DNA from: an uncultured virus (IMG/VR IMGVR_UViG_2654588052_000002) | Lineage: Duplodnaviria > Heunggongvirae > Uroviricota > Caudoviricetes | Direction: 5' to 3' (one strand) | Length of the DNA: 64,000 nt | Virus record (IMG/VR): IMGVR_UViG_2654588052_000002 | Coordinates: 1-64,000 of that record | Shown: positions 1 to 64,000 of the stretch, in pieces | How the letters are laid out: each line of letters begins with the position of its first letter | Position numbering within the stretch: the first letter of the stretch is position 1 | Notes under the pieces: generated by a model | Databases searched by the model: none | The model's input: only the letters and a program-made list of their open reading frames with translations | What the model was told of the DNA's origin: nothing | Made by a program: the position numbers and the translations under genes

Positions 1-164
1 AAAGTTCGAACGGTAACTAGTTTTTGAGAAGAAAAATGAGCCATTACAAAAATATATTGATTGTGGTTATTTTGAAACATCAAAATGAGCATTAACTTGA
101 ATCACAATGCGAGTCACTCCAAAAGGACAGGTGTACATAATTAATCGTTTGGAGGAAATGAACT

Positions 165-701
165 GTGGAATCAAAAGAACAAAATGAGATATGGGTAGAT
201 TTAATAGGTTATGAAGGGATATATGTGATTAGCACTCTAGGTAGAGTTAAAACAGTTATAAAAAGAGGGAATAGCGTAAAAGGCAGAATCTTAACACCTG
301 TTGTTACCAAAAAAGGTTATTTAAGAATAGGATTAACTGACGAAAAAGGAATACAAAGGAGATTTTATATACACAGATTAGTTATTGAATCTTTTAATAA
401 GTGCCAAGAAGAGAAGATGCAAGTTAATCATATTGATGGAGATAAGACTAATAACAGATTAAGCAATTTGGAATTTGTGACAGATAAGGAAAATAAAAAA
501 CATGCAATTAAAAATGATTTAAACGCAAAAGGTGAACAGATTCATACAGCTGTTTTTACTGAAGAACAAATTGAATGGATAAGAAAACACTACAAACCAG
601 GCCACTCTAAATATGGAGCTAGAGCAATGGCTAGAACATTCGGAACATCACATTCAACTATAGGGAAGGTTGTAAGAAATGAGACTTGGAAGCATGTGTA
701 A
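165..701 (+). CDS. NUMOD4 + HNH endonuclease
   Basis: EIWVDLIGYEGIYVISTLGRVK (NUMOD4); VNHIDGDKTNNRLSNLE (HNH); C-terminal HTH-like segment. Confidence 0.9.
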   Translation: MESKEQNEIWVDLIGYEGIYVISTLGRVKTVIKRGNSVKGRILTPVVTKKGYLRIGLTDEKGIQRRFYIHRLVIESFNKCQEEKMQVNHIDGDKTNNRLSNLEFVTDKENKKHAIKNDLNAKGEQIHTAVFTEEQIEWIRKHYKPGHSKYGARAMARTFGTSHSTIGKVVRNETWKHV

Positions 702-756
702 CGAAATTCTAACGAAACGCGGAATTATTCCAGAAATGGATAGGGAGGCGATGTAA

Positions 757-879
757 ATGATGGAGGAAAGTACATTATCATTGGCGATTGTATCAGCGGC
801 TATATGTCTATTAACATACCTAGTACACAGAATTGATGTCTGGGATAAAAAGACAGGATGGTCACAAGATGATAAATAA
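757..879 (+). CDS. Small hydrophobic phage protein (40 aa, not in ORF track)
   Basis: GGAGG RBS, ATG 757, TAA 877-879; MMEESTLSLAIVSAAICLLTYLVHRI. Confidence 0.45.
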   Translation: MMEESTLSLAIVSAAICLLTYLVHRIDVWDKKTGWSQDDK

Positions 880-1009
880 ACAGCAACGTGATGAATATGA
901 ACGAAAGAAAATCTTGTGGATTATAAAGGATTTAAGAGCAAAGGGTGTACATAACAGCGCAGATAAGGTTGAGGAAACATACAAGAGGTATATCACTCTA
1001 GCTAAATGA
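869..1009 (+). CDS. Small phage protein (46 aa, not in ORF track)
   Basis: ATG overlaps previous ORF end; open to TGA 1007-1009; followed by hairpin AAGCCCTG..CAGGGC. Confidence 0.5.
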   Translation: MINKQQRDEYERKKILWIIKDLRAKGVHNSADKVEETYKRYITLAK

Positions 1010-1271
1010 TAAAAGCCCTGCAAGGGGATGCAGGGCAAGACTAAGGGTATTGAAGAATTGTCGATTCTAAAAGTAAAGGACTTCTTGGAATGTAATAAGT
1101 TTAACACGTAGTTCATTAAATTTTTATATAAAGATTTTACAGATTTATGAACACAATAAAATTTGATAAAAGGAGTGATTCATGTGGAAGAAAACAAGAA
1201 TCAAGCCCCTGCGGTAACAGAGGCTGTTGTAGAAGTGAAAATTCTATTAAATAATAAGCAAATTTGTGAAT

Positions 1272-1520
1272 CTAACGTTGTACTTCAACTTGACCAGAAA
1301 TAGTAGCACTATATCGTTCATGCATACGTTTTCTTAAGTTATCTTCATAAGCTTTTGTCGCTTCTTTTATAACCATTTCTAGACTGCTCTCTGGAGTTAA
1401 ATCATTATACTGGTGCGATTGTTCATGGACGTATTTTAAAATACCGTCAACAATTTCATGATGAGATAGTTTGAAAATATCATCTAAGTCAACACGAATA
1501 TTTATAGTAGTTGGTTTCAT
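1272..1520 (-). CDS. Hypothetical moron protein
   Basis: Strong AAGGAGGTG RBS and own promoter, antisense to early genes. Confidence 0.7.
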   Translation of the reverse strand: MKPTTINIRVDLDDIFKLSHHEIVDGILKYVHEQSHQYNDLTPESSLEMVIKEATKAYEDNLRKRMHERYSATISGQVEVQR

Positions 1521-1545
1521 AAAAACACCTCCTTCCGTCTGATTA

Positions 1546-1572
1546 ATTCGACAAAAAGGAGGAAAATCCTAC
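1546..1572 (-). promoter_or_regulatory. SigH-type promoter
   Basis: Minus strand GTAGGATTT-N11-GTCGAAT matches SigH consensus RNAGGAWWW-N11/12-RNNGAAT. Confidence 0.65.
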
Positions 1573-1870
1573 AAGGATAAGACGCGCGTTCGCTTGTCGT
1601 AATATTCAGGAATTTAATGGTGTTCCCCATCTAGTAAAAGGATTCCTGGATATTTTGATGCGTGAAAGCATCAAAAAAGCCCGTACAGAAGCACAGGCGA
1701 GTTGTTACACATATCGGTAACTAAATTTTAACAAACTTTCAGAAAGTTAGCTATTGAAAAATAAAAAACGCTCGATGGCAACGAGCGATGTAGAGAAAAC
1801 ATTCCCTAAAATTAGCTACTTATATTATACCATAGGTTTTCTCTCAGTAAATAAGGAGGAATTCAAAAAA

Positions 1871-2071
1871 ATGATTGAAAATCCAATTACTTACGGAAAC
1901 CATCACGATTCATCAGCAAGAGACTTCATGGATTATTGCCAAGGGTGTGGTGGAGAAATCTTCTACGGAGAAGGGTACCTTGATTTTAGTGGTGATCCAA
2001 TCCATACCGAATCCGAATGCATCAAGCAGTACGTTGAAGAACACTCGATGAAGAAAGTAGCAGGTGAATAA
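1871..2071 (+). CDS. Small Cys/His-containing phage protein
   Basis: AAGGAGG RBS before ATG 1871; CQGCG..H...C motif. Confidence 0.7.
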   Translation: MIENPITYGNHHDSSARDFMDYCQGCGGEIFYGEGYLDFSGDPIHTESECIKQYVEEHSMKKVAGE

Positions 2072-2249
2072 GGTGGTCCTACAAAACAAAATTGAAGCTG
2101 AAATTCAAATTCTAAAGAGTTTGGTTGAACGATACAAGCTAAGCAAAGAGCCTAACGCTGTATCAATGGTTGTAGCTTACGAATATGGATTACAGGCACT
2201 TATGGAAGTGTATGAAGCTAGTAAACAAACGGAAATAGCACCATTTTAA
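2064..2249 (+). CDS. Hypothetical phage protein
   Basis: Overlaps upstream ORF, co-oriented in operon. Confidence 0.65.
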   Translation: MNKVVLQNKIEAEIQILKSLVERYKLSKEPNAVSMVVAYEYGLQALMEVYEASKQTEIAPF

Positions 2250-2266
2250 AAGAAGGGGAGATTTAT

Positions 2267-2899
2267 ATGATAGTTGAAAATTACTTTTCTAAATTGGCTC
2301 AAATAGATTGTTCGGGACATGTTGAGAAGAAAGGGCGTTTTAATTATTTATCGTGGGCATGGGCGGTTAAAAAGCTTCGTGAAGTAGATCCAACAGCCAC
2401 ATGGGAAGTAAAACGATTTGATGGAGTTCCTTACCTCAAAACAGATTGTGGTTACTTTGTAGAAGTTGAAGTAACTGTACAAGGAATAGCACTAAGTCAG
2501 ATTCACCCGATACTTAACAATCAGAACAAGCCGATTGCAGAGCCTAACAGCTTTGACATTAACACAAGTATCCAACGTTGCTTAGTAAAGGCAATTGCAC
2601 TTCACGGATTAGGATTGTACATCTATGCGGGTGAAGATTTACCAGAGATCCAAGAGGAAATGATTACTGCTCAACAAGTTGGTGCAATTAAAGTAAACAT
2701 AAAAAAATTAGCTTCTCTTCGAAAAGTGGATGAAGACACGATTAAAGGACACTTAAGTATTAAAGAAGTTGGCGAATTGACATTAAACCAAGCGGGAGAA
2801 GTACTTAAGAAATTAACAAAGTGGGTTAAACAGGCTGAAAAAGAAACTTCTGAAATTGAAGAGCAAGAACAAGTAGAAAAAATAGAACAAACAAACTAA
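2267..2899 (+). CDS. Sak/Rad52-like single-strand annealing protein (DUF1071)
   Basis: VEKKGRFNYLSWAWA and QRCLVKAIALHGLGLYIYAGEDLP motifs. Confidence 0.85.
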   Translation: MIVENYFSKLAQIDCSGHVEKKGRFNYLSWAWAVKKLREVDPTATWEVKRFDGVPYLKTDCGYFVEVEVTVQGIALSQIHPILNNQNKPIAEPNSFDINTSIQRCLVKAIALHGLGLYIYAGEDLPEIQEEMITAQQVGAIKVNIKKLASLRKVDEDTIKGHLSIKEVGELTLNQAGEVLKKLTKWVKQAEKETSEIEEQEQVEKIEQTN

Positions 2900-2914
2900 G
2901 GAGATGATAAACCT

Positions 2915-3091
2915 ATGTTAGACAAAAATCAATCTAAAGTCGTCCTTCCGAAGTGGGTGTGGAAGGGCGCATGGAATGAAAAAGAAGCAAGAGTAAAGGC
3001 GATTGAGTACATCACCCCCGATCGCTATCCAGGATACAAAGTAATCAAAATTCAAGGCGACATAGCGGTATGCGAAAGGGCGAATGCGTGA
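2915..3091 (+). CDS. Small hypothetical phage protein (58 aa, not in ORF track)
   Basis: AAGGAG RBS; ATG 2915 to TGA 3089-3091, overlapping next ATG. Confidence 0.65.
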   Translation: MLDKNQSKVVLPKWVWKGAWNEKEARVKAIEYITPDRYPGYKVIKIQGDIAVCERANA

Positions 3092-3312
3092 TGTTTAAGA
3101 TACCTGTCAGACGTGGATCAATGAAAGAAATGCTAATAGCAGTGCGTGATTTAGAAAAACGGGGTTATGACTATGTAACGCCAATTAAACGAATATATAG
3201 GGCAGAAAGAACTTTTTATCATGAAGGTAAGTTCAGAGGGAGAGAAAAGGTTCGGTTTACTGGCATGGAAGACACTGTGAGCTATGAATGTTGGATGAAG
3301 AAGGTGAATTAA
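3091..3312 (+). CDS. Hypothetical phage protein
   Basis: TGATG coupling with upstream ORF; abuts replisome gene. Confidence 0.65.
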   Translation: MFKIPVRRGSMKEMLIAVRDLEKRGYDYVTPIKRIYRAERTFYHEGKFRGREKVRFTGMEDTVSYECWMKKVN

Positions 3313-4170
3313 ATGGCAGATGTTAAATGGATAAAGCTCTCTACTAGTATGTTTGAAGATGAAAAGATTCGATTAATTGAAAGTTTACCAGATGCAGATA
3401 CACTACTAATTATTTGGATTAAATTGTTGTCTCAAGCGGGCAGAACAAATGCAAATGGTTACATTTTCTTGAGTGAAAACATTCCTTTCACAGAAGAAAT
3501 GCTCTCAACACTTTTTAATAGACCGATAGCAACTGTGAGACTCGCACTACAAACGTTTAAGCAATTCGGAATGATAGACATCACTGATGATCAGTACATA
3601 TGCATCTCGAATTGGGAGAAACATCAGAACATCGATGGGTTAGAACGTGTAAAACAATTGAATGCAGAACGAAACAAAAAGTACCGTGAACGTAAGAAAC
3701 AACAGCAATTAGCACTAGAAAATAAGGGTGAAGAAAATGACGTTTCCGTGACGTCACGTGACGATACAGATATAGAAGAAGATAAAGAAAAAGATAAAAA
3801 GAAGAAAGAAAAACCTTCCCGTCACAAGTTTGAAACTTGCGACACCAATGGGGCTAAATATCTATTTGAAAAAATTAAGGGGAACAATCCTAAGCAAAAA
3901 GAACCTAACTTCAATAATTGGGCAAATGAATTTAGATTAATGCGAGAACGTGACAACAGAGAACCACAAGAGATTAAGGATGTTATTGATTGGTGCCAAG
4001 CTGATCCATTCTGGCAGGGGAACATTTTATCTCCTAAAAAGCTACGGGAAAAGTTCGATCAACTAACTATTCAAATGAAATCTAAAAAGGGAGCGAAGAA
4101 CAATGCAGAGAGCAGCGGCAGCAATACCAACCGATATAGCCAAAAAGGTGAATATGACTATGGATTCTGA
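3313..4170 (+). CDS. Phage replisome organiser / replication initiator
   Basis: N-terminal WIKLSTSMFEDEKIRLIE..IWIKLL; C-terminal FWQGNILSPKKLREKFDQL. Confidence 0.88.
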   Translation: MADVKWIKLSTSMFEDEKIRLIESLPDADTLLIIWIKLLSQAGRTNANGYIFLSENIPFTEEMLSTLFNRPIATVRLALQTFKQFGMIDITDDQYICISNWEKHQNIDGLERVKQLNAERNKKYRERKKQQQLALENKGEENDVSVTSRDDTDIEEDKEKDKKKKEKPSRHKFETCDTNGAKYLFEKIKGNNPKQKEPNFNNWANEFRLMRERDNREPQEIKDVIDWCQADPFWQGNILSPKKLREKFDQLTIQMKSKKGAKNNAESSGSNTNRYSQKGEYDYGF

Positions 4171-4912
4171 TGTGTGTGATACACATGGCATGAATAAGAT
4201 GAAGTTCGGTGGACAAGTTGTTTGCCCTCGATGTTTCCTTGAAAACGATAGTAAGAAGCTTCAGCAACAGGAACAAGCGAAATACGATGCAGATAAAGCA
4301 AATGAGAAGAAGTTCATGTTCCATCAACAAAGTATGATTGCCGATAGCAATATTAAGAAAGCTAACTTTGATAACTACCAACCTACTAGTGAGGAAGGAG
4401 CGAAGAACCTAGAACTCGCAAAGGCCATCGCAACGGATTATCTCAATGGGAATATTTTTAACACGATTATGGCCGGGAATTGCGGAGCAGGGAAAACACA
4501 TCTTGCTTACGCTATAGCGGATCAGCTTGCAGGAGCAGGGAAGTCAGTTGTCTTCGTTACAGTTGGCGAATTGCTAAGGAAGATTAAAAGTACGTTCAGT
4601 AAAGATTCAACATTAACTGAAGATGCAATCATTCGAAGTCTAGTAAAAGCAGAAGTTTTAATTGTCGATGATTTAGGAGCAGAGTTAGGCGCATTAGATG
4701 CCAATACGAAAGCAACAAACTTCATTAATAGGGTACTATTCGATGTTTTCGATGGTAGGCAAGGTAAATCTACTATCTTCACGACAAACCTCACAGGAAA
4801 GCGTTTAGATGAGGCATATGACGAGCGAATCGTATCACGAATTCTTAATAATTTTAGAACAATAAAATTCGAAGAAACAAAGGATTACAGAAGAAAGGCA
4901 TTGCCATTTTAA
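4103..4912 (+). CDS. DnaC/IstB-like helicase loader ATPase
   Basis: Walker A GNCGAGKTHLA, Walker B LIVDDLGAE, TIFTTN, RIVSRI. Confidence 0.9.
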   Translation: MQRAAAAIPTDIAKKVNMTMDSDVCDTHGMNKMKFGGQVVCPRCFLENDSKKLQQQEQAKYDADKANEKKFMFHQQSMIADSNIKKANFDNYQPTSEEGAKNLELAKAIATDYLNGNIFNTIMAGNCGAGKTHLAYAIADQLAGAGKSVVFVTVGELLRKIKSTFSKDSTLTEDAIIRSLVKAEVLIVDDLGAELGALDANTKATNFINRVLFDVFDGRQGKSTIFTTNLTGKRLDEAYDERIVSRILNNFRTIKFEETKDYRRKALPF

Positions 4913-4926
4913 AGGGGGAATAACCG

Positions 4927-5190
4927 ATGTGTGTATGTGAAGGAACGGGAGTAATTAGCAACGATATGGGGAATGGCTGCTATCAATTTGCACCGTGTAT
5001 TTGCGAAGCAGGGAATCGCAGTCCTGAAGAAGTGGATAGAAGACGTCATGCCGTTATGGCGGAGTTAAGAGAAATTCATCAATTACAGCTGGAGGGAAAA
5101 TGGGATGCCACGACTTGGAACGGATTTGGAAAAGGAGAATTACACAATGGCGTTGCAGCAGGGGAAGTACATGAAGAAATCGCGTCGTAA
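4927..5190 (+). CDS. Hypothetical Cys-containing phage protein
   Basis: AAGGGGG RBS; CxCxGTG..PCxC; 3' end overlaps next ORF. Confidence 0.55.
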   Translation: MCVCEGTGVISNDMGNGCYQFAPCICEAGNRSPEEVDRRRHAVMAELREIHQLQLEGKWDATTWNGFGKGELHNGVAAGEVHEEIAS

Positions 5191-5392
5191 TTTATATATC
5201 GCTTTGGAAGAGTTGGACTTAGTGTTTGATGAAAGCGAAGTGATTCGATTAAGAGAAATGTGGGATGAGGATAAAGATATTCTTGAAATAGCAAAAGAGC
5301 TAGGAAGACATCAACTAGAAATCGCCGCATTAATTATGGATCAGGCAGATAAGAACAAAATCAAATCGCGTCCAATGGGGTTAGGGGCATGA
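5105..5392 (+). CDS. Small HTH-like phage protein
   Basis: GGAGG RBS; ILEIAKELGRHQLEIA HTH-like segment. Confidence 0.65.
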   Translation: MPRLGTDLEKENYTMALQQGKYMKKSRRNLYIALEELDLVFDESEVIRLREMWDEDKDILEIAKELGRHQLEIAALIMDQADKNKIKSRPMGLGA

Positions 5393-5652
5393 AACAACTA
5401 ACACTGGAGGATGTAGTCGGAAGTTTTGATTATACCGCAACAAGTACCGTGGATAAATTCTTGAAGCGTAATAGCGTTATGACGTACTCAGTAGAGTTTT
5501 ACGACAAAGACGAGAAGTGGAAGCTTCGTTGGTTTGAGGCGAAGTCCGAGAGCGAAGCTATAGGAATGGCTAAAAAGAAATACGGAAAGATACAGATTAT
5601 CACCACGTATATTTCCGATAGAACCTTAGAAGAGATAATGAATTTAGAGTAG
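5389..5652 (+). CDS. Hypothetical phage protein
   Basis: ATGA overlap with upstream gene. Confidence 0.65.
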   Translation: MKQLTLEDVVGSFDYTATSTVDKFLKRNSVMTYSVEFYDKDEKWKLRWFEAKSESEAIGMAKKKYGKIQIITTYISDRTLEEIMNLE

Positions 5653-5796
5653 GAGACATAGCGTTATGACGTATTTAAAGGGCAGAAACTCGTTTGATTG
5701 AACGAGGCACCAGTAGGCGTCATAGCGTCAGTAGAAACGTTGGGATTATTGGAATCAGAAAGAAATATGGGCTTCAGATTTACTGGCTAGGGGCAC

Positions 5797-7030
5797 TAAA
5801 TAAAAAAATGGTCCTTACTATTACGTAAGAACCCCATAATCGAAGAAAAAAAGTCGTATGTGAAACCAAGTGGGAATCACAAATATATTTTAACATCTAA
5901 ATATATAGTTGTCTATACGTCGAATTAAACAACATAGTTATTTAAACGAAGGAGCCCTAGATTTAGGGATCTAGGGCTTCTTGTGTTGGTATAACTCACA
6001 CAATGTTATGAAAAGAAAAGAACTTACTGAAGATAACATATGAATGTTTCGTAAATGTATCAAAAAATTGAACAAAATAGTTATTTTATGATGAATAAAT
6101 AAAAGAACCCGTTTGTTATAAACGGATTCTTCCCACAAGATTTGCAAGAAATTCAAGGTAACTAGACCGGAGCACTTATTGAAATTCTTGTGATAATACT
6201 GTATGCAAAGGAATCAATAAGGTTAATGAATTTTAAACAAAATCCTTATTGGAAAGAAAAAGAGATAGGATTCACAACCCCATCTCTTCTAACAGAGATA
6301 AGTGCAGTTTTGCTTCTTCGCAATTTGGATTAATGCAGTAATGAATAAACGAATGGTCATCGTGTTGTATGAGAGGTTGATCACAAGATAGACATGTATA
6401 TAGTGAGAGCATTTTATATACATCCTTACAAATTATGGATTGATTTTAACATAGTTTTAGCTGGTTGAGGAGTAAGAAAAAATCGTGATTTAAATAAAAG
6501 AAACCCCGATTGTCTGCGGGGTTCCTAAGGGTAATCATCAAGTAATGACGTACTCGACTAAATAACCATATCATGAATTTTTTGGTAAAAATACTGGTAA
6601 ATGTGTCCAAATGAGGAAGGGCATCGTTTTGAACAAAAACGCTATTTTGCACAACAAAGCAGCTAGCTAAAGTAGCTAACTGCCTGCTGTAAATACTATT
6701 CCAGATGGATACGCAAATTGTAACTGCAAGTTACATTTATAGTATAAACAGACTTAAAAATGTTATGCAGGGAAGTAAACTAAATAAAAATTTCATTTTA
6801 TAAAAATAAAAACCCTAGTTCCCTAGGGTAATGGTATAACAGCCAAATATATTTTATCCTTTTATATCGTAACGTAATATTACGTTGAAAACATCAGGTA
6901 AATGAAACCAATTACAGAAAATAAGAGCAGCTAGCAAAAGCTAACTGCTCGGTTCTCCAAGGGGGAACAAGGAGAAAGTAACTTAATGGGTTGTCTACAG
7001 TATTGACGGAATATTGAGTTTTATTCACGA
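5797..7030 (-). ncRNA. Tandem array of ~8 candidate mini transcription units (promoter, short RNA, terminator)
   Basis: Hairpins with minus-strand U-runs in most units (~5808, 5952, 6106, 6260, 6502, 6659, 6812, 6927); SigK- and SigG-like promoters upstream of several; no credible ORFs. Confidence 0.55.
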
Positions 7031-7213
7031 GAGATTATATTCTGAAATTTGAATTATGATAGTCGATATTCTCCATATTGACCAGAAAAGAACTAAAAGT
7101 TCTAGTGAAATTCCAAGGGTTCTTTTCTTAGTTTTTTGAGATTCTTTTATCAAATAGCCAACAGCACTAATTGCTATAAGAATGAAAAGAATAAGTTCGA
7201 GTGTAACTGGCAT
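7025..7213 (-). CDS. Small two-TM membrane protein (moron)
   Basis: AGGAG RBS, two hydrophobic segments, upstream TATAAT. Confidence 0.6.
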   Translation of the reverse strand: MPVTLELILFILIAISAVGYLIKESQKTKKRTLGISLELLVLFWSIWRISTIIIQISEYNLS

Positions 7214-7325
7214 TCTATCTACTCCTAAAAAAATAAGTTTGCATATAACGATTATAAGATATTTTAATGATTGGTTGTAAAAAATTCAACAAAATAATCC
7301 TTTTAATAGAAAGTGAGGAATAACA

Positions 7326-7955
7326 ATGGGGCAAGGTAACCGTGGAATGGCATTTGAAATGCTTATCAATCTAGCGAATGAAATGTATCAAAGAGGGGGA
7401 GTGGCGCTTATTAACAAGCGTCCGACTCCTGTGAAGGTGTTAAAGAGCAAAGGTAGCCGTGTACTAAATGGATTCTATGAAGCAAAGAGCACAGTAGACT
7501 ATGATGGTGTATATAAGGGGCGAGCTGTAGCATTTGAAGCGAAGTCTACAGAGAAAGATACACGTTTTGATTTAAAGAACATTGCACAGCATCAATTGGA
7601 TTACCTGGAGAAAGCGGAGAAGATGGGAGCGATATGCTTCTTCCTTATAGAATTCAGTAAGGATAAGTCAGTATTCGCAGTGCCACTATCAGTCATTCAA
7701 TCTTATGTAAGGATGTCTCATCAACCGAAGGGCAAGAAGTCTATACCAAGAGCAGACTTTGATATTTATGGGTATTTAGTAGAACAGACAGAACGAGCGC
7801 CGATTGATTACTTGCAATATGTTGACGAAGTAGTAGCACCAGCTATATTTGATGGAATGATTCAATTTGATCTGGACCATAAGAAAGTAGCAAATAACAT
7901 TGAAGCAACAAAAGAGAAAATGGCCAACAAGAAACATAGATTATTAAAGGCCTAG
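7326..7955 (+). CDS. recU: Holliday junction resolvase RecU-like
   Basis: NRGMAFE, KRPTPV, STVDYDGVYKG..FEAKST, HQLDYL motifs. Confidence 0.9.
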   Translation: MGQGNRGMAFEMLINLANEMYQRGGVALINKRPTPVKVLKSKGSRVLNGFYEAKSTVDYDGVYKGRAVAFEAKSTEKDTRFDLKNIAQHQLDYLEKAEKMGAICFFLIEFSKDKSVFAVPLSVIQSYVRMSHQPKGKKSIPRADFDIYGYLVEQTERAPIDYLQYVDEVVAPAIFDGMIQFDLDHKKVANNIEATKEKMANKKHRLLKA

Positions 7956-8093
7956 TGGATAAAGGAACCATGCAGAGTGTATAGTGGAAGCTACTCGTTA
8001 TGCATGTTTCTCTTATTCAACAAAGAGATAGTAAAATTTCACGTACCTTACGTGATGTTAAAAAGACAAATTCAGAAATAGGGGGATTCCTTC

Positions 8094-8480
8094 ATGGAGA
8101 GACAATTAACTTTATTACCAGCAATCGATAGAGAGACAGAAAAACAGGTTCAGAAAGAAGTAGTGAAAATACTAAAGGAATACCGTGCATTGAAAACGCG
8201 TTTTGAGAATGAAGTGGAGTTACAACACGAAGGAATCAGTTTATTCCCTGAGATTAGAAACACGAGACATATTAGTAACATCAAGTTCAAACAAATTGAC
8301 AAAGCCTTACAGTACGTTTTAGATTATGACGAGGCTGAGATAATCAAGAGGAAGTACCTAAATGCAGATAAGCCGAAAGACAGCTTTATTTACACTGAAT
8401 TATCGATGAAGAAAGATCACTTCTATTATAAGAAGAAAAATGCAATTCGATTGATCGCTACATCTTTAGGGATGATTTAA
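8094..8480 (+). CDS. ArpU-family late transcriptional activator
   Basis: EAEIIKRKYL..D..IYTELSM...FYYKKKNAIRLIA; position at end of early region. Confidence 0.85.
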   Translation: MERQLTLLPAIDRETEKQVQKEVVKILKEYRALKTRFENEVELQHEGISLFPEIRNTRHISNIKFKQIDKALQYVLDYDEAEIIKRKYLNADKPKDSFIYTELSMKKDHFYYKKKNAIRLIATSLGMI

Positions 8481-8538
8481 TAATAAAAAAAGCCAAATTA
8501 ACAGTTTTTAATTAACTATCCATTTGGCTTTTTATGTT

Positions 8539-8877
8539 TTATTTTTTAGGCATCCATGTATGTCCGCAATTCATGCAACCATTAACAATATTTTTTCTAC
8601 CAACAAATCCACTGAATAAAATTATCGGTGGTCCTAGAAGTACAATAAGAAGACCAACAATTGCAGAAAGTCCAACAACTCCATCCATAGAATTTTCAGG
8701 AACTATAACATATAAAAAATTAGAAACTATTCCAATAGTTATAAGTGTACCTAACAGAAGAAACAGAATAAAAAACGCCCTTTTGAAATTATAACCACGC
8801 TTATTACCGACTATTTGATCTGATTTGCATTTCCTACAAACCACGCGCTTTGTTACTTTTTCTTGTTGTACCGTCAT
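8539..8877 (-). CDS. Membrane protein with split zinc ribbon (moron)
   Basis: CRKC ... CMNCGHTW flanking two TM segments. Confidence 0.75.
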   Translation of the reverse strand: MTVQQEKVTKRVVCRKCKSDQIVGNKRGYNFKRAFFILFLLLGTLITIGIVSNFLYVIVPENSMDGVVGLSAIVGLLIVLLGPPIILFSGFVGRKNIVNGCMNCGHTWMPKK

Positions 8878-9004
8878 GTCTAACCATCCTTGCTTTTATA
8901 AAATTATAATAGTTTAATTATATGATATTATTACCTGAACTGGATACATATATTATCAAAAAAAGAAAAAATATAATAAATTGGAATGTTTATGTTTTTA
9001 AAAA

Positions 9005-9075
9005 CTTCGACAAAATACCGACAAAAATGGGGACTAAATAGGGGGAATTTTGATAATGAAATCAACGGTATTCTT
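9005..9075 (+). promoter_or_regulatory. Putative ArpU-activated late promoter
   Basis: Direct repeats CGACAAAA 11 bp apart plus GGACTAAA; -10 TATTCT at 9069-9074 without a good -35. Confidence 0.5.
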
Positions 9076-9080
9076 AATGT

Positions 9081-9878
9081 ACAAGCCCTTTGACAACCGC
9101 ATATCGAAGAGGATTAGTACACCTATAAGTGAAACGTTCTTATGCGAGAATGTCACGGTAACGTATACCGCATAGTAGGGCGGGCAAGGCGGTAAGAACC
9201 CGTGTTATGACGAAAAGACCAATTAAAACAAATGAAGACATATTCCAGTGTGACGGGTGTGAGATAACTCGCATTCGTCATGCTGTTTCTATTGTATTTA
9301 TCAATCAGCTCGGAATGCGTCCTCTGGGTTGATAATAAATATAAGTCTATTTCCCTCTAATATGTCGGTTCTTGAAAGTGAAATGGGGGTGGTTGCTCAT
9401 GATTGAGTGACACTTGCATTCTAAAAAGCTAAAAAGTATATGTATCTCGTACATTAGTAATTACTCAAGATTCTTATTAATGACCAAAACGAGGGCAAAG
9501 AGTTCCACTCTTTGTTTGAGCCAATACAGCGGAAACATTCCCCTTCCGTCCCTCTAGTGTATTGGTTCAAACAAGGCGTCGGAAGAAACATATACGTCTT
9601 GGATATAAATCCTTTATAATTCGATATTGGTCAGCTAAGGGCCGCGCCCCCCGATATATTGACCAGCTCTACGGAGTATAAACGAGAAGATTCTTAGTCT
9701 TCTCTTAGCCACCGAACGTAAGGCGTGTAGCTAATAAGGGCTAAAAAATTACATGATGCGGTGGCTTGGAGAAGGTTGAGAGCACTCAGCCTTGATCTAA
9801 GAGAAACCTTGCCATTTGTTTTCTCTCTTTTCTCCCATCCCCTTGAAAGCTGTCACTTCGGTGATGGCTTTTTATTTT
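9081..9878 (+). ncRNA. Candidate ~800-nt structured late-leader RNA
   Basis: ORF-free; long stems with G-U pairs on + strand (9246-9285, 9512-9574, 9684-9704, 9772-9793) and 9707-9766; ends in cUUCGg terminator 9846-9878. Confidence 0.6.
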
Positions 9879-9945
9879 TTCTCTATTGGAAAATAGTGCT
9901 ACAATGTATAAATATGGAGAATTAAACTTAAAAGGGGAATTACAA

Positions 9946-10299
9946 ATGAAAAGAGATATGGAGTTAGTTAGAAAACTATTGGTACTTATTGAGGAACAAG
10001 ATGATAATAGCAAGGAATTGAATATTCCGTCTGAAATTGATAGAAAGGTAGCAGTTTATCACTTGAATTTATTAGAACAAGCTGGTTTTACAGAGAATAA
10101 AATATTCTATGCTGATAACGCTCCTATGTGGATTCATAGTACATTAACATGGGATGGACATGAGTTCTTAGATGCAATAAAAAATGATACAGTATGGAAA
10201 AAATTAAAACAAACTATTGCAGAAAAAGGTGGGAATATCCCATTTGAAATAATGAAGGCACTCGCTATAAAAACTGCAACAACTGTCTTTTTAGGCTAA
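9946..10299 (+). CDS. DUF2513-family protein
   Basis: MKRDMELVRKLL, YHLNLLEQAG, LTWDGHEFLDAIK..VWKKLK. Confidence 0.8.
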   Translation: MKRDMELVRKLLVLIEEQDDNSKELNIPSEIDRKVAVYHLNLLEQAGFTENKIFYADNAPMWIHSTLTWDGHEFLDAIKNDTVWKKLKQTIAEKGGNIPFEIMKALAIKTATTVFLG

Positions 10300-10478
10300 T
10301 CAAGCATCCATAACGGGTACTTTTTTCTTTGTTATATAGAAATTACACATTAAACAACTTTAATAGATGTCTTAGGTATAGTTAGGGAGAGATCATATAA
10401 TGAAACTGAAAGGTTTCAAACATGTTACCCATATTTTTAAGAAGAGAGCACTTACTGGGGAAGTACTCTCTTTCATTT

Positions 10479-10610
10479 GCACCTTTTGGTAAGGACAAGC
10501 ATATATTGAAGTGTAGGACAGGCTCACTCGCTTGTATCTATCTTATTTCAATACTCATTGGAAACCCTTATCACGTTAAGAGCATCTACTGGCGCAGGTG
10601 CTCTCTTTTT
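10479..10610 (+). ncRNA. Candidate SigK-dependent ~95-nt small RNA
   Basis: AC-N17-CATATATTG promoter (10481-10508); terminator AAGAGCATCT..AGGTGCTCT-TTTTT 10578-10610. Confidence 0.45.
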
Positions 10611-10705
10611 ATTGAACAAAATGGACATTTGGATTAAAGGATTCTATGCAAATAGGTAGAATGTAATTATTTGGTTTATATTTTAATCCAAGGGGTACAA
10701 ATTCG

Positions 10706-10897
10706 ATGCGACGTGAAAAGGATTTATTGAAACAATGGAAGGCGGATTTACAAGCTGTTCAAGAAGAGAAGAGATTGAAGAAGAAGGCTAAGAAAAAGAA
10801 TAAGAAATATAGCATTCCAGGTAATACAGCTGACTTCATGGATGGAAAGAATACTTACCGTAAAGAGAATGGGGTATGGAAACAAAGAAATAAATAA
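10706..10897 (+). CDS. Small Lys-rich protein
   Basis: AAGGGG RBS; SigH-like AAGGGATT-N12-GTAGAAT at 10637-10663. Confidence 0.65.
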   Translation: MRREKDLLKQWKADLQAVQEEKRLKKKAKKKNKKYSIPGNTADFMDGKNTYRKENGVWKQRNK

Positions 10898-11114
10898 TGT
10901 GAGGATAAATAAATTTGATTAAGTTTATAGCAATTATCGTAGGCGCTGCCGTGATCTGGGTGGCGTCTTGTTTGTTGTTAAGGAAAGATAAGACGTGAGA
11001 TAGATTTGCAAATTGAAATATTATTAGTTTGAAACATAGACTAGTAAACAAACTATTTCTATCTTTTAATCATAGAATATGATGAATTCTATTTTAGAGG
11101 AGGGAATCATATCT

Positions 11115-11327
11115 ATGGGATGGGATAATAATTTTGGACATTCCCGAGATTGTAATAGATTTTGGGATGATTTAGTATTTTGCGGTTGCGGCCGTAGACG
11201 AAGAAGAAACGATTTTAACGACTGTCATTGTAGACGTGACTGCGATTGTGATGAGTGTCGTCGTAGACGTAATCATGACCGCGATCGTGAGCATGAACAT
11301 GGACATGGTGAGCATCAAGATTGGTAA
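11115..11327 (+). CDS. Cys/Arg/His-rich small protein, spore-coat-like
   Basis: GAGGAGGG RBS; CGCGRRRRR, DCHCRRDCDCDEC; SigK-like AC-N17-CATAGAATA at 11052-11079; terminator downstream. Confidence 0.7.
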   Translation: MGWDNNFGHSRDCNRFWDDLVFCGCGRRRRRNDFNDCHCRRDCDCDECRRRRNHDRDREHEHGHGEHQDW

Positions 11328-11477
11328 AGCCTTTTGAAAGAGTGCGATGAAAAAACGCACTCTTTTTTGTTATGTTTTTAATTAGTACTTATTAACCCGA
11401 AGGATGCAGTTTCAATTGGATTTAACATTTTACAAAACAAGCGAACACAACGAACGAAAATAAATGTCCTACTTAAC

Positions 11478-11600
11478 TGTCTAAAAGTTGACCCTTTTGT
11501 ACAGTAGAAATGTATAGGGTAAAAACTTTGTAAACAGATAGTTGTTAATGTCTAAAAGATAGTCTAAAATAAAAGTATATAATTCTTAAGACTTTTAGAC
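11478..11600. promoter_or_regulatory. Putative res site of the resolvase
   Basis: GTCTAAAA three times plus inverted TTTTAGAC directly upstream of the serine recombinase. Confidence 0.6.
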
Positions 11601-11618
11601 TATTTTGAGGTGATTTGG

Positions 11619-12194
11619 ATGGCTATCGTTGGTTATGCAAGGGTGAGTACAAAAGATCAAAACTTAGATGCACAAATTGAAAGGTTAACAGAATATGGAT
11701 GTGAAAAAATATATTCTGAAAAGTACAGTGGAGCTAATAGTGATCGGGAAGAATTACAAAAGGCATTAGAGTATATGAGAGAAGGGGATAAATTTGTTGT
11801 TTGTAAAATAGATCGTTTAGCTAGATCGATATTTGATTTGCATAAGATTGTAAATCAATTAGCTGATAGAGGAATAGCGGTGGTATTTCTTAAAGAACAA
11901 ATTGATTTTTCTACACCAGCAGGTAAATTGATGTTTACTATGTTAGGGGCTATTGCTGAGTTTGAAAGGGATTTAATTAACGAAAGAACAGCTGAAGGAA
12001 GAGAAAGAGCTAAAGCAATGGGCAAACATATGGGGCGTAAGGGGCAGGATGAAAAACAGGTGAAGCAGGCTATGAACTTATTCTTTAATAGGAAAGAGAA
12101 TGGTTTGAGTGTAAATGATATTTCAAAAATGACGGGAGTTCCGCGTTCTACTCTTTATGCTAAAGCGAAAGAATTAAAAGAGGAGGAATTATGA
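11619..12194 (+). CDS. Small serine recombinase (resolvase/invertase)
   Basis: GYARVSTKDQNL, DRLARS, AEFERDLINERT, C-terminal HTH GVPRSTLY. Confidence 0.93.
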   Translation: MAIVGYARVSTKDQNLDAQIERLTEYGCEKIYSEKYSGANSDREELQKALEYMREGDKFVVCKIDRLARSIFDLHKIVNQLADRGIAVVFLKEQIDFSTPAGKLMFTMLGAIAEFERDLINERTAEGRERAKAMGKHMGRKGQDEKQVKQAMNLFFNRKENGLSVNDISKMTGVPRSTLYAKAKELKEEEL

Positions 12195-12365
12195 TGGAGG
12201 AATATGAACAGCTACGGCAGGAATTTTGAAATATAAGTAATCAGTTAAAGTAGCGAATCCGCTGCTTTTTTATTTTATAAAGAATTCACTTTAAACATTT
12301 TTCATAGTTAAGAATACTTATGTAAATATGGTAACAGATTTGATTCTTGGAATGAGGGGATCGAT

Positions 12366-12641
12366 GTGGATATAACGAAAAGTATGGCAAGAATAGTTGT
12401 TAATGGGATAAATCTTCCGTTTACTTCAGTTAGGACAACTGCATGGATTAATGGACCTGCAAATGATTTAATTGTTACGACTAGGCAAAGAGTGAATGAG
12501 CTTTATCGTGTTATGTGGTCGCGGGTGCCAGTCATGCTAACAATGTATTTCATTCAGGGGGCGGACATGGTGAGATTTGCTAGGGTTGCAGGAGTTGATG
12601 AAAGTATAACGGGAGAATATATATATCATTTTATTTGGTGA
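12366..12641 (+). CDS. Hypothetical protein (moron)
   Basis: GAGGGG RBS; flanked by two similar AAGTAGC..GCTGCTTTTTT terminators. Confidence 0.65.
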   Translation: MDITKSMARIVVNGINLPFTSVRTTAWINGPANDLIVTTRQRVNELYRVMWSRVPVMLTMYFIQGADMVRFARVAGVDESITGEYIYHFIW

Positions 12642-12772
12642 TAAGAAGAACTTTAAGTAGCCTAACAGCTGCTTTTTTATTTTATAAAAAAAGAACCTGC
12701 AAACCTGCAGATTCTCCTGATAATGATTTATATAAATAAGATTCGAAAATGAGTTCAAGAACGCTTGTTGAT

Positions 12773-13003
12773 TCAGTCTGTTCTGTAATCGTTGTTTCTA
12801 ATTTTCTTTTTTATATCTAAAAATCCTATAAGCATAATTGCTATAAATATTAATTTAGTCCAATAAAATTCTTGATGGAACATTAGCCCATAGAAGAAAT
12901 CAAAAGCATATATTAGACCGATGATGGGGAATAGCCAAATCATAAATTTCAAATCTTTTAAATGATATTTGTAATTATTGATTTTTTTCCACATATGTAT
13001 CAA
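12773..13003 (-). CDS. Small membrane protein
   Basis: Two TM segments; AGGAG RBS (likely start MWKK). Confidence 0.65.
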   Translation of the reverse strand: MIHMWKKINNYKYHLKDLKFMIWLFPIIGLIYAFDFFYGLMFHQEFYWTKLIFIAIMLIGFLDIKKKIRNNDYRTD

Positions 13004-13012
13004 CTCCTAATG

Positions 13013-13219
13013 TTATGAGGTTCTGTAGTTTTTCTTTTTAAAATCGCGCATGTTGAGGATAAAGAATAGAAGGAAGATAACAGCTCCGATGCCATTAATC
13101 CAGTAGTATGTGCGCCCTGTTGTGAATCCGTTATAGAATTCATAGGCATTCCAAATTACAAGAAGTACTGAACAGACAGTGGAGATCATTAATGAGCCAA
13201 AACTTCTCATGATTTTCAC
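13013..13219 (-). CDS. Small membrane protein
   Basis: Two TM segments; GAGGTG RBS; C-terminus resembles neighbour (KKK..YRT). Confidence 0.65.
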   Translation of the reverse strand: MKIMRSFGSLMISTVCSVLLVIWNAYEFYNGFTTGRTYYWINGIGAVIFLLFFILNMRDFKKKNYRTS

Positions 13220-13575
13220 CTCAATTCAAAATGTTAGAACTTATTTACAATTTTACATTTAAATAAATAGATTTACAAGAAGAGGAATAAAAAAAGAACC
13301 TGCAAACCTGCAGATTCTCCTGATAATGATTTATGGAGCAAGACCCGAAAATATAATACAACAATTCAAAAATGAGTTCAAGTAAATAAAAAGAACCCGC
13401 TGGAGTTCGGGTCCTTTCAGAAGTGATGATGTATTCTCGGCTCGAGAACTGAGAAAAACACAAAAATATAATACATCGAGTTTTAGAGAATTTCAATACT
13501 AAATTTGGGATTACCATGAGGAGGAGTTATGACGAGTTTCATCCTATTAATATAGAAGGTGGTGGGTGATATGAA

Positions 13576-14334
13576 GTGAAACAAAAACATGAGTTAGCTC
13601 AAGAAGATTACATGCAAGGTATGAAGTATAAGGAACTGGCTGAGAAATATGAGGTTAGTGTTAATACAATTAAGTCCTGGAGAAAAAGGCATGGTTGGAA
13701 TCGAAAGAGGGTGCACCAAAAAGATGAAAAAGGGTGCACCCAAACCAAGAAAACAGGTGCACCCTTTGGCAATAAGAATGCGGTGGGTAATTCGGGTAAC
13801 AAGAACCCTAAATGGGGTAATAAGAATGCTGTGGGTCATGGCGCTCCAAAAGGGAACCATAACGCTATGACGCATGGATTTTTCCGCAAACACTTTCCAG
13901 AAGATGTGGCGGATTTAGCTGCTGAAATCATGGAGAAGCATCCAATTGATATGTTATGGGAAAACATAACGATTCAATACACAGCTATTATTAGAGCACA
14001 ACGATTGATGTTTGTTAGATACCAAGAAGATACGACGAAGGAACTACGCAAGAATAAAGTTACAGAGGGTGGATTTGAAGAAGAATGGGAAATCCAATTC
14101 GCTTGGGACAAACATGCCACATTCCTAAACGCTCAATCCAGAGCAATGAGCACTTTGTCTTCGCTTATTCGAGACTTTGATAAGTTAGCTAATATAGATG
14201 ATGAAAGACGTGCTAAATTGAGCCTGATGAATGCTCAAATAGACAAGATTAGAAATGAATTAAAAGACGAAAATCCAGCAGAAGACAAAATCGGTCAATA
14301 CTTGGATAAGTTAGAAGGTGCGTTTAAGAAATGA
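13576..14334 (+). CDS. Terminase small subunit
   Basis: N-terminal HTH (LAEKYEVSVNTIKSW), GAPFGNKNA / GAPKGNHNAMTHG motifs; upstream of large subunit. Confidence 0.9.
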   Translation: MKQKHELAQEDYMQGMKYKELAEKYEVSVNTIKSWRKRHGWNRKRVHQKDEKGCTQTKKTGAPFGNKNAVGNSGNKNPKWGNKNAVGHGAPKGNHNAMTHGFFRKHFPEDVADLAAEIMEKHPIDMLWENITIQYTAIIRAQRLMFVRYQEDTTKELRKNKVTEGGFEEEWEIQFAWDKHATFLNAQSRAMSTLSSLIRDFDKLANIDDERRAKLSLMNAQIDKIRNELKDENPAEDKIGQYLDKLEGAFKK

Positions 14335-15560
14335 GCATGAACGAGCTATATAACAAAAAGCAACAACAAGTATTGAATTACGTTTATAACAATGACTACT
14401 TCATGTTAATACAGCATGGAGCTAAACGTACTGGTAAAACAATCTTAAACAATGATTTGTTCCTTGCTGAGTTAAGACGAGTAAGAAGAATTGCTGATAA
14501 TGAAGGTGTAGATTTACCACAGTATATATTGGCTGGCGCATCATTAGGTACATTAGCAAAGAACGTACTCATTGAACTTACAAATAAGTATGGACTTGAT
14601 TTTCAAATGGATAAATACAATCGTTTTAAATTATTTGGCGTTCTTGTTTGTTGCACGGGTCATTCTAAGATAAGCCATTTAGATACTATTCGTGGTATGA
14701 CTGCTTACGGCGCTTATGTGAATGAAGGTTCTCTTGCTAATAAAGATGTATTCGATGAGATTAAATCACGTTGTAGTGGTGAAGGTGCTCGTATATTAGT
14801 CGATACGAACCCAGATCATCCGGAACATTGGCTTAAAGTCGATTACATTGATAAAGACGACAACGTAACAATCAAAGCATTTCAATACGAATTAGATGAT
14901 AATACATTCTTAAACGAAAGATACAGAGAGCGTATTAAAGCTTCTACTCCTGAAGGAATGTTTTATGACCGTAACATAAAGGGATTATGGTGCAGTGCTG
15001 ATGGAGTTGTATATAAAGACTTTAATAAGGATGTACATTATATAGAAGAAACTGATCTAAAAGATATTAAATTCACGAAATACTTCGCTGGTGTCGATTG
15101 GGGTTACGAGCATTTTGGCTCCATTGTTGTTATTGGTGAAGATGATGAAGAGAATCTATACCTTTTAGAAGAACATGCAAAACAACATGAAGAAATAGAT
15201 TTCTGGGTAGGTGTCGCTAAAGACGTAAAATCACGCTATGGTAACATCTTTTTTTATTGTGACAGTGCAAGGCCTGAACATATAAAACGATTCAAACGAG
15301 AGGGATTACGAGCAAGAAACGCTGATAAATCTGTCTTATCTGGTATAGAAATGGTTGCAAAGTACATCAAAACAGAAAGCTTCAAGGCTGTATCTGAGCG
15401 TGTGGAGCGATTTAAGAAAGAAGTATTCATGTATGTTTGGAATGAGAAAACAGGTGAACCAGTGAAGGAATGGGACGATGTATTAGATGCTGTACGATAT
15501 GCTATTTATACAGAGAAAAGTGAAAATAGAAAAGCAAGAGCTGTTAAATCAATTTATTAA
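14331..15560 (+). CDS. Terminase large subunit, PBSX/SPP1 type
   Basis: HGAKRTGKT, DTNPDHPEHWLK, GVDWGY, DDVLDAVRYA. Confidence 0.93.
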   Translation: MSMNELYNKKQQQVLNYVYNNDYFMLIQHGAKRTGKTILNNDLFLAELRRVRRIADNEGVDLPQYILAGASLGTLAKNVLIELTNKYGLDFQMDKYNRFKLFGVLVCCTGHSKISHLDTIRGMTAYGAYVNEGSLANKDVFDEIKSRCSGEGARILVDTNPDHPEHWLKVDYIDKDDNVTIKAFQYELDDNTFLNERYRERIKASTPEGMFYDRNIKGLWCSADGVVYKDFNKDVHYIEETDLKDIKFTKYFAGVDWGYEHFGSIVVIGEDDEENLYLLEEHAKQHEEIDFWVGVAKDVKSRYGNIFFYCDSARPEHIKRFKREGLRARNADKSVLSGIEMVAKYIKTESFKAVSERVERFKKEVFMYVWNEKTGEPVKEWDDVLDAVRYAIYTEKSENRKARAVKSIY

Positions 15561-15572
15561 GGAGGTGAGACG

Positions 15573-16997
15573 ATGTTTGAACACTATATTCCGTTGCTGG
15601 ATGAACAGAATGGCGAGCCTACCTCAAAGTTACTAAAAAAAATTATTGATGAGTTTGAACCATTAAAACAACGTATGATTAACAGGTACGAGCGATACAA
15701 AGCAAGTGAAAAGGGAGTGCCTATCTTTACTCGCGAGTTTAAAGGTGATGGTAATAAAGACAAGGTTAACAATAAGCTAAACAATGACTTCTTTTCTGAA
15801 ATTATCGATACAAAAATCGGTTATATGTTTGGGTTGCCTATCTCATACAGCTTAGATCATGAAGATGATGAAGTATTGAAACGTATTCAGGACTTTTTAA
15901 AAGCGAATCATACTGAGGATGCTGACGCAGAAACAGGGAAGTTCGCTTCTATTTGTGGATACGGAGCGAGACTACTGTATCACGATAAAGAAGGCATCGA
16001 AAAGGTTATGAATATCAAACCTTACGAAGCTATATTTCTTACGAATTCAAGCATTGCAGAACCTAAATACGCTATACGCTGCTATCCAATCAAAGTAATT
16101 GATGGTGATGATTTCAAGGATGGTTACAAAGTAGAGTTTTACAATGAAACAAACATTATTGAGTACACTGGTGAAGATTTAGATAAGTTAACAGAGACTG
16201 ACCGTATTCCTAACTTATTTAAAGGTGTGCCACTTATTGGGTTTCCTAATAATGAAGAATTACAAGGCGATGTAGATAAAGCTATTTCCCTTATTGAAGG
16301 TTATGACCGTTCGTTTTCCGATGTAAACAGTGAGATTGAACAGTTTCGTCTGGCTTATATGATCTTTAAAGGCGTTGATATAGATGATGATACTATCGAG
16401 AAGCTAAGAAAAACTGGTGCTCTTGATGTAGGTGAAGATGGTGAGGCTTCTTTCTTAACTAAGGACCTTAATGACAACATCTTAGAACACCATCTTGACA
16501 GATTAGAAAAGAATATATGCCGTTTCACAAAGCATGTGAACCTTTCTGATGAATCATTTGGTGGTAATCTTACTGGTGTTGCTATTCGTTACAAGTTATT
16601 AGCTTTAGAAACTAAATCAGGAACATTAGAAATGAAGTTTACTAAGTCATTGCGACAACAATTTAAGTTATTGTTTGATGCTTGGAACTTACGCTCAAAT
16701 AAAAGAGAACTAGACTACCTTTGTATGACGTTTCAATTTACGCGAAACCTTCCAGCCAACTTAGCTGATGAAGCTGATGTGCAGTCTAAACTACAAGGTT
16801 TAGTAAGTGAAGAAACACGATTATCTATGTTATCTGTTGTTTCTGATCCGAAAGCGGAAATACAGAAGATGCAGGAAGAAGAAGCGGATTCCATGAATCT
16901 CGACAAGGTAGGTGAGCCTAATGGAATGGGACAAGAAGCAGAAACACCTCCAAAAGATAGAGGACGAACTGGAAAAGGCGATTCTCTACCTGTATAA
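15573..16997 (+). CDS. Portal protein, SPP1 gp6 family
   Basis: IIDTKIGYMFG, FGGNLTGVAIRYKL, FTRNLPAN, SEETRLS. Confidence 0.92.
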   Translation: MFEHYIPLLDEQNGEPTSKLLKKIIDEFEPLKQRMINRYERYKASEKGVPIFTREFKGDGNKDKVNNKLNNDFFSEIIDTKIGYMFGLPISYSLDHEDDEVLKRIQDFLKANHTEDADAETGKFASICGYGARLLYHDKEGIEKVMNIKPYEAIFLTNSSIAEPKYAIRCYPIKVIDGDDFKDGYKVEFYNETNIIEYTGEDLDKLTETDRIPNLFKGVPLIGFPNNEELQGDVDKAISLIEGYDRSFSDVNSEIEQFRLAYMIFKGVDIDDDTIEKLRKTGALDVGEDGEASFLTKDLNDNILEHHLDRLEKNICRFTKHVNLSDESFGGNLTGVAIRYKLLALETKSGTLEMKFTKSLRQQFKLLFDAWNLRSNKRELDYLCMTFQFTRNLPANLADEADVQSKLQGLVSEETRLSMLSVVSDPKAEIQKMQEEEADSMNLDKVGEPNGMGQEAETPPKDRGRTGKGDSLPV

Positions 16998-17838
16998 AGA
17001 TGCTTTAGAAGAAGTCAGAGGAATACTGGCTTTTTATTATGCCAAATATGCCGTAAATGAGCAGTTGAGTATGCAGGAAATGCGCCGATTCAATCGATAT
17101 AAGAGCATGCAAAGTGAACTGCAACAAGTAATTAATGAAATAACATATGAGAAAAAGAAAACTCTCAATGAAACGCTCTCCAATCAGTATGGAGAGTCTT
17201 TTTATTATACGAGTTATCTCATCGAGAAAGAAGTCGGCGTGGCTCTTTCGTATGGTCTTATTGACCCGAATGTCATTAAACGAGCGGTACAAATGCCAAT
17301 CGATAAAATGACACTCAATCAAAGGTTAAGTACACATCGAGTACAGATAGTTAACCGAATACGCAGGGAGTTATCTATCGGTCTTAGAAAAGGCGAAGGA
17401 TATGCAACAATGGCAAATCGGATTAAGCCGATACTTGATGGTGATGCGAAGAAAGCCCAAATGGTCGCTTGGACAGAAAGTGCTAGGGTGCAAAACTTAG
17501 GTACTTATGACAGTGCTTCTCACGCTTTTGATGAAGGTGTATCAATGAAGAAGATTTGGATTGCTACATTAGATAAACGTACGCGTCCCACTCACCAAGC
17601 AGCAGATCATCAAAAAGTACCGTTTAAAGGATTATTTAAAGTCGGTGGTTATAGTTGCGAATATCCACATGATAGTAATTTACCTGCTAAAGAAGTTGTA
17701 CGATGCCGCTGTACTTTCATTACTGAGGTAGCGGATGTTAGCCCATTTATTGAGAGAAGGGCCAGAAACCCAACTACAGGTAAGAATGAGGTTATTACCG
17801 CAGTTAGTTATGAAGAATGGAAAGACTCTCTTGAATAA
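16921..17838 (+). CDS. Minor head protein (SPP1 gp7 / Mu gpF-like)
   Basis: WIATLDKRTRPTH and RCRCT motifs. Confidence 0.88.
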   Translation: MEWDKKQKHLQKIEDELEKAILYLYKDALEEVRGILAFYYAKYAVNEQLSMQEMRRFNRYKSMQSELQQVINEITYEKKKTLNETLSNQYGESFYYTSYLIEKEVGVALSYGLIDPNVIKRAVQMPIDKMTLNQRLSTHRVQIVNRIRRELSIGLRKGEGYATMANRIKPILDGDAKKAQMVAWTESARVQNLGTYDSASHAFDEGVSMKKIWIATLDKRTRPTHQAADHQKVPFKGLFKVGGYSCEYPHDSNLPAKEVVRCRCTFITEVADVSPFIERRARNPTTGKNEVITAVSYEEWKDSLE

Positions 17839-17912
17839 TAAAAAACACTTGAGGGCTTATAGATTACGAACTTAATAGGGCGCAATTATAGGAACTCAGA
17901 GGAGGAATAATA

Positions 17913-18644
17913 ATGAAACAATTACAAAAGCAAGCGGAAGTACAGTTTTTAAAAGAAAGAGAACTAACAAAGTTACCGTTTCGTTTATCAAATCTGCAAT
18001 TCTTTTCTGATCCTGTAATACCTGCAGATGAGACACTACAGAATGAACAAACATCACCTGCGGATGATATAAAAGATTCACTAGTTGAAGAGCAAAAAGA
18101 ACCGCCAGTTGGTGAACAAAAAGAACCGAAATTAGATGATGCAACAAAAACATTTATTGAGAAGATGGTACAATCAGCGGAAGATAGAGTGCGCTCTAAA
18201 TATTCGAAAGAACTGAATGCAACAAAGAAGGAATTAGAGAACTATAAAACCGCGTCTATGACTGCCCAAGAGAAAGCTGAATATGAGATGAAGCAACTTC
18301 AGGAACAACTAGAAGAGCGAGAAAGAGTACTTCATCAGAAAGAAATGCAGAGTGTTGCATCAGATGGTTTATCAGCGGTTGGATTGGATCTTAAATTTGT
18401 AGATTTTGTTATTGGTTCAGATGTAGAAGATACAAAAGTTAGGGTGTCAAAGTTTAATGATTTATTCTCTAGTGCATTAGAAGTAAAAGTGGCTGAAAAG
18501 TTTAAAGCTGCTGGCCGAGAAATCCATGTTAGTGGCGGAACTGGAGGGGGATTTACGAGAGAACAAGTAAATTCAATGAGTCAAGCTGAAATTAATGCGA
18601 ACTGGCCACAAATTCAGAAGGATATGCGCAATTGGGGTAAGTAG
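17913..18644 (+). CDS. Capsid scaffolding protein (DUF4355-like)
   Basis: LQFFS motif, coiled coil, position before capsid gene. Confidence 0.82.
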   Translation: MKQLQKQAEVQFLKERELTKLPFRLSNLQFFSDPVIPADETLQNEQTSPADDIKDSLVEEQKEPPVGEQKEPKLDDATKTFIEKMVQSAEDRVRSKYSKELNATKKELENYKTASMTAQEKAEYEMKQLQEQLEERERVLHQKEMQSVASDGLSAVGLDLKFVDFVIGSDVEDTKVRVSKFNDLFSSALEVKVAEKFKAAGREIHVSGGTGGGFTREQVNSMSQAEINANWPQIQKDMRNWGK

Positions 18645-18761
18645 CACTAGGAAAGTTAAGTGATTTGAATGGTACAGTCAAAAAAATATAAAACGAACAA
18701 AAGAGATTGCTAGTTTAGTAATCTCTTTTGTTATGGAAAAACATTAAGGAGGAATTAATAT

Positions 18762-19607
18762 ATGTCAGTATCAACTTTTATTCCAACAATTTGGGAAGCG
18801 CGCTTGATGGCGAACTTTCACAAGCGTTCTATTGCGGATTTAATTACAACAACGCCAACGAAAATCGAAGGTAATAAGATTATCTTTAATCGTGTAGGCG
18901 CAGTAAATGTAAAAGATTATAATGGTACAATCGAATGGGATGATACTAACCCTTCTAAAGTAGAAATTAATATGGATCAACAAAAGTATTTTGCTTTCAA
19001 AGTTGATGATGTAGATGCAGTTCAGGCTGCTGGAGATTTAATCGACCCACATACACAAGAGGCAGGAGCGGTACTTCAGGAAACCGTTGATACATTCGTA
19101 TTAGGGCTTTATAAAGGCGCTCATAAAACTCATACAATTGGGAGTGACTCTAGTCCAATTGAGTTATCACCTAAAAATGCATATGATTACATTGTAGACT
19201 TAAATACGATTTTAAATATTAAAAAGGTTCCTAAAACTGAACGATTCACAATCATCAATTCTCAGGTTTTAGGTTTATTATCTAAAGATGATCGCTTTAC
19301 TAAGCAACCTGTTGTTTTAGAAAATGGTATTGTTGAAGGACAGATTATTAATGGATCACAAATCGTTGTATCAGAAGAAATTCACGGTACTAGTGGTAAG
19401 TATAAAATTTTAGGTCTTCATAAGTCTGCCATTGGATACGGGACACAGTTAACTGAAACAGAGGCACAACGTCTGCAAAATTCCTTTGCAGATGGTATTC
19501 GTGGTCTTATGGTTTATGGTGGAGATATCCTTCGTCAAGAGTCAATAGCGGTACTTACAGCTACAGTTACATCAATTACTCCGGAAAAACCAGGTGGAGG
19601 GGCTTAA
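18762..19607 (+). CDS. Major capsid protein
   Basis: FIPTIWEARL, DQQKYFAFKVDDVD, FADGIRGLMVYG. Confidence 0.88.
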   Translation: MSVSTFIPTIWEARLMANFHKRSIADLITTTPTKIEGNKIIFNRVGAVNVKDYNGTIEWDDTNPSKVEINMDQQKYFAFKVDDVDAVQAAGDLIDPHTQEAGAVLQETVDTFVLGLYKGAHKTHTIGSDSSPIELSPKNAYDYIVDLNTILNIKKVPKTERFTIINSQVLGLLSKDDRFTKQPVVLENGIVEGQIINGSQIVVSEEIHGTSGKYKILGLHKSAIGYGTQLTETEAQRLQNSFADGIRGLMVYGGDILRQESIAVLTATVTSITPEKPGGGA

Positions 19608-19650
19608 TAAGCCTTCTCCATTTTTTTCTTTTACGTAAGTAGGTGATTAG

Positions 19651-19962
19651 ATGAAAGATATGAAAGCAGAAATTTTAAAACGTGTAAAACTGCAAGTACC
19701 TAATATAAGTGATGAAAATTTATTAATAAGCATTGAAGATACAATGTTAATGGTTGCTGAGTACACCAATAGAACTATTCCTGAATTCCCTCCTGCTTAT
19801 ATTGGTATCATCGCTAAAATGGTGGTTCATCAGTATATGGAGCACGAGAGAGAAGGAAAGAAAAGTGAATCGTTAGGTAACTATTCTGTTACTTATGATG
19901 ATGTGGGAGATTATCCAGCAAGCGTCACAAAGGGGCTGAAAGTGAGGTTACGTGTTCGATGA
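19651..19962 (+). CDS. Head-tail connector
   Basis: EGKKSESLGNYSVTY motif; synteny. Confidence 0.82.
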   Translation: MKDMKAEILKRVKLQVPNISDENLLISIEDTMLMVAEYTNRTIPEFPPAYIGIIAKMVVHQYMEHEREGKKSESLGNYSVTYDDVGDYPASVTKGLKVRLRVR

Positions 19963-20303
19963 TTCAGTCAATGATACGCAAGTTTGGAAAAGATGCTACA
20001 GTACTTCGCAACGCTGGTTCTGATGATGGACCATATCCAACAGAAGAATGGAAAGAAATCAATACTGTTAAAGGTGTATTGGATGCTATCCAAGGGACAA
20101 AGGATGCTCGCAATAAAAAAATAGAAGAGAAAAGCACACATTTCTTTTACTGCATGCTTTTCGACGTAACTATTCAAGATAGATTAGTTATCGATAAGAA
20201 GGTATACAGCGTTACTTATCCGGGCGATCCAATGAATGCGGGTAGATTCTTTCAAATAGAATTGGAGATGTTGCCATATGAGCATGAAATTCCAATCCAA
20301 TAG
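19959..20303 (+). CDS. Head closure / stopper protein
   Basis: Synteny, size, DRLVID..Y.V motif. Confidence 0.72.
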   Translation: MIQSMIRKFGKDATVLRNAGSDDGPYPTEEWKEINTVKGVLDAIQGTKDARNKKIEEKSTHFFYCMLFDVTIQDRLVIDKKVYSVTYPGDPMNAGRFFQIELEMLPYEHEIPIQ

Positions 20304-20685
20304 AGCCGCTGTTATGGCGAGACATTTGGCTGCAAAGAAAGCAGCTCATACTGCTATTGGTAAATTTGTATCTTCTAAAGCTAAATTACTTGCTGCTGTC
20401 GACACTGGCAATTTAAGAAGAAGCATTAGTTCTAAAGCAGAGCAAGAAAAAGTTGTTATCGGTACTTCTGCTGATCATGGTATTTATGTTGAGAAGGGAA
20501 CAGGAATCTATGCTGTAGACGGTGATGGGCGTAAAACTCCTTGGATGTACCGTGACCCTAAAACAGGGAAGATGGTTAAAACTCAAGGGCAACATGCACA
20601 GCCTTTTCTTAGACCAGCAGCAGAGAGCAATAAACCGCAAATTACACAAGTTGGCACGCGAACCTATTCGTCGTTAATGAGGTAG
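20278..20685 (+). CDS. HK97 gp10-like tail component
   Basis: VDTGNLRRSI, YVEKGTG, AQPFLRPA. Confidence 0.88.
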   Translation: MSMKFQSNRAAVMARHLAAKKAAHTAIGKFVSSKAKLLAAVDTGNLRRSISSKAEQEKVVIGTSADHGIYVEKGTGIYAVDGDGRKTPWMYRDPKTGKMVKTQGQHAQPFLRPAAESNKPQITQVGTRTYSSLMR

Positions 20686-20690
20686 ATAGC

Positions 20691-21053
20691 ATGAATGACT
20701 TTATAAATATATTACACAGTGAATTAAAACAGATTCATAAAGAAACGTATTATGAAATCGCTAAAACAACCGCTGTAATGCCTTATTTGGTGTACATGGT
20801 TAATGATGATAAAGAACCATGGGGAAGAAAAAATATCATGCTTACAATTGATATTTACGGTACTTCTGCTCATCTTGCTCAAATAGATGAACTGATTACG
20901 AAACTAGAAAGCAATCTTCATAGAAAAAGATTAAGCAGCGCTGAATTTGGTGCTGCTATTTCTTATCTTTCGAGTCAGAAAGTACCTGATTCAGACCCAA
21001 ATATCATACGCAAAGAAGTGCGGTTCATTTTAAGAACTTATTTTAAACAATAG
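20691..21053 (+). CDS. Tail terminator / completion protein
   Basis: Synteny; PYLVY and TIDIY motifs. Confidence 0.72.
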   Translation: MNDFINILHSELKQIHKETYYEIAKTTAVMPYLVYMVNDDKEPWGRKNIMLTIDIYGTSAHLAQIDELITKLESNLHRKRLSSAEFGAAISYLSSQKVPDSDPNIIRKEVRFILRTYFKQ

Positions 21054-21067
21054 AAAGGGTTGATTAT

Positions 21068-21661
21068 ATGGCAGCTCCACAACCAAAACCAGAAAATGTT
21101 CTCTTCGGAGACTGGGGGGCATTCTTCTTTAATTACGGGGAAAAAGATGAACTACCAGTAGGTGCCACACAAGGTGGCGGTTCTTTTAAGTATGAACCAG
21201 AGTTTAAAGAAATTGAATATGATGGTTCTCCTGGTGACACTATGGGGATGAAACGTATTACGAAATCAAAAACTCAAATCAGTTTTAAAACACTTGAATT
21301 CCTTGATAAAGATAAAATTAAAAACTTTATTGCTGGATTAAAAGTATCAGAAGAGACTGTTACGAAAGATGGAAAAACCCTCAAATACGATGTAATTGAA
21401 GCAACGGAACGTCTTACGAAAGAAAGCTATCTTAAAAATGTAGCATGGGTTGGCGAAACTTTAGGTGGCGATATTGTTGAAATTATCGTATATAACGCAT
21501 TATCTGACGGTTCATTAGAACTAGGATTTGAAAATGAGAGTGAAGTTGTTCCAGAAGTAACATTCACAGGACATCGTGATCCAGAAAACATTCGAAAAGT
21601 ACCATGGAAAAAACGTATTTTAACAGCGACAGAAGCAGCAAAATTAATACCGGCAGGTTAA
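21068..21661 (+). CDS. Major tail tube protein
   Basis: GATQGGGSF..E..EIEYDG; VTFTGH; synteny. Confidence 0.82.
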   Translation: MAAPQPKPENVLFGDWGAFFFNYGEKDELPVGATQGGGSFKYEPEFKEIEYDGSPGDTMGMKRITKSKTQISFKTLEFLDKDKIKNFIAGLKVSEETVTKDGKTLKYDVIEATERLTKESYLKNVAWVGETLGGDIVEIIVYNALSDGSLELGFENESEVVPEVTFTGHRDPENIRKVPWKKRILTATEAAKLIPAG

Positions 21662-21707
21662 AAAGTAGGGGAAATCCCTGCTCTTTTTATTTTAAGGAGG
21701 AATAAAT

Positions 21708-22136
21708 GTGACTATTGCAATTCAAGAAAAAGAATACAAAGTGAGACAAATTCATGGCGGAGATTTATTTTCCGTAGTTCGTATTTTGAAGAAATCAAAA
21801 TTCAAGGTTGATATTAACTTGCTTAAAGATTTAATGATGGGTGTACGAAGTAAAGAAGGTGCAACACAAGCAGATGTATTAGCTGCACAAGAGATGTTCG
21901 GTTACGACATCATTATGAAGTTTATCTTTGGATTAGAAGAAGCTGAGCAAGAATTTTTCGAGTTTATTTCTGATCTATTAGTGTGTGAAGATGAAAACGG
22001 TAAAAAAACATCCCCAGATTGGGAAACAATACGAACTTTAAATCTAGAAGAGTTAGCGAAGTTGTTTACTGCAATTAAAAACTCAGAAGTTGGACTGGTT
22101 AAGCTTTTTTCCAATGCGGTGAACTTGATGAAATAG
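21708..22136 (+). CDS. Tail assembly chaperone (G)
   Basis: Between tail tube and tape measure; slippery CTTTTTTC at 22104-22111. Confidence 0.8.
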   Translation: MTIAIQEKEYKVRQIHGGDLFSVVRILKKSKFKVDINLLKDLMMGVRSKEGATQADVLAAQEMFGYDIIMKFIFGLEEAEQEFFEFISDLLVCEDENGKKTSPDWETIRTLNLEELAKLFTAIKNSEVGLVKLFSNAVNLMK

Positions 22137-22447
22137 ACTTCATCGATACGTTAGCTTCTCGTTATCCGAACATGGAGTACATACGTGGTTTGGATGCCGA
22201 GATAGTTATTAATTTGTATCTCACCGCAAAGAAAAAAGAGATGGACCGCATGTTATGGGAAGAATGGTGCGCCCTACAACCATACTGCGATGAAACATTT
22301 CCTCAATTTAAACATAAGCGTGAAAATCCAACGCAAGAACAGGTACAACAATACAATGATTTAATCGAACAACTACCGAAACAGAAACTCACGAAAAAAG
22401 AAGTGTTCGCTCGAGTTGCGAAAATCCGCGGAAAGGCGGGTGAATAG
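22104..22447 (+). CDS. Tail assembly chaperone frameshift extension (GT)
   Basis: -1 frame is open from the T run through ORF 22172-22447. Confidence 0.72.
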
Positions 22448-25387
22448 ATGGAATTATTTAAGATGTTTGGATCAATCTTCTTAAAGGACGATCAGCTACA
22501 AAGAGGATTGGCTAACGCTGAAAGAAGTGGACAACGAACAACTGGTATTTTAGGTCGTGGATTCGGACAAGTCGGGCAAGCAGCAGTAGGATTAGGTTCT
22601 TCTGTTGGCGGTGCTGCTATAGCTATGGGTGGATTAGTCGGTGTTACAGTAGGGGTAGGAGCTGCGATTGCTGGTGTAGTAAAAGTCGGTTCTGAATATA
22701 CCCAACAGATGTCAAAAGTAGAAGCTCTCTCTGGTTCTAATGCTTTACAAATGGCTGAACTGGGAGCGAACGCACGTAAATTAGGTGCTGAAACACGTTG
22801 GTCAGCTACAAACGTAGCTCAAGCCTATGAATATATGGCCCTTGCAGGTTGGGACTCCAACCAAATGATTGCAGCTAGTAAACCGCTACTTGACTTAGCG
22901 ACAGCTGGTGCATTAGACCTTGCAAAAGCTTCAGATATAGTAACCGATACAATGACTCCATTTGGTATGAAAGCTTCAGAAGCAGGAAGAGCTGCTGACG
23001 TATTCGCGCTGGCCCAAGCGACTGCCAATTTAAACGTTGAGCAGCTGGGCGAAACCATGAAATACGCTGCTCCAGTAGCGGCTACATTTGGTTTGAATAT
23101 TGAAGAAACTGCCGCAATTGCTCAGATATTTGCAAATAACGGTATTAAAGCTTCAATGGCTGGTACGGCATTACGTGCTGGTTTATCTCGGTTAGCAGCA
23201 CCACCAAAAGAGGCTGCTAAATCATTATCTGCATTAAATGTAACTGTTAAAGATTCTGAAGGTAACATGAAACCAATGAATGAAATCATCGGACAGTTAC
23301 ATGACGGATTTGGAAAGTTATCTGAATCTCAACAAATTGCCGCTGCAAAAGCAATATTCGGTGAGGAAGCCTATGCAGGGTGGATTCAAGTTATCAAGGG
23401 TGGACAACCTGCATTTGATGATATGGTAAATACACTAGAAACTTCTGAAGGTTCTGCCAAAGTTATGGCTGAAACAATGGCCAACAACTTATCGGGTGCA
23501 GTTGACGGAGTTAAATCTAGATTAGAGAATTTGGGACTTGTTGTATTTTCTCATGTTGAACCTGCACTTGTTGCTATGACTAATGGAACAAATAGCGCAG
23601 TGAAATCTCTTACTGACTGGCTTGATCCATCTGGTAAAGCGGTCGAAGCAGCTAAATTAATGCAACAAACTGATCAGCAGTTAGCTCAATCTAAAGCTGT
23701 TCTTGATATGAATCTCAAAAAGGGGAAAATAACGCAAGAAGAGTATAACGAAAAGTTAGCTCTATCTAAGAAGCATGCCGAAGATATGATGAACGCTGAT
23801 GGTATGTTAGCTCAGAAAAAAGAAGAGTTAAAAATGAAGGTTGAAGAAGGGAAAATGACTCAGGAAGAAGCTAATAAAATTCTTGATGAGTCTGAGGTTG
23901 AATATCAAAAACTTCAACAAGGTATTGAACAAACACGTCAACGGCAAGAAGCTATGAATAAGGTATTCGAACCACTTCGTAATGCCATTGGTATCATCCA
24001 ACAAGTAGGCGCTGCGATTGAGCAGTTCTGGATTGCTGCAACTGGAGATAGAGATGCGCTAGTTGAAGGGTATGACATCCTTACTAAACTAGGTTTTTCA
24101 TCTAATGCAATTCAGTTTATACAAGAAACTACCGCCGCTGTACAGTATGGTATAGAAACGATGAAAGCTCTCGTATCTGGCGATTGGGGATCTGCTAGTA
24201 ACTTCTTAGATAAGTTAGGTTTTTCACCTGAACAAAAAGCAGATATTATTATGTTCGTTCAGGATGTGCACGCTCAATTGAGTAGTTTCATAGAAAATGT
24301 ACAAGCTTTGATAGCAGCGCAAGCACCAGTAATTATGGGAATAATCGGCGCTACTTGGGACTTTATTAAAGGTGTATTCAATACAATAGCTCCTTACTTA
24401 ATGCCTTTACTGACAGATGTAATGTCGTTTGTAAATGGGATTATATCTCAAATCACTTCGTTTTGGAAAGAAAACGGAAATCAAATTGTACAAGCTGTAA
24501 AAAATGCCTTCTCAATCATTCAATCTATTATAGCTTTTGTAATGCCAGCTGTAATGATGATTGTAAAAAGTGCATGGGACGCTATAAAAGATATTATCCA
24601 GGGTGCTGTTAATCTCATTATGGGAATTATTAAATTTTTCGCATCTGTTTTAACTGGTGATTTCTCTGGAATGTGGGCAGGGATAAAACAAATCTTCAGC
24701 GGTGCAATCCAGTTAATCTGGGGGCTTATCCAATTTTCGTTTGTTAAACAAATTTTTGGTGCAGTGAAAGGGCTCGCATCTTCTTTTGGCTCTACGATTA
24801 GTAGCATGTGGTCTACTGTTGTTGGATATTTCAAGACATTTATTAAGGAACCAATCGCTTCTGTAGTTCGTATGGCAATTGATATAGGTGAAGCTGCTAT
24901 GAAAATTAAAGACAAACTGATTAATCCTATTAAAGAAGCTTGGAGTGGAATTATGGGCTGGATTGATAAAATTAAAAACGGTGTAGCGAATATGTTTAGT
25001 GGCGTTCACATTCCTGTTCCGAAGATTAGTGTAAATGGATCATTAAACCCGATAAATTGGGCAAGTGAGGGGCTTCCTTCATTTAGTGTCAAATGGGCAG
25101 CAAACGGCGCTTTAATCAAGCCTGGTAATCCTACATTGATTGGTGTCGGCGACGCGAGAGGATATGACGAAACTGTTTTGCCTCTCCGTAAACAAACATT
25201 CGATGCGATTGCCAATGGAATAATGGGATCGCTACCATTAGTACAACAAGCTGGGGCACAACAATACGCATCACAAAGCCCAACTGTTTTGCAAATCAAT
25301 CTAAACGGACGAGAAATAGCGAAGGAAATTTACTCAGATGTTAATGAATTTCAAGAACAAGAAAAAGAAAGACGTAAAGTATTTTAG
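22448..25387 (+). CDS. Tape measure protein (TP901 family)
   Basis: 979 aa; AYEYMALAGW, LGETMKYAAPVA, AGTALR; amphipathic Trp/Phe repeats. Confidence 0.93.
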   Translation: MELFKMFGSIFLKDDQLQRGLANAERSGQRTTGILGRGFGQVGQAAVGLGSSVGGAAIAMGGLVGVTVGVGAAIAGVVKVGSEYTQQMSKVEALSGSNALQMAELGANARKLGAETRWSATNVAQAYEYMALAGWDSNQMIAASKPLLDLATAGALDLAKASDIVTDTMTPFGMKASEAGRAADVFALAQATANLNVEQLGETMKYAAPVAATFGLNIEETAAIAQIFANNGIKASMAGTALRAGLSRLAAPPKEAAKSLSALNVTVKDSEGNMKPMNEIIGQLHDGFGKLSESQQIAAAKAIFGEEAYAGWIQVIKGGQPAFDDMVNTLETSEGSAKVMAETMANNLSGAVDGVKSRLENLGLVVFSHVEPALVAMTNGTNSAVKSLTDWLDPSGKAVEAAKLMQQTDQQLAQSKAVLDMNLKKGKITQEEYNEKLALSKKHAEDMMNADGMLAQKKEELKMKVEEGKMTQEEANKILDESEVEYQKLQQGIEQTRQRQEAMNKVFEPLRNAIGIIQQVGAAIEQFWIAATGDRDALVEGYDILTKLGFSSNAIQFIQETTAAVQYGIETMKALVSGDWGSASNFLDKLGFSPEQKADIIMFVQDVHAQLSSFIENVQALIAAQAPVIMGIIGATWDFIKGVFNTIAPYLMPLLTDVMSFVNGIISQITSFWKENGNQIVQAVKNAFSIIQSIIAFVMPAVMMIVKSAWDAIKDIIQGAVNLIMGIIKFFASVLTGDFSGMWAGIKQIFSGAIQLIWGLIQFSFVKQIFGAVKGLASSFGSTISSMWSTVVGYFKTFIKEPIASVVRMAIDIGEAAMKIKDKLINPIKEAWSGIMGWIDKIKNGVANMFSGVHIPVPKISVNGSLNPINWASEGLPSFSVKWAANGALIKPGNPTLIGVGDARGYDETVLPLRKQTFDAIANGIMGSLPLVQQAGAQQYASQSPTVLQINLNGREIAKEIYSDVNEFQEQEKERRKVF

Positions 25388-25399
25388 GCAGGTGATGGT

Positions 25400-26872
25400 A
25401 TGACGGGAATTAGTTTCTTTAGTTTTAATGGGGAGAGGAATCCGAATGTAATACCATTGCAGGGTAAAAAACGCCCTGCATGGGCTCCTTTGGAACGTAC
25501 ATTTCTTGAAGTTCCCCACTATCCAGGTGGGCGTTTGATAAGAACACAAACAAAAATGAGGAAAATAATTGTACCAGTTTCATTATTTTATGAATCTATG
25601 GAAGAAGCCGAAAAGTTAAAGGAAGAAATAGCTAATTGGCTTATTACAGACCAACCTCAAGAACTGATCTTTGATGATGAAAAAGATCGTACGTATTTGG
25701 CCGTTATTGATGAATCTTTTGACCCACAGCAATTAGTGAATTTAGGAGAAGGAGTACTTACTTTTATTTGTGAAATGCCATATAAATTAGGTCCTACAAG
25801 AATCGTAGAATTTCAAGCTAATGAGCGTGGGCTAGTGGCGAATATTCAAAACAAAGGAAGTCTTGAATCTAACCCAATTATTAAAATTGAGGTAACGAAA
25901 CCCTCAACTTTTCTTGATGTATGGAATGGAGATAATTACTTTCGTATTGGATGGCCGCTTAGAATGGATCAGGTACCTGTTGAGAGAAATCAGCGTGTTA
26001 TGTGGGATGAAATGTCTACCACTATAGGATGGACGGATGTTCCGAATGCAGAAGATATGGTAGGGGGAGGAGCTTTCAAAGTGGATGCAGGCTCACGCCT
26101 AGTTCCGGTTTATTTAGGTGAAACAAACATAAAAGGATGGCATGGTTGCATAGCCAAAAAGAACATTCCGCAAGGGCCACTGCAAGACTTTATTATGCAG
26201 GCGTATGTTGGGGTAAGAAGCTCGCATCCAGATCAAATGGGACGCGTTGAAATAGGTTTATTGGATGAAAACAGCGACTATGTAGCGCGTATTTCTATGA
26301 ATGATGTCCATTGGCAAGCTGAACAAAATACAGGGTTCGCTAAGCTTGGCAACAAAAAGAAACCAGCTGGTGAGCAAGTACTTATAAATGAACCAGGGGA
26401 CCATCCTACTACATGGAATCAATATCGTGGTCGCTTGTGGTTAGCACGTACCGGTAATAGGTGGGAAGCGTATATTTCTAAGTTTTTATGGAATACCGAA
26501 AAGGATGACTCGGAACGCTTTGTTGTGTGGGAAGATGAAAACAATGTGAATATGGACAAAGTGGCACAAGTTCAAATTAGCATCAGTCAATTTTCGGATA
26601 ACATGTTCTGTACAGACATGAGCATTGATGATTTGAAAATCTGGAAGGTCAATATGAATACACAAGATAATCCACCTTACATTTTTGATGTTGGAGATAA
26701 GGTAGTTATTGACACCGAGCGAAGCCTTGTATCGATTAATGGTAAAAAAGTTATAAATTTAAAAGATATATTCAGTGATTATCCAGTTGTTAGCAAAGGA
26801 TCAAACAAGCTTGAAATTATGCCTTCCGATGTGGGAATAGCCAAAGTAACATATAGGGAGAGATATCGATGA
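25400..26872 (+). CDS. Distal tail protein (Dit) with inserted domain
   Basis: FSFNG start, ELIFDDEKDRTY, FICEMPYK; large central insertion. Confidence 0.85.
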   Translation: MTGISFFSFNGERNPNVIPLQGKKRPAWAPLERTFLEVPHYPGGRLIRTQTKMRKIIVPVSLFYESMEEAEKLKEEIANWLITDQPQELIFDDEKDRTYLAVIDESFDPQQLVNLGEGVLTFICEMPYKLGPTRIVEFQANERGLVANIQNKGSLESNPIIKIEVTKPSTFLDVWNGDNYFRIGWPLRMDQVPVERNQRVMWDEMSTTIGWTDVPNAEDMVGGGAFKVDAGSRLVPVYLGETNIKGWHGCIAKKNIPQGPLQDFIMQAYVGVRSSHPDQMGRVEIGLLDENSDYVARISMNDVHWQAEQNTGFAKLGNKKKPAGEQVLINEPGDHPTTWNQYRGRLWLARTGNRWEAYISKFLWNTEKDDSERFVVWEDENNVNMDKVAQVQISISQFSDNMFCTDMSIDDLKIWKVNMNTQDNPPYIFDVGDKVVIDTERSLVSINGKKVINLKDIFSDYPVVSKGSNKLEIMPSDVGIAKVTYRERYR

Positions 26873-29559
26873 GAGCACCTAGCGGCACACTTCATGTCAT
26901 TGATTTTAAAACGGACCAAATTGTTGCTAATATCCAGCCACAAAATTATTGGGATGATATACGTCATTGGGAGATTAAGAACAATATCGATACTTTAGAG
27001 TTTAAAGTGTTTGATAATACAGAGCATGCAGTGACACTTATGCAGCAAAATTTAGTATTAAAAGAAGTACGTGATGGACGGATTGTTCCTTATGTTATAA
27101 ATAATGAAGTTGAAAAGGATTCAAGAGATAGATCACTTACTGTACGTACTTCGGGTGCATGGGTTCAGATAGCAAAAGACGGTTATATCATGCCGCAACG
27201 TATAGAAGGTAAAACAGTAAATCAATTCATGGATATGGCTCTTGTAGGTACGAAGTGGAAACGCGGAAAAACTGAGTATGCAGGTTTCCATACAATGACC
27301 ATCGATACCATTATAGATCCTCTTACCTTTTTAAAGAAGATAGCTGCTTTATTCGATTTAGAGGTTCAATACCGTGTGGAAGTAGTCGGTTCACAGATTG
27401 TAGGTTGGTACGTGGATATGGTGAAAAAACGTGGTAGAGACACTGGTAAGGAAGTCACTTTAGGTAAAGATTTAGTCGGTGTTAGACGTATTGAGCACTC
27501 TCGGGATGTCTGTACTGCCTTAGTCGGATTCGTCCAGGGCGAAGGGGATACCATTATTACAGTTGAAAGCATTAATGATGGTTTACCTTATATTACTGAT
27601 AGCGATGCCTATCAACGCTGGAATGAGAACGGTAAACATAAATTTGGTTTCTATTCTCCGGAGACAGAAGAACAAAATATGACACCAAAGCGTCTCCTTA
27701 CTCTTATGAAAACAGAGTTCGCAAAACGCGTTAATACTTCTGTTGTTTACGATGTAGAAGCAGCGGCTATAGGGCGTGTATTCGGATTATCTCACGAGCT
27801 AATTAATGAAGGCGATACAATTCGAATTAAAGATACTGGATTTACACCGAAACTTTATTTAGAAGCACGGGTAATCGGTGGTGATGAATCATTTACAGAC
27901 CCTTCACAAGATAAATATGTATTTGGTGATTATCGCGAAATTACCGATCCGAATGAAGAAATGCGGAAATTATACAATAGGCTTCTTGGGCAATTAACTG
28001 GTAAGGCAAACAAAGAATTGTTGGATCAGCTAGAAAAATTGGTAGAAGAGAACGGAAAAACAATTGAAACCATACGAGAAGAGTCTAAAGCCGTTAAAGA
28101 GTTAGCACAAAAAGTTCAAGAAAATTTGAAGAATAATACCGTTAATATCATTGAATCTAAGCAGCCACCCACAGAGAATCTTCAAATTGGTAAAACGATA
28201 TGGCGAGATATTAGTACCGGTAAGCCTGGTTTTTTAAAAGTGTGGAACGGTAAGGATTGGGAACTTCTTATTCCTGATGTAGAGTCAGTAAAGGAAGAAA
28301 CACTGAAACAAGTTAATAAAGATATTCAGCTTACAAAAGAAGAATTAAACAAAAAAGTAGAAGAAGCGCAAAGTGAAACCAATGGACAATTTAAGGAAGT
28401 TAAAAACAGTCTCCAAGGAGTTTCACAAACTATTAAAAATGTACAAAACTCTCAAGGTGAAATTAATAAAACTGTTTCTGAAATGAAACAAACTAACGAG
28501 GGTTTTACTAAATCTATTGAATCGTTAACAAAAAAAGATGGTGAAATCGCTGAAAAATTAAATAAAGTGGTAGAGACTGCTGAAGTTACGAAAAAGACCA
28601 TCTCTGAGGTGCAGCAAACAACTAATAATCTAAAGAAAACCACAACTGAAATTACAGAAAAAGCTGGCCAGGTTAGTGAGAAGTTGGAGAGCGTAGAAAA
28701 GAAAGTTAATAATGATAAAGCTGGAGGACGTAATCTTTTATTAGATTCAAATGTTAAATACGAAAAAACAGATTATCTAATCAATCCATATTCTTTAACT
28801 GAAAATTTTGTTGCAGGCGAGGAATACACTTTTGTAATTAAAGGAAGTGTCCCGCAAGGCCAACAATTTGGAATTTGGCAGAATGGTGGTTCAAATAATG
28901 TTGGATATGCAACAAGTGCCTATGCTAACGGAATAACTTATGTAACTTTCAAAGCTGTTGCAACTACAAGTGGGAATGAACGGAGATTAAACTTATATAA
29001 TTATCCAAATAATGCTACAAAGGCAATTGTAGAATGGGTTGCTTTATATAAAGGGAATAAGCCGCAGGATTGGACACCAGCTCCAGAAAATCAAGTAACG
29101 AATGATGAATTCACTAAAAAAACAACCGAGATTGAAAAAAGTGTGAATGGTATTAAAGAAAGTATTAAAACGGTAGAAAAAACACAAGTCGATTTTAGCG
29201 AGCGTGTGACTACTGTAGAGAAAACAGCAGACGGTATTAAAGAAAAAGTTACTAGTTTACAAGAGATACAAACTAAACAAGGTACGCAGTTACAGGAGGC
29301 TAAAGCAGGTTGGGAAACTACTGCAAAAGCTTTGGAAGGAAAAGTTGAAATAAAAGATGTTGAAGATTATGTTGGTGGGATCGGTAATCAAACTGTATTA
29401 CGGAATGTTCTTTGGAAGAATGACACAAAATATTTTGGGTTCTTCAATCAGGTGCAACAAGAGATACACAAGTCACTTATAAGGGATGCAATTCACTTAG
29501 TGTTATTACTGCAGGTAATGCGAGCAATTTGTATAAAGGTGCATCGCACGAGTATATAA
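26869..29559 (+). CDS. Tail spike / Tal protein, N-terminal part
   Basis: Phage tail endopeptidase-like N-terminus, coiled coils, GGRNLL / DWTPAPE motifs; sense appears to be lost after ~29433. Confidence 0.85.
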   Translation: MRAPSGTLHVIDFKTDQIVANIQPQNYWDDIRHWEIKNNIDTLEFKVFDNTEHAVTLMQQNLVLKEVRDGRIVPYVINNEVEKDSRDRSLTVRTSGAWVQIAKDGYIMPQRIEGKTVNQFMDMALVGTKWKRGKTEYAGFHTMTIDTIIDPLTFLKKIAALFDLEVQYRVEVVGSQIVGWYVDMVKKRGRDTGKEVTLGKDLVGVRRIEHSRDVCTALVGFVQGEGDTIITVESINDGLPYITDSDAYQRWNENGKHKFGFYSPETEEQNMTPKRLLTLMKTEFAKRVNTSVVYDVEAAAIGRVFGLSHELINEGDTIRIKDTGFTPKLYLEARVIGGDESFTDPSQDKYVFGDYREITDPNEEMRKLYNRLLGQLTGKANKELLDQLEKLVEENGKTIETIREESKAVKELAQKVQENLKNNTVNIIESKQPPTENLQIGKTIWRDISTGKPGFLKVWNGKDWELLIPDVESVKEETLKQVNKDIQLTKEELNKKVEEAQSETNGQFKEVKNSLQGVSQTIKNVQNSQGEINKTVSEMKQTNEGFTKSIESLTKKDGEIAEKLNKVVETAEVTKKTISEVQQTTNNLKKTTTEITEKAGQVSEKLESVEKKVNNDKAGGRNLLLDSNVKYEKTDYLINPYSLTENFVAGEEYTFVIKGSVPQGQQFGIWQNGGSNNVGYATSAYANGITYVTFKAVATTSGNERRLNLYNYPNNATKAIVEWVALYKGNKPQDWTPAPENQVTNDEFTKKTTEIEKSVNGIKESIKTVEKTQVDFSERVTTVEKTADGIKEKVTSLQEIQTKQGTQLQEAKAGWETTAKALEGKVEIKDVEDYVGGIGNQTVLRNVLWKNDTKYFGFFNQVQQEIHKSLIRDAIHLVLLLQVMRAICIKVHRTSI

Positions 29560-31187
29560 ATGCGGGGCCTGGATGGAATTATGTTTTCTCTGCTTACTTT
29601 TATACAGATAACAAAGCTAGTATAGATGCCGGAGCTGCTATCGAGCTCCAATGTTACGATGTAAACAATAAAATGATTAAAAGTTACTTGCAAGAAATAA
29701 CTATTTCACAAGGAACATGGATTCGTACACATGTGGCAGGGCTATTAATCGAAGGCACAAAAAAAGTTAAAGTGCTGTTTTGGGTTCGTAAAAATGGTCG
29801 TCTATGGATGGCACAACCCATGCTACAAATTGGTGATAAACCTTCTTCGTTTATGGAGAACCCTGTTGATATTGTAGATAAAGATAAAATCATGGAAGAA
29901 TTGGCCGATAAGATAGCAACTAAAGATTACGATAGAAAAGTAACCGAATTAGAAAGAGGTATTAGCGCTACTGCAGAAGGCGTCGAAATAACATCGAAGA
30001 AACAAGAAAAGTTTATTAATGAGACTTACGCCGTTTATGTAAAAGAAACGGGTTCTAAACTTAAAGTTCTTGATGAAGGAATCCTTGCAGAAGTTAAAAA
30101 AGGTAATATCATCGCAGCTATTAACTTTTCATCGGAAAAATTAGAAATTGATGTTTCAAAGGTAGCCATTAATGCCGATACAATGGTGAAATGGTTAACC
30201 GCAAAGGGTATTGATACAAATATCATCAAAGTTAATGGCGATAAAATTACCATCGATAAAAACGGCGTTACTATTAAAATGTTAGACTTCCTTTTTGAAG
30301 ATGAATGGGGAACGAAAACAACTGTTATGCCAAAACGAAATTTAATAGCCGATCATGATTTTTCTAGTGTTCCAAAATTGAACATAGGTAACCCAAATTA
30401 TCAGGGGTTTGGTGCTGGATATGGTCTACCTTGGAAAGTACAAGGAAACGGTGTAGTGATAGAAAATAACACTTTTATATTTAACTATGAACAAATGGTA
30501 AATGCAGTCCGTGTCGACACGTATAATTATCCAGAAACAAAGGTTCAAAACGGGATTCATCCAGGAAACTCTTATACATTGTCAGCACATTATAGAACCG
30601 CACAGATTAACGGTGTGCGTACAACTGCAAAACCACGATTGCAGGTATGTTTTGTTACGCCATTGGATGAAGTGAGTTATAAAATTTGGCATGAAATATA
30701 TAAAGATTTTCCAGAGCCATCTACATTTTATGGTGAAATTAGAAGGTATAATTTCACATTTACCGTTCCTAACAATTACAATCCACAAGAACATATGATT
30801 GTAGTTAAAGTTACAGCTGCAAATGCGCAAGTTTCTGCGGGGAGGGCTGTTTGTGTTTCAGGGATAACATTGGTTAGTGGTAACTATGCTTGCATGTATA
30901 ACTGGGATCGTGCGGCAGCAGAAAGGGCCGATGGTCTTCAACCGTTTAATAGAATTGCTATAGGCAGCGTAAATAACAACATAGGTCCAGCTGCTCATGG
31001 GCAGACCTTTGATATAAGTACAGAAAAGGATGTATTCATAAATCAACCTATTCTAACGCAGGGAATAAATTTAGGGCGTAATAAAATGGGCCAAGCTGGG
31101 TCCATTCGTTTCTTTGATGGCGGTCAAGGCTATGGGTTTTATTTTATGGGAATGGGAGGACAATGGTACAAGCTACCTAACGTTTAG
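29436..31187 (+). CDS. Tail spike C-terminal (receptor-binding) part, in -1 frame
   Basis: Frame open from 29424; WVLQSGATRD..QPMLQIGDKPSSF continues the domain begun in the upstream ORF. Confidence 0.75.
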   Translation, partial: WVLQSGATRDTQVTYKGCNSLSVITAGNASNLYKGASHEYINAGPGWNYVFSAYFYTDNKASIDAGAAIELQCYDVNNKMIKSYLQEITISQGTWIRTHVAGLLIEGTKKVKVLFWVRKNGRLWMAQPMLQIGDKPSSFMENPVDIVDKDKIMEELADKIATKDYDRKVTELERGISATAEGVEITSKKQEKFINETYAVYVKETGSKLKVLDEGILAEVKKGNIIAAINFSSEKLEIDVSKVAINADTMVKWLTAKGIDTNIIKVNGDKITIDKNGVTIKMLDFLFEDEWGTKTTVMPKRNLIADHDFSSVPKLNIGNPNYQGFGAGYGLPWKVQGNGVVIENNTFIFNYEQMVNAVRVDTYNYPETKVQNGIHPGNSYTLSAHYRTAQINGVRTTAKPRLQVCFVTPLDEVSYKIWHEIYKDFPEPSTFYGEIRRYNFTFTVPNNYNPQEHMIVVKVTAANAQVSAGRAVCVSGITLVSGNYACMYNWDRAAAERADGLQPFNRIAIGSVNNNIGPAAHGQTFDISTEKDVFINQPILTQGINLGRNKMGQAGSIRFFDGGQGYGFYFMGMGGQWYKLPNV

Positions 31188-31198
31188 GAGGAAAATAT

Positions 31199-31567
31199 AT
31201 GAATGATTACAAAGATTTACAAGGTTACCCCTTACAAGCAGGGCAAGGTGCTCCGTTTGCTGGTAGGTTAGTAGATTCAGAAAGAAACGAAAACGGAGTA
31301 TTTGTGCGAATTCCTTTTGATATGCTAAACAATGCCGGTTTATATGGTGCGAATAAAGTAGAGGTGTGGGGAGAAACAGATGGAACGATATATTTCCGTA
31401 TTGCAACAAGATGCGAAATATGTAAACGTGGCGCGCGTTTGTATGAATTAGAAACGGGTTTTGGGAAAAAGAGACTTTGTTCTGATGATTATTTTTCATT
31501 TACTGGTCAACGCCCTCCGCAAGAGACACAAAAAACTGAAAATAAAACGCGAATAGAGCAGCCATAA
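31199..31567 (+). CDS. Hypothetical protein, AbrB-like segment plus Cys motif
   Basis: VRIPFDMLNNAGL..KVEVW..DGTIYFR; CEIC..C. Confidence 0.6.
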   Translation: MNDYKDLQGYPLQAGQGAPFAGRLVDSERNENGVFVRIPFDMLNNAGLYGANKVEVWGETDGTIYFRIATRCEICKRGARLYELETGFGKKRLCSDDYFSFTGQRPPQETQKTENKTRIEQP

Positions 31568-31606
31568 GCTGGTCTTTATTTATTATCTAAAAAAGGAGAG
31601 GAAAAG

Positions 31607-32032
31607 ATGGATCGTATTGATGTATTATTAAAAACCTTTATTGCCACTTTTGGTGGCTTCTGTGGGTATTTCTTGGGAGGATGGGATGCAACATTGAAAG
31701 TCCTAGTAATCATGGCAGCTATCGACTATATCACAGGAGTAGTTGCAGCAGGATATAACGGAGAATTAAAAAGTAAAGTTGGTTTCAAAGGCATCGCCAA
31801 AAAGGTGGTGCTTTTTCTTTTGGTCGGAGCGGCTGCACAACTAGATTCAGCACTTGGAAGTAACAGTGCAATTCGTGAAGCGACTATCTTCTTCTTCATG
31901 GGTAATGAGCTACTTTCACTTTTAGAAAATGCTGGTCGAATGGGTATTCCGTTGCCACAAGCTTTAACAAATGCAGTTGAAATTTTAGGTGGTAAACAAA
32001 AACAAGAAGAGAAAAAGGGAGATGTTCAATAA
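31607..32032 (+). CDS. Phage holin
   Basis: IDYITGV, SKVGFKGIAKK, NELLSLLENAGRMG. Confidence 0.92.
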   Translation: MDRIDVLLKTFIATFGGFCGYFLGGWDATLKVLVIMAAIDYITGVVAAGYNGELKSKVGFKGIAKKVVLFLLVGAAAQLDSALGSNSAIREATIFFFMGNELLSLLENAGRMGIPLPQALTNAVEILGGKQKQEEKKGDVQ

Positions 32033-32967
32033 TGGAAATCAGAAAAAAATTAGTTGACCCAAGTAAATATGGTACAAAGTGTCCGTATACAATGAACCCT
32101 GAATTAATCACGGTCCACAATACTTACAACGATGCTACAGCAGAAAACGAAGTGGCTTATATGATTCGTAACGATAATCAGGTTTCGTTTCATATCGCGG
32201 TAGATGATAAGGAAGCTGTACAAGGAATTCCTTTAGAGCGTAACGCGTGGCATTGTGGCGATGGTGGCGGAAATGGTAATAGAAAGTCTATCGGGGTTGA
32301 GATTTGCTACTCTTTAAACGGTGGAGATCGATATTATAAAGCTGAAGATAATGCAGCCATCATTGTAGCTCAACTGATGAAACAGTACAATATTCCGATT
32401 AGCAAAGTTCGTACACACCAATCGTGGAGTGGGAAATATTGTCCGCATCGAATGTTAGCAGAAGGACGTTGGGATAACTTTATCGAAAGAGTCCGAAACG
32501 CATATTACGGTGGTGAAAATAACGTATCCCCAACCCCTACACCGCCTTCAAATAGTGAGACAGGCATTGCATATATTGAAGGGAATAATGTTAATCTTCG
32601 TAAAGGTCCAGGTACAGGATATGGAGTTATTCGCCAATTAGGTAAAGGTGAGTCCTACCAAGTATGGGGCGATTCAAATGGGTGGCTAAACTTAGGCGGC
32701 GATCAGTGGGTATATAATGATTCATCATATATTCGTTATACAGGAGGGGATACACCGGAATCTTCTAAACCTACAAATGATGGCATTGGTGTAGTGACCA
32801 TTACAGCTGATGTATTACGTGTTCGTACTGGTCCGAGAACTAACTATGGCGTCGTGAAGAATGTGTATCAAGGTGAAAAATATCAAACGTGGGGATATAG
32901 AGACGGTTGGTATAATGTTGGTGGCGACCAATGGGTTTCTGGTGAATATGTAAAGTTTGAAAAGTAA
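32032..32967 (+). CDS. Endolysin, N-acetylmuramoyl-L-alanine amidase with two SH3b domains
   Basis: ITVHNT, SFHIAVDD, SIGVEIC, HQSWSGKYCP; NLRKGPGT and LRVRTGP repeats. Confidence 0.95.
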   Translation: MEIRKKLVDPSKYGTKCPYTMNPELITVHNTYNDATAENEVAYMIRNDNQVSFHIAVDDKEAVQGIPLERNAWHCGDGGGNGNRKSIGVEICYSLNGGDRYYKAEDNAAIIVAQLMKQYNIPISKVRTHQSWSGKYCPHRMLAEGRWDNFIERVRNAYYGGENNVSPTPTPPSNSETGIAYIEGNNVNLRKGPGTGYGVIRQLGKGESYQVWGDSNGWLNLGGDQWVYNDSSYIRYTGGDTPESSKPTNDGIGVVTITADVLRVRTGPRTNYGVVKNVYQGEKYQTWGYRDGWYNVGGDQWVSGEYVKFEK

Positions 32968-33035
32968 AATATATTACTATGCAAAAGAATAGTTTGGTAA
33001 AAAACAAAGGCTGTCCTTAATGGGGAGTCTTTTTT

Positions 33036-33125
33036 GTCAATGGATCACCACAATATAAAGTTCACAATAGCAAAGGGAAAACATACTATATTACTGCAAA
33101 TGAAGCCTATGTGTATGTGAAGTGA
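33036..33125 (+). pseudogene. Orphan 3' end of a different endolysin-type gene
   Basis: Translates VNGSPQYKVHNSKGKTYYITANEAYVYVK*, no start codon, followed by own terminator. Confidence 0.65.
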
Positions 33126-33167
33126 GAAGAAAAAGACCGCCCTTTTTTTGGGAAGGGCGGTCTAATA

Positions 33168-33470
33168 TTATTTACTTTCGTTTAATATACTTTGAAGTGA
33201 TTGTTCTACCTTATGCATTTCACCTAATACAGGGTTGTCATAGTCACTTGAACAATCAAGATATGCTCTTACTCCACCAAAAATTTTGAAATCCACTCTA
33301 GATAGTGAAGTATGTTCTTTAGTTTCTAAAATGGTTACAGCTGATTTATAGCGTTTAATTATATCATCAATCATTCTTTTGCCTTTTACTTGATTTTCTT
33401 TTTCAAGAGTTTGAATGATGTTATTCATTTGTTTTTTTAATTCAGTAATATTTTGGTCCTGTGTAAGCAT
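33168..33470 (-). CDS. Putative immunity protein
   Basis: Small gene directly downstream of the LXG toxin; GGAGG RBS. Confidence 0.65.
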   Translation of the reverse strand: MLTQDQNITELKKQMNNIIQTLEKENQVKGKRMIDDIIKRYKSAVTILETKEHTSLSRVDFKIFGGVRAYLDCSSDYDNPVLGEMHKVEQSLQSILNESK

Positions 33471-33495
33471 TTAAATACCTCCATTTTCATTTCAA

Positions 33496-34866
33496 TTACT
33501 TATTTGGTACTTTTCGTACATCTGAAATCCATTCTAAAGGCCAGTTTTGTGGAAGTAAAACTTGATCTCCACCACCTTTCAACGTAGTCCCGCTCATTGT
33601 GTATTGTTCAGCTACTTTTCCAAGATTAAGAGTTTCGCCTTCCGGAACTTTAATCGTAGCCTCATACATTCTACTATTTTTCCATTCCGGTAAAAGAGCT
33701 GTATCTAGTTTCGCTTGTATTCGATTTTGAGCGGGGACAGTTGTAGCGAAACCACCGCCTGCATCAGCACTATGCCCAAATGTACGATATAATGTTACCT
33801 CTTCATTAGTTTTTACAGTTCTAAATACTCCATCTGTAAATGAATCTCCAATCCAAGGTGGTAAATTCGCTTTTTCTATTTCAGTTACTTGATGATCGAT
33901 ACTTGTAGCATATTTTTTTATGTCTGAGGCACGATCAGCTTTTTTAATAGTATTAGCAGCTTCAACTGCATTCGCAGTCATTTTTACCCCTTTGCCAACT
34001 TTGGCAATTTTTCCGACTGGTGTAAGACCAGCTACAGCCATTCCTCCAGCAAAAACCCTTTCCCAAGTGGAAAGTTTTTCGCCAGTAGATGGATCGATAC
34101 CGTCCCAAGCACGACGAACATCGTATTCACCACTTATTTCACCAGCAATATCTCTAGCTAATTTTTTACCATCAAATCCTTTTTCCTCCGAAGAAAGTTT
34201 ACCACACATTGCACCTTCTTCGATTGATTTATCAGCCTGACGCTTCCTATCTTCTTCAATCGCTTGAATAGAAGTAGTCCACTCCATATTCAACACTTGC
34301 GTACTAAATGTTCCGCTTGCAGGACTAAATCCTTTGCCACTTTGCACTTCCGCAAGACCTTGTGCGATACTCGCAGCTAGTTGAAGTGCTGTAGCATAGT
34401 TATTGCTAGACGCTTGATTAAATTCATATAGGTGATTTAACTTTTCTTGAAGTTTGTGTCTCATGACAGTAAAAAGATTCGCCATAGCGTCCATACTTGG
34501 CATCGGCATAGCTTGACTGATAGCTTCCATACTTGCCTTCATTCGGTCAATTTCTCGAATTTGTTCTAATATTTCTTGTTCAATTACATCAGTTGAAGCG
34601 ACCTGTGATTGAAATTGACTTGGAAAGGCATCATTCTGATGAATTAGTTCTTCACACAAGTAAATAATCCCTTGGGCTAAGGGACGGAAGGTTTGTACAA
34701 AAAATGCTTTGGCACTACTATATGTTTGTCCTTGTAGAACAGTATCAATTGCAAAAGCATCAATCGACTGAATAACTTGTTCCATACCTTGAATGGTAGC
34801 GGTACATACAGCATTCATATCTTGTGTTTGTGTATGCACTTCCCCTAAATACATATTTAAACTCAA
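33496..34866 (-). CDS. LXG (T7SSb) polymorphic toxin with pre-toxin TG domain
   Basis: LQGQTYSSAKAFF LXG-type N-terminus; GIDPSTGEKLSTWER PT-TG; C-terminal YRTFG..LLPEW.N..GGGDQ domain. Confidence 0.85.
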   Translation of the reverse strand: MSLNMYLGEVHTQTQDMNAVCTATIQGMEQVIQSIDAFAIDTVLQGQTYSSAKAFFVQTFRPLAQGIIYLCEELIHQNDAFPSQFQSQVASTDVIEQEILEQIREIDRMKASMEAISQAMPMPSMDAMANLFTVMRHKLQEKLNHLYEFNQASSNNYATALQLAASIAQGLAEVQSGKGFSPASGTFSTQVLNMEWTTSIQAIEEDRKRQADKSIEEGAMCGKLSSEEKGFDGKKLARDIAGEISGEYDVRRAWDGIDPSTGEKLSTWERVFAGGMAVAGLTPVGKIAKVGKGVKMTANAVEAANTIKKADRASDIKKYATSIDHQVTEIEKANLPPWIGDSFTDGVFRTVKTNEEVTLYRTFGHSADAGGGFATTVPAQNRIQAKLDTALLPEWKNSRMYEATIKVPEGETLNLGKVAEQYTMSGTTLKGGGDQVLLPQNWPLEWISDVRKVPNK

Positions 34867-34935
34867 AAATCTCCCCCCCCTTTTTTAAACAAGTAAATCA
34901 TACCAATTTAAGGAGGAAAATGTAAAAATATTTTT

Positions 34936-35277
34936 TTATTTAGCATCAATAATATCAATAAATTTCAACGTTATTTTATTATAAAATGCATCCGTACAAA
35001 TTATAGATTTATTCAACGGATCAATATCAATGACGGTCATATAGCTAGTAAGTAAAAATCCATCTTCATAATATGTAATCAATATTTCTTCTTCAGAAAG
35101 CAGCGAACATAATAGTGTATTCTCAATAAGTTCTTGTTCATCCTGGGTTAATGTAGGGCGTTCTACTTTTGTCTTGTTTTTAATAATCTCACAGATACCT
35201 ACGAATTGTTCTGGCATCGCTGCGAATGGAGTCCATTTAACCATTCCTCTTCCTTTTGGCATATTAGCGTTGTTCAT
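34936..35277 (-). CDS. YolD-like protein
   Basis: RGMVKWTPFAAMPEQ motif, coupled to Y-family polymerase. Confidence 0.88.
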   Translation of the reverse strand: MNNANMPKGRGMVKWTPFAAMPEQFVGICEIIKNKTKVERPTLTQDEQELIENTLLCSLLSEEEILITYYEDGFLLTSYMTVIDIDPLNKSIICTDAFYNKITLKFIDIIDAK

Positions 35278-36539
35278 GATTTATGTCCCCCTAACAATGT
35301 GTTTCTGTATCTTGCTGTTGCACTATTTGTATACGAAATTCCTCTTAATATGCTGTTCTTACCAAATTTAGTGCGTATTTCGTCCATTACTTTCGTTAGT
35401 TTCATTTCTTTTTCTCGTTGTATTACATTATCGAATAGTGAGATTTGTTCTTCGCCTTCATGGATTAAGTTAGTTAAAGAAACATTTATGGATCTAATGG
35501 GCTCCCCAGTGTAAAACTTGTGTAAAAAATATGTACAAATCTTATATATATCCATTGTTAAATTGGTCGGTCGGTTCATAGTGTGAGTTTTTCTGAAGCC
35601 ACCAGAGTAATTTCTGCTATAACCAATGGAAAAATGAACAGTTTGAGCTAGTTTGTTTTGCCTTCGCATTCGATAACAAACTTCTTCTATATGCTCCAGT
35701 AGAATAATTGGAAACTCTTCTATGGTGTAATCGCGCATAAGTATTTGGCTTTTACCAATAGAAGTTGTTGCTGGAACATATTTTTCTGATATACGGCTAA
35801 AATCTATGCCGTTGCTATGTAAGTGCAATTCTTCGCCAATGACCCCGAAGCTTTGTTTTAAGTATTTAAGTGGGTATTGCGCTAAGTCTCCGATTGAATG
35901 AATTCCTTTTCGGTTTAACTTCGCTTCTGTTTTACCCGAAATCCCCCAAAACTTACTAAGTGGTTGTATTGGCCATAATTTTATGGGTACATTTTCGTAC
36001 TTCCAGTATGCTATGCAATCTTTCGTTTTCTTCGCTTCTACATCTAAGGCAACCTTGCTCATTAAAGGGTTTGGACCAATTCCTATCGTGCATTCAATTC
36101 GCGTCTTAGCATATATCTCTCGTTTGAATTTCAATGCAAATTCATATGGATCATTAGCAAATAAATGAATACTATCCGTAATGTCCATAAAGAACTCATC
36201 GATGGAATATTGGTGAAAATCCTCAATTGGCACGTATTGTAGGGCCAACTTAGTAATGAAATTAGAACATTTTATGTAAGTACTCATAATTGGATTTATC
36301 ACAAGGATATCTTTACGACGTGGTATCTCATACAATCTCGCCATTTTCTTAACGCCTAATGCTTTTAATGGTGGAGTTGCAGCCAAAACAATTGAACCAC
36401 TCCTATTCACATCACCAACTACAGCCAATTTAGTATGAAGTGGGTCTAATCCCATTTTGATGCACGATACACTGGCATAGAACGAACGAAGATCTACACA
36501 TAAAACAATTCGATTTGGCAATATTGAATAGTCATACAC
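35274..36539 (-). CDS. Y-family DNA polymerase (UvrX/ImpB/UmuC-like)
   Basis: CVDLRSFYASV, YSIDEFFMD, GIGPNPLMSKVALD, GGH C-terminus. Confidence 0.93.
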   Translation of the reverse strand: MYDYSILPNRIVLCVDLRSFYASVSCIKMGLDPLHTKLAVVGDVNRSGSIVLAATPPLKALGVKKMARLYEIPRRKDILVINPIMSTYIKCSNFITKLALQYVPIEDFHQYSIDEFFMDITDSIHLFANDPYEFALKFKREIYAKTRIECTIGIGPNPLMSKVALDVEAKKTKDCIAYWKYENVPIKLWPIQPLSKFWGISGKTEAKLNRKGIHSIGDLAQYPLKYLKQSFGVIGEELHLHSNGIDFSRISEKYVPATTSIGKSQILMRDYTIEEFPIILLEHIEEVCYRMRRQNKLAQTVHFSIGYSRNYSGGFRKTHTMNRPTNLTMDIYKICTYFLHKFYTGEPIRSINVSLTNLIHEGEEQISLFDNVIQREKEMKLTKVMDEIRTKFGKNSILRGISYTNSATARYRNTLLGGHKS

Positions 36540-36559
36540 CGTTATTCCCCCTAAATAAC

Positions 36560-36596
36560 AGAACGTTAGTTCTTATTATATACGAATGTATGTTCT
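36560..36596 (-). promoter_or_regulatory. Two LexA (SOS) boxes flanking a -10
   Basis: AGAACGTTAGTTCT 36560-36573 and CGAATGTATGTTCT 36583-36596; minus-strand TATAAT 36575-36580. Confidence 0.8.
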
Positions 36597-36651
36597 TTTA
36601 TGAAGAGGTTTTTATAAAAAAATAAAAATAGCCCCACCGGTTTTAGTGAAG

Positions 36652-36882
36652 CTACATCCAAAATTCATTTTCATTTATGTTTTTCCCTAACTTCTTCAAT
36701 CCCCTTGTTATTTGGGATATAGTCGAAAATTTAGGTGTGTATTCTTTATCATTACAAACTTTTGAAATAGTACCCCTACTCAACTTAGCAGCCTTCTCTA
36801 ATTCCCCTTGTGTGATTCCTTGTTTATCTAACCACTTACCAAATTTACTACGTTTTTTGCCTAATCCAAACACCTTTACCAC
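36652..36882 (-). CDS. XRE-family HTH regulator
   Basis: ITQGELEKAAKLSRGTISKVC; SigF/SigB-like GTTTA-N15-GGGCAAGCTA at 36891-36920. Confidence 0.85.
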   Translation of the reverse strand: MVKVFGLGKKRSKFGKWLDKQGITQGELEKAAKLSRGTISKVCNDKEYTPKFSTISQITRGLKKLGKNINENEFWM

Positions 36883-37172
36883 CTCATGAATAGCTTGCCC
36901 TTTTCGTCATTTTTTTAAACACGAGAAAAAAACTGACATAAAGACCAAACAGTACACAATACTCTTTACCATACCAAACAAATTACGATTCTCAGTTCCG
37001 ATTTGATAGCCTGTTAAAACTTCGTTTCACCTATTCCGAATAGAATACGGTCACAGAATAATACTTTAGACATTGAAAGATTAGTATTTTCAATGATTCA
37101 TAGCTGTTTTTATCTCTTCTAATCTTCAGGGACTATTCTTGCAGAATACAGAAAGAACGGTGGTGTGAGTTT

Positions 37173-38468
37173 GTGATATTTGAGTTAGTTAGTTCAGCTG
37201 CTGTCGGTGGTGTAGTCTTTCTATCAAAAATGCATCAAAAAGGAGCAACAAATGATGCATCCAAGATTCAAAGGATCTGCGCGAACTGCGGATTAAAAGT
37301 AAAAGAAGGGAAAGAGACTAGGACTATACAGCTGCTTCGCAAAACGAGGAATAATTGGGGAGTTGAATATGCGTATAGAATACCGCTTGGTCTTAGCTTC
37401 TCCGATTTCGAACAAAAAATACAACATTTAGAGGATGGATTAAATCACAAGAGCAAGGTTTATGATTTCAAACTACAAGACTTCAAATCTCTTCGACTGC
37501 GAAAAGATATCTTAAAACAAATACAAAACATCATAAATAAGAAAAAACTCGTTAGAAAGGAAATTGAGCTGTCTTACGATGGTTTATTAAAAATACGCGT
37601 TTATGAGAAAGGAATACCTAATTTCGTTAAATTTGTAGAGGATATGATGAGGCAATGTAGAGGTTGGGAGGTTCCGATTGGTTATACGAGGGATGGATTG
37701 ATAAAACATGATTTTGATCAACTAGCGCACATGATATCAGCCGGCATGACGGATATGGGTAAATCAAATGTATTAAAACTTATAATTACATCCCTGGTAC
37801 GCAACCAACCAGAAAATACAAAGCTATTCCTTATAGATTTGAAGGGTGGTCTCTCTTTTAACCGTTACAGATTCTTAAACCAGGTCGAATCAATTGCGAA
37901 GAATCCAGAGGAAGCCCTAGAGACTCTAAGGGAATTGCAAGATAAACTGAATGCTAGAAACGAATACTTACTAGAAAAAGGATACGAAGATATAAAAGAA
38001 GCTGGGGATCCAGTACGTTACTTTGTAATTGTTGATGAAGCAGCCGACATAGCGCCATATCAGGAGTGCAGGGACATCATTGTTGATATAGGGCGTCGTG
38101 GCAGGGCAGCGGGATTTCGCTTGGTGTATGCGACACAGTACCCAACAAACGAAGCGTTACCATCGCAGCTACGACAAAACATTGGCGCTCGTGTTTGTTT
38201 TAGATTACAGACAGAGGCAGGGAGCCGTGCTGTACTTGATGAGGGCGGCGCAGAAATGCTTCCTAACATAAAGGGGAGAGCGATATACCAAACAAATGAG
38301 AAGAAGGTCCTACAGACGGTTTATATCGATAATAAGCAAATAGATAACATCATAAAGCCACACATTAACATCAGAGCGAGGAAGGAGCATGAAGATGCAA
38401 AAACTAGCCATGAAGGAAGCGAGAACGGAAAGTATACTCTTGAGCTTGAAGAAACTCGGCTTTCTTAG
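37173..38468 (+). CDS. FtsK/SpoIIIE-family ATPase
   Basis: AGMTDMGKS, LIDLKGG, VIVDEAA, GRAAG..ATQYP. Confidence 0.9.
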   Translation: MIFELVSSAAVGGVVFLSKMHQKGATNDASKIQRICANCGLKVKEGKETRTIQLLRKTRNNWGVEYAYRIPLGLSFSDFEQKIQHLEDGLNHKSKVYDFKLQDFKSLRLRKDILKQIQNIINKKKLVRKEIELSYDGLLKIRVYEKGIPNFVKFVEDMMRQCRGWEVPIGYTRDGLIKHDFDQLAHMISAGMTDMGKSNVLKLIITSLVRNQPENTKLFLIDLKGGLSFNRYRFLNQVESIAKNPEEALETLRELQDKLNARNEYLLEKGYEDIKEAGDPVRYFVIVDEAADIAPYQECRDIIVDIGRRGRAAGFRLVYATQYPTNEALPSQLRQNIGARVCFRLQTEAGSRAVLDEGGAEMLPNIKGRAIYQTNEKKVLQTVYIDNKQIDNIIKPHINIRARKEHEDAKTSHEGSENGKYTLELEETRLS

Positions 38469-38985
38469 CAGGAAGCAAATCCAAGTACTCCATGACCTTG
38501 GTGGTGACAGGAATGCTTCCCGTGTAATGAAGTCTCTTGAAGAATATGTTTCTAGCTTTAGGGATGGAGAGAAGGTGTATTATCTCAACAAAGAAGGGCG
38601 CGAACGTATCGGAAGCAAGAAAATACTCAAGCGTTCGAATCAATTTCGCCATTACATTATGAGGAATGATATCTACATCGCTTATGAATGCCCGAAAACG
38701 TGGAAGCAGGAAGTGAAAATGAATGTGAAAGGTATCGTTTCCATAATTGCAGATGCACTATTCACTGATAATGGCCGTTATCACATTGTAGAAGTGGATC
38801 ATGAGCAAAAGATGAGCGCAAACCGTATCAAGATGCAGAAGTATCGTAAATTGATTGAATGCAATGTGTTTGAGAAGCCACCTAAATTTATTTGGTACAC
38901 CACAACGGAATATCGCAGAAAACAACTCCAGAAGCTTTGTGAGGGATTGGATTGCAACATCTTTACAGTTACTGATTTCCATTAA
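38389..38985 (+). CDS. Replication-relaxation (Replic_Relax) family protein
   Basis: wHTH then HYIMRND, IADALF, IVEVD, KMQKY. Confidence 0.75.
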   Translation: MKMQKLAMKEARTESILLSLKKLGFLSRKQIQVLHDLGGDRNASRVMKSLEEYVSSFRDGEKVYYLNKEGRERIGSKKILKRSNQFRHYIMRNDIYIAYECPKTWKQEVKMNVKGIVSIIADALFTDNGRYHIVEVDHEQKMSANRIKMQKYRKLIECNVFEKPPKFIWYTTTEYRRKQLQKLCEGLDCNIFTVTDFH

Positions 38986-39004
38986 AAATAGGGAGATGGT
39001 CCAT

Positions 39005-39493
39005 ATGGCAGCAGAGACAATGAGCATCAAAGATTTTATGGATGGCAACTATGGGGCAAAGAAAAAGTGGAGCTTGTTCAAAAAGAAAGCAAAAAAATAC
39101 GTACCCGTGGCGGCGCGAATAAGTATTGTGATCGGTAGTGCTATTATATTCAGCAATATTATAGATATTCCGCATGTATTTGCTGACGGTAATAACCCAG
39201 ACGTGAATGAAGTATTTAAAGATGTGCAGTCAAACGATGGGAAGATAAAAAATTATATAGATGGCCAACTGTACAATCGTATTGTGAATGCATTTGAACC
39301 AGTCATTTTCTTAATTAAAGCAGTGTCATATCCGATAGCATCCGTTGTAGCGTTATGCGGCGGTCTATTCATTATGGTTGGTAGCCAGGAACGGGGATTC
39401 TCTCTTATATCAAGGGCAGGGATCGGATATATAGTAGTCCAAATGATTCCGTTGTTTATGAGATTGCTTGTTGAGATCGCTAAGGCTATCTAG
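39005..39493 (+). CDS. Membrane protein, TrbC/VirB2 pilin-like C-terminus
   Basis: Signal-like segment ending VFA; two TM helices with G..LISRAGIGYIVVQ. Confidence 0.6.
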   Translation: MAAETMSIKDFMDGNYGAKKKWSLFKKKAKKYVPVAARISIVIGSAIIFSNIIDIPHVFADGNNPDVNEVFKDVQSNDGKIKNYIDGQLYNRIVNAFEPVIFLIKAVSYPIASVVALCGGLFIMVGSQERGFSLISRAGIGYIVVQMIPLFMRLLVEIAKAI

Positions 39494-39678
39494 TCCTACT
39501 TAATGTAGGACTTTTTCATATGATAATAACCATCTATCGTTATTATCAGACAACATATCTTAACTCAACATTCGCAATAAATAGTTTTATGTTTCTAAAA
39601 TTGTAATATATTTACATTTACGAAAATCGAAAGTATGATGAAGGTGCAAGCTATAAAACTATTAAAGGGGGATTTTTT

Positions 39679-40110
39679 ATGTTAAAGAAACTAGCAATTG
39701 GGGCATTAGCAACTGGGATTGCTTTATCTGGGGCCGGAGGAGCATTTGCAGCCGAACAACCTAAGGTAGTTGATAAAAAGGTTTCATCCAATTCCATAGC
39801 ATCGGTTGATGTAGGTAATGGGCAAACTGACGGAACACTTTATTCTATTAGTGCTTATCGTTTAATTCCAGTAAAAGCTTCGAGTTTAAGTCAAAAATCA
39901 CTTTCTGTGGATTTATGGGGACACTCAGATACTAAAATTTCTATTTATGAAGATAGCGAGTATGGTAGACTTTTAGGTTCATGGACAATGTCTGAAACAC
40001 CAAAGACTGTAAGCATTAACCCTAGTAAAACTTATTATTTACGTATTGGTGTAATGCCATATAGCCAAAATAGTCCGTGGAACTATGTGGTAAATTGGCA
40101 ATTTAAATAA
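39679..40110 (+). CDS. Secreted protein
   Basis: Sec signal MLKKLAIGALATGIALSGAGGAFA. Confidence 0.78.
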   Translation: MLKKLAIGALATGIALSGAGGAFAAEQPKVVDKKVSSNSIASVDVGNGQTDGTLYSISAYRLIPVKASSLSQKSLSVDLWGHSDTKISIYEDSEYGRLLGSWTMSETPKTVSINPSKTYYLRIGVMPYSQNSPWNYVVNWQFK

Positions 40111-40148
40111 TTAAGAAAAAGTCCTGTTTATACAGGGCTTTTTTCTTT

Positions 40149-40175
40149 GCAGGAATTTGCTACTCATCATGGAAT
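40149..40175 (+). promoter_or_regulatory. SigH-type promoter
   Basis: GCAGGAATT-N11-ATGGAAT. Confidence 0.65.
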
Positions 40176-40202
40176 ACTCTCACTAGGAGGTGTTGTGACG
40201 TT

Positions 40203-40790
40203 ATGACGGACGAAATTGTTTATTCTGCTAGTGAAGTATACAAAAGACTAGGAATAAGTGATAGCACCCTTAGAAAGTACATGGAAGTATTACAGCGCGA
40301 GGGATTCGCAGTAAAGAAAGATAACCGTGGCAGACGCCAATACACAGACAATGACATTATGGTGATTGAGAAATTAATTGAACTGAGTAAGCATGACGGT
40401 ATGACGCTAGAGAAAGCAGCGAAGATGATTGCGCAGCAAATAGAGAAAGTTAATCCGGATCTGATTCAAGAAGAGGCTGAAGAAACGGATTTAGTGCCAT
40501 TCCACATTAAACAGCAATTACAGGAACAGTACAGCGTTATGGCGCAAGAAATGAATCAGAGTATGTTAGCGATGGAGAAACGATTAAGTGAGCAGGCGAA
40601 GCAAAGTAACGAGGAAATCAAAGCAAGCGTAGAAGCACATAATGAACGAGTGGAAAAACGATTGGAAGCGCGTGATGAGACTTTGATGAAGACATTACGA
40701 GAAATGCAGGAAACGAAGAGAGTGATGCAAGAATTTCGAAATGAGGTTGCTGCAGCGAAAGAGAGGAAGCCGTGGTGGAAGTTCTGGTGA
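40203..40790 (+). CDS. MerR-like HTH coiled-coil protein (DUF3967; RacA/RocS-like architecture)
   Basis: EVYKRLGISDSTLRKY..RRQYT; coiled coil; C-terminal RKPWWKFW. Confidence 0.82.
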   Translation: MTDEIVYSASEVYKRLGISDSTLRKYMEVLQREGFAVKKDNRGRRQYTDNDIMVIEKLIELSKHDGMTLEKAAKMIAQQIEKVNPDLIQEEAEETDLVPFHIKQQLQEQYSVMAQEMNQSMLAMEKRLSEQAKQSNEEIKASVEAHNERVEKRLEARDETLMKTLREMQETKRVMQEFRNEVAAAKERKPWWKFW

Positions 40791-40898
40791 AAACAAGGCG
40801 GTTCCCTTGTGAGAGTAGGGTTCCTCTTTGTCTTCGCTACGGATAATGATGCGCTTTGTTAAAATCAATTTAAATAAAACATTTGGAGGAATGGACTT

Positions 40899-41399
40899 AT
40901 GTCTAATGAAGTTTTGCCTTTCACAGTAAGACTAGCTACTCCAGAAGATTTTTGGAATATATCAAATATAAACAAGCAAGTTCAACAGTTACATATAGAG
41001 GGAAGACCAGATATTTACTCTGATACTTCAGCTTCTTTGGATCACAATGCATACGAAGAGTGGCTTAATGATAAAACCATAGAGATATTTGTAGTAGAGG
41101 CCAATAATAAAGAGATTCTTGCTTATTTAATCTTAGATATTAAAGAACCAGCCGAAAATCCAAAGTTAGTTGAGCGAAAAGTACTCTTTATCCGCAATAT
41201 TGGTGTAAGTGAAATATGTCAAGGAACAGGAATAGGAAAAATATTAGTACAAAAAGCATTTGAGTATGCTAAAGAAATACAAGCAACAAGTGTAGAATTA
41301 AATGTTTTAGAATTTAACAAGAAGGCTATACAATTCTATGAAAAACTTGGATTTAAAACACAGAGTCGGCAAATGGAATTTGTATTACCTGATGCTTAA
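40899..41399 (+). CDS. GNAT acetyltransferase
   Basis: QGTGIGKIL, N..AIQFYEKLGF. Confidence 0.9.
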   Translation: MSNEVLPFTVRLATPEDFWNISNINKQVQQLHIEGRPDIYSDTSASLDHNAYEEWLNDKTIEIFVVEANNKEILAYLILDIKEPAENPKLVERKVLFIRNIGVSEICQGTGIGKILVQKAFEYAKEIQATSVELNVLEFNKKAIQFYEKLGFKTQSRQMEFVLPDA

Positions 41400-41461
41400 A
41401 ACTATTTCCTATATCGATAAGGGAAAAGCCCGATTAAATTAACCGGGCTTTTTTTGATGAC

Positions 41462-42415
41462 TTATTTCGTTATATCAATAGCCTTCATTAGTGGTACGGA
41501 TATATTCCAACCTGCTTGTGATGTATAAGAATAACTTCCTTCAATATTTCCTGTTACTGTAACTATATCTTTTTCAACAAATTCTGTTGGTTTATCGAAG
41601 GTTACATAGACAATGTCGTTGGTGTTATATCCATATGACCTTTTTGTAACAGCTAATCTAATATCAGTTGAACCGCCACTTTCTATGATCTGAACAATTT
41701 CACCAGTATATTTCACTAATTCGTCCTTGTGTCCATCCGGATTTTTCTTTAATTCAGGATAAGAAAGATCTTTTGCTAGTTTCTTTTTTTCTTCAATATT
41801 TACTTTTTCGGCTTCTTCTGCTGATAGAGCATTTTCAATATTTACTTTTCCAGCATTAATTCCTCTAACTTTAAATCCATTTTCTATCTCTTCTAATTCC
41901 CCATTAGATTTATAGTTTTTTTCGAAATTGTCATAGTCTTTGAATGCATCTAATGCAGCTTTGTTTTCGGCATCAACAGTAAAAGTCATTTTAAAATCAT
42001 AGTTTCCATTTTTAACAACTTCACGTCCTGACGTTTCGGATACATGGTCACCAAATTCAAAATGAAAATTCCCATCATGAACAGTGCTCTCTTTTGACAT
42101 TACTGCTATATATTCTTTTTCTGGCTCTTTGATAACACCTTTTGCTTTTGATCCTTCCGGCATATTTGTTTTTACATTTACCGTTAACATTTTAGTTTCT
42201 GGATTATAAGAGTATTCGCCTACTTCAAAATTAATTGCTTCTTTTTGTGCTTCTTTTTCGGCTTGTTCTTTTTCTAATCTTTGCTCATGTTCTGTCCAAG
42301 ATTCCCTTTTTTTCTCTTCTGCTTTTTCTCCATTCCCACAGCCGCTAGCGAAGAGCGATGCAGCAAGAATAATTCCGCCAATTTTATAATGTCTTTTCAA
42401 TGCACGATCCTCCAA
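41462..42415 (-). CDS. Lipoprotein with C-terminal OB-fold-like domain
   Basis: Lipobox ASGC; YPELKKNPD..VKYTGEIVQ. Confidence 0.75.
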   Translation of the reverse strand: MEDRALKRHYKIGGIILAASLFASGCGNGEKAEEKKRESWTEHEQRLEKEQAEKEAQKEAINFEVGEYSYNPETKMLTVNVKTNMPEGSKAKGVIKEPEKEYIAVMSKESTVHDGNFHFEFGDHVSETSGREVVKNGNYDFKMTFTVDAENKAALDAFKDYDNFEKNYKSNGELEEIENGFKVRGINAGKVNIENALSAEEAEKVNIEEKKKLAKDLSYPELKKNPDGHKDELVKYTGEIVQIIESGGSTDIRLAVTKRSYGYNTNDIVYVTFDKPTEFVEKDIVTVTGNIEGSYSYTSQAGWNISVPLMKAIDITK

Positions 42416-42693
42416 GATGTTTTGTAATAAGCTTTTTGTCGTATTATATTATAACAGAAATGTAATATTGTTCAATTTTGTTACTGAGATTCCATTTTTA
42501 AGGTGATTAACTTTTCTTTTATAGGTAGTCCATCGCTAAATGTCTTCTATTAATGATAATTATTTAAATGAACTAGTGGTGGAAGTTCTGGTGAGGGTAA
42601 GGAGACCAGGTTAGTTGAATAAGGAATAATACCATTTTCTTCTATTTGGATATATAATTAATTTGTATTTTATATATAAGTGGGAGGAAATTT

Positions 42694-43164
42694 ATGACTA
42701 CAAATAAGGACTACATTCGTTATATTCGGGAAAAAGTAGGGCACGATTTAATATTTCTTAATTTTGCTGGAGGTATTGTTTATAACGAACGAAATGAAAT
42801 CCTTTTACAAAAGAGGGGAGATAGAAATGAGTGGGGTCTTCCAGGTGGTGCTATGGAACTTGGAGAATCTCTTGAAGAAACCGCTAAACGAGAAATACTT
42901 GAGGAGACAGGATTAAATGTTGAAGTTGAACATCTTATAGGTGTCTACTCTAAATACTCTGGTGAGTTTCCGAACGGAGATAAAGCTCAGACTATCGTTC
43001 ATTGTTTTCAATGCAAGCCAATTGATGGGGAACTTACTACAGACGGTATTGAAACTTTAGATTTAAAATACTTCCCAATAGACCAAATACCGAAATTATT
43101 TACAAAACTACACGAAGATGCCTTAGAAGATTGGCTTTCAAAAAGAAAAGGTGTATTTAGATAA
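42694..43164 (+). CDS. Nudix hydrolase
   Basis: GGAMELGESLEETAKREILEETGL Nudix box. Confidence 0.93.
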   Translation: MTTNKDYIRYIREKVGHDLIFLNFAGGIVYNERNEILLQKRGDRNEWGLPGGAMELGESLEETAKREILEETGLNVEVEHLIGVYSKYSGEFPNGDKAQTIVHCFQCKPIDGELTTDGIETLDLKYFPIDQIPKLFTKLHEDALEDWLSKRKGVFR

Positions 43165-43491
43165 AAAGACTTTCAAATTAATTATTCATAATATTTAACC
43201 AACTGGCGCTTTAATTGAACAAGAAAATAAAAACTTTTAACTTCCCCTAAAGATAATTAAGTTAATGATCTAGTGGTGGAGGTTCCTGTAAGGATAAGAA
43301 GAGGAACGTATAAAAATAGAGTTGTAGAAATAGAAAGAGTGGATTCCTTCTAAGAGTAAGGATTCCCCTTTTTCATTGCTACTGATAATGATGCGTTATG
43401 TTAACTGCATATGTATAGAGTATACAGTCAAAAAAGCACAATACATCGCTTCTTCTAAATGGTACAATTAGGGAAAGAGGGGTGGAAGAAT

Positions 43492-43680
43492 ATGTATGAT
43501 TACAAATTTGTGAAAGTCGAAATGGATGGATGGAAAGGGCAACCCAAAGAAGATTATAAGCGTATTATTATAGAACATGCTGAAGATGGTTGGGAATTTG
43601 TTCAAGTCCTTACTCTAACACTTGCAGGATATACGACTTCTTTGGAGATTATCTTCAAACGAACCAAAGAACTTCTTTAA
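43492..43680 (+). CDS. DUF4177-family small protein
   Basis: MYDYKFV..DGWEFVQ..IIFKR. Confidence 0.75.
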   Translation: MYDYKFVKVEMDGWKGQPKEDYKRIIIEHAEDGWEFVQVLTLTLAGYTTSLEIIFKRTKELL

Positions 43681-43874
43681 AAAACGAAAGAAGTTTGCCT
43701 TAAATAACATACAAAAAGAACTGGAGTATTTTGGAATCTAATAGTTCTCGATTTAACTTATAAGACAAATAAGCTAATATTAATCAACTCCCAATAACGA
43801 AAGTTATGTACATAAGATAGTGATTGTAGTAAGAGTATAACTACATAAAAAATAAGCCCTACAAAAAGTAGGGA

Positions 43875-44141
43875 TTATTTTTTATCAGAAACTATGTCAT
43901 TTAGAATGTTCTGCTCATGTGCATTCAATTTATTAGCAATGTAGTAATCCAATATTTCATCAATAAGCTCATAATTTTTCATGTCTTTCATTGTGCAAAT
44001 GGTCTTTATTTTATTAAGTGTTTCAGGCGATACTTTTATATTTTTTCTGTCTGCTGCTGACAATGAATTCTTTTTCTTTGTCGCAGGATTATCTTGAACA
44101 GGTGTCACAGTCACTAAGTATTTTTTATCCAAATTGACCAC
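43875..44141 (-). CDS. Ribbon-helix-helix-like small protein
   Basis: KNIKVSPETLNKIK..YELIDEILDYY; similar to the upstream partition adaptor. Confidence 0.65.
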   Translation of the reverse strand: MVNLDKKYLVTVTPVQDNPATKKKNSLSAADRKNIKVSPETLNKIKTICTMKDMKNYELIDEILDYYIANKLNAHEQNILNDIVSDKK

Positions 44142-44208
44142 TCCTATTTAGTATATTATCCCAAACTATTAAAACTAATTTGCGTATCTTATGTAGAGAG
44201 AAAAGTGG

Positions 44209-44254
44209 AAATATAGAAATATCCCTATTTCTAAATAGGGATATTTCTATATTT
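44209..44254. repeat. Perfect palindrome, 22-bp arms (parS-like)
   Basis: AAATATAGAAATATCCCTATTT-CT-AAATAGGGATATTTCTATATTT. Confidence 0.85.
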
Positions 44255-44628
44255 TTAAATCTCTGTTAATAGCTTGAATTTTCTTTTCTGTTCAGGCGTT
44301 AGCTCATTTTCTACATAGCGATCTATAAGTAAATCGATGATTTCATAAGCGAATTTTGTGTTTGTAAGTTTCATTAATACTTCTAGTTCTTCTTTTGATT
44401 GATTAGAAATTTTAATGCTGCCTTGCTGATTTTTAAATTTCTTTTTTGATTCAGTTTTTTCGTTTCTTTTTTCTTTTCGAGTTACTTGTTTTTCTTCAGA
44501 CTTAGGTTGAGAAGGAGTAACTGGAACCTCGTTATTTTCCACCGTAGCTTGTCCTTGCTCTGGTACATAAGGCTCAGTAGGTTCAAAGTTACTTTTCTTT
44601 CTACCTAATAAACCAGGAGTTCTCGCCA
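44255..44628 (-). CDS. Centromere-binding adaptor (type Ib ParB/ParG-like)
   Basis: Disordered N-terminus plus RHH-like SIKISNQSKEEL..YEIIDLLIDRY; directly after parA. Confidence 0.7.
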
Positions 44629-44630
44629 TT

Positions 44631-45452
44631 TTAAACACCAACCTTCATTTTTTCAAACATATCAATACGAGATAATAATTCATCACTAATTGTTTCGTAT
44701 AGTTCAATTACATTCATATCATGTCTATCTTTTTCAGTGATACCATTAACATCAAATCGTTTAATACGCTCCATTTGAGGAACGATGTTTTTGAATAGGT
44801 TTTCTTCACCGAAAATTTCACGTGCATTTTCCATGATATATTCGTCAACCTTACCGTTATTTTTTAATAGAACAGGAAGAATACCGACTACTTCAATATC
44901 AAGATCATATTGTTCTTTTAACTTGATAAGCTCATTAACATAATTCTCAGCGCCAGTAAGAGAACGTTCTTGTGTTTGTAGAGCGATTAGAACATAATCA
45001 GAAGCTACAACGGCGTTCTTTGTAACTTCTAATGACATTGGAGGAACATCGATAAATATGTAGTCGTATTTATGCTTTATCTTTTCAAGCAATCCTCGGA
45101 AGTAATGATCTTCTTCAGCTTCCGAAGAACAATTTTTATAAAGGAATTTTGCGAAGTCCTGGAAATCAACGTAAGAAGGAATTAAATATAAGTTATCCGT
45201 AATTTCTACTTCTAAGCCATCCAAGTTCCCCTCTTGTATCCCTTTCATTAATGTTTTTTCAACAGTAACGATTTCATCAGGGTTAAGGATTGATTTTGTT
45301 AACATTAAAGATTTTGTTGCGTTACTTTGTGGATCAAGATCAACGAGTAATGTACGCTTACCTTTTTTAGCAAATTCATAAGAGTTCAATACAGCATTTG
45401 TGGTTTTACCGACTCCACCTTTGTAATTACCTACAGTAATTGTAATGGCCAT
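44631..45452 (-). CDS. parA: ParA Walker-type partition ATPase (type Ib)
   Basis: KGGVGKTT, VDLDPQSNAT, YIFIDVPP; no N-terminal HTH. Confidence 0.92.
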   Translation of the reverse strand: MAITITVGNYKGGVGKTTNAVLNSYEFAKKGKRTLLVDLDPQSNATKSLMLTKSILNPDEIVTVEKTLMKGIQEGNLDGLEVEITDNLYLIPSYVDFQDFAKFLYKNCSSEAEEDHYFRGLLEKIKHKYDYIFIDVPPMSLEVTKNAVVASDYVLIALQTQERSLTGAENYVNELIKLKEQYDLDIEVVGILPVLLKNNGKVDEYIMENAREIFGEENLFKNIVPQMERIKRFDVNGITEKDRHDMNVIELYETISDELLSRIDMFEKMKVGV

Positions 45453-45477
45453 TTTTAACACTCCAGTTATAGTTTTT

Positions 45478-45825
45478 GAAATTTCCCTATATCCCTTTAT
45501 AGAAATAGGGAAAAATAGAAATAGGGAAATAGGGATATTTCTAACTATAGAAATAGGGATATTTCTATATCTTTATGAAAATTATAACAATGATATTTGG
45601 GTTATGCAATAGAATCATAGAGTTAGTAATTAATAACAGAAACGTTGATATTAAAAGATTTTTCAGTTGTATGAAGTATAGAAATTTAAGTAATAAATCT
45701 GAATTTTTTTATAGGAGATAGTAGACGCAAAAATAATAAAAATAGGGAAATATAGATATAGGGAAAAGGGGAAATATCCCTATATCTATAAGTGGAAATA
45801 GGGAAATAGGGAAATAGGGATATTA
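45478..45825. repeat. parS/operator clusters of ATAGGGA(A/T)AT / ATAGAAAT units
   Basis: Multiple tandem and inverted copies at 45478-45570 and 45738-45825 upstream of parA. Confidence 0.75.
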
Positions 45826-45989
45826 TTCAGAAAGTGTGCAAATTCACTGTTTACAAAGGATAATGCTTGTTGTAACGTAGTAAACAACAAGCACCATTCT
45901 ACAAAACAAAACATAATTTGATATTTTACATAAATGAAGATCATGAAGATTGAACGAGATAAATTAAAGACAATTGAATATGAACACAA

Positions 45990-46166
45990 AACAAAAAGCC
46001 ACTCCCGTATGCTAATGGCTACCAACCTTTAGCGGGAATGACTTGCTCTAGCAAGTGTACCACCACTTGACTAGAAATTAGCTGTATTAACCCACAGTGT
46101 TAACGTTTAAGAAGTGTACCACCACTAACCTTAAACAACTATGCCTTTTCACGAGGCTTCTTTGAT
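45990..46166 (-). ncRNA. Candidate antisense copy-control RNA (~175 nt)
   Basis: SigA promoter TTGAAT-N17-TAAAAT (46201-46173); hairpins with GUGGUA and UUGGUAG loops; G-U containing terminator plus U-run. Confidence 0.7.
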
Positions 46167-46249
46167 ATACCCATTTTATCTATTGTTTGACTAAAATTCA
46201 ACTAGTAAATGCTAGAATTGTATTTTTTGTAGTCAAAAGATATATAGCG

Positions 46250-46321
46250 GGCATCTCTAAACCTAGAAGTCTTGTGAATCTACAGGCCATTTAGGAATTG
46301 GAGATGCCTTTTTGTTTTTTG
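46250..46321 (+). terminator. Long terminator/attenuator-like hairpin
   Basis: GGCATCTCTAA..TTGGAGATGCC followed by TTTTTGTTTTTT. Confidence 0.7.
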
Positions 46322-46880
46322 TTCGCGTGGAATTGCCTGATACCACGTAAATAAAAACTGATAAGCCGTAATTTCGTGCTTCTATATAGAGGGAACGTGT
46401 TACGTGCGTGGCTAGCTGTTGGTCGTGCAGGGGGTACAGAGTATGCGCCTACAAAAACAGCACCCCTCATTAGAATCCTGTTCTTCTGGTGAGGGAGGGC
46501 GAGAACTTGCCCAGGGACGATTCCCTAAAAGGTTCGGGAGGTTATCGTTAGCATTACGGTGCTAGGGAGTACATTCAGTTTGTCGTGTAGGGACGATATT
46601 ACAAGGACAAGCCATAGAAAAAGGATGTATGCGGTGAAAATCGCTGAGTGAACAGGGTCTATACATACGGATACCTTATAAGTGACCGCATGGCGAAAAC
46701 AAGACGCTTATCCATCTATTTTGATCGATTACTTTTTTGTGATCTTTCAAAGTAGGGGATAAATTTGCCTTCCAGCCGTGTTCCATAATCGTTCCCACAT
46801 GATAAAAACCCTCAAGACCTTCAGTCAAGCTTAATTACGAAGAAAAGCAGAAAAATATGAGAGTGTTTAACTCATGGGGG
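46322..46880 (+). ncRNA. Candidate ~550-nt structured RNA / replication origin region
   Basis: ORF-free, GC-enriched; many stems with G-U pairs, UACG and GAAA tetraloops; long-range GGGAACG/CGTTCCC. Confidence 0.6.
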
Positions 46881-47091
46881 AATGAATCACTAAGATAGAG
46901 GAATAAATATAGGATTTACTACTTTTTTGGTTAGAGGATAAGGGGACGGATGGTAGAATAGGTTTTATTGCAAGATTTGGTTTTACACATCGGATATAGT
47001 ACGTGAAATTTATAAGGTTAATTTCTTGTTTATAGAAATTAAGTATTATTTTACAATTGATTAGAAGGATAAAATTTAAGGGGAATATTTT

Positions 47092-47769
47092 ATGACTAAT
47101 AATCTTATAGAGAAGAATTGGATAGATGATTTTATTAAAACAGATGTATTTTCAGAGGCTTTAGGTATGGTATGGCGTAATGGTTATGAATCAGGAGGTT
47201 ATTTTCAATTCACTCATAAGTCACAAGTGATAGTAAAAAAGTTTGCTGATTTCTTTGGGAAAGAAACAAGATCAAGATATTGTGAAGATAAAGGGTATGT
47301 GGAATGGTATATGTCTATGAATAGTGACCATCCATTTATTACAAAGGTAAAAGAATTTGGTTGGACACCGATACGAGGAAAATCTAGGTTATTTCCTAAA
47401 GGTGAGTTTAATAAAAAAATATTCATTAAAAAATATGTTTTATTGAGGCATGAACTTGGCACGATCAAAGTTAAACGACCTAAAAATAAAATTTATGTTA
47501 GACCACGCTTTCGTATTCATGGGTCTGAAGATATCTTGGAGCATTTAAATAATTTTATGTTTGAAGAATTAGGCATTAAGAAGAAAAAATTACAAACTGA
47601 CGGGAAAATACCAAAAGCAAAAATTTTATATTTTCAATCTTACAAAGATATAGAGAGTATTTTGATATATATTGGAGCTTCAGAGACATTAGAAACGTTG
47701 TATTCGTTCGATTTAGGATTTCATGATGCTGAAGATGAAGAATTTAAGAAGACCGATCTAGGGAAATAA
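47092..47769 (+). CDS. Degenerate LAGLIDADG-fold-like protein
   Basis: EALGMVWRNG and FIKKYVLLRHELG at the two motif positions; IHGSEDILEHLNNFMFEELGI. Confidence 0.55.
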   Translation: MTNNLIEKNWIDDFIKTDVFSEALGMVWRNGYESGGYFQFTHKSQVIVKKFADFFGKETRSRYCEDKGYVEWYMSMNSDHPFITKVKEFGWTPIRGKSRLFPKGEFNKKIFIKKYVLLRHELGTIKVKRPKNKIYVRPRFRIHGSEDILEHLNNFMFEELGIKKKKLQTDGKIPKAKILYFQSYKDIESILIYIGASETLETLYSFDLGFHDAEDEEFKKTDLGK

Positions 47770-47923
47770 GTAGGTTTTTAGGAGGGGTATTACTATCTCA
47801 TTGGATAAAAATTTAACATTTTATGATTATAAGAATAGTTTTCAACTTTTAATCTAATGTAAAGTTAGTGAGAGGTTTATTTTATATCAAAATGTTAATT
47901 AAAAAAGAGTTAGAAGTGATTAT

Positions 47924-48103
47924 TTGAATAAATTAATATTATTGTCTTTATTGGCTACATTTTGTTTAAATATCGCAGGATGTTCTAATGATATGGCTAT
48001 ACCAAGGGATAATGCTAAATTCTCAACACCTAAGAAGGTTAAATGCATTAACAAAGCATGGTACAAAAAACATATGTTAGGTAATAGTTTAAAGAAACTT
48101 TAA
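47924..48103 (+). pseudogene. Short or truncated lipoprotein ORF (59 aa)
   Basis: TTG start; MNKLILLSLLATFCLNIAGC lipobox; early stop. Confidence 0.4.
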
Positions 48104-48445
48104 ATGGTGGATGATAAAGATTATAAGAGAACAATAACAATATATTAATCATAATATTTTTATAATATGATTAATATCTATAAATTTATCTAAAAAGACT
48201 ATCAGTAATGGTGGAATGTGGTGGAGTTTCTCTTAAAATATTGAAATTACTTTTTATGAAGAAAAGACACCTTAAGGTGCCTTCCCCCGACTTGAATTAT
48301 TTTAACTTTAAATCGTATCATTTTTCAAATTATAATAAAATCTTTTTATTTCATATAAATATATAGCATTTAATATAAAAATATGACATTATATAACATG
48401 AATTTCTATTTTATTTAATATTTTTCCAAAGGAGGAAGATTTATC

Positions 48446-50050
48446 TTGAAGAAGTTGTTTTCATTTTTACTATTTGTATTTGTAATCTTTTCAGCGAACA
48501 ATATTTCATTTGCTGATGAGGTTATACCATTTAACAAATCATTCTTTGCATATAACGAGCCAAAGTTTACATCTGCAAAGGGAAATGGTGGAGCTCAATA
48601 TGGACCTCAAAAAGCTCTAACTGTAAAAGAGAAGCGTTCAAATGGTTGGTGGAAGATAGGAACTTGGGAAGGTGATAAGTGGATTAATGCCGATGGGGAA
48701 CTTCAATACTTTGATAAACCATTTTTAGCATTCTATGAACCTTCATTTTCGTCTCAAAAAGGTAATATGGAAATACCGTATAGCCCTACTACTGTTAGAG
48801 TAATTGATGGAAATACAGCGGGATGGTTAAAGTTTCAATCTTGGGAAGGCGACAAATGGATGTATCCAGGTGTTGCAGAGACGGCAGCACTTAATAAAAA
48901 TTTCTATAGCTATAATGAACCGTCGCTTATAGCAACTAAAGGAGCAGGTGGAAGTCAATTTGGTCCTCAAAAATTCTTACCAGTATTAGAAAAACGTTCT
49001 GATGGTTGGTGGAAAGTAATTACATATGAAGGTCATAAATGGATTGCTCCTGACGGAATCAAAATGCCAGTGAATGCTAATTTTACTACTTTTGATGAGC
49101 CTTATTTAGAAGCTAAAAAAAGTTCTGTGTTTGGTCCTCAAAAAAATTTAGTTGCCTATGATGGAAAAAAGACAGAGCAGGGAGATTTTTATCTAGTTGG
49201 TACATATTTGGGACAGAAATGGATGTCACTTAATGCTGAAAAAGAGTTCAATGAAAAAAGGGAACCTCTCCGTCAGGCATTAGGTTACAATGAAAATGAT
49301 ATTGGACCAGATAAAACACCTCAACAAAGAGTTGCAGAAGTAAAAGCTTCTTTAAGAGCACAAGGACTTGATGATAAATTTGAGGCTGTAAGAATACCTA
49401 CAGAAGAAGAAAAAGCTGAGTTTTTAAGAAAAGAAGCAGAAAAACAACAGAATCCAAAGCAAGGCGTAGCACGTGCTGGAACAGTAACTTCATCTTGGAA
49501 CATACCAGATGATTGGGTGCAAAAAGGTGACATTGTTGTTACACCAGACTCTAACTACGGTATTACAGGACATTCGGGTATTATCGGTAAAGACTTCACT
49601 GAAACACAAGGATTCTCGGGTGCTAATAAAGGAGAATATCTATTAGTACATGCACCAGGAACATCAGCATCGCCTGCAATCAAAATAATGCCTTTATCAA
49701 AATGGGAGTTTATCCATAAGGGAAATCAGGAATACTCTAACTTTGTATATTTAAGGTATAAAAAAGATAAGGGAGCTGCATTTAGAGCTGCTGATTATGC
49801 GTATAATCATTTCTATCAGAATGGATCTAAATATCGATACGATATTTTTGGAACTTCTGCAAAGAGTAACGATTATAAAACATATTGTTCTAAATTAGTT
49901 TACTTATCATTCAGAGATGGAGCAGGAGTAGATTTCTTCCCAGTAAGTAATTTCTATATTGTACATCCTTATGATTTCTTACGTCCAATGCCAGCTGCGC
50001 TTGGATTAAGACCTTATTTCTTTGGTAAGGGTGGAATGTGGTGGGGTTAA
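48446..50050 (+). CDS. Secreted repeat protein with permuted papain-like NlpC/P60 (YycO/YiiX-like) domain
   Basis: Signal peptide; ~60-aa repeats ending WEGDKW; GDIVVT..GHSGI..YCSKLVY. Confidence 0.8.
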   Translation: MKKLFSFLLFVFVIFSANNISFADEVIPFNKSFFAYNEPKFTSAKGNGGAQYGPQKALTVKEKRSNGWWKIGTWEGDKWINADGELQYFDKPFLAFYEPSFSSQKGNMEIPYSPTTVRVIDGNTAGWLKFQSWEGDKWMYPGVAETAALNKNFYSYNEPSLIATKGAGGSQFGPQKFLPVLEKRSDGWWKVITYEGHKWIAPDGIKMPVNANFTTFDEPYLEAKKSSVFGPQKNLVAYDGKKTEQGDFYLVGTYLGQKWMSLNAEKEFNEKREPLRQALGYNENDIGPDKTPQQRVAEVKASLRAQGLDDKFEAVRIPTEEEKAEFLRKEAEKQQNPKQGVARAGTVTSSWNIPDDWVQKGDIVVTPDSNYGITGHSGIIGKDFTETQGFSGANKGEYLLVHAPGTSASPAIKIMPLSKWEFIHKGNQEYSNFVYLRYKKDKGAAFRAADYAYNHFYQNGSKYRYDIFGTSAKSNDYKTYCSKLVYLSFRDGAGVDFFPVSNFYIVHPYDFLRPMPAALGLRPYFFGKGGMWWG

Positions 50051-50161
50051 AATATAACTCTATCATATAAAATATAAAAATGTCCTACATAAAATGTAGG
50101 ACATTTTTTATTTTAAAAAAGCCATCCTAAGATATCTTCCTCCGACTGGATTAAATATTAA

Positions 50162-50509
50162 TCAGTTTAGTTCGTCGTGTTTTCCTTGTTCGTCATGATC
50201 TTGTCCAAATTCAATTTTGCCAGTATGAGGATTATCCCAACGTACGTATTTGTACCATATGTTTGGTTCATCTTTAAATATAACATGTGCTCCATATTGA
50301 GTTTGTTTACTATCAAAAAAAGGTTTAATTTCTAAAACATCTGACTTTGCGTACCCTTTTTCTTCTAGATGCCACATTATACCTATAATGGCTTCTTCTC
50401 TTAATTTCGAATCACCTGTAATAAAATAACGATCTATTATTCCTTTTCCGATTATAAATAAACCAATTATAAGTAATACAGATGTAATTATAAGAGCCCT
50501 TTTTTGCAT
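50162..50509 (-). CDS. Single-TM protein (DUF3139-like)
   Basis: N-terminal TM; HLEEKGY..V.FKDEP..WY.Y. Confidence 0.7.
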   Translation of the reverse strand: MQKRALIITSVLLIIGLFIIGKGIIDRYFITGDSKLREEAIIGIMWHLEEKGYAKSDVLEIKPFFDSKQTQYGAHVIFKDEPNIWYKYVRWDNPHTGKIEFGQDHDEQGKHDELN

Positions 50510-51331
50510 GTATAAATATCCTCCTTATTTTAATTTATCCTTTATATAATAATAAGGGAATTGTACTGTAAAATATAGATTTAAGAATAAGAAAAGACAC
50601 CCTAAGATGCCTTCCTCCGACTTGAACCATCTTAATTTTATTATGTTGTTATTATATAAGAAAAGAAGACATCGATTAAGATGTCTTCTTTTACTGGTAA
50701 ACTTGGTGTTAAGAAGGTATTGTATTGCTTGAAAACCATAAAAAATATAACAATCATCGAGTAAACCTATTATAGCATCAATAAATAGAGTTTTTATATG
50801 CATTTTTACATATATATAGATTTATCTATATTTTATCTATATAGTTAAATTGTCTGTTTCTTGTTTTAATTCGTTTATTTATTTTGAGTGCTCCAGTAAT
50901 GGAGCCTTTTTTTATGCAATAAAACATTTTCTTACCATTACTTAGTTGGTCTATATTAACTTTATCCTCTTAAATTATATCTATATTTTACCAAATACTT
51001 ATATAGATAACCAGTTTTTTCTAATAATCTAATCAATTGATAATTTTAATGTTATTTGTTAATCCTTATAGGAAAATTTATCATGCAATGAAAATTTAGA
51101 AATTAAGAATTATAAAAACTCATAGTATCTTTGGGAAAAACATATTTATAATTTGTATATTAATATGTTATAATTTGATTTCTAAAACTACCCAAAAAGG
51201 ACTGCCAGTAATGGTGGTCTTTTTTATATTGGTGAGATTTTACTAGTATGATAGAATAGGATTAACTGTATATTGTGAGGGTGATTGGTTATCCCTTCTT
51301 TCCATTTGGAAGGAAAGGGGGTGATATACCT

Positions 51332-51487
51332 ATGGAGTTTTTGTTTGAGCTTCTAAAAGAATTTGTGAAAGCCATTGTACGTGAAGTTTCTGCGTATGTT
51401 TTTAGGAAACAAATTTTAGAAAAAGATAACAAAAAACCCACTCCTCGTCGCCGTCCAAAGCAAAAGGGTGGGTTTCGTAAAAAATAA
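51332..51487 (+). CDS. Putative type I toxin peptide (51 aa)
   Basis: RBS GAAAGGGGGTGA inside a hairpin; amphipathic N-terminus, basic tail; convergent antisense unit. Confidence 0.6.
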   Translation: MEFLFELLKEFVKAIVREVSAYVFRKQILEKDNKKPTPRRRPKQKGGFRKK

Positions 51488-51585
51488 ATGATATAACCAC
51501 CACCCTGACGGTAGCAGTTATTAGAAGAGATGTTAGCGCATCTCTTCTTTTATTATATACACAAGCTATTACTGTAATACTACTA
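51430..51585 (-). ncRNA. Putative antitoxin RNA
   Basis: TTGATT-N16-TATAAT with TG extension (51618-51591); terminator AAACCCAC..GTGGGTTTTTT inside the toxin ORF. Confidence 0.5.
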
Positions 51586-51689
51586 CAGCAATTATATCAA
51601 ATGTACATAAAAAATCAATGAGCACGTAATAGATATAATGTACAAAAGAAAAGATACGCAAAGGTGCCTTTTTTCAATTTATTACATCC

Positions 51690-52133
51690 CTAATTGATTG
51701 TAAATAGATTTGAATACGTGAATTCACCACGATATTTAATTGCAGCCACATAAGTACCACTTGTATAGCTATCTGTGATAGGGGTTTGCCAAATTTCTGT
51801 TCCAGGAATAAATTCCGGTTCTATTGTTTGGAATCGTTCTAGGGTACCATTTGTGTGGATTTTAAAAATTTTCATTTGCGCACCAAAATGTTCTCTACCA
51901 AAGTGCTGTGTTAAGTAAAATGTATCACCAGTTATTAAATTCTTAATCTTCCAATCTGGTTGATATGTACTTTCCTCTGAATTTTGTAAATCCACAATGG
52001 TTTTAAATCCCCAATCATCATTAAGTGGATCTGAGTAAGCTGCAGCTGCTTGTGAGGTAGGCTTACTCATTTCTATTGCAGTAAAACCGCTAAAAGTTAA
52101 CGCACCAATTAATGCTAATTTTCCTAACTTCAT
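51690..52133 (-). CDS. Secreted protein, DUF5065-like
   Basis: MKLGKLALIGALTFSG signal; paralog of next gene. Confidence 0.78.
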   Translation of the reverse strand: MKLGKLALIGALTFSGFTAIEMSKPTSQAAAAYSDPLNDDWGFKTIVDLQNSEESTYQPDWKIKNLITGDTFYLTQHFGREHFGAQMKIFKIHTNGTLERFQTIEPEFIPGTEIWQTPITDSYTSGTYVAAIKYRGEFTYSNLFTIN

Positions 52134-52328
52134 TATTGTTTCCCCCTATTAATTTTTGTAAGTTTTAAAACCAGAAATCATACACACATAATAATATAAT
52201 CCACTGTATTATATTTCAAATATTTTCTAAAAAAATCCATAAATAAAAAGGCACCTTTGGGGTGCCTTCCTGTGACTTGAACCACTTTATCATTACAATA
52301 AAGATGGCGTTTACAAGGATAATTGTTA

Positions 52329-52799
52329 TTATTTATTAATTGTAAACCAATCACTTACGCCGTAACCTATTGAATCATTGACATGTTTTATAACAGCAAT
52401 ATAGCTACCAGGAGTATATACATCTGTAATTACAGTTGACCAAGTAGGGTTTTGGTAATTAGCATCAAATTGAGGATAAATTGTTCTATAGCGTACAGGT
52501 TTTTTTCCAGCTTCAACTTTAAAAATCTTCATAACAGCTCCTGAGTCATCTTTTATTGAGCTAAGAGAGTAATTTAAGATATCTCCAGTTCTATATGATT
52601 TTTTAACCATGTGTGCATTTGGAAATTTGGATAGATATTCAAAATTATTTGGTGATGAAAATCCCCAACTATCATTATATGGATCAGAATATGGTTCTTC
52701 ATAAGCTGCTGCAGCTTGTGAAGTAGGTTTAATCATTTCTACTGCAGTAAATCCCCCAAATGTTAATACTCCAACTAATGCTAATTTTCCTAATTTCAT
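52329..52799 (-). CDS. Secreted protein, DUF5065-like
   Basis: MKLGKLALVGVLTFGG signal; shared D.WGF, MKIFK, ITD.YT.G.Y.A, FTIN motifs. Confidence 0.78.
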   Translation of the reverse strand: MKLGKLALVGVLTFGGFTAVEMIKPTSQAAAAYEEPYSDPYNDSWGFSSPNNFEYLSKFPNAHMVKKSYRTGDILNYSLSSIKDDSGAVMKIFKVEAGKKPVRYRTIYPQFDANYQNPTWSTVITDVYTPGSYIAVIKHVNDSIGYGVSDWFTINK

Positions 52800-53075
52800 T
52801 AAAAATCCCCCTAAATATTTTAATTTAAATAATTACAATATAATGATATACTATTATGTATATTTTTTCAAATAATTTCTAAAAAAAGTTATAAATTCAA
52901 AAAAAATACACCTTAAGGTGCCTTCCTCCGACTTGAATCACTTTAATTCTAAGAATATGTATTGGACTCCCATTCAAGTATTATTTTTCTCAATGAATAA
53001 TTGGTATATTTTAGGGTGTTTTTTACTATTTTTATGTTAAGATATTTTGGTTGATATTCATCTTATTTTAGGAGG

Positions 53076-53381
53076 TTGGAAGATCTGTTACATGCTTTTC
53101 ATATGGATTTTAGTTTCTATACCGAAAGTATAAAAGTTTTAGGGTTATTAGGGAATTCTACTCGCTTATCAATTGTTTGTAAATTGATTACATATGGATC
53201 GTTGTCAGTTTCTGATTTAAGTAAGCAAACAAGAATTACAGAGGATTTGATTGTACAACATTTGCGTAAATTAGCCTCTGGAAATATTGTAATTAGTGAA
53301 CGTATAGGGAAAAGGCTTTATTTCAAAATAAAAGATAATAAAACAATTGAGATTATTAAGGTATTAGGATTAATAAGTTAA
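53076..53381 (+). CDS. ArsR/SmtB-family HTH regulator
   Basis: LGNSTRLSIV, SVSDLS, QHLRKL, ERIGKRLYF. Confidence 0.78.
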   Translation: MEDLLHAFHMDFSFYTESIKVLGLLGNSTRLSIVCKLITYGSLSVSDLSKQTRITEDLIVQHLRKLASGNIVISERIGKRLYFKIKDNKTIEIIKVLGLIS

Positions 53382-53515
53382 TTTTAATTACTTTCAATAT
53401 AAATGATTTTGCTATAACTCAATTGTGCAAAATTATATTTAGCCCGCCTATGGAAATAGGTAGGTTTTTAATATACAAAAAGGCGCCCATATAAGGGTGC
53501 CTTTTCCAATAGTTT

Positions 53516-53626
53516 TTAGCAGAAACAACTGCATCCGATAATGATTAATAAAATAAACAATACAACTAATAAAGCGAAACCTCCAGCGAAACCGCAGCCT
53601 TCGCCACAACTACCACCATATCCCAT
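53516..53626 (-). CDS. YjcZ/SscA-family small sporulation peptide (36 aa, not in ORF track)
   Basis: MGYGGSCGEGCGFAGGFALLVVLFILLIIIGCSCFC; AAAGGAGG RBS. Confidence 0.88.
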   Translation of the reverse strand: MGYGGSCGEGCGFAGGFALLVVLFILLIIIGCSCFC

Positions 53627-53826
53627 AACAATAGTGCCTCCTTTAGATTAGAGGGTAAAACTAGGGTTCATTCCATGGATTTTAATGGGTTCACTTTACC
53701 TTATGTTTTCAAGAATGAATTGAGAAGGTCCTTTTGAAAATAGAGAAAAGACGCCATAAGGCGCCTTCCTTTTAGGTAGATAAGACTTTAGTTTTCCAAT
53801 AAAAAAGCCGTTAATTTGAGAATTAT

Positions 53827-54387
53827 TTATTTTTGGATTATAAGAGTGCTCTCACATTTACGACAAGTAATCTTCTCTTCCTCAAAAATGAATAGATTTT
53901 CAGCATCACATTCTGGGCATACAACTGCAAATGGTGTTTTTATATTTTTATAGCATAGGAAAGAAAAGAATGCCATGATTAGAGCAGGTATAATAAGCAT
54001 CATAATTAAGAATAGGCCCGCAAAAACGCCTGTAATTATGGAAAGTGGTTTCATTAGTTTTCTACCTACGGAGTTTACTTGATTATCCTTTTTACGAAAA
54101 GCAGTAACAAGGTAAGTTTGGGTTTCTTTTACTGGCCTAAATGCATTTACCGTATTGCCATCTTGTTCATCCATAGTGGGATAGGAAGTGTTTGGTCCTT
54201 GATATCCTCGTTGTATATAATAATTGTTTGACTCAGCTATTCGTGGTGTATACGAGATTCCAGTTCCAGGTACATAAGTTGTTGTTCTTGATTCAGGTGA
54301 AATAGAGTTCCCTCCCATACCTGTGTATGTAAAGTTAATTTTCACACCCGGAGAAAACTGGATAATTCTACGAAATTTATAACCCAT
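53827..54387 (-). CDS. DUF4236-like membrane protein with zinc ribbon
   Basis: MGYKFRR..PGVKINF..PGTGISY; TM pair; CPEC..CRKC. Confidence 0.75.
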   Translation of the reverse strand: MGYKFRRIIQFSPGVKINFTYTGMGGNSISPESRTTTYVPGTGISYTPRIAESNNYYIQRGYQGPNTSYPTMDEQDGNTVNAFRPVKETQTYLVTAFRKKDNQVNSVGRKLMKPLSIITGVFAGLFLIMMLIIPALIMAFFSFLCYKNIKTPFAVVCPECDAENLFIFEEEKITCRKCESTLIIQK

Positions 54388-54683
54388 AATATTGTATCCT
54401 CTCCATCTAATTAATATAATTATTTACTAATTATAACATTTTTTAACTTAATATTAATATATTAAGTTAAAACAGAATAATAAAAAAGAGTAATATTGAA
54501 GTTTACTAATTTAAGGCGTTTTAGAGTCCTTTTTTATAAAAAAAAAGACACCCAAAGGTGCCTTCCGACTTGAACCACTTTAATTTTAATAATATGTATT
54601 GGACTCCCGTCCAAATATTATTTTACTACCTTAAGTAATGTCAGTTGTTAAGAAAAAAAGGCACTCTTTCGAGTACCTTTTTC

Positions 54684-55202
54684 CTATTCTACTTTTAAAT
54701 TAATTTCTTTACCTGTCATACCGCCACTAGCTTTTAAGAAAAGTCCTTCAGCATCTTTTGGTATATCAAATACAATTTTCCCTGTCTGTGTTAGACCAGG
54801 ATTTAATTGTTTTAAGAAGAAGTCAGTTTTTCCACCGTTAGCTAAGTCAAAAGATGATTGACCTTGTACAGAAGATGTGAATTCACGACCTTTGTTATCT
54901 ACCAATTTAAAGCTGTTAGTATCAACAGTGATAGCGTCTTTTTGATTATTAGTAAGTGTAACTTCTAAAATCTTAAAGACACCTTGTGCTTGTTCTTTTG
55001 AGTATTCATTACCCACAGAATCTACTGTTTCCATAGATCCTACAGAGATTTTCACATCAGAAGATACACCTTCTTTTGATACCGCTTTAGTGTCTGTTGA
55101 AGTTTGTTCTGTTGAATCTCCACCACCAGCAACCATAGCAATTATTCCGATTACAAATAAAGCTATAATGCCTAGGCATCCAAACTTAAATATTTTTCCC
55201 AC
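54684..55202 (-). CDS. DUF4352-family membrane-anchored protein
   Basis: TM anchor; FKLVDNKGREF, QLNPGLTQTGKIVFDIP. Confidence 0.82.
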   Translation of the reverse strand: MGKIFKFGCLGIIALFVIGIIAMVAGGGDSTEQTSTDTKAVSKEGVSSDVKISVGSMETVDSVGNEYSKEQAQGVFKILEVTLTNNQKDAITVDTNSFKLVDNKGREFTSSVQGQSSFDLANGGKTDFFLKQLNPGLTQTGKIVFDIPKDAEGLFLKASGGMTGKEINLKVE

Positions 55203-55487
55203 GTTTGTTCCTCCAATTATGTAAAATGTAAGATTGCCACGTTAATAATAACAAATTAAATATCTTTATATTGTCATATTATGTCGAAAGGAAATAAAAA
55301 GATAGTTTAGAAGTTTTAGACTATATTTCTGTCCTATAATTTATTTTTCCCATCTATCTCTTATTCATAAAGAAAAGACACCCTAAGGTGCCTTCCTCTG
55401 ACTTGAACCATCTTAATTAAAATAATATGTATTGGACTCCCATCCAATTATTATTTTACCATGTTTATTATCTGTTTTATTAAATTA

Positions 55488-56123
55488 TTACTGGGCCTCT
55501 TGCTCACCTTTAGCTTTCATTTGTTTTTCATATACATATTTTGCTGTTGAAAAATCAGTAGGAAAATCACGTAGTGCCTTATTTATAATATTTAATTCTT
55601 CTTGCGACTTAATTTCAATGTTATTTAAATAGTCAAATGCTTTGGATTGTTTATTTGCAACATAATTTTGAGTAGAATAATCATCTGGGAAGTCTTTCTT
55701 AGCTTTTTCTTTAACCTTATTCATAGCTTCTGTTTTGTCGATGTTCTTTACTGGGTTCGCTAATGTTCCAGTAGTTTGTTCCGGTTTAGGTACTTCTTTC
55801 TTTTCCGGTTGAGACTCCGGCTTTACGTCTTCTTTTTTAGGCTGTTCTTGTTCTTGCGGTTTAGGTGTTTCTTGACTCGGCTGTGTAGTTTGTTGAAGTG
55901 ACCTAGTTTGCTCTTTTTCATAGGAGTCTACTTTAGATTTCAACTCTTTGATTTGTGTTTTTAATTCTTGCTGTTCATTAAAGTGTTGATCGATAAGTTT
56001 ATCCATATCTTTTTGTGAATACTTAGGTTTCATATCTTCTGATTTGGAATCTTTAAAAATAGCTACGGAAGCAATGATAGCTACTAGTACAGCGATAATT
56101 CCAATGATTAGTTTTTTGTTCAT
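55488..56123 (-). CDS. Membrane-anchored protein with PQE-rich linker and duplicated DFP.D.ST..YV motif
   Basis: N-terminal TM; two C-terminal repeats. Confidence 0.75.
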   Translation of the reverse strand: MNKKLIIGIIAVLVAIIASVAIFKDSKSEDMKPKYSQKDMDKLIDQHFNEQQELKTQIKELKSKVDSYEKEQTRSLQQTTQPSQETPKPQEQEQPKKEDVKPESQPEKKEVPKPEQTTGTLANPVKNIDKTEAMNKVKEKAKKDFPDDYSTQNYVANKQSKAFDYLNNIEIKSQEELNIINKALRDFPTDFSTAKYVYEKQMKAKGEQEAQ

Positions 56124-56418
56124 TTATGTTCCTCCTAGAATACAATAATATTATTATATAACAATTAAATGATTGTAGGTAGAAAAAAAGACACCCAAAG
56201 GTGCCTTCCTCCGACTTGAACCATCTTAATTTTGAAAAATGGCATTGAAGGAATTTCTTTATTTATAACTATATTAGGGATGTTAATAATGGTATTTTAT
56301 AGTGATATGAAAAAATTAATTATTAATGAATTTAAAATAAAAAGAAGACCGAACTAGAATAACAATCTAGTTCGGTCTTCTTTTTATTTGTTTACTTGGA
56401 AAACTTAATTAAAGTTTC

Positions 56419-56712
56419 TTAATTATTACTTGTTCGCCATCCTTCATAATGGCCTGTCCATGAATTTTTACTTACTTCAGTTGCTCCTTTTAAATACCAA
56501 GTCACTCCATCCCACTCTTTTACAGTAGGTATTTCCCCTTTTGATTTGTAACCAGGAAAGTCTTGTTTTTCTTTTTTCTTAACAAAACTTTTTTTATTAT
56601 CAATCGTTTTTAATTTTACACCTGTATCAGTAGGTGTTTCCGCAAGTACTCCTCCAGCACCAGATAACATAATTCCAGTTGCTAATGTTCCAATTATTAC
56701 TTTCTTGAACAT
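56419..56712 (-). CDS. Secreted LCI-like antimicrobial peptide precursor
   Basis: Signal peptide; WDGVTWYLKG..WTGHYEG resembles LCI (LDGTKWIFK..WVGIYE). Confidence 0.6.
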   Translation of the reverse strand: MFKKVIIGTLATGIMLSGAGGVLAETPTDTGVKLKTIDNKKSFVKKKEKQDFPGYKSKGEIPTVKEWDGVTWYLKGATEVSKNSWTGHYEGWRTSNN

Positions 56713-57519
56713 GAAAAATCCCCCTTTTTTGGAATGAATATTACATAAATAACAATACCATATTATTTGTATTTTCTAACATTTGAATTTATTTATAAAT
56801 ATTTAATTGAATATTCAAACTATACAATTAAAATGAAAAGATTTAAAAATAATTAGTTCTATTAGTAGTGAATCTCAAGTCAATGATTGGAAGAAAACTA
56901 AATTATTTATGGGGTAAGAAGTATAGAACTCAAACTTTTTTTTGAATTTATATTCAAAAGTTTACTTTCAAATTAGAAAAGGCTAGTCCCTCGATACCCT
57001 TTTTGGAAATAAAGAAAAGACACCCTAAGGCGCCTTCCTTCGACTTGAACCACCTCATATTAATGCAGTATAAATTAATAAAATAATTTATATAAATATT
57101 TTGTTATACTTCCATGTCCCCTAGCTGATATAATGTATAAGGAAATTATTGGCTAATTAATAGTACATATATATTTGGTGTACTGCCAATATCTTAACGA
57201 AAATACATACTAAGCAAGATTTGACATGAAAAAGCGTTGATTTTACTACTCTTAGCGATATCTCCAACAAATGCACTTTAATGTAAAAGATGCGCCTTCT
57301 CCAGTAATTATGGATGATATTTTACTGATTTTTATAAAGATGAATTATAAGAGGTTTACACTCTTATTTATAAGCATCTAATATTTTTGGATACACACAC
57401 ATTAGATAGATCTAAAAGGGCTGTTATAAACGAATATGAGAAGCCTTTTTAAAAGATATTTTCTGGTTTAATATTTTTATTAGAAATGAAATGTTTGTTT
57501 TTTAAAGGGGGTAGCGATA

Positions 57520-59097
57520 TTGATAAGATTTATAATGCTTGATAATAAACAAAATGAATTTAATTTCAAAAATTATACAGATGAATTAATGCGTAAAGTT
57601 GAACAAACTTTAAATTTAACACACTTATCATTTAATCATACTGAGGAATCTAAACGTAGTTGTTCTCTAATCTTAGCTGAAAAAGAATATTTTGTTGACT
57701 TTAGCATTATGTTTAATCTGCTTGGGGCTGATCAACTAAGAGTAGATATTTCAACAAAAGAAAATACTGCTGTTGATAAGGATTTACATAATTTGAAAAT
57801 AATGTTGAAAGACCTAATGGTAGAAGAATGGATGCAATGTGTTTGGCTTGTAGATTATCAATCAGAAGAATTTGCTGAAGATCTATATAAAAATATTCAC
57901 TCTGTTGAAAATAGTTTACGACGTCTAATTAATGCTGTTTTATCTCATCATTTAGGAATTGAATGGTGGAGTTTCATGCCCACTCACTTAACAAAAAAAT
58001 ATTCCCAAAGAATCAATGGTTATCGAGAGAAAGCACCAGGATTTAAAGATGTCTATGCAAATTTGTTATCCATTGATACTAGCGATTTGATTAGCATTCT
58101 AAAATTCAAGACATATAAGATAAAAAGTCAATCAATTTTTAACACACCTGACCCTTTTTCACCTGATTCATTGGTTCATAATCCAGCTCTTGTTCAATTT
58201 CAATATATTATGAGTGATATTATAAATAATGATAAATCAATAGAAGATCATAGAGCTGATTTGACTAAATTATTAGAGGAACAAATGGAAGTAGATATAG
58301 ATTTTTGGGAAAGTTTTTTTTCTCCATTATTTTCTTGTACACTAAGGGAGTTTAGTGGGAAATGGGAGAATTTTAGTAAGGATAGGAATCACGTAGCTCA
58401 TAATAAGTTAATTGATGATAAGCTCTATCGAAAATTTAAGAGGGTTATGGATGATTTATTTGGGAAAATAACCGAAGCAGAGGAAAAGTTTGAGGAGGTT
58501 CTAAAAATAAAATCTGATGACTTCCTAGAATATATGAAGATGTACGAAGCTGAAAATCTTCATAGAGTCCAAATCGAATCTAGACAGGCCATTGCAGAAC
58601 AGGCAGGAATAGAGATTCTGAGTCAAGATCAAATCTTTTTCTTATTTCTAGAGCATGTTCATGAAACTTTTGGAAATATTAGCGATACAATTTACTATAG
58701 AACTGATATTGATGTGACTTATGATGAACCTGAAACATTAGAATCAGAAAAGATATTCGAGGTTAAAAATAATATTCTTGGAACAAGTATACATGTAGAT
58801 GCGGATACACTAATAGACGAAGAAGTTGGATGCACTAGTACATTGAAACTATCAGTTTATTATAATGCTAATCTCAAGGAAAACTTTGAAATTAGTTTTT
58901 TAAATGGTGAGGCAGAATATAATGATGATCAAGGTACTTATATGCCTAAAATAGCAGATGAGCTTGACGTTTCAGATTTAGAAAAAATAGAGAATTATAT
59001 CTTTGGATTATTAGAAAAAGAGATGCCAGAGATTTCTGAGGATGATCTTGCTTCCTTTATTCGTGAAACTATAAAAAGAAATTCTGGAGATTTTTGA
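57520..59097 (+). CDS. HEPN-domain protein, probable defence RNase
   Basis: LYKNIHSVENSLRRLI helix and RNHVAH (Rx4H) at 58384-58401. Confidence 0.7.
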   Translation: MIRFIMLDNKQNEFNFKNYTDELMRKVEQTLNLTHLSFNHTEESKRSCSLILAEKEYFVDFSIMFNLLGADQLRVDISTKENTAVDKDLHNLKIMLKDLMVEEWMQCVWLVDYQSEEFAEDLYKNIHSVENSLRRLINAVLSHHLGIEWWSFMPTHLTKKYSQRINGYREKAPGFKDVYANLLSIDTSDLISILKFKTYKIKSQSIFNTPDPFSPDSLVHNPALVQFQYIMSDIINNDKSIEDHRADLTKLLEEQMEVDIDFWESFFSPLFSCTLREFSGKWENFSKDRNHVAHNKLIDDKLYRKFKRVMDDLFGKITEAEEKFEEVLKIKSDDFLEYMKMYEAENLHRVQIESRQAIAEQAGIEILSQDQIFFLFLEHVHETFGNISDTIYYRTDIDVTYDEPETLESEKIFEVKNNILGTSIHVDADTLIDEEVGCTSTLKLSVYYNANLKENFEISFLNGEAEYNDDQGTYMPKIADELDVSDLEKIENYIFGLLEKEMPEISEDDLASFIRETIKRNSGDF

Positions 59098-59209
59098 GAA
59101 TAATCTTGCTTTGTTTGTGTGTGAAAGGTAGGGGGAATTAACTACTTTAAAATAACAGTTTTTAAAGTAGTTAATTTATGTTTAATAATATATAGAAGGT
59201 GAGAACATA

Positions 59210-60040
59210 ATGAATTGCAACAATGGTAGTTTTACTAACTATGCCAAACAAGATAAAAGTGGGTGGTACTTGCTTGTATGGAATAAAGAAACTAATAAAA
59301 TCGAGAAAAATTTCGATTATAAAAATATACAGAAAATAAAAGGTGAGAATATCACTACAACAGCCTTAAATTATTTGAAAAAGGATGGGTTGTTTCATAC
59401 TGTTGATACGAAAAATGTATTGAAATATGAGATAACTCTTCTTTTTTATCAAAAAAAGAAAGTCACAAGTCGCTATATCATGAAATATAAGGAAAAAATA
59501 AACGCTATAGATGGTTATTATGATGGATGGGAATATACAGTGAAAAATGAGAATGGAGTGTTTGGAACTTATGATAAAGATTATACTTTCTGGAAAGCAC
59601 ATAAAGTTCCAATATCACTAACCATCTTTCAGATACTTTGCATATTATGTTTATATATATACTCAGAGCAAATAACTATTTTTATTAAAGAAATAATGTA
59701 TAAGGACCACAATGTGGGAACTTATGATAGATATTATAGGTTGTTGAGTGGAATAGTTGCGTTTGTACTGTTTGTTGTAGCAATAATCAATTCTACTTTT
59801 ACTATAATATTAAAAGATTCGATTAAGCAGCATTATTTAAAAGATAGTCAAATAAGACTTATTTGCTCAATTGTTATTTTCGAAATTCCTGTCCTCTTAG
59901 CTACACTCATAACAGCATGGAATATAAGTCAGGTTGTAGGGGGAGCAACTTTTAACTCACTTTTAATCTTTAGTTGCATATTTATGGGTATAAAAATTGC
60001 ATTTACATACTTTTTAGAAATAGAAAAAAGACAGAAATAA
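59210..60040 (+). CDS. Multi-pass membrane protein
   Basis: Four C-terminal hydrophobic segments; AAGGTGA RBS. Confidence 0.65.
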   Translation: MNCNNGSFTNYAKQDKSGWYLLVWNKETNKIEKNFDYKNIQKIKGENITTTALNYLKKDGLFHTVDTKNVLKYEITLLFYQKKKVTSRYIMKYKEKINAIDGYYDGWEYTVKNENGVFGTYDKDYTFWKAHKVPISLTIFQILCILCLYIYSEQITIFIKEIMYKDHNVGTYDRYYRLLSGIVAFVLFVVAIINSTFTIILKDSIKQHYLKDSQIRLICSIVIFEIPVLLATLITAWNISQVVGGATFNSLLIFSCIFMGIKIAFTYFLEIEKRQK

Positions 60041-60487
60041 TTAAAGGTAGTGTTCAGTGACAATAAAATTTTTTAAAAAGATGGTATGGAATTTAGATTC
60101 TCATACCAACTTTTGTTACTTCTCTGTATAATAAAAAATGAATATTTCAAGTTAACGAATTAGCAGTATGCTATTTAATTTATATGAGTCGTGCATATTC
60201 TGCGGGGCTTTTTTTCATAAAGAAAAGACACCCAAAGGTGCCTTTCTCCGACTTGAACCATCTTAATTTTAATAATATGTATTGGACGCCAATCCAATTA
60301 TTATTTTATCACGTTAAGTAATATTGTACATTGAGAAATTTGGCATACCTCTTTATTTAAACGTAAAAAGTCCTAGAGGGGCTAGGACTTTTTGACAGAA
60401 TGAAAATGATTCAAAAAAGGACTTGTATAACGTAACATATGAATGTTTCATAAATGTATCGTAAAAGTGAAAAAAATCTATATTTTG

Positions 60488-61147
60488 TTATTTTACTCCA
60501 TCTCTTTCTAATGCTTCTTTTAGCATTCCTTCAGCTTCTTTTCTAATTTCTTCAGGTGTCATCTGGTCCACTGGTTTATAATTACCGTTTTTATCGTAGT
60601 CGGCTGTGTTAGTTTTTGGCTCATTTGTAGATGGCGGAACAGATTTATTAGGGTTCTCGTGTGTTATAACTTGAGATGCAGGAGATCCCTCTGTTTTAGA
60701 CCTGTTTTGCTTTGTTAACTCTTCTTCTAACTTTTTTACTTGATCATCAAGAGCTTTATTTTCTGTTTCTAATGTTTTTATGTTTTTGTGAAGTACCTCA
60801 TTTTCTTCAACGATTTGTTCATTAAAGTTTAGTCGGTTCATAGGTTCTTTTTCTGGTGATATACCTACTATAATAATTGCCATTAACATTAGTAATCCTG
60901 AAAAAACGAAATGATCTTTTGCTGTTTTTTTTAATAAGAGTTTAATAAATCCTTTAATTAAATAATAAATCCCGATAATTATAGTGTAAGTGAACGTCAT
61001 AAACATGGTATGGAAAATCGTTCTAGATGTGAGGCTTGGGAATTCTCCAATTGTTTCATAAAGCGCACCATATGTAACTATTAAAATTGCAGCATACATT
61101 ATCGTCAACATTAAGACGACAATTAAAAATCTTTTAAATAGTGTCAA
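60488..61147 (-). CDS. Three-TM protein with coiled-coil tail
   Basis: AGGAGG RBS, TTG start. Confidence 0.72.
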   Translation of the reverse strand: MTLFKRFLIVVLMLTIMYAAILIVTYGALYETIGEFPSLTSRTIFHTMFMTFTYTIIIGIYYLIKGFIKLLLKKTAKDHFVFSGLLMLMAIIIVGISPEKEPMNRLNFNEQIVEENEVLHKNIKTLETENKALDDQVKKLEEELTKQNRSKTEGSPASQVITHENPNKSVPPSTNEPKTNTADYDKNGNYKPVDQMTPEEIRKEAEGMLKEALERDGVK

Positions 61148-61223
61148 AGCTATTCCTCCTGTAAATCTTAGATGTATTAGATAATTTAATAAAAAAATAA
61201 AAGCACTCTTTTGAGTGCCTATT

Positions 61224-61355
61224 TTAAGCAGATACAGTAGCTTTACCTTTACGGAAGATACCCATTAATCCACCAATCATTAAAGCTATAAACGCGCAAA
61301 TAAGACCAAAAATACCACCAATAAGACCTAATACAAATTCAGTTGTTCGTTTCAT
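61224..61355 (-). pseudogene. Internally deleted DUF4064-like membrane protein
   Basis: MKRTTEFVLGLIGGIFG N-terminus joined directly to a C-terminal-like tail; eroded RBS. Confidence 0.55.
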
Positions 61356-61482
61356 TATAATCTCTTTAATTATGTAAAATGTAAGATTTCCGAGCTTATC
61401 ATAGCAAACAATCAATTCAAATATTGTCATATTATGTCGAATGGAAACAAAAAAGCACTCATAAGAGTGCTTATCCTTCAAT

Positions 61483-62181
61483 CTAATGTTTTTTACTAGA
61501 TTTTTTATGTCCTTTATTTCGTTCACAAGCTACACCATCGCCATCACGATCTAAATGCGAAGCATAAGCTGGGCTATCTGGAGTTATATCATAGTAACCA
61601 GCATTATTTGCATCTGTACAGTTTGCAAAGTGAACTTTCTCTTGTTTAGGTGCAGCTTGTTGCTGAGGTGCTGTATTAGCTGCAGCTTTTTGTTGCTCCT
61701 GTTCTTTTGCTCGAGCTGCTTCTTGTTGTTTCTTTTGTTCTTCCTGTTGTCTTTGAGACTCTTCTTGTTTGCGTTGTTCATCTAATCGCTTTTGCTCTTC
61801 GGCTTTTTTCTGTTCTTCCAATTGCTTTTGCTCTTCGGCTTTTTTCTGTTCTTCCAATTGCTTTTGCTCTTCAGCCTTTTTTTGTTCTTCTAACTTCTTT
61901 TGCTCGTCTAACTTTTTCTGTTCTTCAGCTTTTTGTTTTTCTTCATTTTCTTTTTGCTTATCTTTGTCCTCTTGCTTTACTTCAGCAGCAGTTGTTTTTA
62001 CTTTTGTATCTTTAGCCTTTTCGCTTTTAGGAGAAAATGAGAAAAATACCATCGATAAAATTAAACAAGAAATTGCTGAAATAGCGAGTTTCTTTTTACT
62101 CTTTCTTCTAACAGCAGCGACAATTAGCAATACTAAAAATATAAGTGCGGCTAAAAAGAATAATGCCATTAATGCTTCCAT
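61483..62181 (-). CDS. Membrane protein with EQK repeats and Excalibur Ca-binding domain
   Basis: FANCTDA..Y..HLDRDGDGVACE; tandem EEQKKAEEQKQL. Confidence 0.85.
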   Translation of the reverse strand: MEALMALFFLAALIFLVLLIVAAVRRKSKKKLAISAISCLILSMVFFSFSPKSEKAKDTKVKTTAAEVKQEDKDKQKENEEKQKAEEQKKLDEQKKLEEQKKAEEQKQLEEQKKAEEQKQLEEQKKAEEQKRLDEQRKQEESQRQQEEQKKQQEAARAKEQEQQKAAANTAPQQQAAPKQEKVHFANCTDANNAGYYDITPDSPAYASHLDRDGDGVACERNKGHKKSSKKH

Positions 62182-62319
62182 AATCGGGCCTCTTTTCAAA
62201 TAATATAGATTTTGAGAATCACATAATGTAAGATTTCTGGATAATCATATCAAAATAAACATCTGTATATTGTCATATCGTGTCGAATGAAAATAAAAAA
62301 GAGAGCCGAAGCCCTCTTA

Positions 62320-62790
62320 TTATATTCCTAATAGTTGTTTCTTTTTTGCTGTAAACTCTTCTTCTGTTAGAATCCCTTGATCTTTCAATGCAGCTAGTTT
62401 AGTGATTTCGTCAGCGACAGAATAGGTATTTACAGGATTTGTTGTAGAAGAATGGTCATTAGAAGCGGAAGTATTTTTTTCTTGTTCGTTCATGTACCCT
62501 TCTATTAAATCTTTTGCTTTTAAGAAATTGTTATATTCGTGTTTATTAAACATGACAGTATTTTCATCTTTTGCCAAGTCAGAGGTGGATTTAGTTTTTA
62601 CTTCAGAGCTTCCAGGGAAAACGAATTGAATATAACCATGTGAAAGGAAGCCTGGTGGTTTGAATTGTATACCCGTAAGACTTTTGATTTGGATTTCTTT
62701 AGATCCCCTACCGATCAAACGAGAGTATTTAATAGTAATTTTAGTTGGTGTGACTACTAGTGTACTTAGTTGCCCTTTAAATTCTAGCAT
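62320..62790 (-). CDS. DUF4429/PH-like + SHOCT domain protein
   Basis: IQFKPPG..GYIQF; ADEITKLAALKDQGILTEEEFTAKKKQLL. Confidence 0.82.
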   Translation of the reverse strand: MLEFKGQLSTLVVTPTKITIKYSRLIGRGSKEIQIKSLTGIQFKPPGFLSHGYIQFVFPGSSEVKTKSTSDLAKDENTVMFNKHEYNNFLKAKDLIEGYMNEQEKNTSASNDHSSTTNPVNTYSVADEITKLAALKDQGILTEEEFTAKKKQLLGI

Positions 62791-63151
62791 GTATATCTCC
62801 TTTTTATAACAATTTATATTGATAATAAGATGATAATAGCAAATTACACCTTCTTAATTTGTCATATTCTGTCGAAAGGTAAGAAAAAAGACACCCTAAG
62901 GTGCCTTCCTCCGACTTGAACCACTTTAATTTTAATAATATGTATTGGACGTCAATCTAAATATTATTTTACCATGTTAAATTGTTTTGTTCATTGAGAA
63001 CAAGATAAGATACACGAGTCGTTTTTCCTTCTTCTCGATCAACTACATCTGGTTCTGCTGCTAATATATTTTCTCCTCTGCAATTATATATCTCTATCAT
63101 ACTATATAATTGTCAGCGGGTTTTTATATCGTTATTCAAATTTATTAATAT

Positions 63152-63373
63152 TTATATTTTTAAATACATAGCTGAAAAAGAATTCACGACACAATACAAA
63201 TAAATTCCTATAGCAAAGAATGCTAGTAAAAGTCTTAATAATTTGTCCTTACAATATATACTTACTAGTATTCCAAAAGGAACTAGTAAAATTAGTGGTG
63301 CGCACAACAATAAAATGCCTTTATATAAGCTGTCAGTTGTAAGCTGATTAATAAGTTCTATATAGAGTGACAT
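63152..63373 (-). CDS. Small two-TM membrane protein
   Basis: AAAGGA RBS; hydrophobic segments; lies between repeat copies. Confidence 0.6.
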   Translation of the reverse strand: MSLYIELINQLTTDSLYKGILLLCAPLILLVPFGILVSIYCKDKLLRLLLAFFAIGIYLYCVVNSFSAMYLKI

Positions 63374-63567
63374 ATGGTGTTCCTTTCTAAAACTAATCTA
63401 TTTATTGTTATAATACATTATATATTCCATAAAGAAAAGACACCCAAAGGTGCCTTCCTCCGACTTGAATCACTTTAATTTTACTTTTACAATATTTCAT
63501 CTGCTATTTGAAAAGAAGTTCCCCCTCTTAGTAAAAAAAGTATCACTTAATATACCTAAGGCATATA

Positions 63568-63975
63568 GTGAGTATGACTATATGGGAGGGGTTAAATTTG
63601 AGTAGATATGAAGAACTGGAAGCGTTCGGAACTAGTTATCCTGAAATTCATCATTGGCATATCAAACATTGTAGATATAGAGTTTATGTAGCAATAGCTA
63701 TTCCAAGTTGGAATCATGGTGATTTTAATGATTATGAAATAAGTGTTGTACGTAAATGCTTGGATCAGGGAGCAAACAGGGCACGACAACATCTTGCTCG
63801 ATTTGGAGATAGTTTAGGTCATATAAACGAACTTTCTAAAGTCCAATCAGCACTTGATCATGCTCGAGAAGATGTTATAGCGGTAATGTCTTATTGTGCG
63901 AGTCAAGATCCAGAGTTAGCAAAAATCCCTGCTAATATATTGGATTATAAAGTGTTTTCTAGAAAACATTGTTGA
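63568..63975 (+). CDS. Hypothetical protein
   Basis: Open frame; GGGAGGGG RBS favours TTG start at 63598. Confidence 0.55.
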   Translation: MSMTIWEGLNLSRYEELEAFGTSYPEIHHWHIKHCRYRVYVAIAIPSWNHGDFNDYEISVVRKCLDQGANRARQHLARFGDSLGHINELSKVQSALDHAREDVIAVMSYCASQDPELAKIPANILDYKVFSRKHC

Positions 63976-64000
63976 TAATGTTTTCTAAATTAGAAGTTAT

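Follow-up and report, generated by a model that had tools for sequence, protein, structure and literature searches.

Vectors of the pHT series carry a 2.9-kb BalI fragment of the plasmid pHT1030. A short gene-free region of this plasmid suffices for its Rep-independent replication, and its protein SpbA has a mass of 15 kDa. The title of a 1992 paper reportedly called pHT1030 a novel type of replicon. The origin, ori1030, is known from B. thuringiensis and from the pHT304/pHT315 and pBS0E vectors, and a vector origin related to the replicon described here has been in use since the early 1990s. The accessible text of PMC5678133 states that ori1030 serves as replicative origin and gives 15-25 copies. 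A literature search, made mostly in journals that require no subscription, yielded no account of the mechanism of pHT1030 or of the RNA described below.

The RNAI loops of ColE1 include the sequence UUGGUAG, and the ColE1 RNA has a G-run followed by an A-run at its 3' end. The accessible part of PMC9743546 defines the ColE1-type replicons as class B and states that Inc18 replicons (pIP501, pAMbeta1) require their Rep. ARRPOF of the Fusobacterium plasmid pKH9 is a structured motif in a 1-kb gene-free region that suffices for rep-independent replication; the plasmid motifs in the accessible part of that source average 223-349 nt (PMC5737381). The class E origin oriLS20 of the Bacillus plasmid pLS20 measures ~1.1 kb, has no rep gene, is flanked by a partition module and is defined by DnaA boxes (PMC8557374, accessible part).

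The window analysed here, a stretch of 64,000 nucleotides, is most of a 71,771-base phage-plasmid of the B. cereus group. Its segment 45850-46950 is a conserved non-coding module consisting of a sense promoter, an antisense-overlapped leader, a terminator and a structured RNA. Likeness to ColE1 extends to the lack of a Rep common to the carriers, the long structured RNA, the overlapping, multi-hairpin predicted antisense RNA, the YUNR loops and the G-run followed by an A-run at the 3' end. However, the RNA has no sequence or Rfam similarity to RNAI or RNAII and the host is a Firmicute. Moreover, ColE1 is controlled by refolding of the pre-primer (PMC4485353, accessible part), whereas control in the window apparently acts by termination before the RNA body. 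With Inc18 the module shares a predicted convergent antisense RNA over the leader, predicted alternative anti-terminator and terminator folds and a possible operator on the sense promoter, but in Inc18 a rep gene follows the attenuator and here a non-coding RNA. Because homology to the first and a rep gene behind the attenuator as in pIP501 are both missing, the element belongs to neither group. From ARRPOF it differs in that no Rfam family reaches an E-value of 5 on the region, and an antisense attenuator is absent from the accessible description of ARRPOF (PMC5737381). It is set apart from oriLS20 by description: the sequence TT(A/T)TNCACA does not occur inside 45830-46950, and a single relaxed match was found at 46981.

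The gene-free region and its neighbours

The following features surround the module:

3313-4912, replisome organiser with loader
38389-38985, Replic_Relax gene
44255-44641, minus strand, partition adaptor gene
44631-45461, minus strand, parA (Pfam AAA_31)
45478-45828, AAATAGGG repeats, copy number tracking the ParA type
47092-47769, plus strand, LAGLIDADG-like ORF 47092 (Atlas neighbours LAGLIDADG_3 at 0.94)

The phage-plasmid carries phage genes for portal, capsid, tail, holin and amidase and also encodes the replisome organiser and loader, a resolvase, FtsK, Replic_Relax and ParA. Its named twin, NZ_CP010109.1, was 100% identical over the 1,121 bases queried; MOB-suite assigns a replicon type to this record. 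Plasmid prophages of this sort are described in PMC8026635, whose accessible part lists ParA, the adaptor, Replic_Relax and a phage initiator and does not mention a non-coding origin. Other cargo includes genes for an LXG-domain interbacterial toxin (33496-34866, minus strand) and a Y-family polymerase with YolD (35274-36539, minus strand). Past the window (G000 64126-68406), a pair of ATPase-like ORFs of 569 and 449 aa together with a partner of 288 aa look by eye like a defence cassette.

A gene-free kilobase beside par, noted earlier from the sequence, was confirmed: no gene lies between the end of parA at 45461 and the start of ORF 47092, and the twin record has no annotation there. Only three minus-strand frames of 50-79 aa overlap the region, and no plus-strand ORF of at least 50 aa was found within 45830-46950. 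The enrichment in GC reported for the region also held, with 40.5% in 46001-47000 vs 30.0% and 27.6% in the flanking kilobases. Cumulative GC skew over the whole genome did not mark the origin; its extremes, at 33160 and 66148, followed gene orientation.

The ParA encoded beside the element falls into three types, ~97%, 48% or 38% identical across carriers. In the phage-plasmids ParA and the repeats were swapped and the body stayed ~95% identical; these loci were collected via the element, whose presence in them is therefore by construction. Judged from these sequences, the neighbouring partition system is exchangeable. There were 7-11 copies of AAATAGGG in all 30 loci with a ParA at least 90% identical and 0-1 in the other 47, a pattern that argues for centromere-like sites of the parA system. 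As the repeats track the ParA type, their interpretation as origin iterons was rejected.

ORF 47092 had been considered a possible part of the replicon. This had to be given up, as only 6 of 67 loci carry the ORF, and the same rarity rules it out as an initiator. It has no Pfam match, belongs to phrog_6640 of unknown function, and is cargo outside the module.

Leader, antisense RNA and RNA body

The module contains these features:

45850-45878, plus strand, sense promoter TTTACA-17-TAACGT (evidence: hexamer conservation, RNA depth)
45857-45900, inverted repeat over the sense -10 and start, conserved in phage-plasmid loci
45885-46321, plus strand, leader RNA with antisense target, hairpins, anti-terminator and terminator (fold z, homology, RNA depth)
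45986-46166, minus strand, predicted antisense RNA of ~180 nt with 4-5 stem-loops and its own terminator
45986-46044, minus strand, antisense terminator, hairpin 46044-45996 plus U-tract, loop UUGGUAG at 46025-46019
46047-46075, minus strand, antisense hairpin with GUGGUA loop
46105-46136, minus strand, antisense hairpin with GUGGUA loop
46146-46171, plus strand, anti-terminator strand, pairing with the terminator 5' arm 46249-46280
46173-46201, minus strand, antisense promoter TTGAAT-17-TAAAAT (conservation in homologs)
46249-46321, plus strand, intrinsic terminator (attenuator), stem 46249-46310 plus U-tract, -29.8 kcal/mol
46326-46830, plus strand, structured RNA body (~500 nt), proposed pre-primer (covariation)
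46465-46494, 46546-46567, 46569-46630, 46578-46612, 46631-46644 and 46708-46762, plus strand, body helices
46540-46700, plus strand, most abundant part of the RNA (depth in run X22)
46682-46693 with 46783-46798, plus strand, long-range helix of the body
46755-46829, plus strand, conserved 3' end: G-run 46755-46758, A-run 46804-46808, GTCAAG 46824-46829

Both promoters, the two GUGGUA hairpins, the minus-strand terminator with its UUGGUAG loop and the long plus-strand terminator hairpin had been proposed in the sequence-only reading, and all were found in place. The reading had overlooked the anti-terminator strand and a small hairpin near 46081-46097.

Promoter-like strings were not more frequent in the region than expected by chance (12 found vs 15.4 expected), therefore the case for the promoters rests on conservation. 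Both hexamers of the sense promoter were unchanged, with a variable spacer, in 86 of 120 distinct loci; the remaining 34 have other leaders or promoters, and the small plasmids have a different promoter, TTG-17-TAaAAT, closer to the leader. Plus-strand RNA depth in run X22 (see below) was 0 in 45718-45854 and 3.0 in 45855-45991, and the sense transcript would start near 45885. The inverted repeat at 45857-45900 is a candidate repressor operator on account of its position. An 88-aa ORF (43875-44141, minus strand), which is distant kin of the par adaptor as indicated by shared weak PHROG matches, is a candidate for the protein that binds this palindrome.

In 23 of the 24 homologs the antisense promoter reached a score of 9/12 or more, its spacer varying freely, and the antisense terminator was also conserved. 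Folding z was -7.9 for the leader (45960-46345) and -4.0 for the antisense RNA. At the attenuator all 24 sequences had a hairpin (-19.8 to -43.6 kcal/mol) with a U-rich tract behind it; the stem sequences differed. Since the stems differ also in length, RNAalifold recovered only the base of the terminator from the leader alignment.

The predicted antisense RNA starts exactly over the anti-terminator strand, and its 5' end is complementary to it. The duplex of this strand with the terminator arm had an energy of -22.5 kcal/mol vs -9.8 +/- 2.7 for shuffles, none of 300 being as strong. When transcripts truncated at 46280-46300 were folded, ~19 anti-terminator base pairs formed and the terminator was absent; with the antisense-covered region blocked, ~2 of these pairs were left and the terminator began to form at 46300. 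At 46310 the terminator won whether the region was blocked or free, therefore any switch must be kinetic. An anti-terminator helix of at least 5 bp was found in 21 of 24 homologs but beat all 12 shuffles in only 5 of the 24, a test in which L002 was mis-parsed; the helix was kept mostly through identity and less through compensatory change. Pairing of the A-tract 45968-46001 with the U-tract 46305-46338 was rejected as an anti-terminator: the complementarity is real, but the terminator stem stays intact. Taken together, we consider it probable that read-through is controlled via antisense attenuation.

The UUGGUAG loop had been read as a match to ColE1 RNAI. The loop is indeed there, but it varies: among the 59 loops parsed out of 86 phage-plasmid loci 38 had UUGGUAG and 16 UUGGCG, and all 59 kept the YUNR motif. 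Variable loops with a conserved motif are what is expected of kissing loops according to the accessible part of PMC4485353. From the loop sequences, the likeness to RNAI is probably that of a conserved U-turn motif and not of descent.

The body had a folding z of -3.9. In 19 diverse bodies 42 of 66 pairs changed on both sides and 96.5% of cells were paired; this structure was derived from the same alignment, and ten weaker RNAalifold pairs were excluded from the count. Shuffles gave 19.0 +/- 2.6 such pairs and slid structures 7-15. The structured RNA that had been postulated is thus borne out by covariation; many of the pairs are G-U. Its stems at 46464-46495 and 46497-46512 were likewise found, as were the UACG and GAAA loops. 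Comparison with Rfam, suggested in the same reading, gave no relevant family for the window (E 5) or 14 other loci, and the ARRPOF, GEBRO, PAGEV and Bacillus-plasmid models did not match the element in any of these. A covariance model of the core linked the loci L253 (E 3e-9) and L247 (E 7e-5), which blastn had left unlinked. In an HMM search of 246 sequences only Bacillus-type loci scored.

The long-range helix GGGAACG/CGTTCCC that had been predicted was rejected. The motifs exist, but they were not paired with each other in the MFE structure and occurred largely independently: of 124 bodies 47 had both, 21 and 24 only one and 32 neither. Instead, the 3' segment tracked 46682-46693, GTGACCG occurring with TTCCCAC in 80 of 86 bodies and GCAAGG with a CGCTTCAG-like segment in 25 of 28, without any cross combination. 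In the 19 bodies the G-run did not vary and part of the A-run varied little or not at all, and divergent bodies end similarly at the 3' side. By analogy with ColE1, 46755-46829 may be the site of an R-loop and of the switch from RNA to DNA.

Expression was assessed in 4 of the 23 RNA-seq runs listed. Run X22, of ordinary design and with a near-identical element, was the sole informative stranded library; the par genes set the orientation, the first mate being opposite to the RNA. Run X20 had 5 reads on the element, and the contigs X3 and X7 are strandless. In X22 plus-strand depth was 3-15 over the leader, then 79, rose to 2091 in 46540-46676, and fell to 305 in 46677-46813 and then to 12.8. 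The par genes had a depth of ~11, so that the core RNA stood at ~190 times the par level. Adapter read-through placed molecule ends at 46541 and 46547, and 46540-46700 is a candidate stable core or processed fragment. The X7 contig agreed in rank (body 113, par 37, leader 9), and a second, divergent element in X7 reached a depth of 989.

The antisense transcript was not detected in this one stranded library (depth 0.08 and 0), which counts, as weak evidence, against the model. Depth over the leader was also far below that over the core, opposite to what simple attenuation would give, and this too speaks against the model. If decay of the duplex by RNase III and size selection are assumed, the low depth of both leader and antisense RNA can be explained.

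Carriers, ori1030 and the mode of replication

The module was found in 111 PLSDB records, 76 of which cover at least 80% of its length; all are from Bacillus, Peribacillus or Pseudalkalibacillus, and 95 are typed non-mobilizable. Among 104 host-family genomes 23 had it, as did 12 of 401 of the order, three of the latter with short fragments only. Plasmids of Peribacillus, Planococcus and Pseudalkalibacillus also carry it.

No protein was common to 18 whole carriers with 730 ORFs. The most widely shared were chance frames inside the element (13 of 18), which differ among homologs; the best real protein was a resolvase (11 of 18). Twelve carriers of 6.9-8.5 kb that were fetched, eight of them marked circular, had no annotated Rep, no MOB-suite replicon type and neither Replic_Relax nor RepA_N. 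Among 38 carriers, 14 had Replic_Relax and 3 had RepA_N; 4 of 15 near-complete phage records lacked Replic_Relax. Among 63 proteins, part of the annotated genes of the carriers, Pfam detected a Rep-family domain only in two 14-15-kb plasmids; there were weak DnaD_N-like HTH matches in the small plasmids L003 and L255. In three carriers of 14-15 kb, including BTB_15p (L004), the element is immediately preceded by a RepA_N-like gene, which may belong to a helper-induced second origin. These RepA_N/DnaD-like genes of satellite-like plasmids are located as follows:

L006:12836-13921, RepA_N/DnaD-like gene upstream of the element
L004:101-1141, RepA_N/DnaD-like gene upstream of the element
L257:6972-8240, RepA_N/DnaD-like gene upstream of the element

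Of 18 replicons, which are related to one another, 17 had a positive non-coding GC skew (0.01 to 0.15) on the strand of the RNA. The sole exception carries its own annotated replication protein. This is weakly consistent with one-way replication.

Judged by sequence, ori1030 is the closest known system, having the leader in common but not the body or the stability genes. The leader was 64.8% identical over 383 columns to that of BTB_15p of Bt407 (L004:1372-1716), which overlaps a gene annotated spbB in an identical record; the BalI fragment that contains it measures 2,872 bp and also carries an ORF for a 15.2-kDa protein. From this annotation and the known sizes of the fragment and the protein, we take the BTB_15p region to be, almost certainly, the pHT1030/ori1030 replicon. 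The two loci share the antisense promoter and terminator, the order of promoter, antisense gene, terminator and structured body, and a similar 3' tail. However, the sense promoters are unlike, stability depends on spbA/spbB in one and parA and adaptor are found in the other, and no homology of the RNA bodies was detectable by blastn or the core covariance model (best E 1.4), only the ends being alike. The BTB_15p body had a fold z of -3.4 on the plus strand vs +0.6 on the other. The 134-aa, 15.2-kDa ORF, likely SpbA, has a PBECR nuclease fold (L004:2882-3465); a skipping-rope RNA comes after it on the same strand, a hint that stability may depend on a toxin-antitoxin-like system.

In plasmid pLM14 a leader with 93% identity to the BTB_15p type precedes a body with 83-88% identity to the window type, therefore these parts are exchangeable in nature. 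In the conjugative plasmid pH308197_29 (L009, 448-3582) a BTB_15p-type body lies behind an unrelated leader and beside a TubZ-type partition gene. Window-type bodies also occur behind unrelated leaders, in another phage group. Leaders may provide specificity and bodies priming, as modules spread across phage-plasmids, satellites, conjugative plasmids and islands.

The sequence-only reading had proposed a Rep-less, RNA-controlled replicon. What stood of it is that the module is common to unrelated Rep-less plasmids, that its RNA is structured and expressed, and that the leader is of the pHT1030 type; that it is a Rep-less replicon is quite probable. If it is a replicon, the RNA would probably be its primer. 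The whole proposal, a plasmid-state origin without a plasmid-encoded Rep in which the RNA primes and antisense attenuation sets the copy number, we regard as somewhat favoured. RNA polymerase would start near 45885, at the promoter seen in the sequence, and make the leader. In a free leader, as the foldings suggest, 46146-46171 would pair with the 5' arm of the terminator and allow read-through. The convergent antisense RNA would meet the leader by U-turn loops and occupy the anti-terminator, so that the terminator 46249-46321 forms; the dose of antisense RNA would follow copy number and thus give negative feedback and incompatibility, as in pIP501. Read-through would yield the covarying, expressed RNA of ~500 nt. 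As in ColE1, its G-rich 3' end might stay hybridised to the template near 46755-46810, where host enzymes, probably RNase H and PolI and then the primosome, would make it the leading-strand primer in the plus direction. There is about an even chance that the elements form an undescribed, widespread family of RNA-primed, Rep-less Bacillales replicons, independent of ColE1, with attenuation gating the primer and with exchangeable leaders and bodies.

If true, this would name the missing plasmid-state origin of many B. cereus-group phage-plasmids and an origin for small cryptic plasmids left blank in replicon typing. It would add a structured RNA family of ~500 nt absent from Rfam and bring ColE1-like RNA priming, combined with Inc18-type attenuation, to a Firmicute. 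The replication of ori1030 vectors and the differences between their copy-number variants would be explained as well. The replication mode of pHT1030, an old question, becomes testable with existing vectors, and the diversity of the loops points to a naturally occurring collection of compatible origins that could be used in engineering B. subtilis.

Distribution and linkage to par would equally fit a Rep-less origin whose RNA is not the primer. Transcription or an R-loop would open the DNA, or the RNA or displaced strand would recruit a primosome, and DnaG would prime; replication would then be independent of PolI and RNase H. A precedent is the Rep-less origin of the Bacillus plasmid pLS20, which was established in a strain mutant for PolI (PMC9743546, accessible part). 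The drop of the abundant RNA before the G-run and A-run, with a depth of 305 in 46677-46813 and 12.8 beyond, points the same way, but a used primer would likewise leave a truncated RNA. We consider this mechanism unlikely: no DnaA box of the form TT(A/T)TNCACA lies inside 45830-46950, and the order of G-run and A-run at the 3' end parallels that of ColE1.

Replication might instead be carried out by a conventional initiator, that is the organiser, Replic_Relax or a RepA_N-like protein, in cis or from a helper, the RNA module then having an accessory role under antisense control, for instance as maintenance, satellite-helper or anti-phage RNA. Initiator-like genes are indeed present in the window genome, and 3 of 38 carriers have one upstream of the element. 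The very high RNA level, the copies behind integrases in integrated islands and the satellite-like character of the small carriers (a terminase small subunit in L394) would also agree with an accessory role. However, none of the eight circular carriers of 6.9-8.5 kb has an annotated Rep, and no protein is universal. Furthermore, the RepA_N-like gene of BTB_15p (101-1141) lies outside the BalI fragment, which is sufficient for the pHT vectors. This possibility is therefore quite improbable.

That the element acts as folded single-stranded DNA (lagging-strand origin, transfer or packaging signal), with incidental transcription, is very improbable. Covariation cannot separate RNA from single-stranded DNA, as the accessible part of PMC5737381 says of plasmid motifs. 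But promoters are conserved on both strands with a terminator in front, the RNA is strand-specific at ~190 times the par level and rich in G-U pairs, the Rfam Bacillus-plasmid motif did not match, and 95 of the 111 carriers are typed non-mobilizable. Finally, a group I intron or homing-element remnant of the adjacent LAGLIDADG-like ORF 47092 is effectively refuted, since no intron model reached E <5 on the region, no gene is interrupted, and the ORF occurs in 6 of 67 loci while the RNA is ~95% conserved.

Other occurrences of leader and body

In small islands the body was found directly downstream of tyrosine integrases:

L391:12189-13825, body downstream of tyrosine integrase
L392:10604-12280, body downstream of tyrosine integrase
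L394:8498-10152, body downstream of tyrosine integrase

Two of these islands are on contigs of more than 5 Mb, and their neighbours include spo0A (L392) and sirA (L394). Resolvase, HTH or small-terminase genes come next in the islands, and the leaders differ yet keep an antisense-oriented promoter. Decayed core fragments (L266:1499-1659, L268:1444-1574 and L271:1499-1662) lie just past the 3' end of a chromosomal gene, which we take to be yajQ-like, and are possibly scars at an attachment site. An orphan body is found in L393, in a chromosome that also has a short phage remnant. In L290 and L269 the leader or body is apparently interrupted by unrelated DNA. The 1,629-bp 'plasmid' record NZ_CP053983.1 (L246), marked linear, contains little beyond one element and is probably an assembly fragment, being 99% identical to a 7.2-kb plasmid.

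Preceded by a short leader, the body also occurs in a second phage-like group (L351, L310, L295, L331, L307, L276, L324, L315, L336 and L342). Most of its members have the palindrome TACGTGAATTCACGTA upstream of the body, and a half-match to it, TACGTGAAATT, is located at window position 47000, downstream of the element.

Follow-up and report, generated by a model that had tools for sequence, protein, structure and literature searches.

Morons of temperate phages are units of promoter, gene and terminator, a concept that implies no shared boundary sequence. The Bacillus cereus group reportedly carries a series of interspersed repeats, bcr1 to bcr18, said to go back to work by Kristoffersen and colleagues in 2011. 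In excerpts of the published accounts, the bcr repeats of this group are intergenic and 100-400 bp long, some are transcribed in UTRs, and bcr4-6 are linked to rearrangements (PMC6542083, PMC6199540, PMC3184786, PMC3446304). Cassettes bounded by PeSL (promoter-early stem-loop) modules are described, in the sections drawn on here, for T4-type phages (Arbiol et al. 2010; PMC2839356). Here, we analyzed a window of 64,000 nucleotides that is part of pBTHD521-3, a 71.8-kb (71,771-bp) B. thuringiensis phage-plasmid, and found a ~115-base non-coding module between its accessory genes. Because gene content changes from one sister plasmid to another exactly at these modules, the module is most likely both a stop signal and a swap point for gene cassettes.

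A core profile search of the 71,771-bp record revealed 16 co-oriented plus-strand copies of the intergenic repeat (E <= 2.2e-4), 14 of them inside the window and two further good ones past its end (starts 64046 and 66036), and nothing below E = 6 in positions 1-48 kb. The same-orientation array described by the sequence-only reading is therefore real: its 37-nt pattern matched eight times with at most three mismatches, always on the plus strand, and never in 100 shuffles (chance expectation zero). A repeat search of the window returned one 59-nt family with 11 copies. The window has 11 good and three degenerate copies (50116, 51647, and 53744), where that reading counted 11 and four; its spacing of roughly 0.3-3 kb was measured as 0.47 to 3.2 kb from start to start, and all in-window copies do fall between CDS of the public record's annotation. 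Its statement that most cargo genes read into a minus-strand terminator holds for the 8 of 14 in-window copies directly 3' of a minus-strand gene, but not for the four that precede a plus-strand gene instead (48259, 52900, 57012, and 63432) or the two without an annotated neighbor on that side (50589 and 62884). In the whole record, a plus-strand gene comes next after 5 of 16 copies, so the module is not simply the 3' UTR of a gene. Copy 63432 has, on the plus strand, TTGAAT, 17 nt, and TACAAT ahead of the gene at 63598. Conservation does continue past the hairpin, although much further than the ~25 bp given before: the unit reaches ~115 nt, and the profile match extends to position 90-116 in 9 of 16 copies.

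Table. Repeat copies, cargo genes, and second repeat family in the array region of the window
Feature	Position	Strand	Remark
Repeat copy, short form, profile 2-54	48259..48311	-	Terminator sense minus; plus-strand gene to its right
Degenerate repeat copy	50115..50150	-	12 nt past DUF3139 gene stop
Repeat copy, profile 2-99	50589..50700	-	
Degenerate repeat copy, hairpin part only	51647..51671	-	3' of first DUF5065 gene
Repeat copy, profile 4-66, fully Watson-Crick stem variant	52245..52307	-	3' of second DUF5065 gene
Repeat copy, profile 2-101	52900..52999	-	Plus-strand ArsR-type gene to its right
Degenerate repeat copy, terminator hairpin only	53744..53770	-	3' of DUF4236 gene
Full-length repeat copy, profile 2-115	54540..54650	-	3' of DUF4352 gene
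Repeat copy, profile 2-104	55370..55472	-	16 nt past stop of 211-aa membrane-protein gene
Repeat copy, profile 2-70	56183..56251	-	LCI-fold gene upstream
Short repeat copy, profile 2-54	57012..57064	-	Right side joined to conserved plus-strand promoter-like module before 525-aa gene
Full-length repeat copy, profile 2-116	60220..60334	-	End of 14.5-kb colinear block common with pBCA2
Full-length repeat copy, profile 3-116	62884..62997	-	
Repeat copy, profile 2-97	63432..63529	-	
Cargo, 534-aa protein, no family above cut-off	48446..50050	+	
Cargo, DUF3139 protein	50162..50509	-	
Cargo, 51-aa basic protein	51332..51487	+	
Cargo, two DUF5065 genes (51690-52133 and 52329-52799)	51690..52799	-	Repeat copy after each
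Cargo, ArsR/SmtB-type regulator	53103..53381	+	
Cargo, YjcZ-family small sporulation protein	53516..53626	-	Public record annotation
Cargo, DUF4236 protein	53827..54387	-	Public record annotation; Pfam match below cut-off
Cargo, DUF4352 protein	54684..55202	-	
Cargo, 211-aa protein, family matches weak	55488..56123	-	
Cargo, LCI-fold (antimicrobial-peptide-like) protein	56419..56712	-	
Cargo, two genes, 525 aa and 276 aa	57520..60040	+	
Cargo: 219-aa coiled-coil, small DUF4064-like membrane, Excalibur-domain, and SHOCT/DUF4429 proteins	60488..62790	-	
Cargo, 125-aa hypothetical protein	63598..63975	+	
Second repeat family, 86 nt	55215..55300	-	
Second repeat family, other copies	61368-61453, 62214-62299, 62803-62888		

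As had been proposed, the repeats mark off cassettes whose cargo is unrelated. Gene orientation in the cassettes is mixed, and several of them have promoter-like modules. The 51-aa basic protein is identical across the four sister plasmids, and its gene had very high contig depth in one RNA run. The 525-aa protein gave a Swt1-like HEPN match that is sub-threshold only, and PADLOC matched neither it nor the 276-aa protein. Other terminators also occur in this region: the LCI-fold gene has a strong two-way terminator of its own (56339-56385) besides copy 56183, and the genes within 60488..62790 are separated by non-repeat terminators (61201-61220, 61453-61472, and 62299-62318). Each 86-nt copy of the second family is located upstream of a minus-strand cargo gene, directly after a terminator.

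Read on the minus strand, the module runs from a long AU-rich hairpin through a conserved single-stranded stretch with GGAGGAAGG to an intrinsic terminator, which consists of a 10-bp stem including three G-U pairs and then a T-run. This terminator is the fixed end of the repeat. All 141 profile matches in the loci examined start at profile position 1-7, and their far ends are ragged (positions 25-117). The stem is fully paired only in minus-strand RNA; three of its ten positions, A-C when read on the plus strand, become G-U on the minus strand, as seen in 100, 94, and 98 of 110 distinct copies. Folding of four full-length copies yielded -24.8 to -30.1 kcal/mol (z -2.3 to -4.1) for the minus-strand RNA and -16.9 to -21.4 kcal/mol (z -0.02 to -2.4) for the plus-strand RNA. 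Between 48 and 64 kb there are 27 terminator-like sites, compared with 5.4 +/- 2.5 in shuffles, and repeat copies account for 8 of the 27 with their minus-strand hairpins. In X23, a stranded raw-read run of low depth from another strain, minus-sense depth was ~2.0 over the DUF4352 gene and dropped to 0.06 across copy 54540, and a plus-sense transcript read through one repeat copy whose flanks do not match the window, both of which are compatible with a one-way terminator. The repeat is strongly predicted to be a one-way stop for minus-strand transcripts only.

The sister phage-plasmids pBCA2, pBCK802, and pFORC087.3 have the same backbone and different cargo. The earlier expectation that cargo would vary with breakpoints in the repeats was borne out: against these three sisters, 10 of 17 homology-block ends were within 15 nt of a repeat, while 1.7 were expected (binomial P = 8e-7), and the blocks at 50586-52301, 54536-55465, and 64043-66084 span from one repeat to the next. 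In pFORC087.3, four cassettes are absent at a chimeric copy that resembles copy 52245 in its left flank and copy 54540 on its right side, with the switch between positions 10 and 25. In pBCK802, which is 99.5% identical over 11.2 kb, the switch falls inside the first 14 nt of copy 57012. Contig joints in two other strains were repeat-to-repeat in 4 of 6 cases, which may be assembly joins at repeats. Copies were co-oriented in pBTHD521-3 (16/16) and in the three sister plasmids (12/12, 13/13, and 9/9).

Searched across relatives, as the sequence-only reading had advised, the repeat was found in 1,666 places of 453 Bacillus plasmid records; it also turned up in 61 of the 71 genomes of the genus, in chromosomal islands as well. 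Scored matches per genome reached 12 or more. It occurs as single copies in known phages and also fills megaplasmids and chromosomal islands, where copy orientations are mixed on the chromosome. One complete genome had 11 matches in three clusters, that is, in islands or arrays and not scattered. Hence only half of the description of a catalogued bcr element spread chromosome-wide applies: the repeat is genus-wide and chromosomal, but island-clustered and neither bcr1 nor bcr18.

We consider it probable that the module is a composite non-coding boundary of self-contained accessory cassettes (morons), combining a terminator with portable homology for cassette exchange. By stopping minus-strand transcripts only, it would insulate each cassette, and the downstream plasmid replication and partition genes, against read-through. 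Since the repeat is the sole sequence common to otherwise unrelated cassettes, it would act as portable homology, and through rare recombination between copies, cassettes may be deleted, inserted, and swapped in the B. cereus group, among its phage-plasmids, megaplasmids, and chromosomal islands. The pathway might be RecA-type, an annealing protein of the phage such as Sak, or template switching at the hairpin; no special role for Sak, as once suggested, is required, given that megaplasmids and chromosomal islands are also full of the repeat. Several observations weigh against this explanation. The region upstream of the hairpin is mostly 80-99% conserved in 14 full-length copies chosen without exact-word bias, and these ~90 nt exceed what a terminator needs and are not accounted for. 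In a conservative test with short flanks, only 42 of 110 copies had a co-oriented open frame of 60 codons or more ending within ~230 nt. Classical RecA recombination has an identity-length requirement, and it would be inefficient here because the exact identity tracts among the 16 copies are short (median 13 nt, maximum 41 nt, and at least 30 nt in 6 of 120 pairs). Finally, 4 of 6 better-resolved junctions lie within the first 25 nt, which is the hairpin, and this bias may reflect a process specific to the hairpin and not general homology.

A full-length copy might instead be a small-RNA gene, in which an extended -10 (TGGTAAAAT) at the upstream end gives an ~80-nt RNA ending at the terminator; the RNA, with its GGAGGAAGG stretch, would be regulatory and shuffling a side effect. 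This is compatible with the boundary module, yet we think it unlikely. A promoter scan found TGAACA, 16 nt, TAAAAT in copy 62884 and TGTACA, 16 nt, TAAAAT in copy 60220, both with a TG extension, and CTGACA, 16 nt, AATAAT in copy 54540, but promoter-like matches are at chance overall (91 vs. 84.3 +/- 9.9 in shuffles). The 14 unbiased full-length copies keep the -10 region at 80-99% conservation; because its letters double as the 5' arm of the long hairpin, no promoter is required to explain this, and the -35 part is conserved only 50-70%. The full-length copies 52900, 63432, and 66035 look autonomous because they have no co-oriented gene upstream, whereas the repeat matched no Rfam family, covariation was not found among copies that vary too little to reveal it, and the RNA runs examined had no discrete short RNA, a weak point as standard libraries would lose one. 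We likewise give little credence to a small non-autonomous mobile element, like the pneumococcal SPRITE or bcr group A repeats, that spread in the B. cereus group and was co-opted as a terminator, its insertion downstream of genes making cassette boundaries coincide with the module. The genus-wide, multi-copy occurrence would suit such an element, as would orphan copies with no upstream gene and the sharp, constant terminator-end boundary, which is often beside ATAAA (TTTAT on the other strand), a pentamer that the reviews, in the passages used, link to bcr mobility (PMC6199540). However, the opposite boundary is ragged, terminal inverted repeats are not evident, five genomes searched around one chromosomal copy gave no clean filled/empty pair, and copies are clustered.

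It is very improbable that the hairpin is an integron-like site for a dedicated site-specific recombinase encoded elsewhere, such as the plasmid's small serine recombinase or a host enzyme. Co-orientation in all four sister plasmids and the junctions in the hairpin part speak for it, and so does a 194-aa resolvase-type serine recombinase at 11610-12194, the only recombinase found in the record. On the other hand, the absence of an integrase noted before was confirmed (no PF00589 match, the tyrosine integrase family, in the whole 71.8 kb, including 7.8 kb past the window), the mixed-orientation chromosomal islands had no recombinase among 32 ORFs scanned, further junctions lie at positions ~54-125, and the pairing of an attC-like outer helix (ACTTGAAC with GTTAAGT), present in 87.5% of cells, shows no compensatory change. 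The integron reading and its unseen recombinase were therefore not supported, and PeSL-like recombination between repeats fits better.

Compared with known systems, the array resembles integron attC arrays in its hairpin repeats, which in one orientation separate single- or few-gene cassettes of unrelated function; it differs in having no integrase, no attI/Pc, cassette genes of mixed orientation with promoter-like modules in several cassettes, and junctions not at one fixed point. Moreover, attC is a bulged DNA hairpin, while the hairpin here is an RNA terminator with G-U pairs. The cassettes resemble morons in being self-contained accessory genes that have a terminator of their own, often a promoter-like module as well, and a place in a prophage region dispensable for the lytic cycle, but about two thirds of the terminators here belong to one conserved family. 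Like bcr repeats in the excerpted accounts, the module is intergenic, falls in the 100-400 bp size range, and is specific to the same species group. We rejected bcr1, whose copies in the PMC2267715 supplement look unrelated and whose motif is absent from the window, and bcr18, which in those accounts is confined to pXO1-like plasmids and blank for strain HD521; judged by copy number, the other plasmid-borne families are probably distinct as well, with at most 2 copies in HD521 versus 16 module copies on pBTHD521-3 (PMC6542083, PMC6199540, PMC3184786, PMC3446304). SPRITE, in the parts of its description used (PMC3049150), is likewise an AT-rich interspersed repeat of ~100 nt with the shape of an intrinsic terminator, enriched near gene 3' ends in one species group only, with no mobilizing enzyme known; it combines an 18-bp stem with a long T-rich tract, and its copies lie scattered round the chromosome, whereas the module here adds a second hairpin to a 10-bp stem and forms co-oriented arrays delimiting swapped cassettes. 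Going by the sections available of PMC2839356, PeSL differs in its unrelated sequence; our module has a temperate Gram-positive phage-plasmid host, a longer conserved part (~115 nt) around an intrinsic terminator with a T-run, a promoter that is only putative, and copies in megaplasmids and chromosomes. Nevertheless, the T4 PeSL analogy drawn by the sequence-only reading is apt (PMC2839356, same sections): both are short repeated intergenic regulatory modules with a terminator stem-loop containing G-T pairs, both are concentrated in a variable ORFan-rich region, and in both, with no dedicated recombinase, the modules are where insertions, deletions, and replacements that distinguish close relatives have their ends.

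Over the 20 kb compared (window 44000-64000), the sequence was 100% identical to plasmid pBTHD521-3 of Bacillus thuringiensis serovar indiana HD521 (NZ_CP010109.1), a circular replicon whose coordinates equal those of the window plus 468. pBTHD521-3 is a phage-plasmid, and its main genes are collected in the table. It was placed together with pBCK802 and pBCA2 in "Group 7" (Piligrimova et al. 2021, PMC8026635), and the Group 7 description in the accessible part of that paper does not mention the repeats; the subject of PMC6669507 is pBTHD521-2. According to the same accessible part of PMC8026635, the baseplate hub gene of pBTHD521-3 is split, and we found two overlapping frames where pBCK802 has a single long tail-spike gene. 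This split may mean a defective phage or a frameshift error in the record. An LXG/pre-toxin-TG protein of the polymorphic-toxin type lies just after the lysis genes, and the 100-aa gene that follows it could encode its immunity protein.

Features of pBTHD521-3 and of comparison loci (window coordinates unless stated; L001 is the locus beyond the window, other L-numbers are loci from other genomes)
Feature	Coordinates	Remark
Sak annealing protein	2267-2899	recombination/replication group
Replisome organiser, RecU		recombination/replication group
Resolvase-type serine recombinase, 194 aa	11610-12194	
Terminase, portal, tail genes	13.5 to 31 kb	virion
Overlapping tail/hub frames	26869-29559 and 29529-31187	together 26869-31187
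Holin, amidase	31.6 to 33 kb	lysis
LXG/pre-toxin-TG protein, 456 aa, with following 100-aa gene	33168-34866	LXG protein on minus strand
Y-family polymerase, FtsK-like protein		other pBTHD521-3 genes
ParA	44631-45461	partition
Segment of high depth in RNA run X4	51163-51604	
Gene of very basic 51-aa protein	51332-51487	plus strand
Terminator-like hairpins	51493-51548	both strands
86-nt repeat family	55215-55300, 61368-61453, 62214-62299, 62803-62888	
TGATATAAT module	57065-57260; L072 19585-19715	different plasmids
OLD/GajA-like ATPase-TOPRIM protein	record 64126-65835 (L001 4126-5835)	beyond window
AriA-like ATPase and AriB-like DUF4435 protein	record 66201-68406 (L001 6201-8406)	beyond window
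AimR	69318-70466	beyond window
CI/Cro-like pair		beyond window
Terminators of YjcZ-like genes	L073 8440-8470; L077-L080 near 1480-1510	chromosomal islands

A profile search of the whole 71,771-bp record, of which the window is the first 64,000 bases, found 16 copies of the repeat, all co-oriented, within 48.2-66.2 kb and none elsewhere; the replication, structural and lysis part was free of them, and all 16 fell in the variable accessory region. The pattern proposed in the sequence-only reading gave 8 matches at up to 3 mismatches and none in any of 100 shuffles. That reading had counted 11 good and four degenerate copies; the good ones stood, but the degenerate ones came to three, giving 14 copies within the window. 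It had also noted conservation past the hairpin, which we confirmed, but its estimate of about 25 bp was too short: in an alignment of 63 distinct copies (13 from the pBTHD521-3 record and 50 from other genomes), conservation ran from a few A's before the hairpin onward for about 115 nt, and some copies were conserved to about 160 nt, with a further hairpin. All 141 profile hits at the loci examined began at profile position 1-7, and their other ends ranged from 25 to 117. Therefore, one end of the repeat is fixed and the other is ragged.

Read on the minus strand, the fixed end consists of a 10-bp stem, a 4-nt loop and a T-run; a strongly conserved stretch with GGAGGAAGG lies upstream of this terminator, and a long AU-rich hairpin lies upstream of that stretch. 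Between 48 and 64 kb there were 27 terminator-like sites, against 5.4 +/- 2.5 in shuffles, and 8 of them were repeat copies with the minus-strand hairpin and T-run. At three of the 10 stem positions the plus strand has A-C (100, 94 and 98 of 110 distinct copies), a combination that becomes G-U only in minus-strand RNA; the stem is fully paired only in that form. In four full-length copies the minus-strand RNA folded 7-10 kcal/mol better than the plus-strand RNA. Of the evidence from sequence, this asymmetry speaks most strongly for a hairpin that works as RNA, on the minus strand and in one direction only. Variation among the copies was too low for covariation to be informative, and the terminator pairs showed almost no compensatory change. 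In chromosomal islands, a recurrent small gene has by eye the appearance of a YjcZ-type Gly/Cys-rich small protein. These YjcZ-like genes have a terminator at their end, with flanks like those of the repeat hairpin and a different stem that again contains an A-C (G-U) position. Given these likenesses, the repeat's terminator may be part of a wider group of related B. cereus terminators.

Transcription was followed in four public RNA runs, all of strains other than HD521. One of them, X23, is stranded; its first mates from minus-strand genes fell on the plus strand (14 versus 0 over the LCI gene and 2.5 versus 0 over the 3' part of DUF4236), and the library direction was fixed from these counts. 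At low depth, minus-sense coverage fell from about 2.0 over DUF4352 to 0.06 across copy 54540 and rose again over DUF4236, and a plus-sense transcript, also at low depth, passed through a whole repeat copy whose flanks were unlike the window stretch. Both observations fit a one-way terminator. Separately, contigs of run X4 reached a mean word depth of 17,000-29,000 over one short segment, versus at most 700 over the rest of the stretch. This segment holds the gene of a very basic 51-aa protein, identical in all four sister plasmids, as well as terminator-like hairpins and a weak sub-threshold Rfam hit; it may represent a highly expressed small protein or small RNA.

In the public annotation, 9 of the 16 copies closely follow the 3' end of a minus-strand gene, 5 stand ahead of a plus-strand gene, and for 2 no neighbour is annotated on that side. 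A co-oriented frame, open for 60 codons or more and ending within about 230 nt, was found at 42 of 110 distinct copies, a conservative count from the 450-nt flanks available. Thus, the module is often, not always, the 3' end of a gene; some cassettes are closed by unrelated terminators. The cargo consists mostly of small secreted or membrane proteins (DUF3139, two DUF5065, DUF4352, LCI fold, Excalibur, SHOCT/DUF4429, YjcZ), and an ArsR-type regulator is also among it. The labels "HEPN" and "TA" given earlier to some cargo genes correspond to sub-threshold matches only. A type I toxin, in the form of a small conserved peptide beside the copies, was considered and rejected, the adjacent small frames being mutually unrelated. 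Between the last repeat copies lie two units of defence type, a PARIS-like pair and a single OLD/GajA-like protein; in the same place pBCK802 has a BsuBI/PstI-type restriction enzyme, DUF262 and a HEPN-like nuclease.

The three sister plasmids pBCA2, pBCK802 and pFORC087.3 have the stretch of backbone between ParA and the AimR module in common and differ in the array. Ten of 17 homology-block ends within the array were at most 15 nt from a repeat (expected 1.7; P = 8e-7), 2 more lay within 50 nt of one, and three homology blocks spanned exactly repeat to repeat. The earlier proposal that cargo is shuffled at the repeats was thereby borne out, both by the block ends and by the varying array content. 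SNPs resolved two junctions. In pBCK802, only 4 differences were found in the 1,000 nt left of copy 57012, divergence at the level between copies set in from position 14 of the repeat (counted from the hairpin end), and the sequences were unrelated from position 42. In pFORC087.3, a chimeric copy resembles 52245 up to a switch between positions 10 and 25 and 54540 beyond it, and the four intervening cassettes are missing. In assembled contigs of two other strains, 4 of 6 joints ran repeat-to-repeat, 2 of these at positions 6-11; a joint that "goes back" (54597 to 52914) in one contig may merely reflect a different gene order. Other pairs sharing a flank parted at about positions 40-55, 80, 95 and 125. 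Comparing copy 60220 with pBCA2, the 630 nt on its left were already about 8% diverged and the junction was not resolvable. Overall, junctions fell at positions of about 6-125, and the several divergence positions mean that crossovers did not occur at one point.

Crossovers favoured the hairpin end, where conservation is also highest; tracts of exact identity between copies were short, with a median of 13 nt and a maximum of 41 nt. A further-reaching reading is a dedicated, integrase-free cassette-exchange site of Gram-positive mobile elements. Cassettes would then be joined mostly within the first 25 nt, either by some function of host or phage that acts on the terminator hairpin in its folded state or by template switching at this hairpin during replication, and the conserved 90 nt upstream would serve to promote or control the joining. 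We consider such a dedicated site improbable; if true, it would imply that genes for defence, surface proteins and bacteriocins are assembled by one genus-wide system on phage-plasmids, megaplasmids and chromosomal islands. The integron-like reading offered earlier is not supported, although its observation that no integrase is visible was correct and extends to the whole 71,771-bp record, including the part beyond 64 kb: tyrosine integrases (PF00589) gave no match there, and the same search was positive in 14 of 14 control genomes. There was no IntI-type recombinase and no fixed crossover point. Likewise, attC sites were rejected on the candidate outer helix, which showed no compensatory change, on the spread of junctions and on the stem, fully paired only as minus-strand RNA. 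The closest structural analogue is the pneumococcal SPRITE, as described in the accessible part of PMC3049150. A mobile repeat of the MITE or SPRITE kind would have both ends defined, with terminal inverted repeats and a target-site duplication; here one end is sharp and the other ragged. When the flanks of one chromosomal copy were followed in five genomes, one had the same filled arrangement, four had a different left neighbour, and no clean empty site was found.

A small RNA gene was another reading. Three copies have promoter-like hexamers at the upstream end of the module, two of them with the extended -10 TGGTAAAAT, and because of these an RNA of about 80 nt is suggested. However, promoter-like matches in this AT-rich region were no more frequent than chance (91 vs 84.3 +/- 9.9 in shuffles), and the same letters form one arm of the long hairpin. 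No Rfam family matched at its gathering score in the 64 kb, none of the three weak hits at E <= 1 within 48-64 kb lay on a repeat copy, and tRNA or tmRNA remnants were absent. On the plus strand, the conserved TTGAAC followed after 17 nt by TATGTA makes a poor promoter; in two copies ahead of plus-strand genes the second hexamer is TACAAT (63433) or TATGAT (66036), and these two may have been recruited as promoters. Two short copies are fused to a common plus-strand promoter-like module of about 130 nt with the TGATATAAT motif, which is followed by a plus-strand gene in each of two plasmids. Four minus-strand cargo genes are preceded by copies of a second, 86-nt repeat family, each copy directly after a terminator; this family probably represents a common promoter or leader region.

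The bcr repeats of the B. cereus group were also compared. In the accessible part of PMC6542083 (Table S2), HD521 has 50 copies of bcr1, and every other family with plasmid copies counts at most 2, so only bcr1 is numerous enough to match 16 copies. Copies of bcr1 (about 155 bp) in the accessible supplement of PMC2267715 look unrelated by eye, and a 16-nt bcr1 motif was not found in the window even with 3 mismatches allowed. The family bcr18 is described in the accessible part of PMC3446304 as a 5' UTR element of pXO1-like plasmids only; it was rejected because its entry for HD521 in that Table S2 is blank, though pBTHD521-3 has 16 copies of the repeat. It is unlikely that the module lies within a longer group B or C bcr repeat. 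A full-text literature search with four 17-19-nt strings from the repeat, each in both orientations, found no paper, and the module appears to be undescribed in the searchable literature.

The boundary module is real and widespread. A 136-nt query matched 1,666 places in 453 plasmid records, 451 of them Bacillus, with up to 15 places per plasmid among the records listed; among phages it matched 15 records under 10 phage names, one place each, including IEBH, 250, PfNC7401, Waukesha92, phiS58 and TP21T. An exact 21-nt word gave 66 stretches in species-representative genomes, all with B. cereus-group Bacillus titles except three loci of Paenibacillus sp. 102, and 61 of 71 genomes of the genus had a match. 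In one complete genome all 11 matches were chromosomal, in three clusters, whose neighbours (sortase, Excalibur, DUF4352, YmzC, MFS transporters, a lactococcin-972-type operon, an RNPP regulator) are ordinary accessory genes; no recombinase and no phage gene was found among the 32 ORFs scanned in chromosomal islands with the repeat. Considering its occurrence on plasmids, phages and chromosomes, the module is not phage-specific. It is best read as a one-way terminator, with structured RNA upstream, that also acts as a recombination point for accessory cassettes. Much of the difference between insect pathogens, food-poisoning strains and harmless soil strains resides on plasmids and phage-plasmids of the B. 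cereus group; to our knowledge, little is understood of how the accessory regions of these elements are put together. One conserved boundary module, present in these plasmid records and in the majority of the genomes of the genus, gives a concrete and testable handle on this assembly: it marks where cassettes start and end, predicts where new cargo is located (that of pBTHD521-3 including a PARIS-like AriA/AriB pair and an OLD-type nuclease), and could serve as an annotation feature that current pipelines leave blank.

Among known systems, the PeSL elements of T4-type phages, as described in the accessible part of PMC2839356, are the closest working analogue. The likeness is one of how the elements work, PeSLs having been defined in T4-type phages. 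It had been proposed earlier and is supported here by a stem-loop predicted to be a transcription terminator, as PeSLs have, by the location in a variable region and by indel ends within the motifs. A strong sigma-70-type promoter inside the motif is a further PeSL trait; here, promoter-like hexamers were seen in 3 copies, and matches of this kind occur in the region at chance level. PeSLs also form mini-circles by exchange between neighbouring motifs; the one contig joint that "goes back" may be no more than a different gene order. The module would also extend the PeSL idea beyond lytic T4-type phages, whose hosts are Gram-negative, to temperate elements of Gram-positive bacteria.
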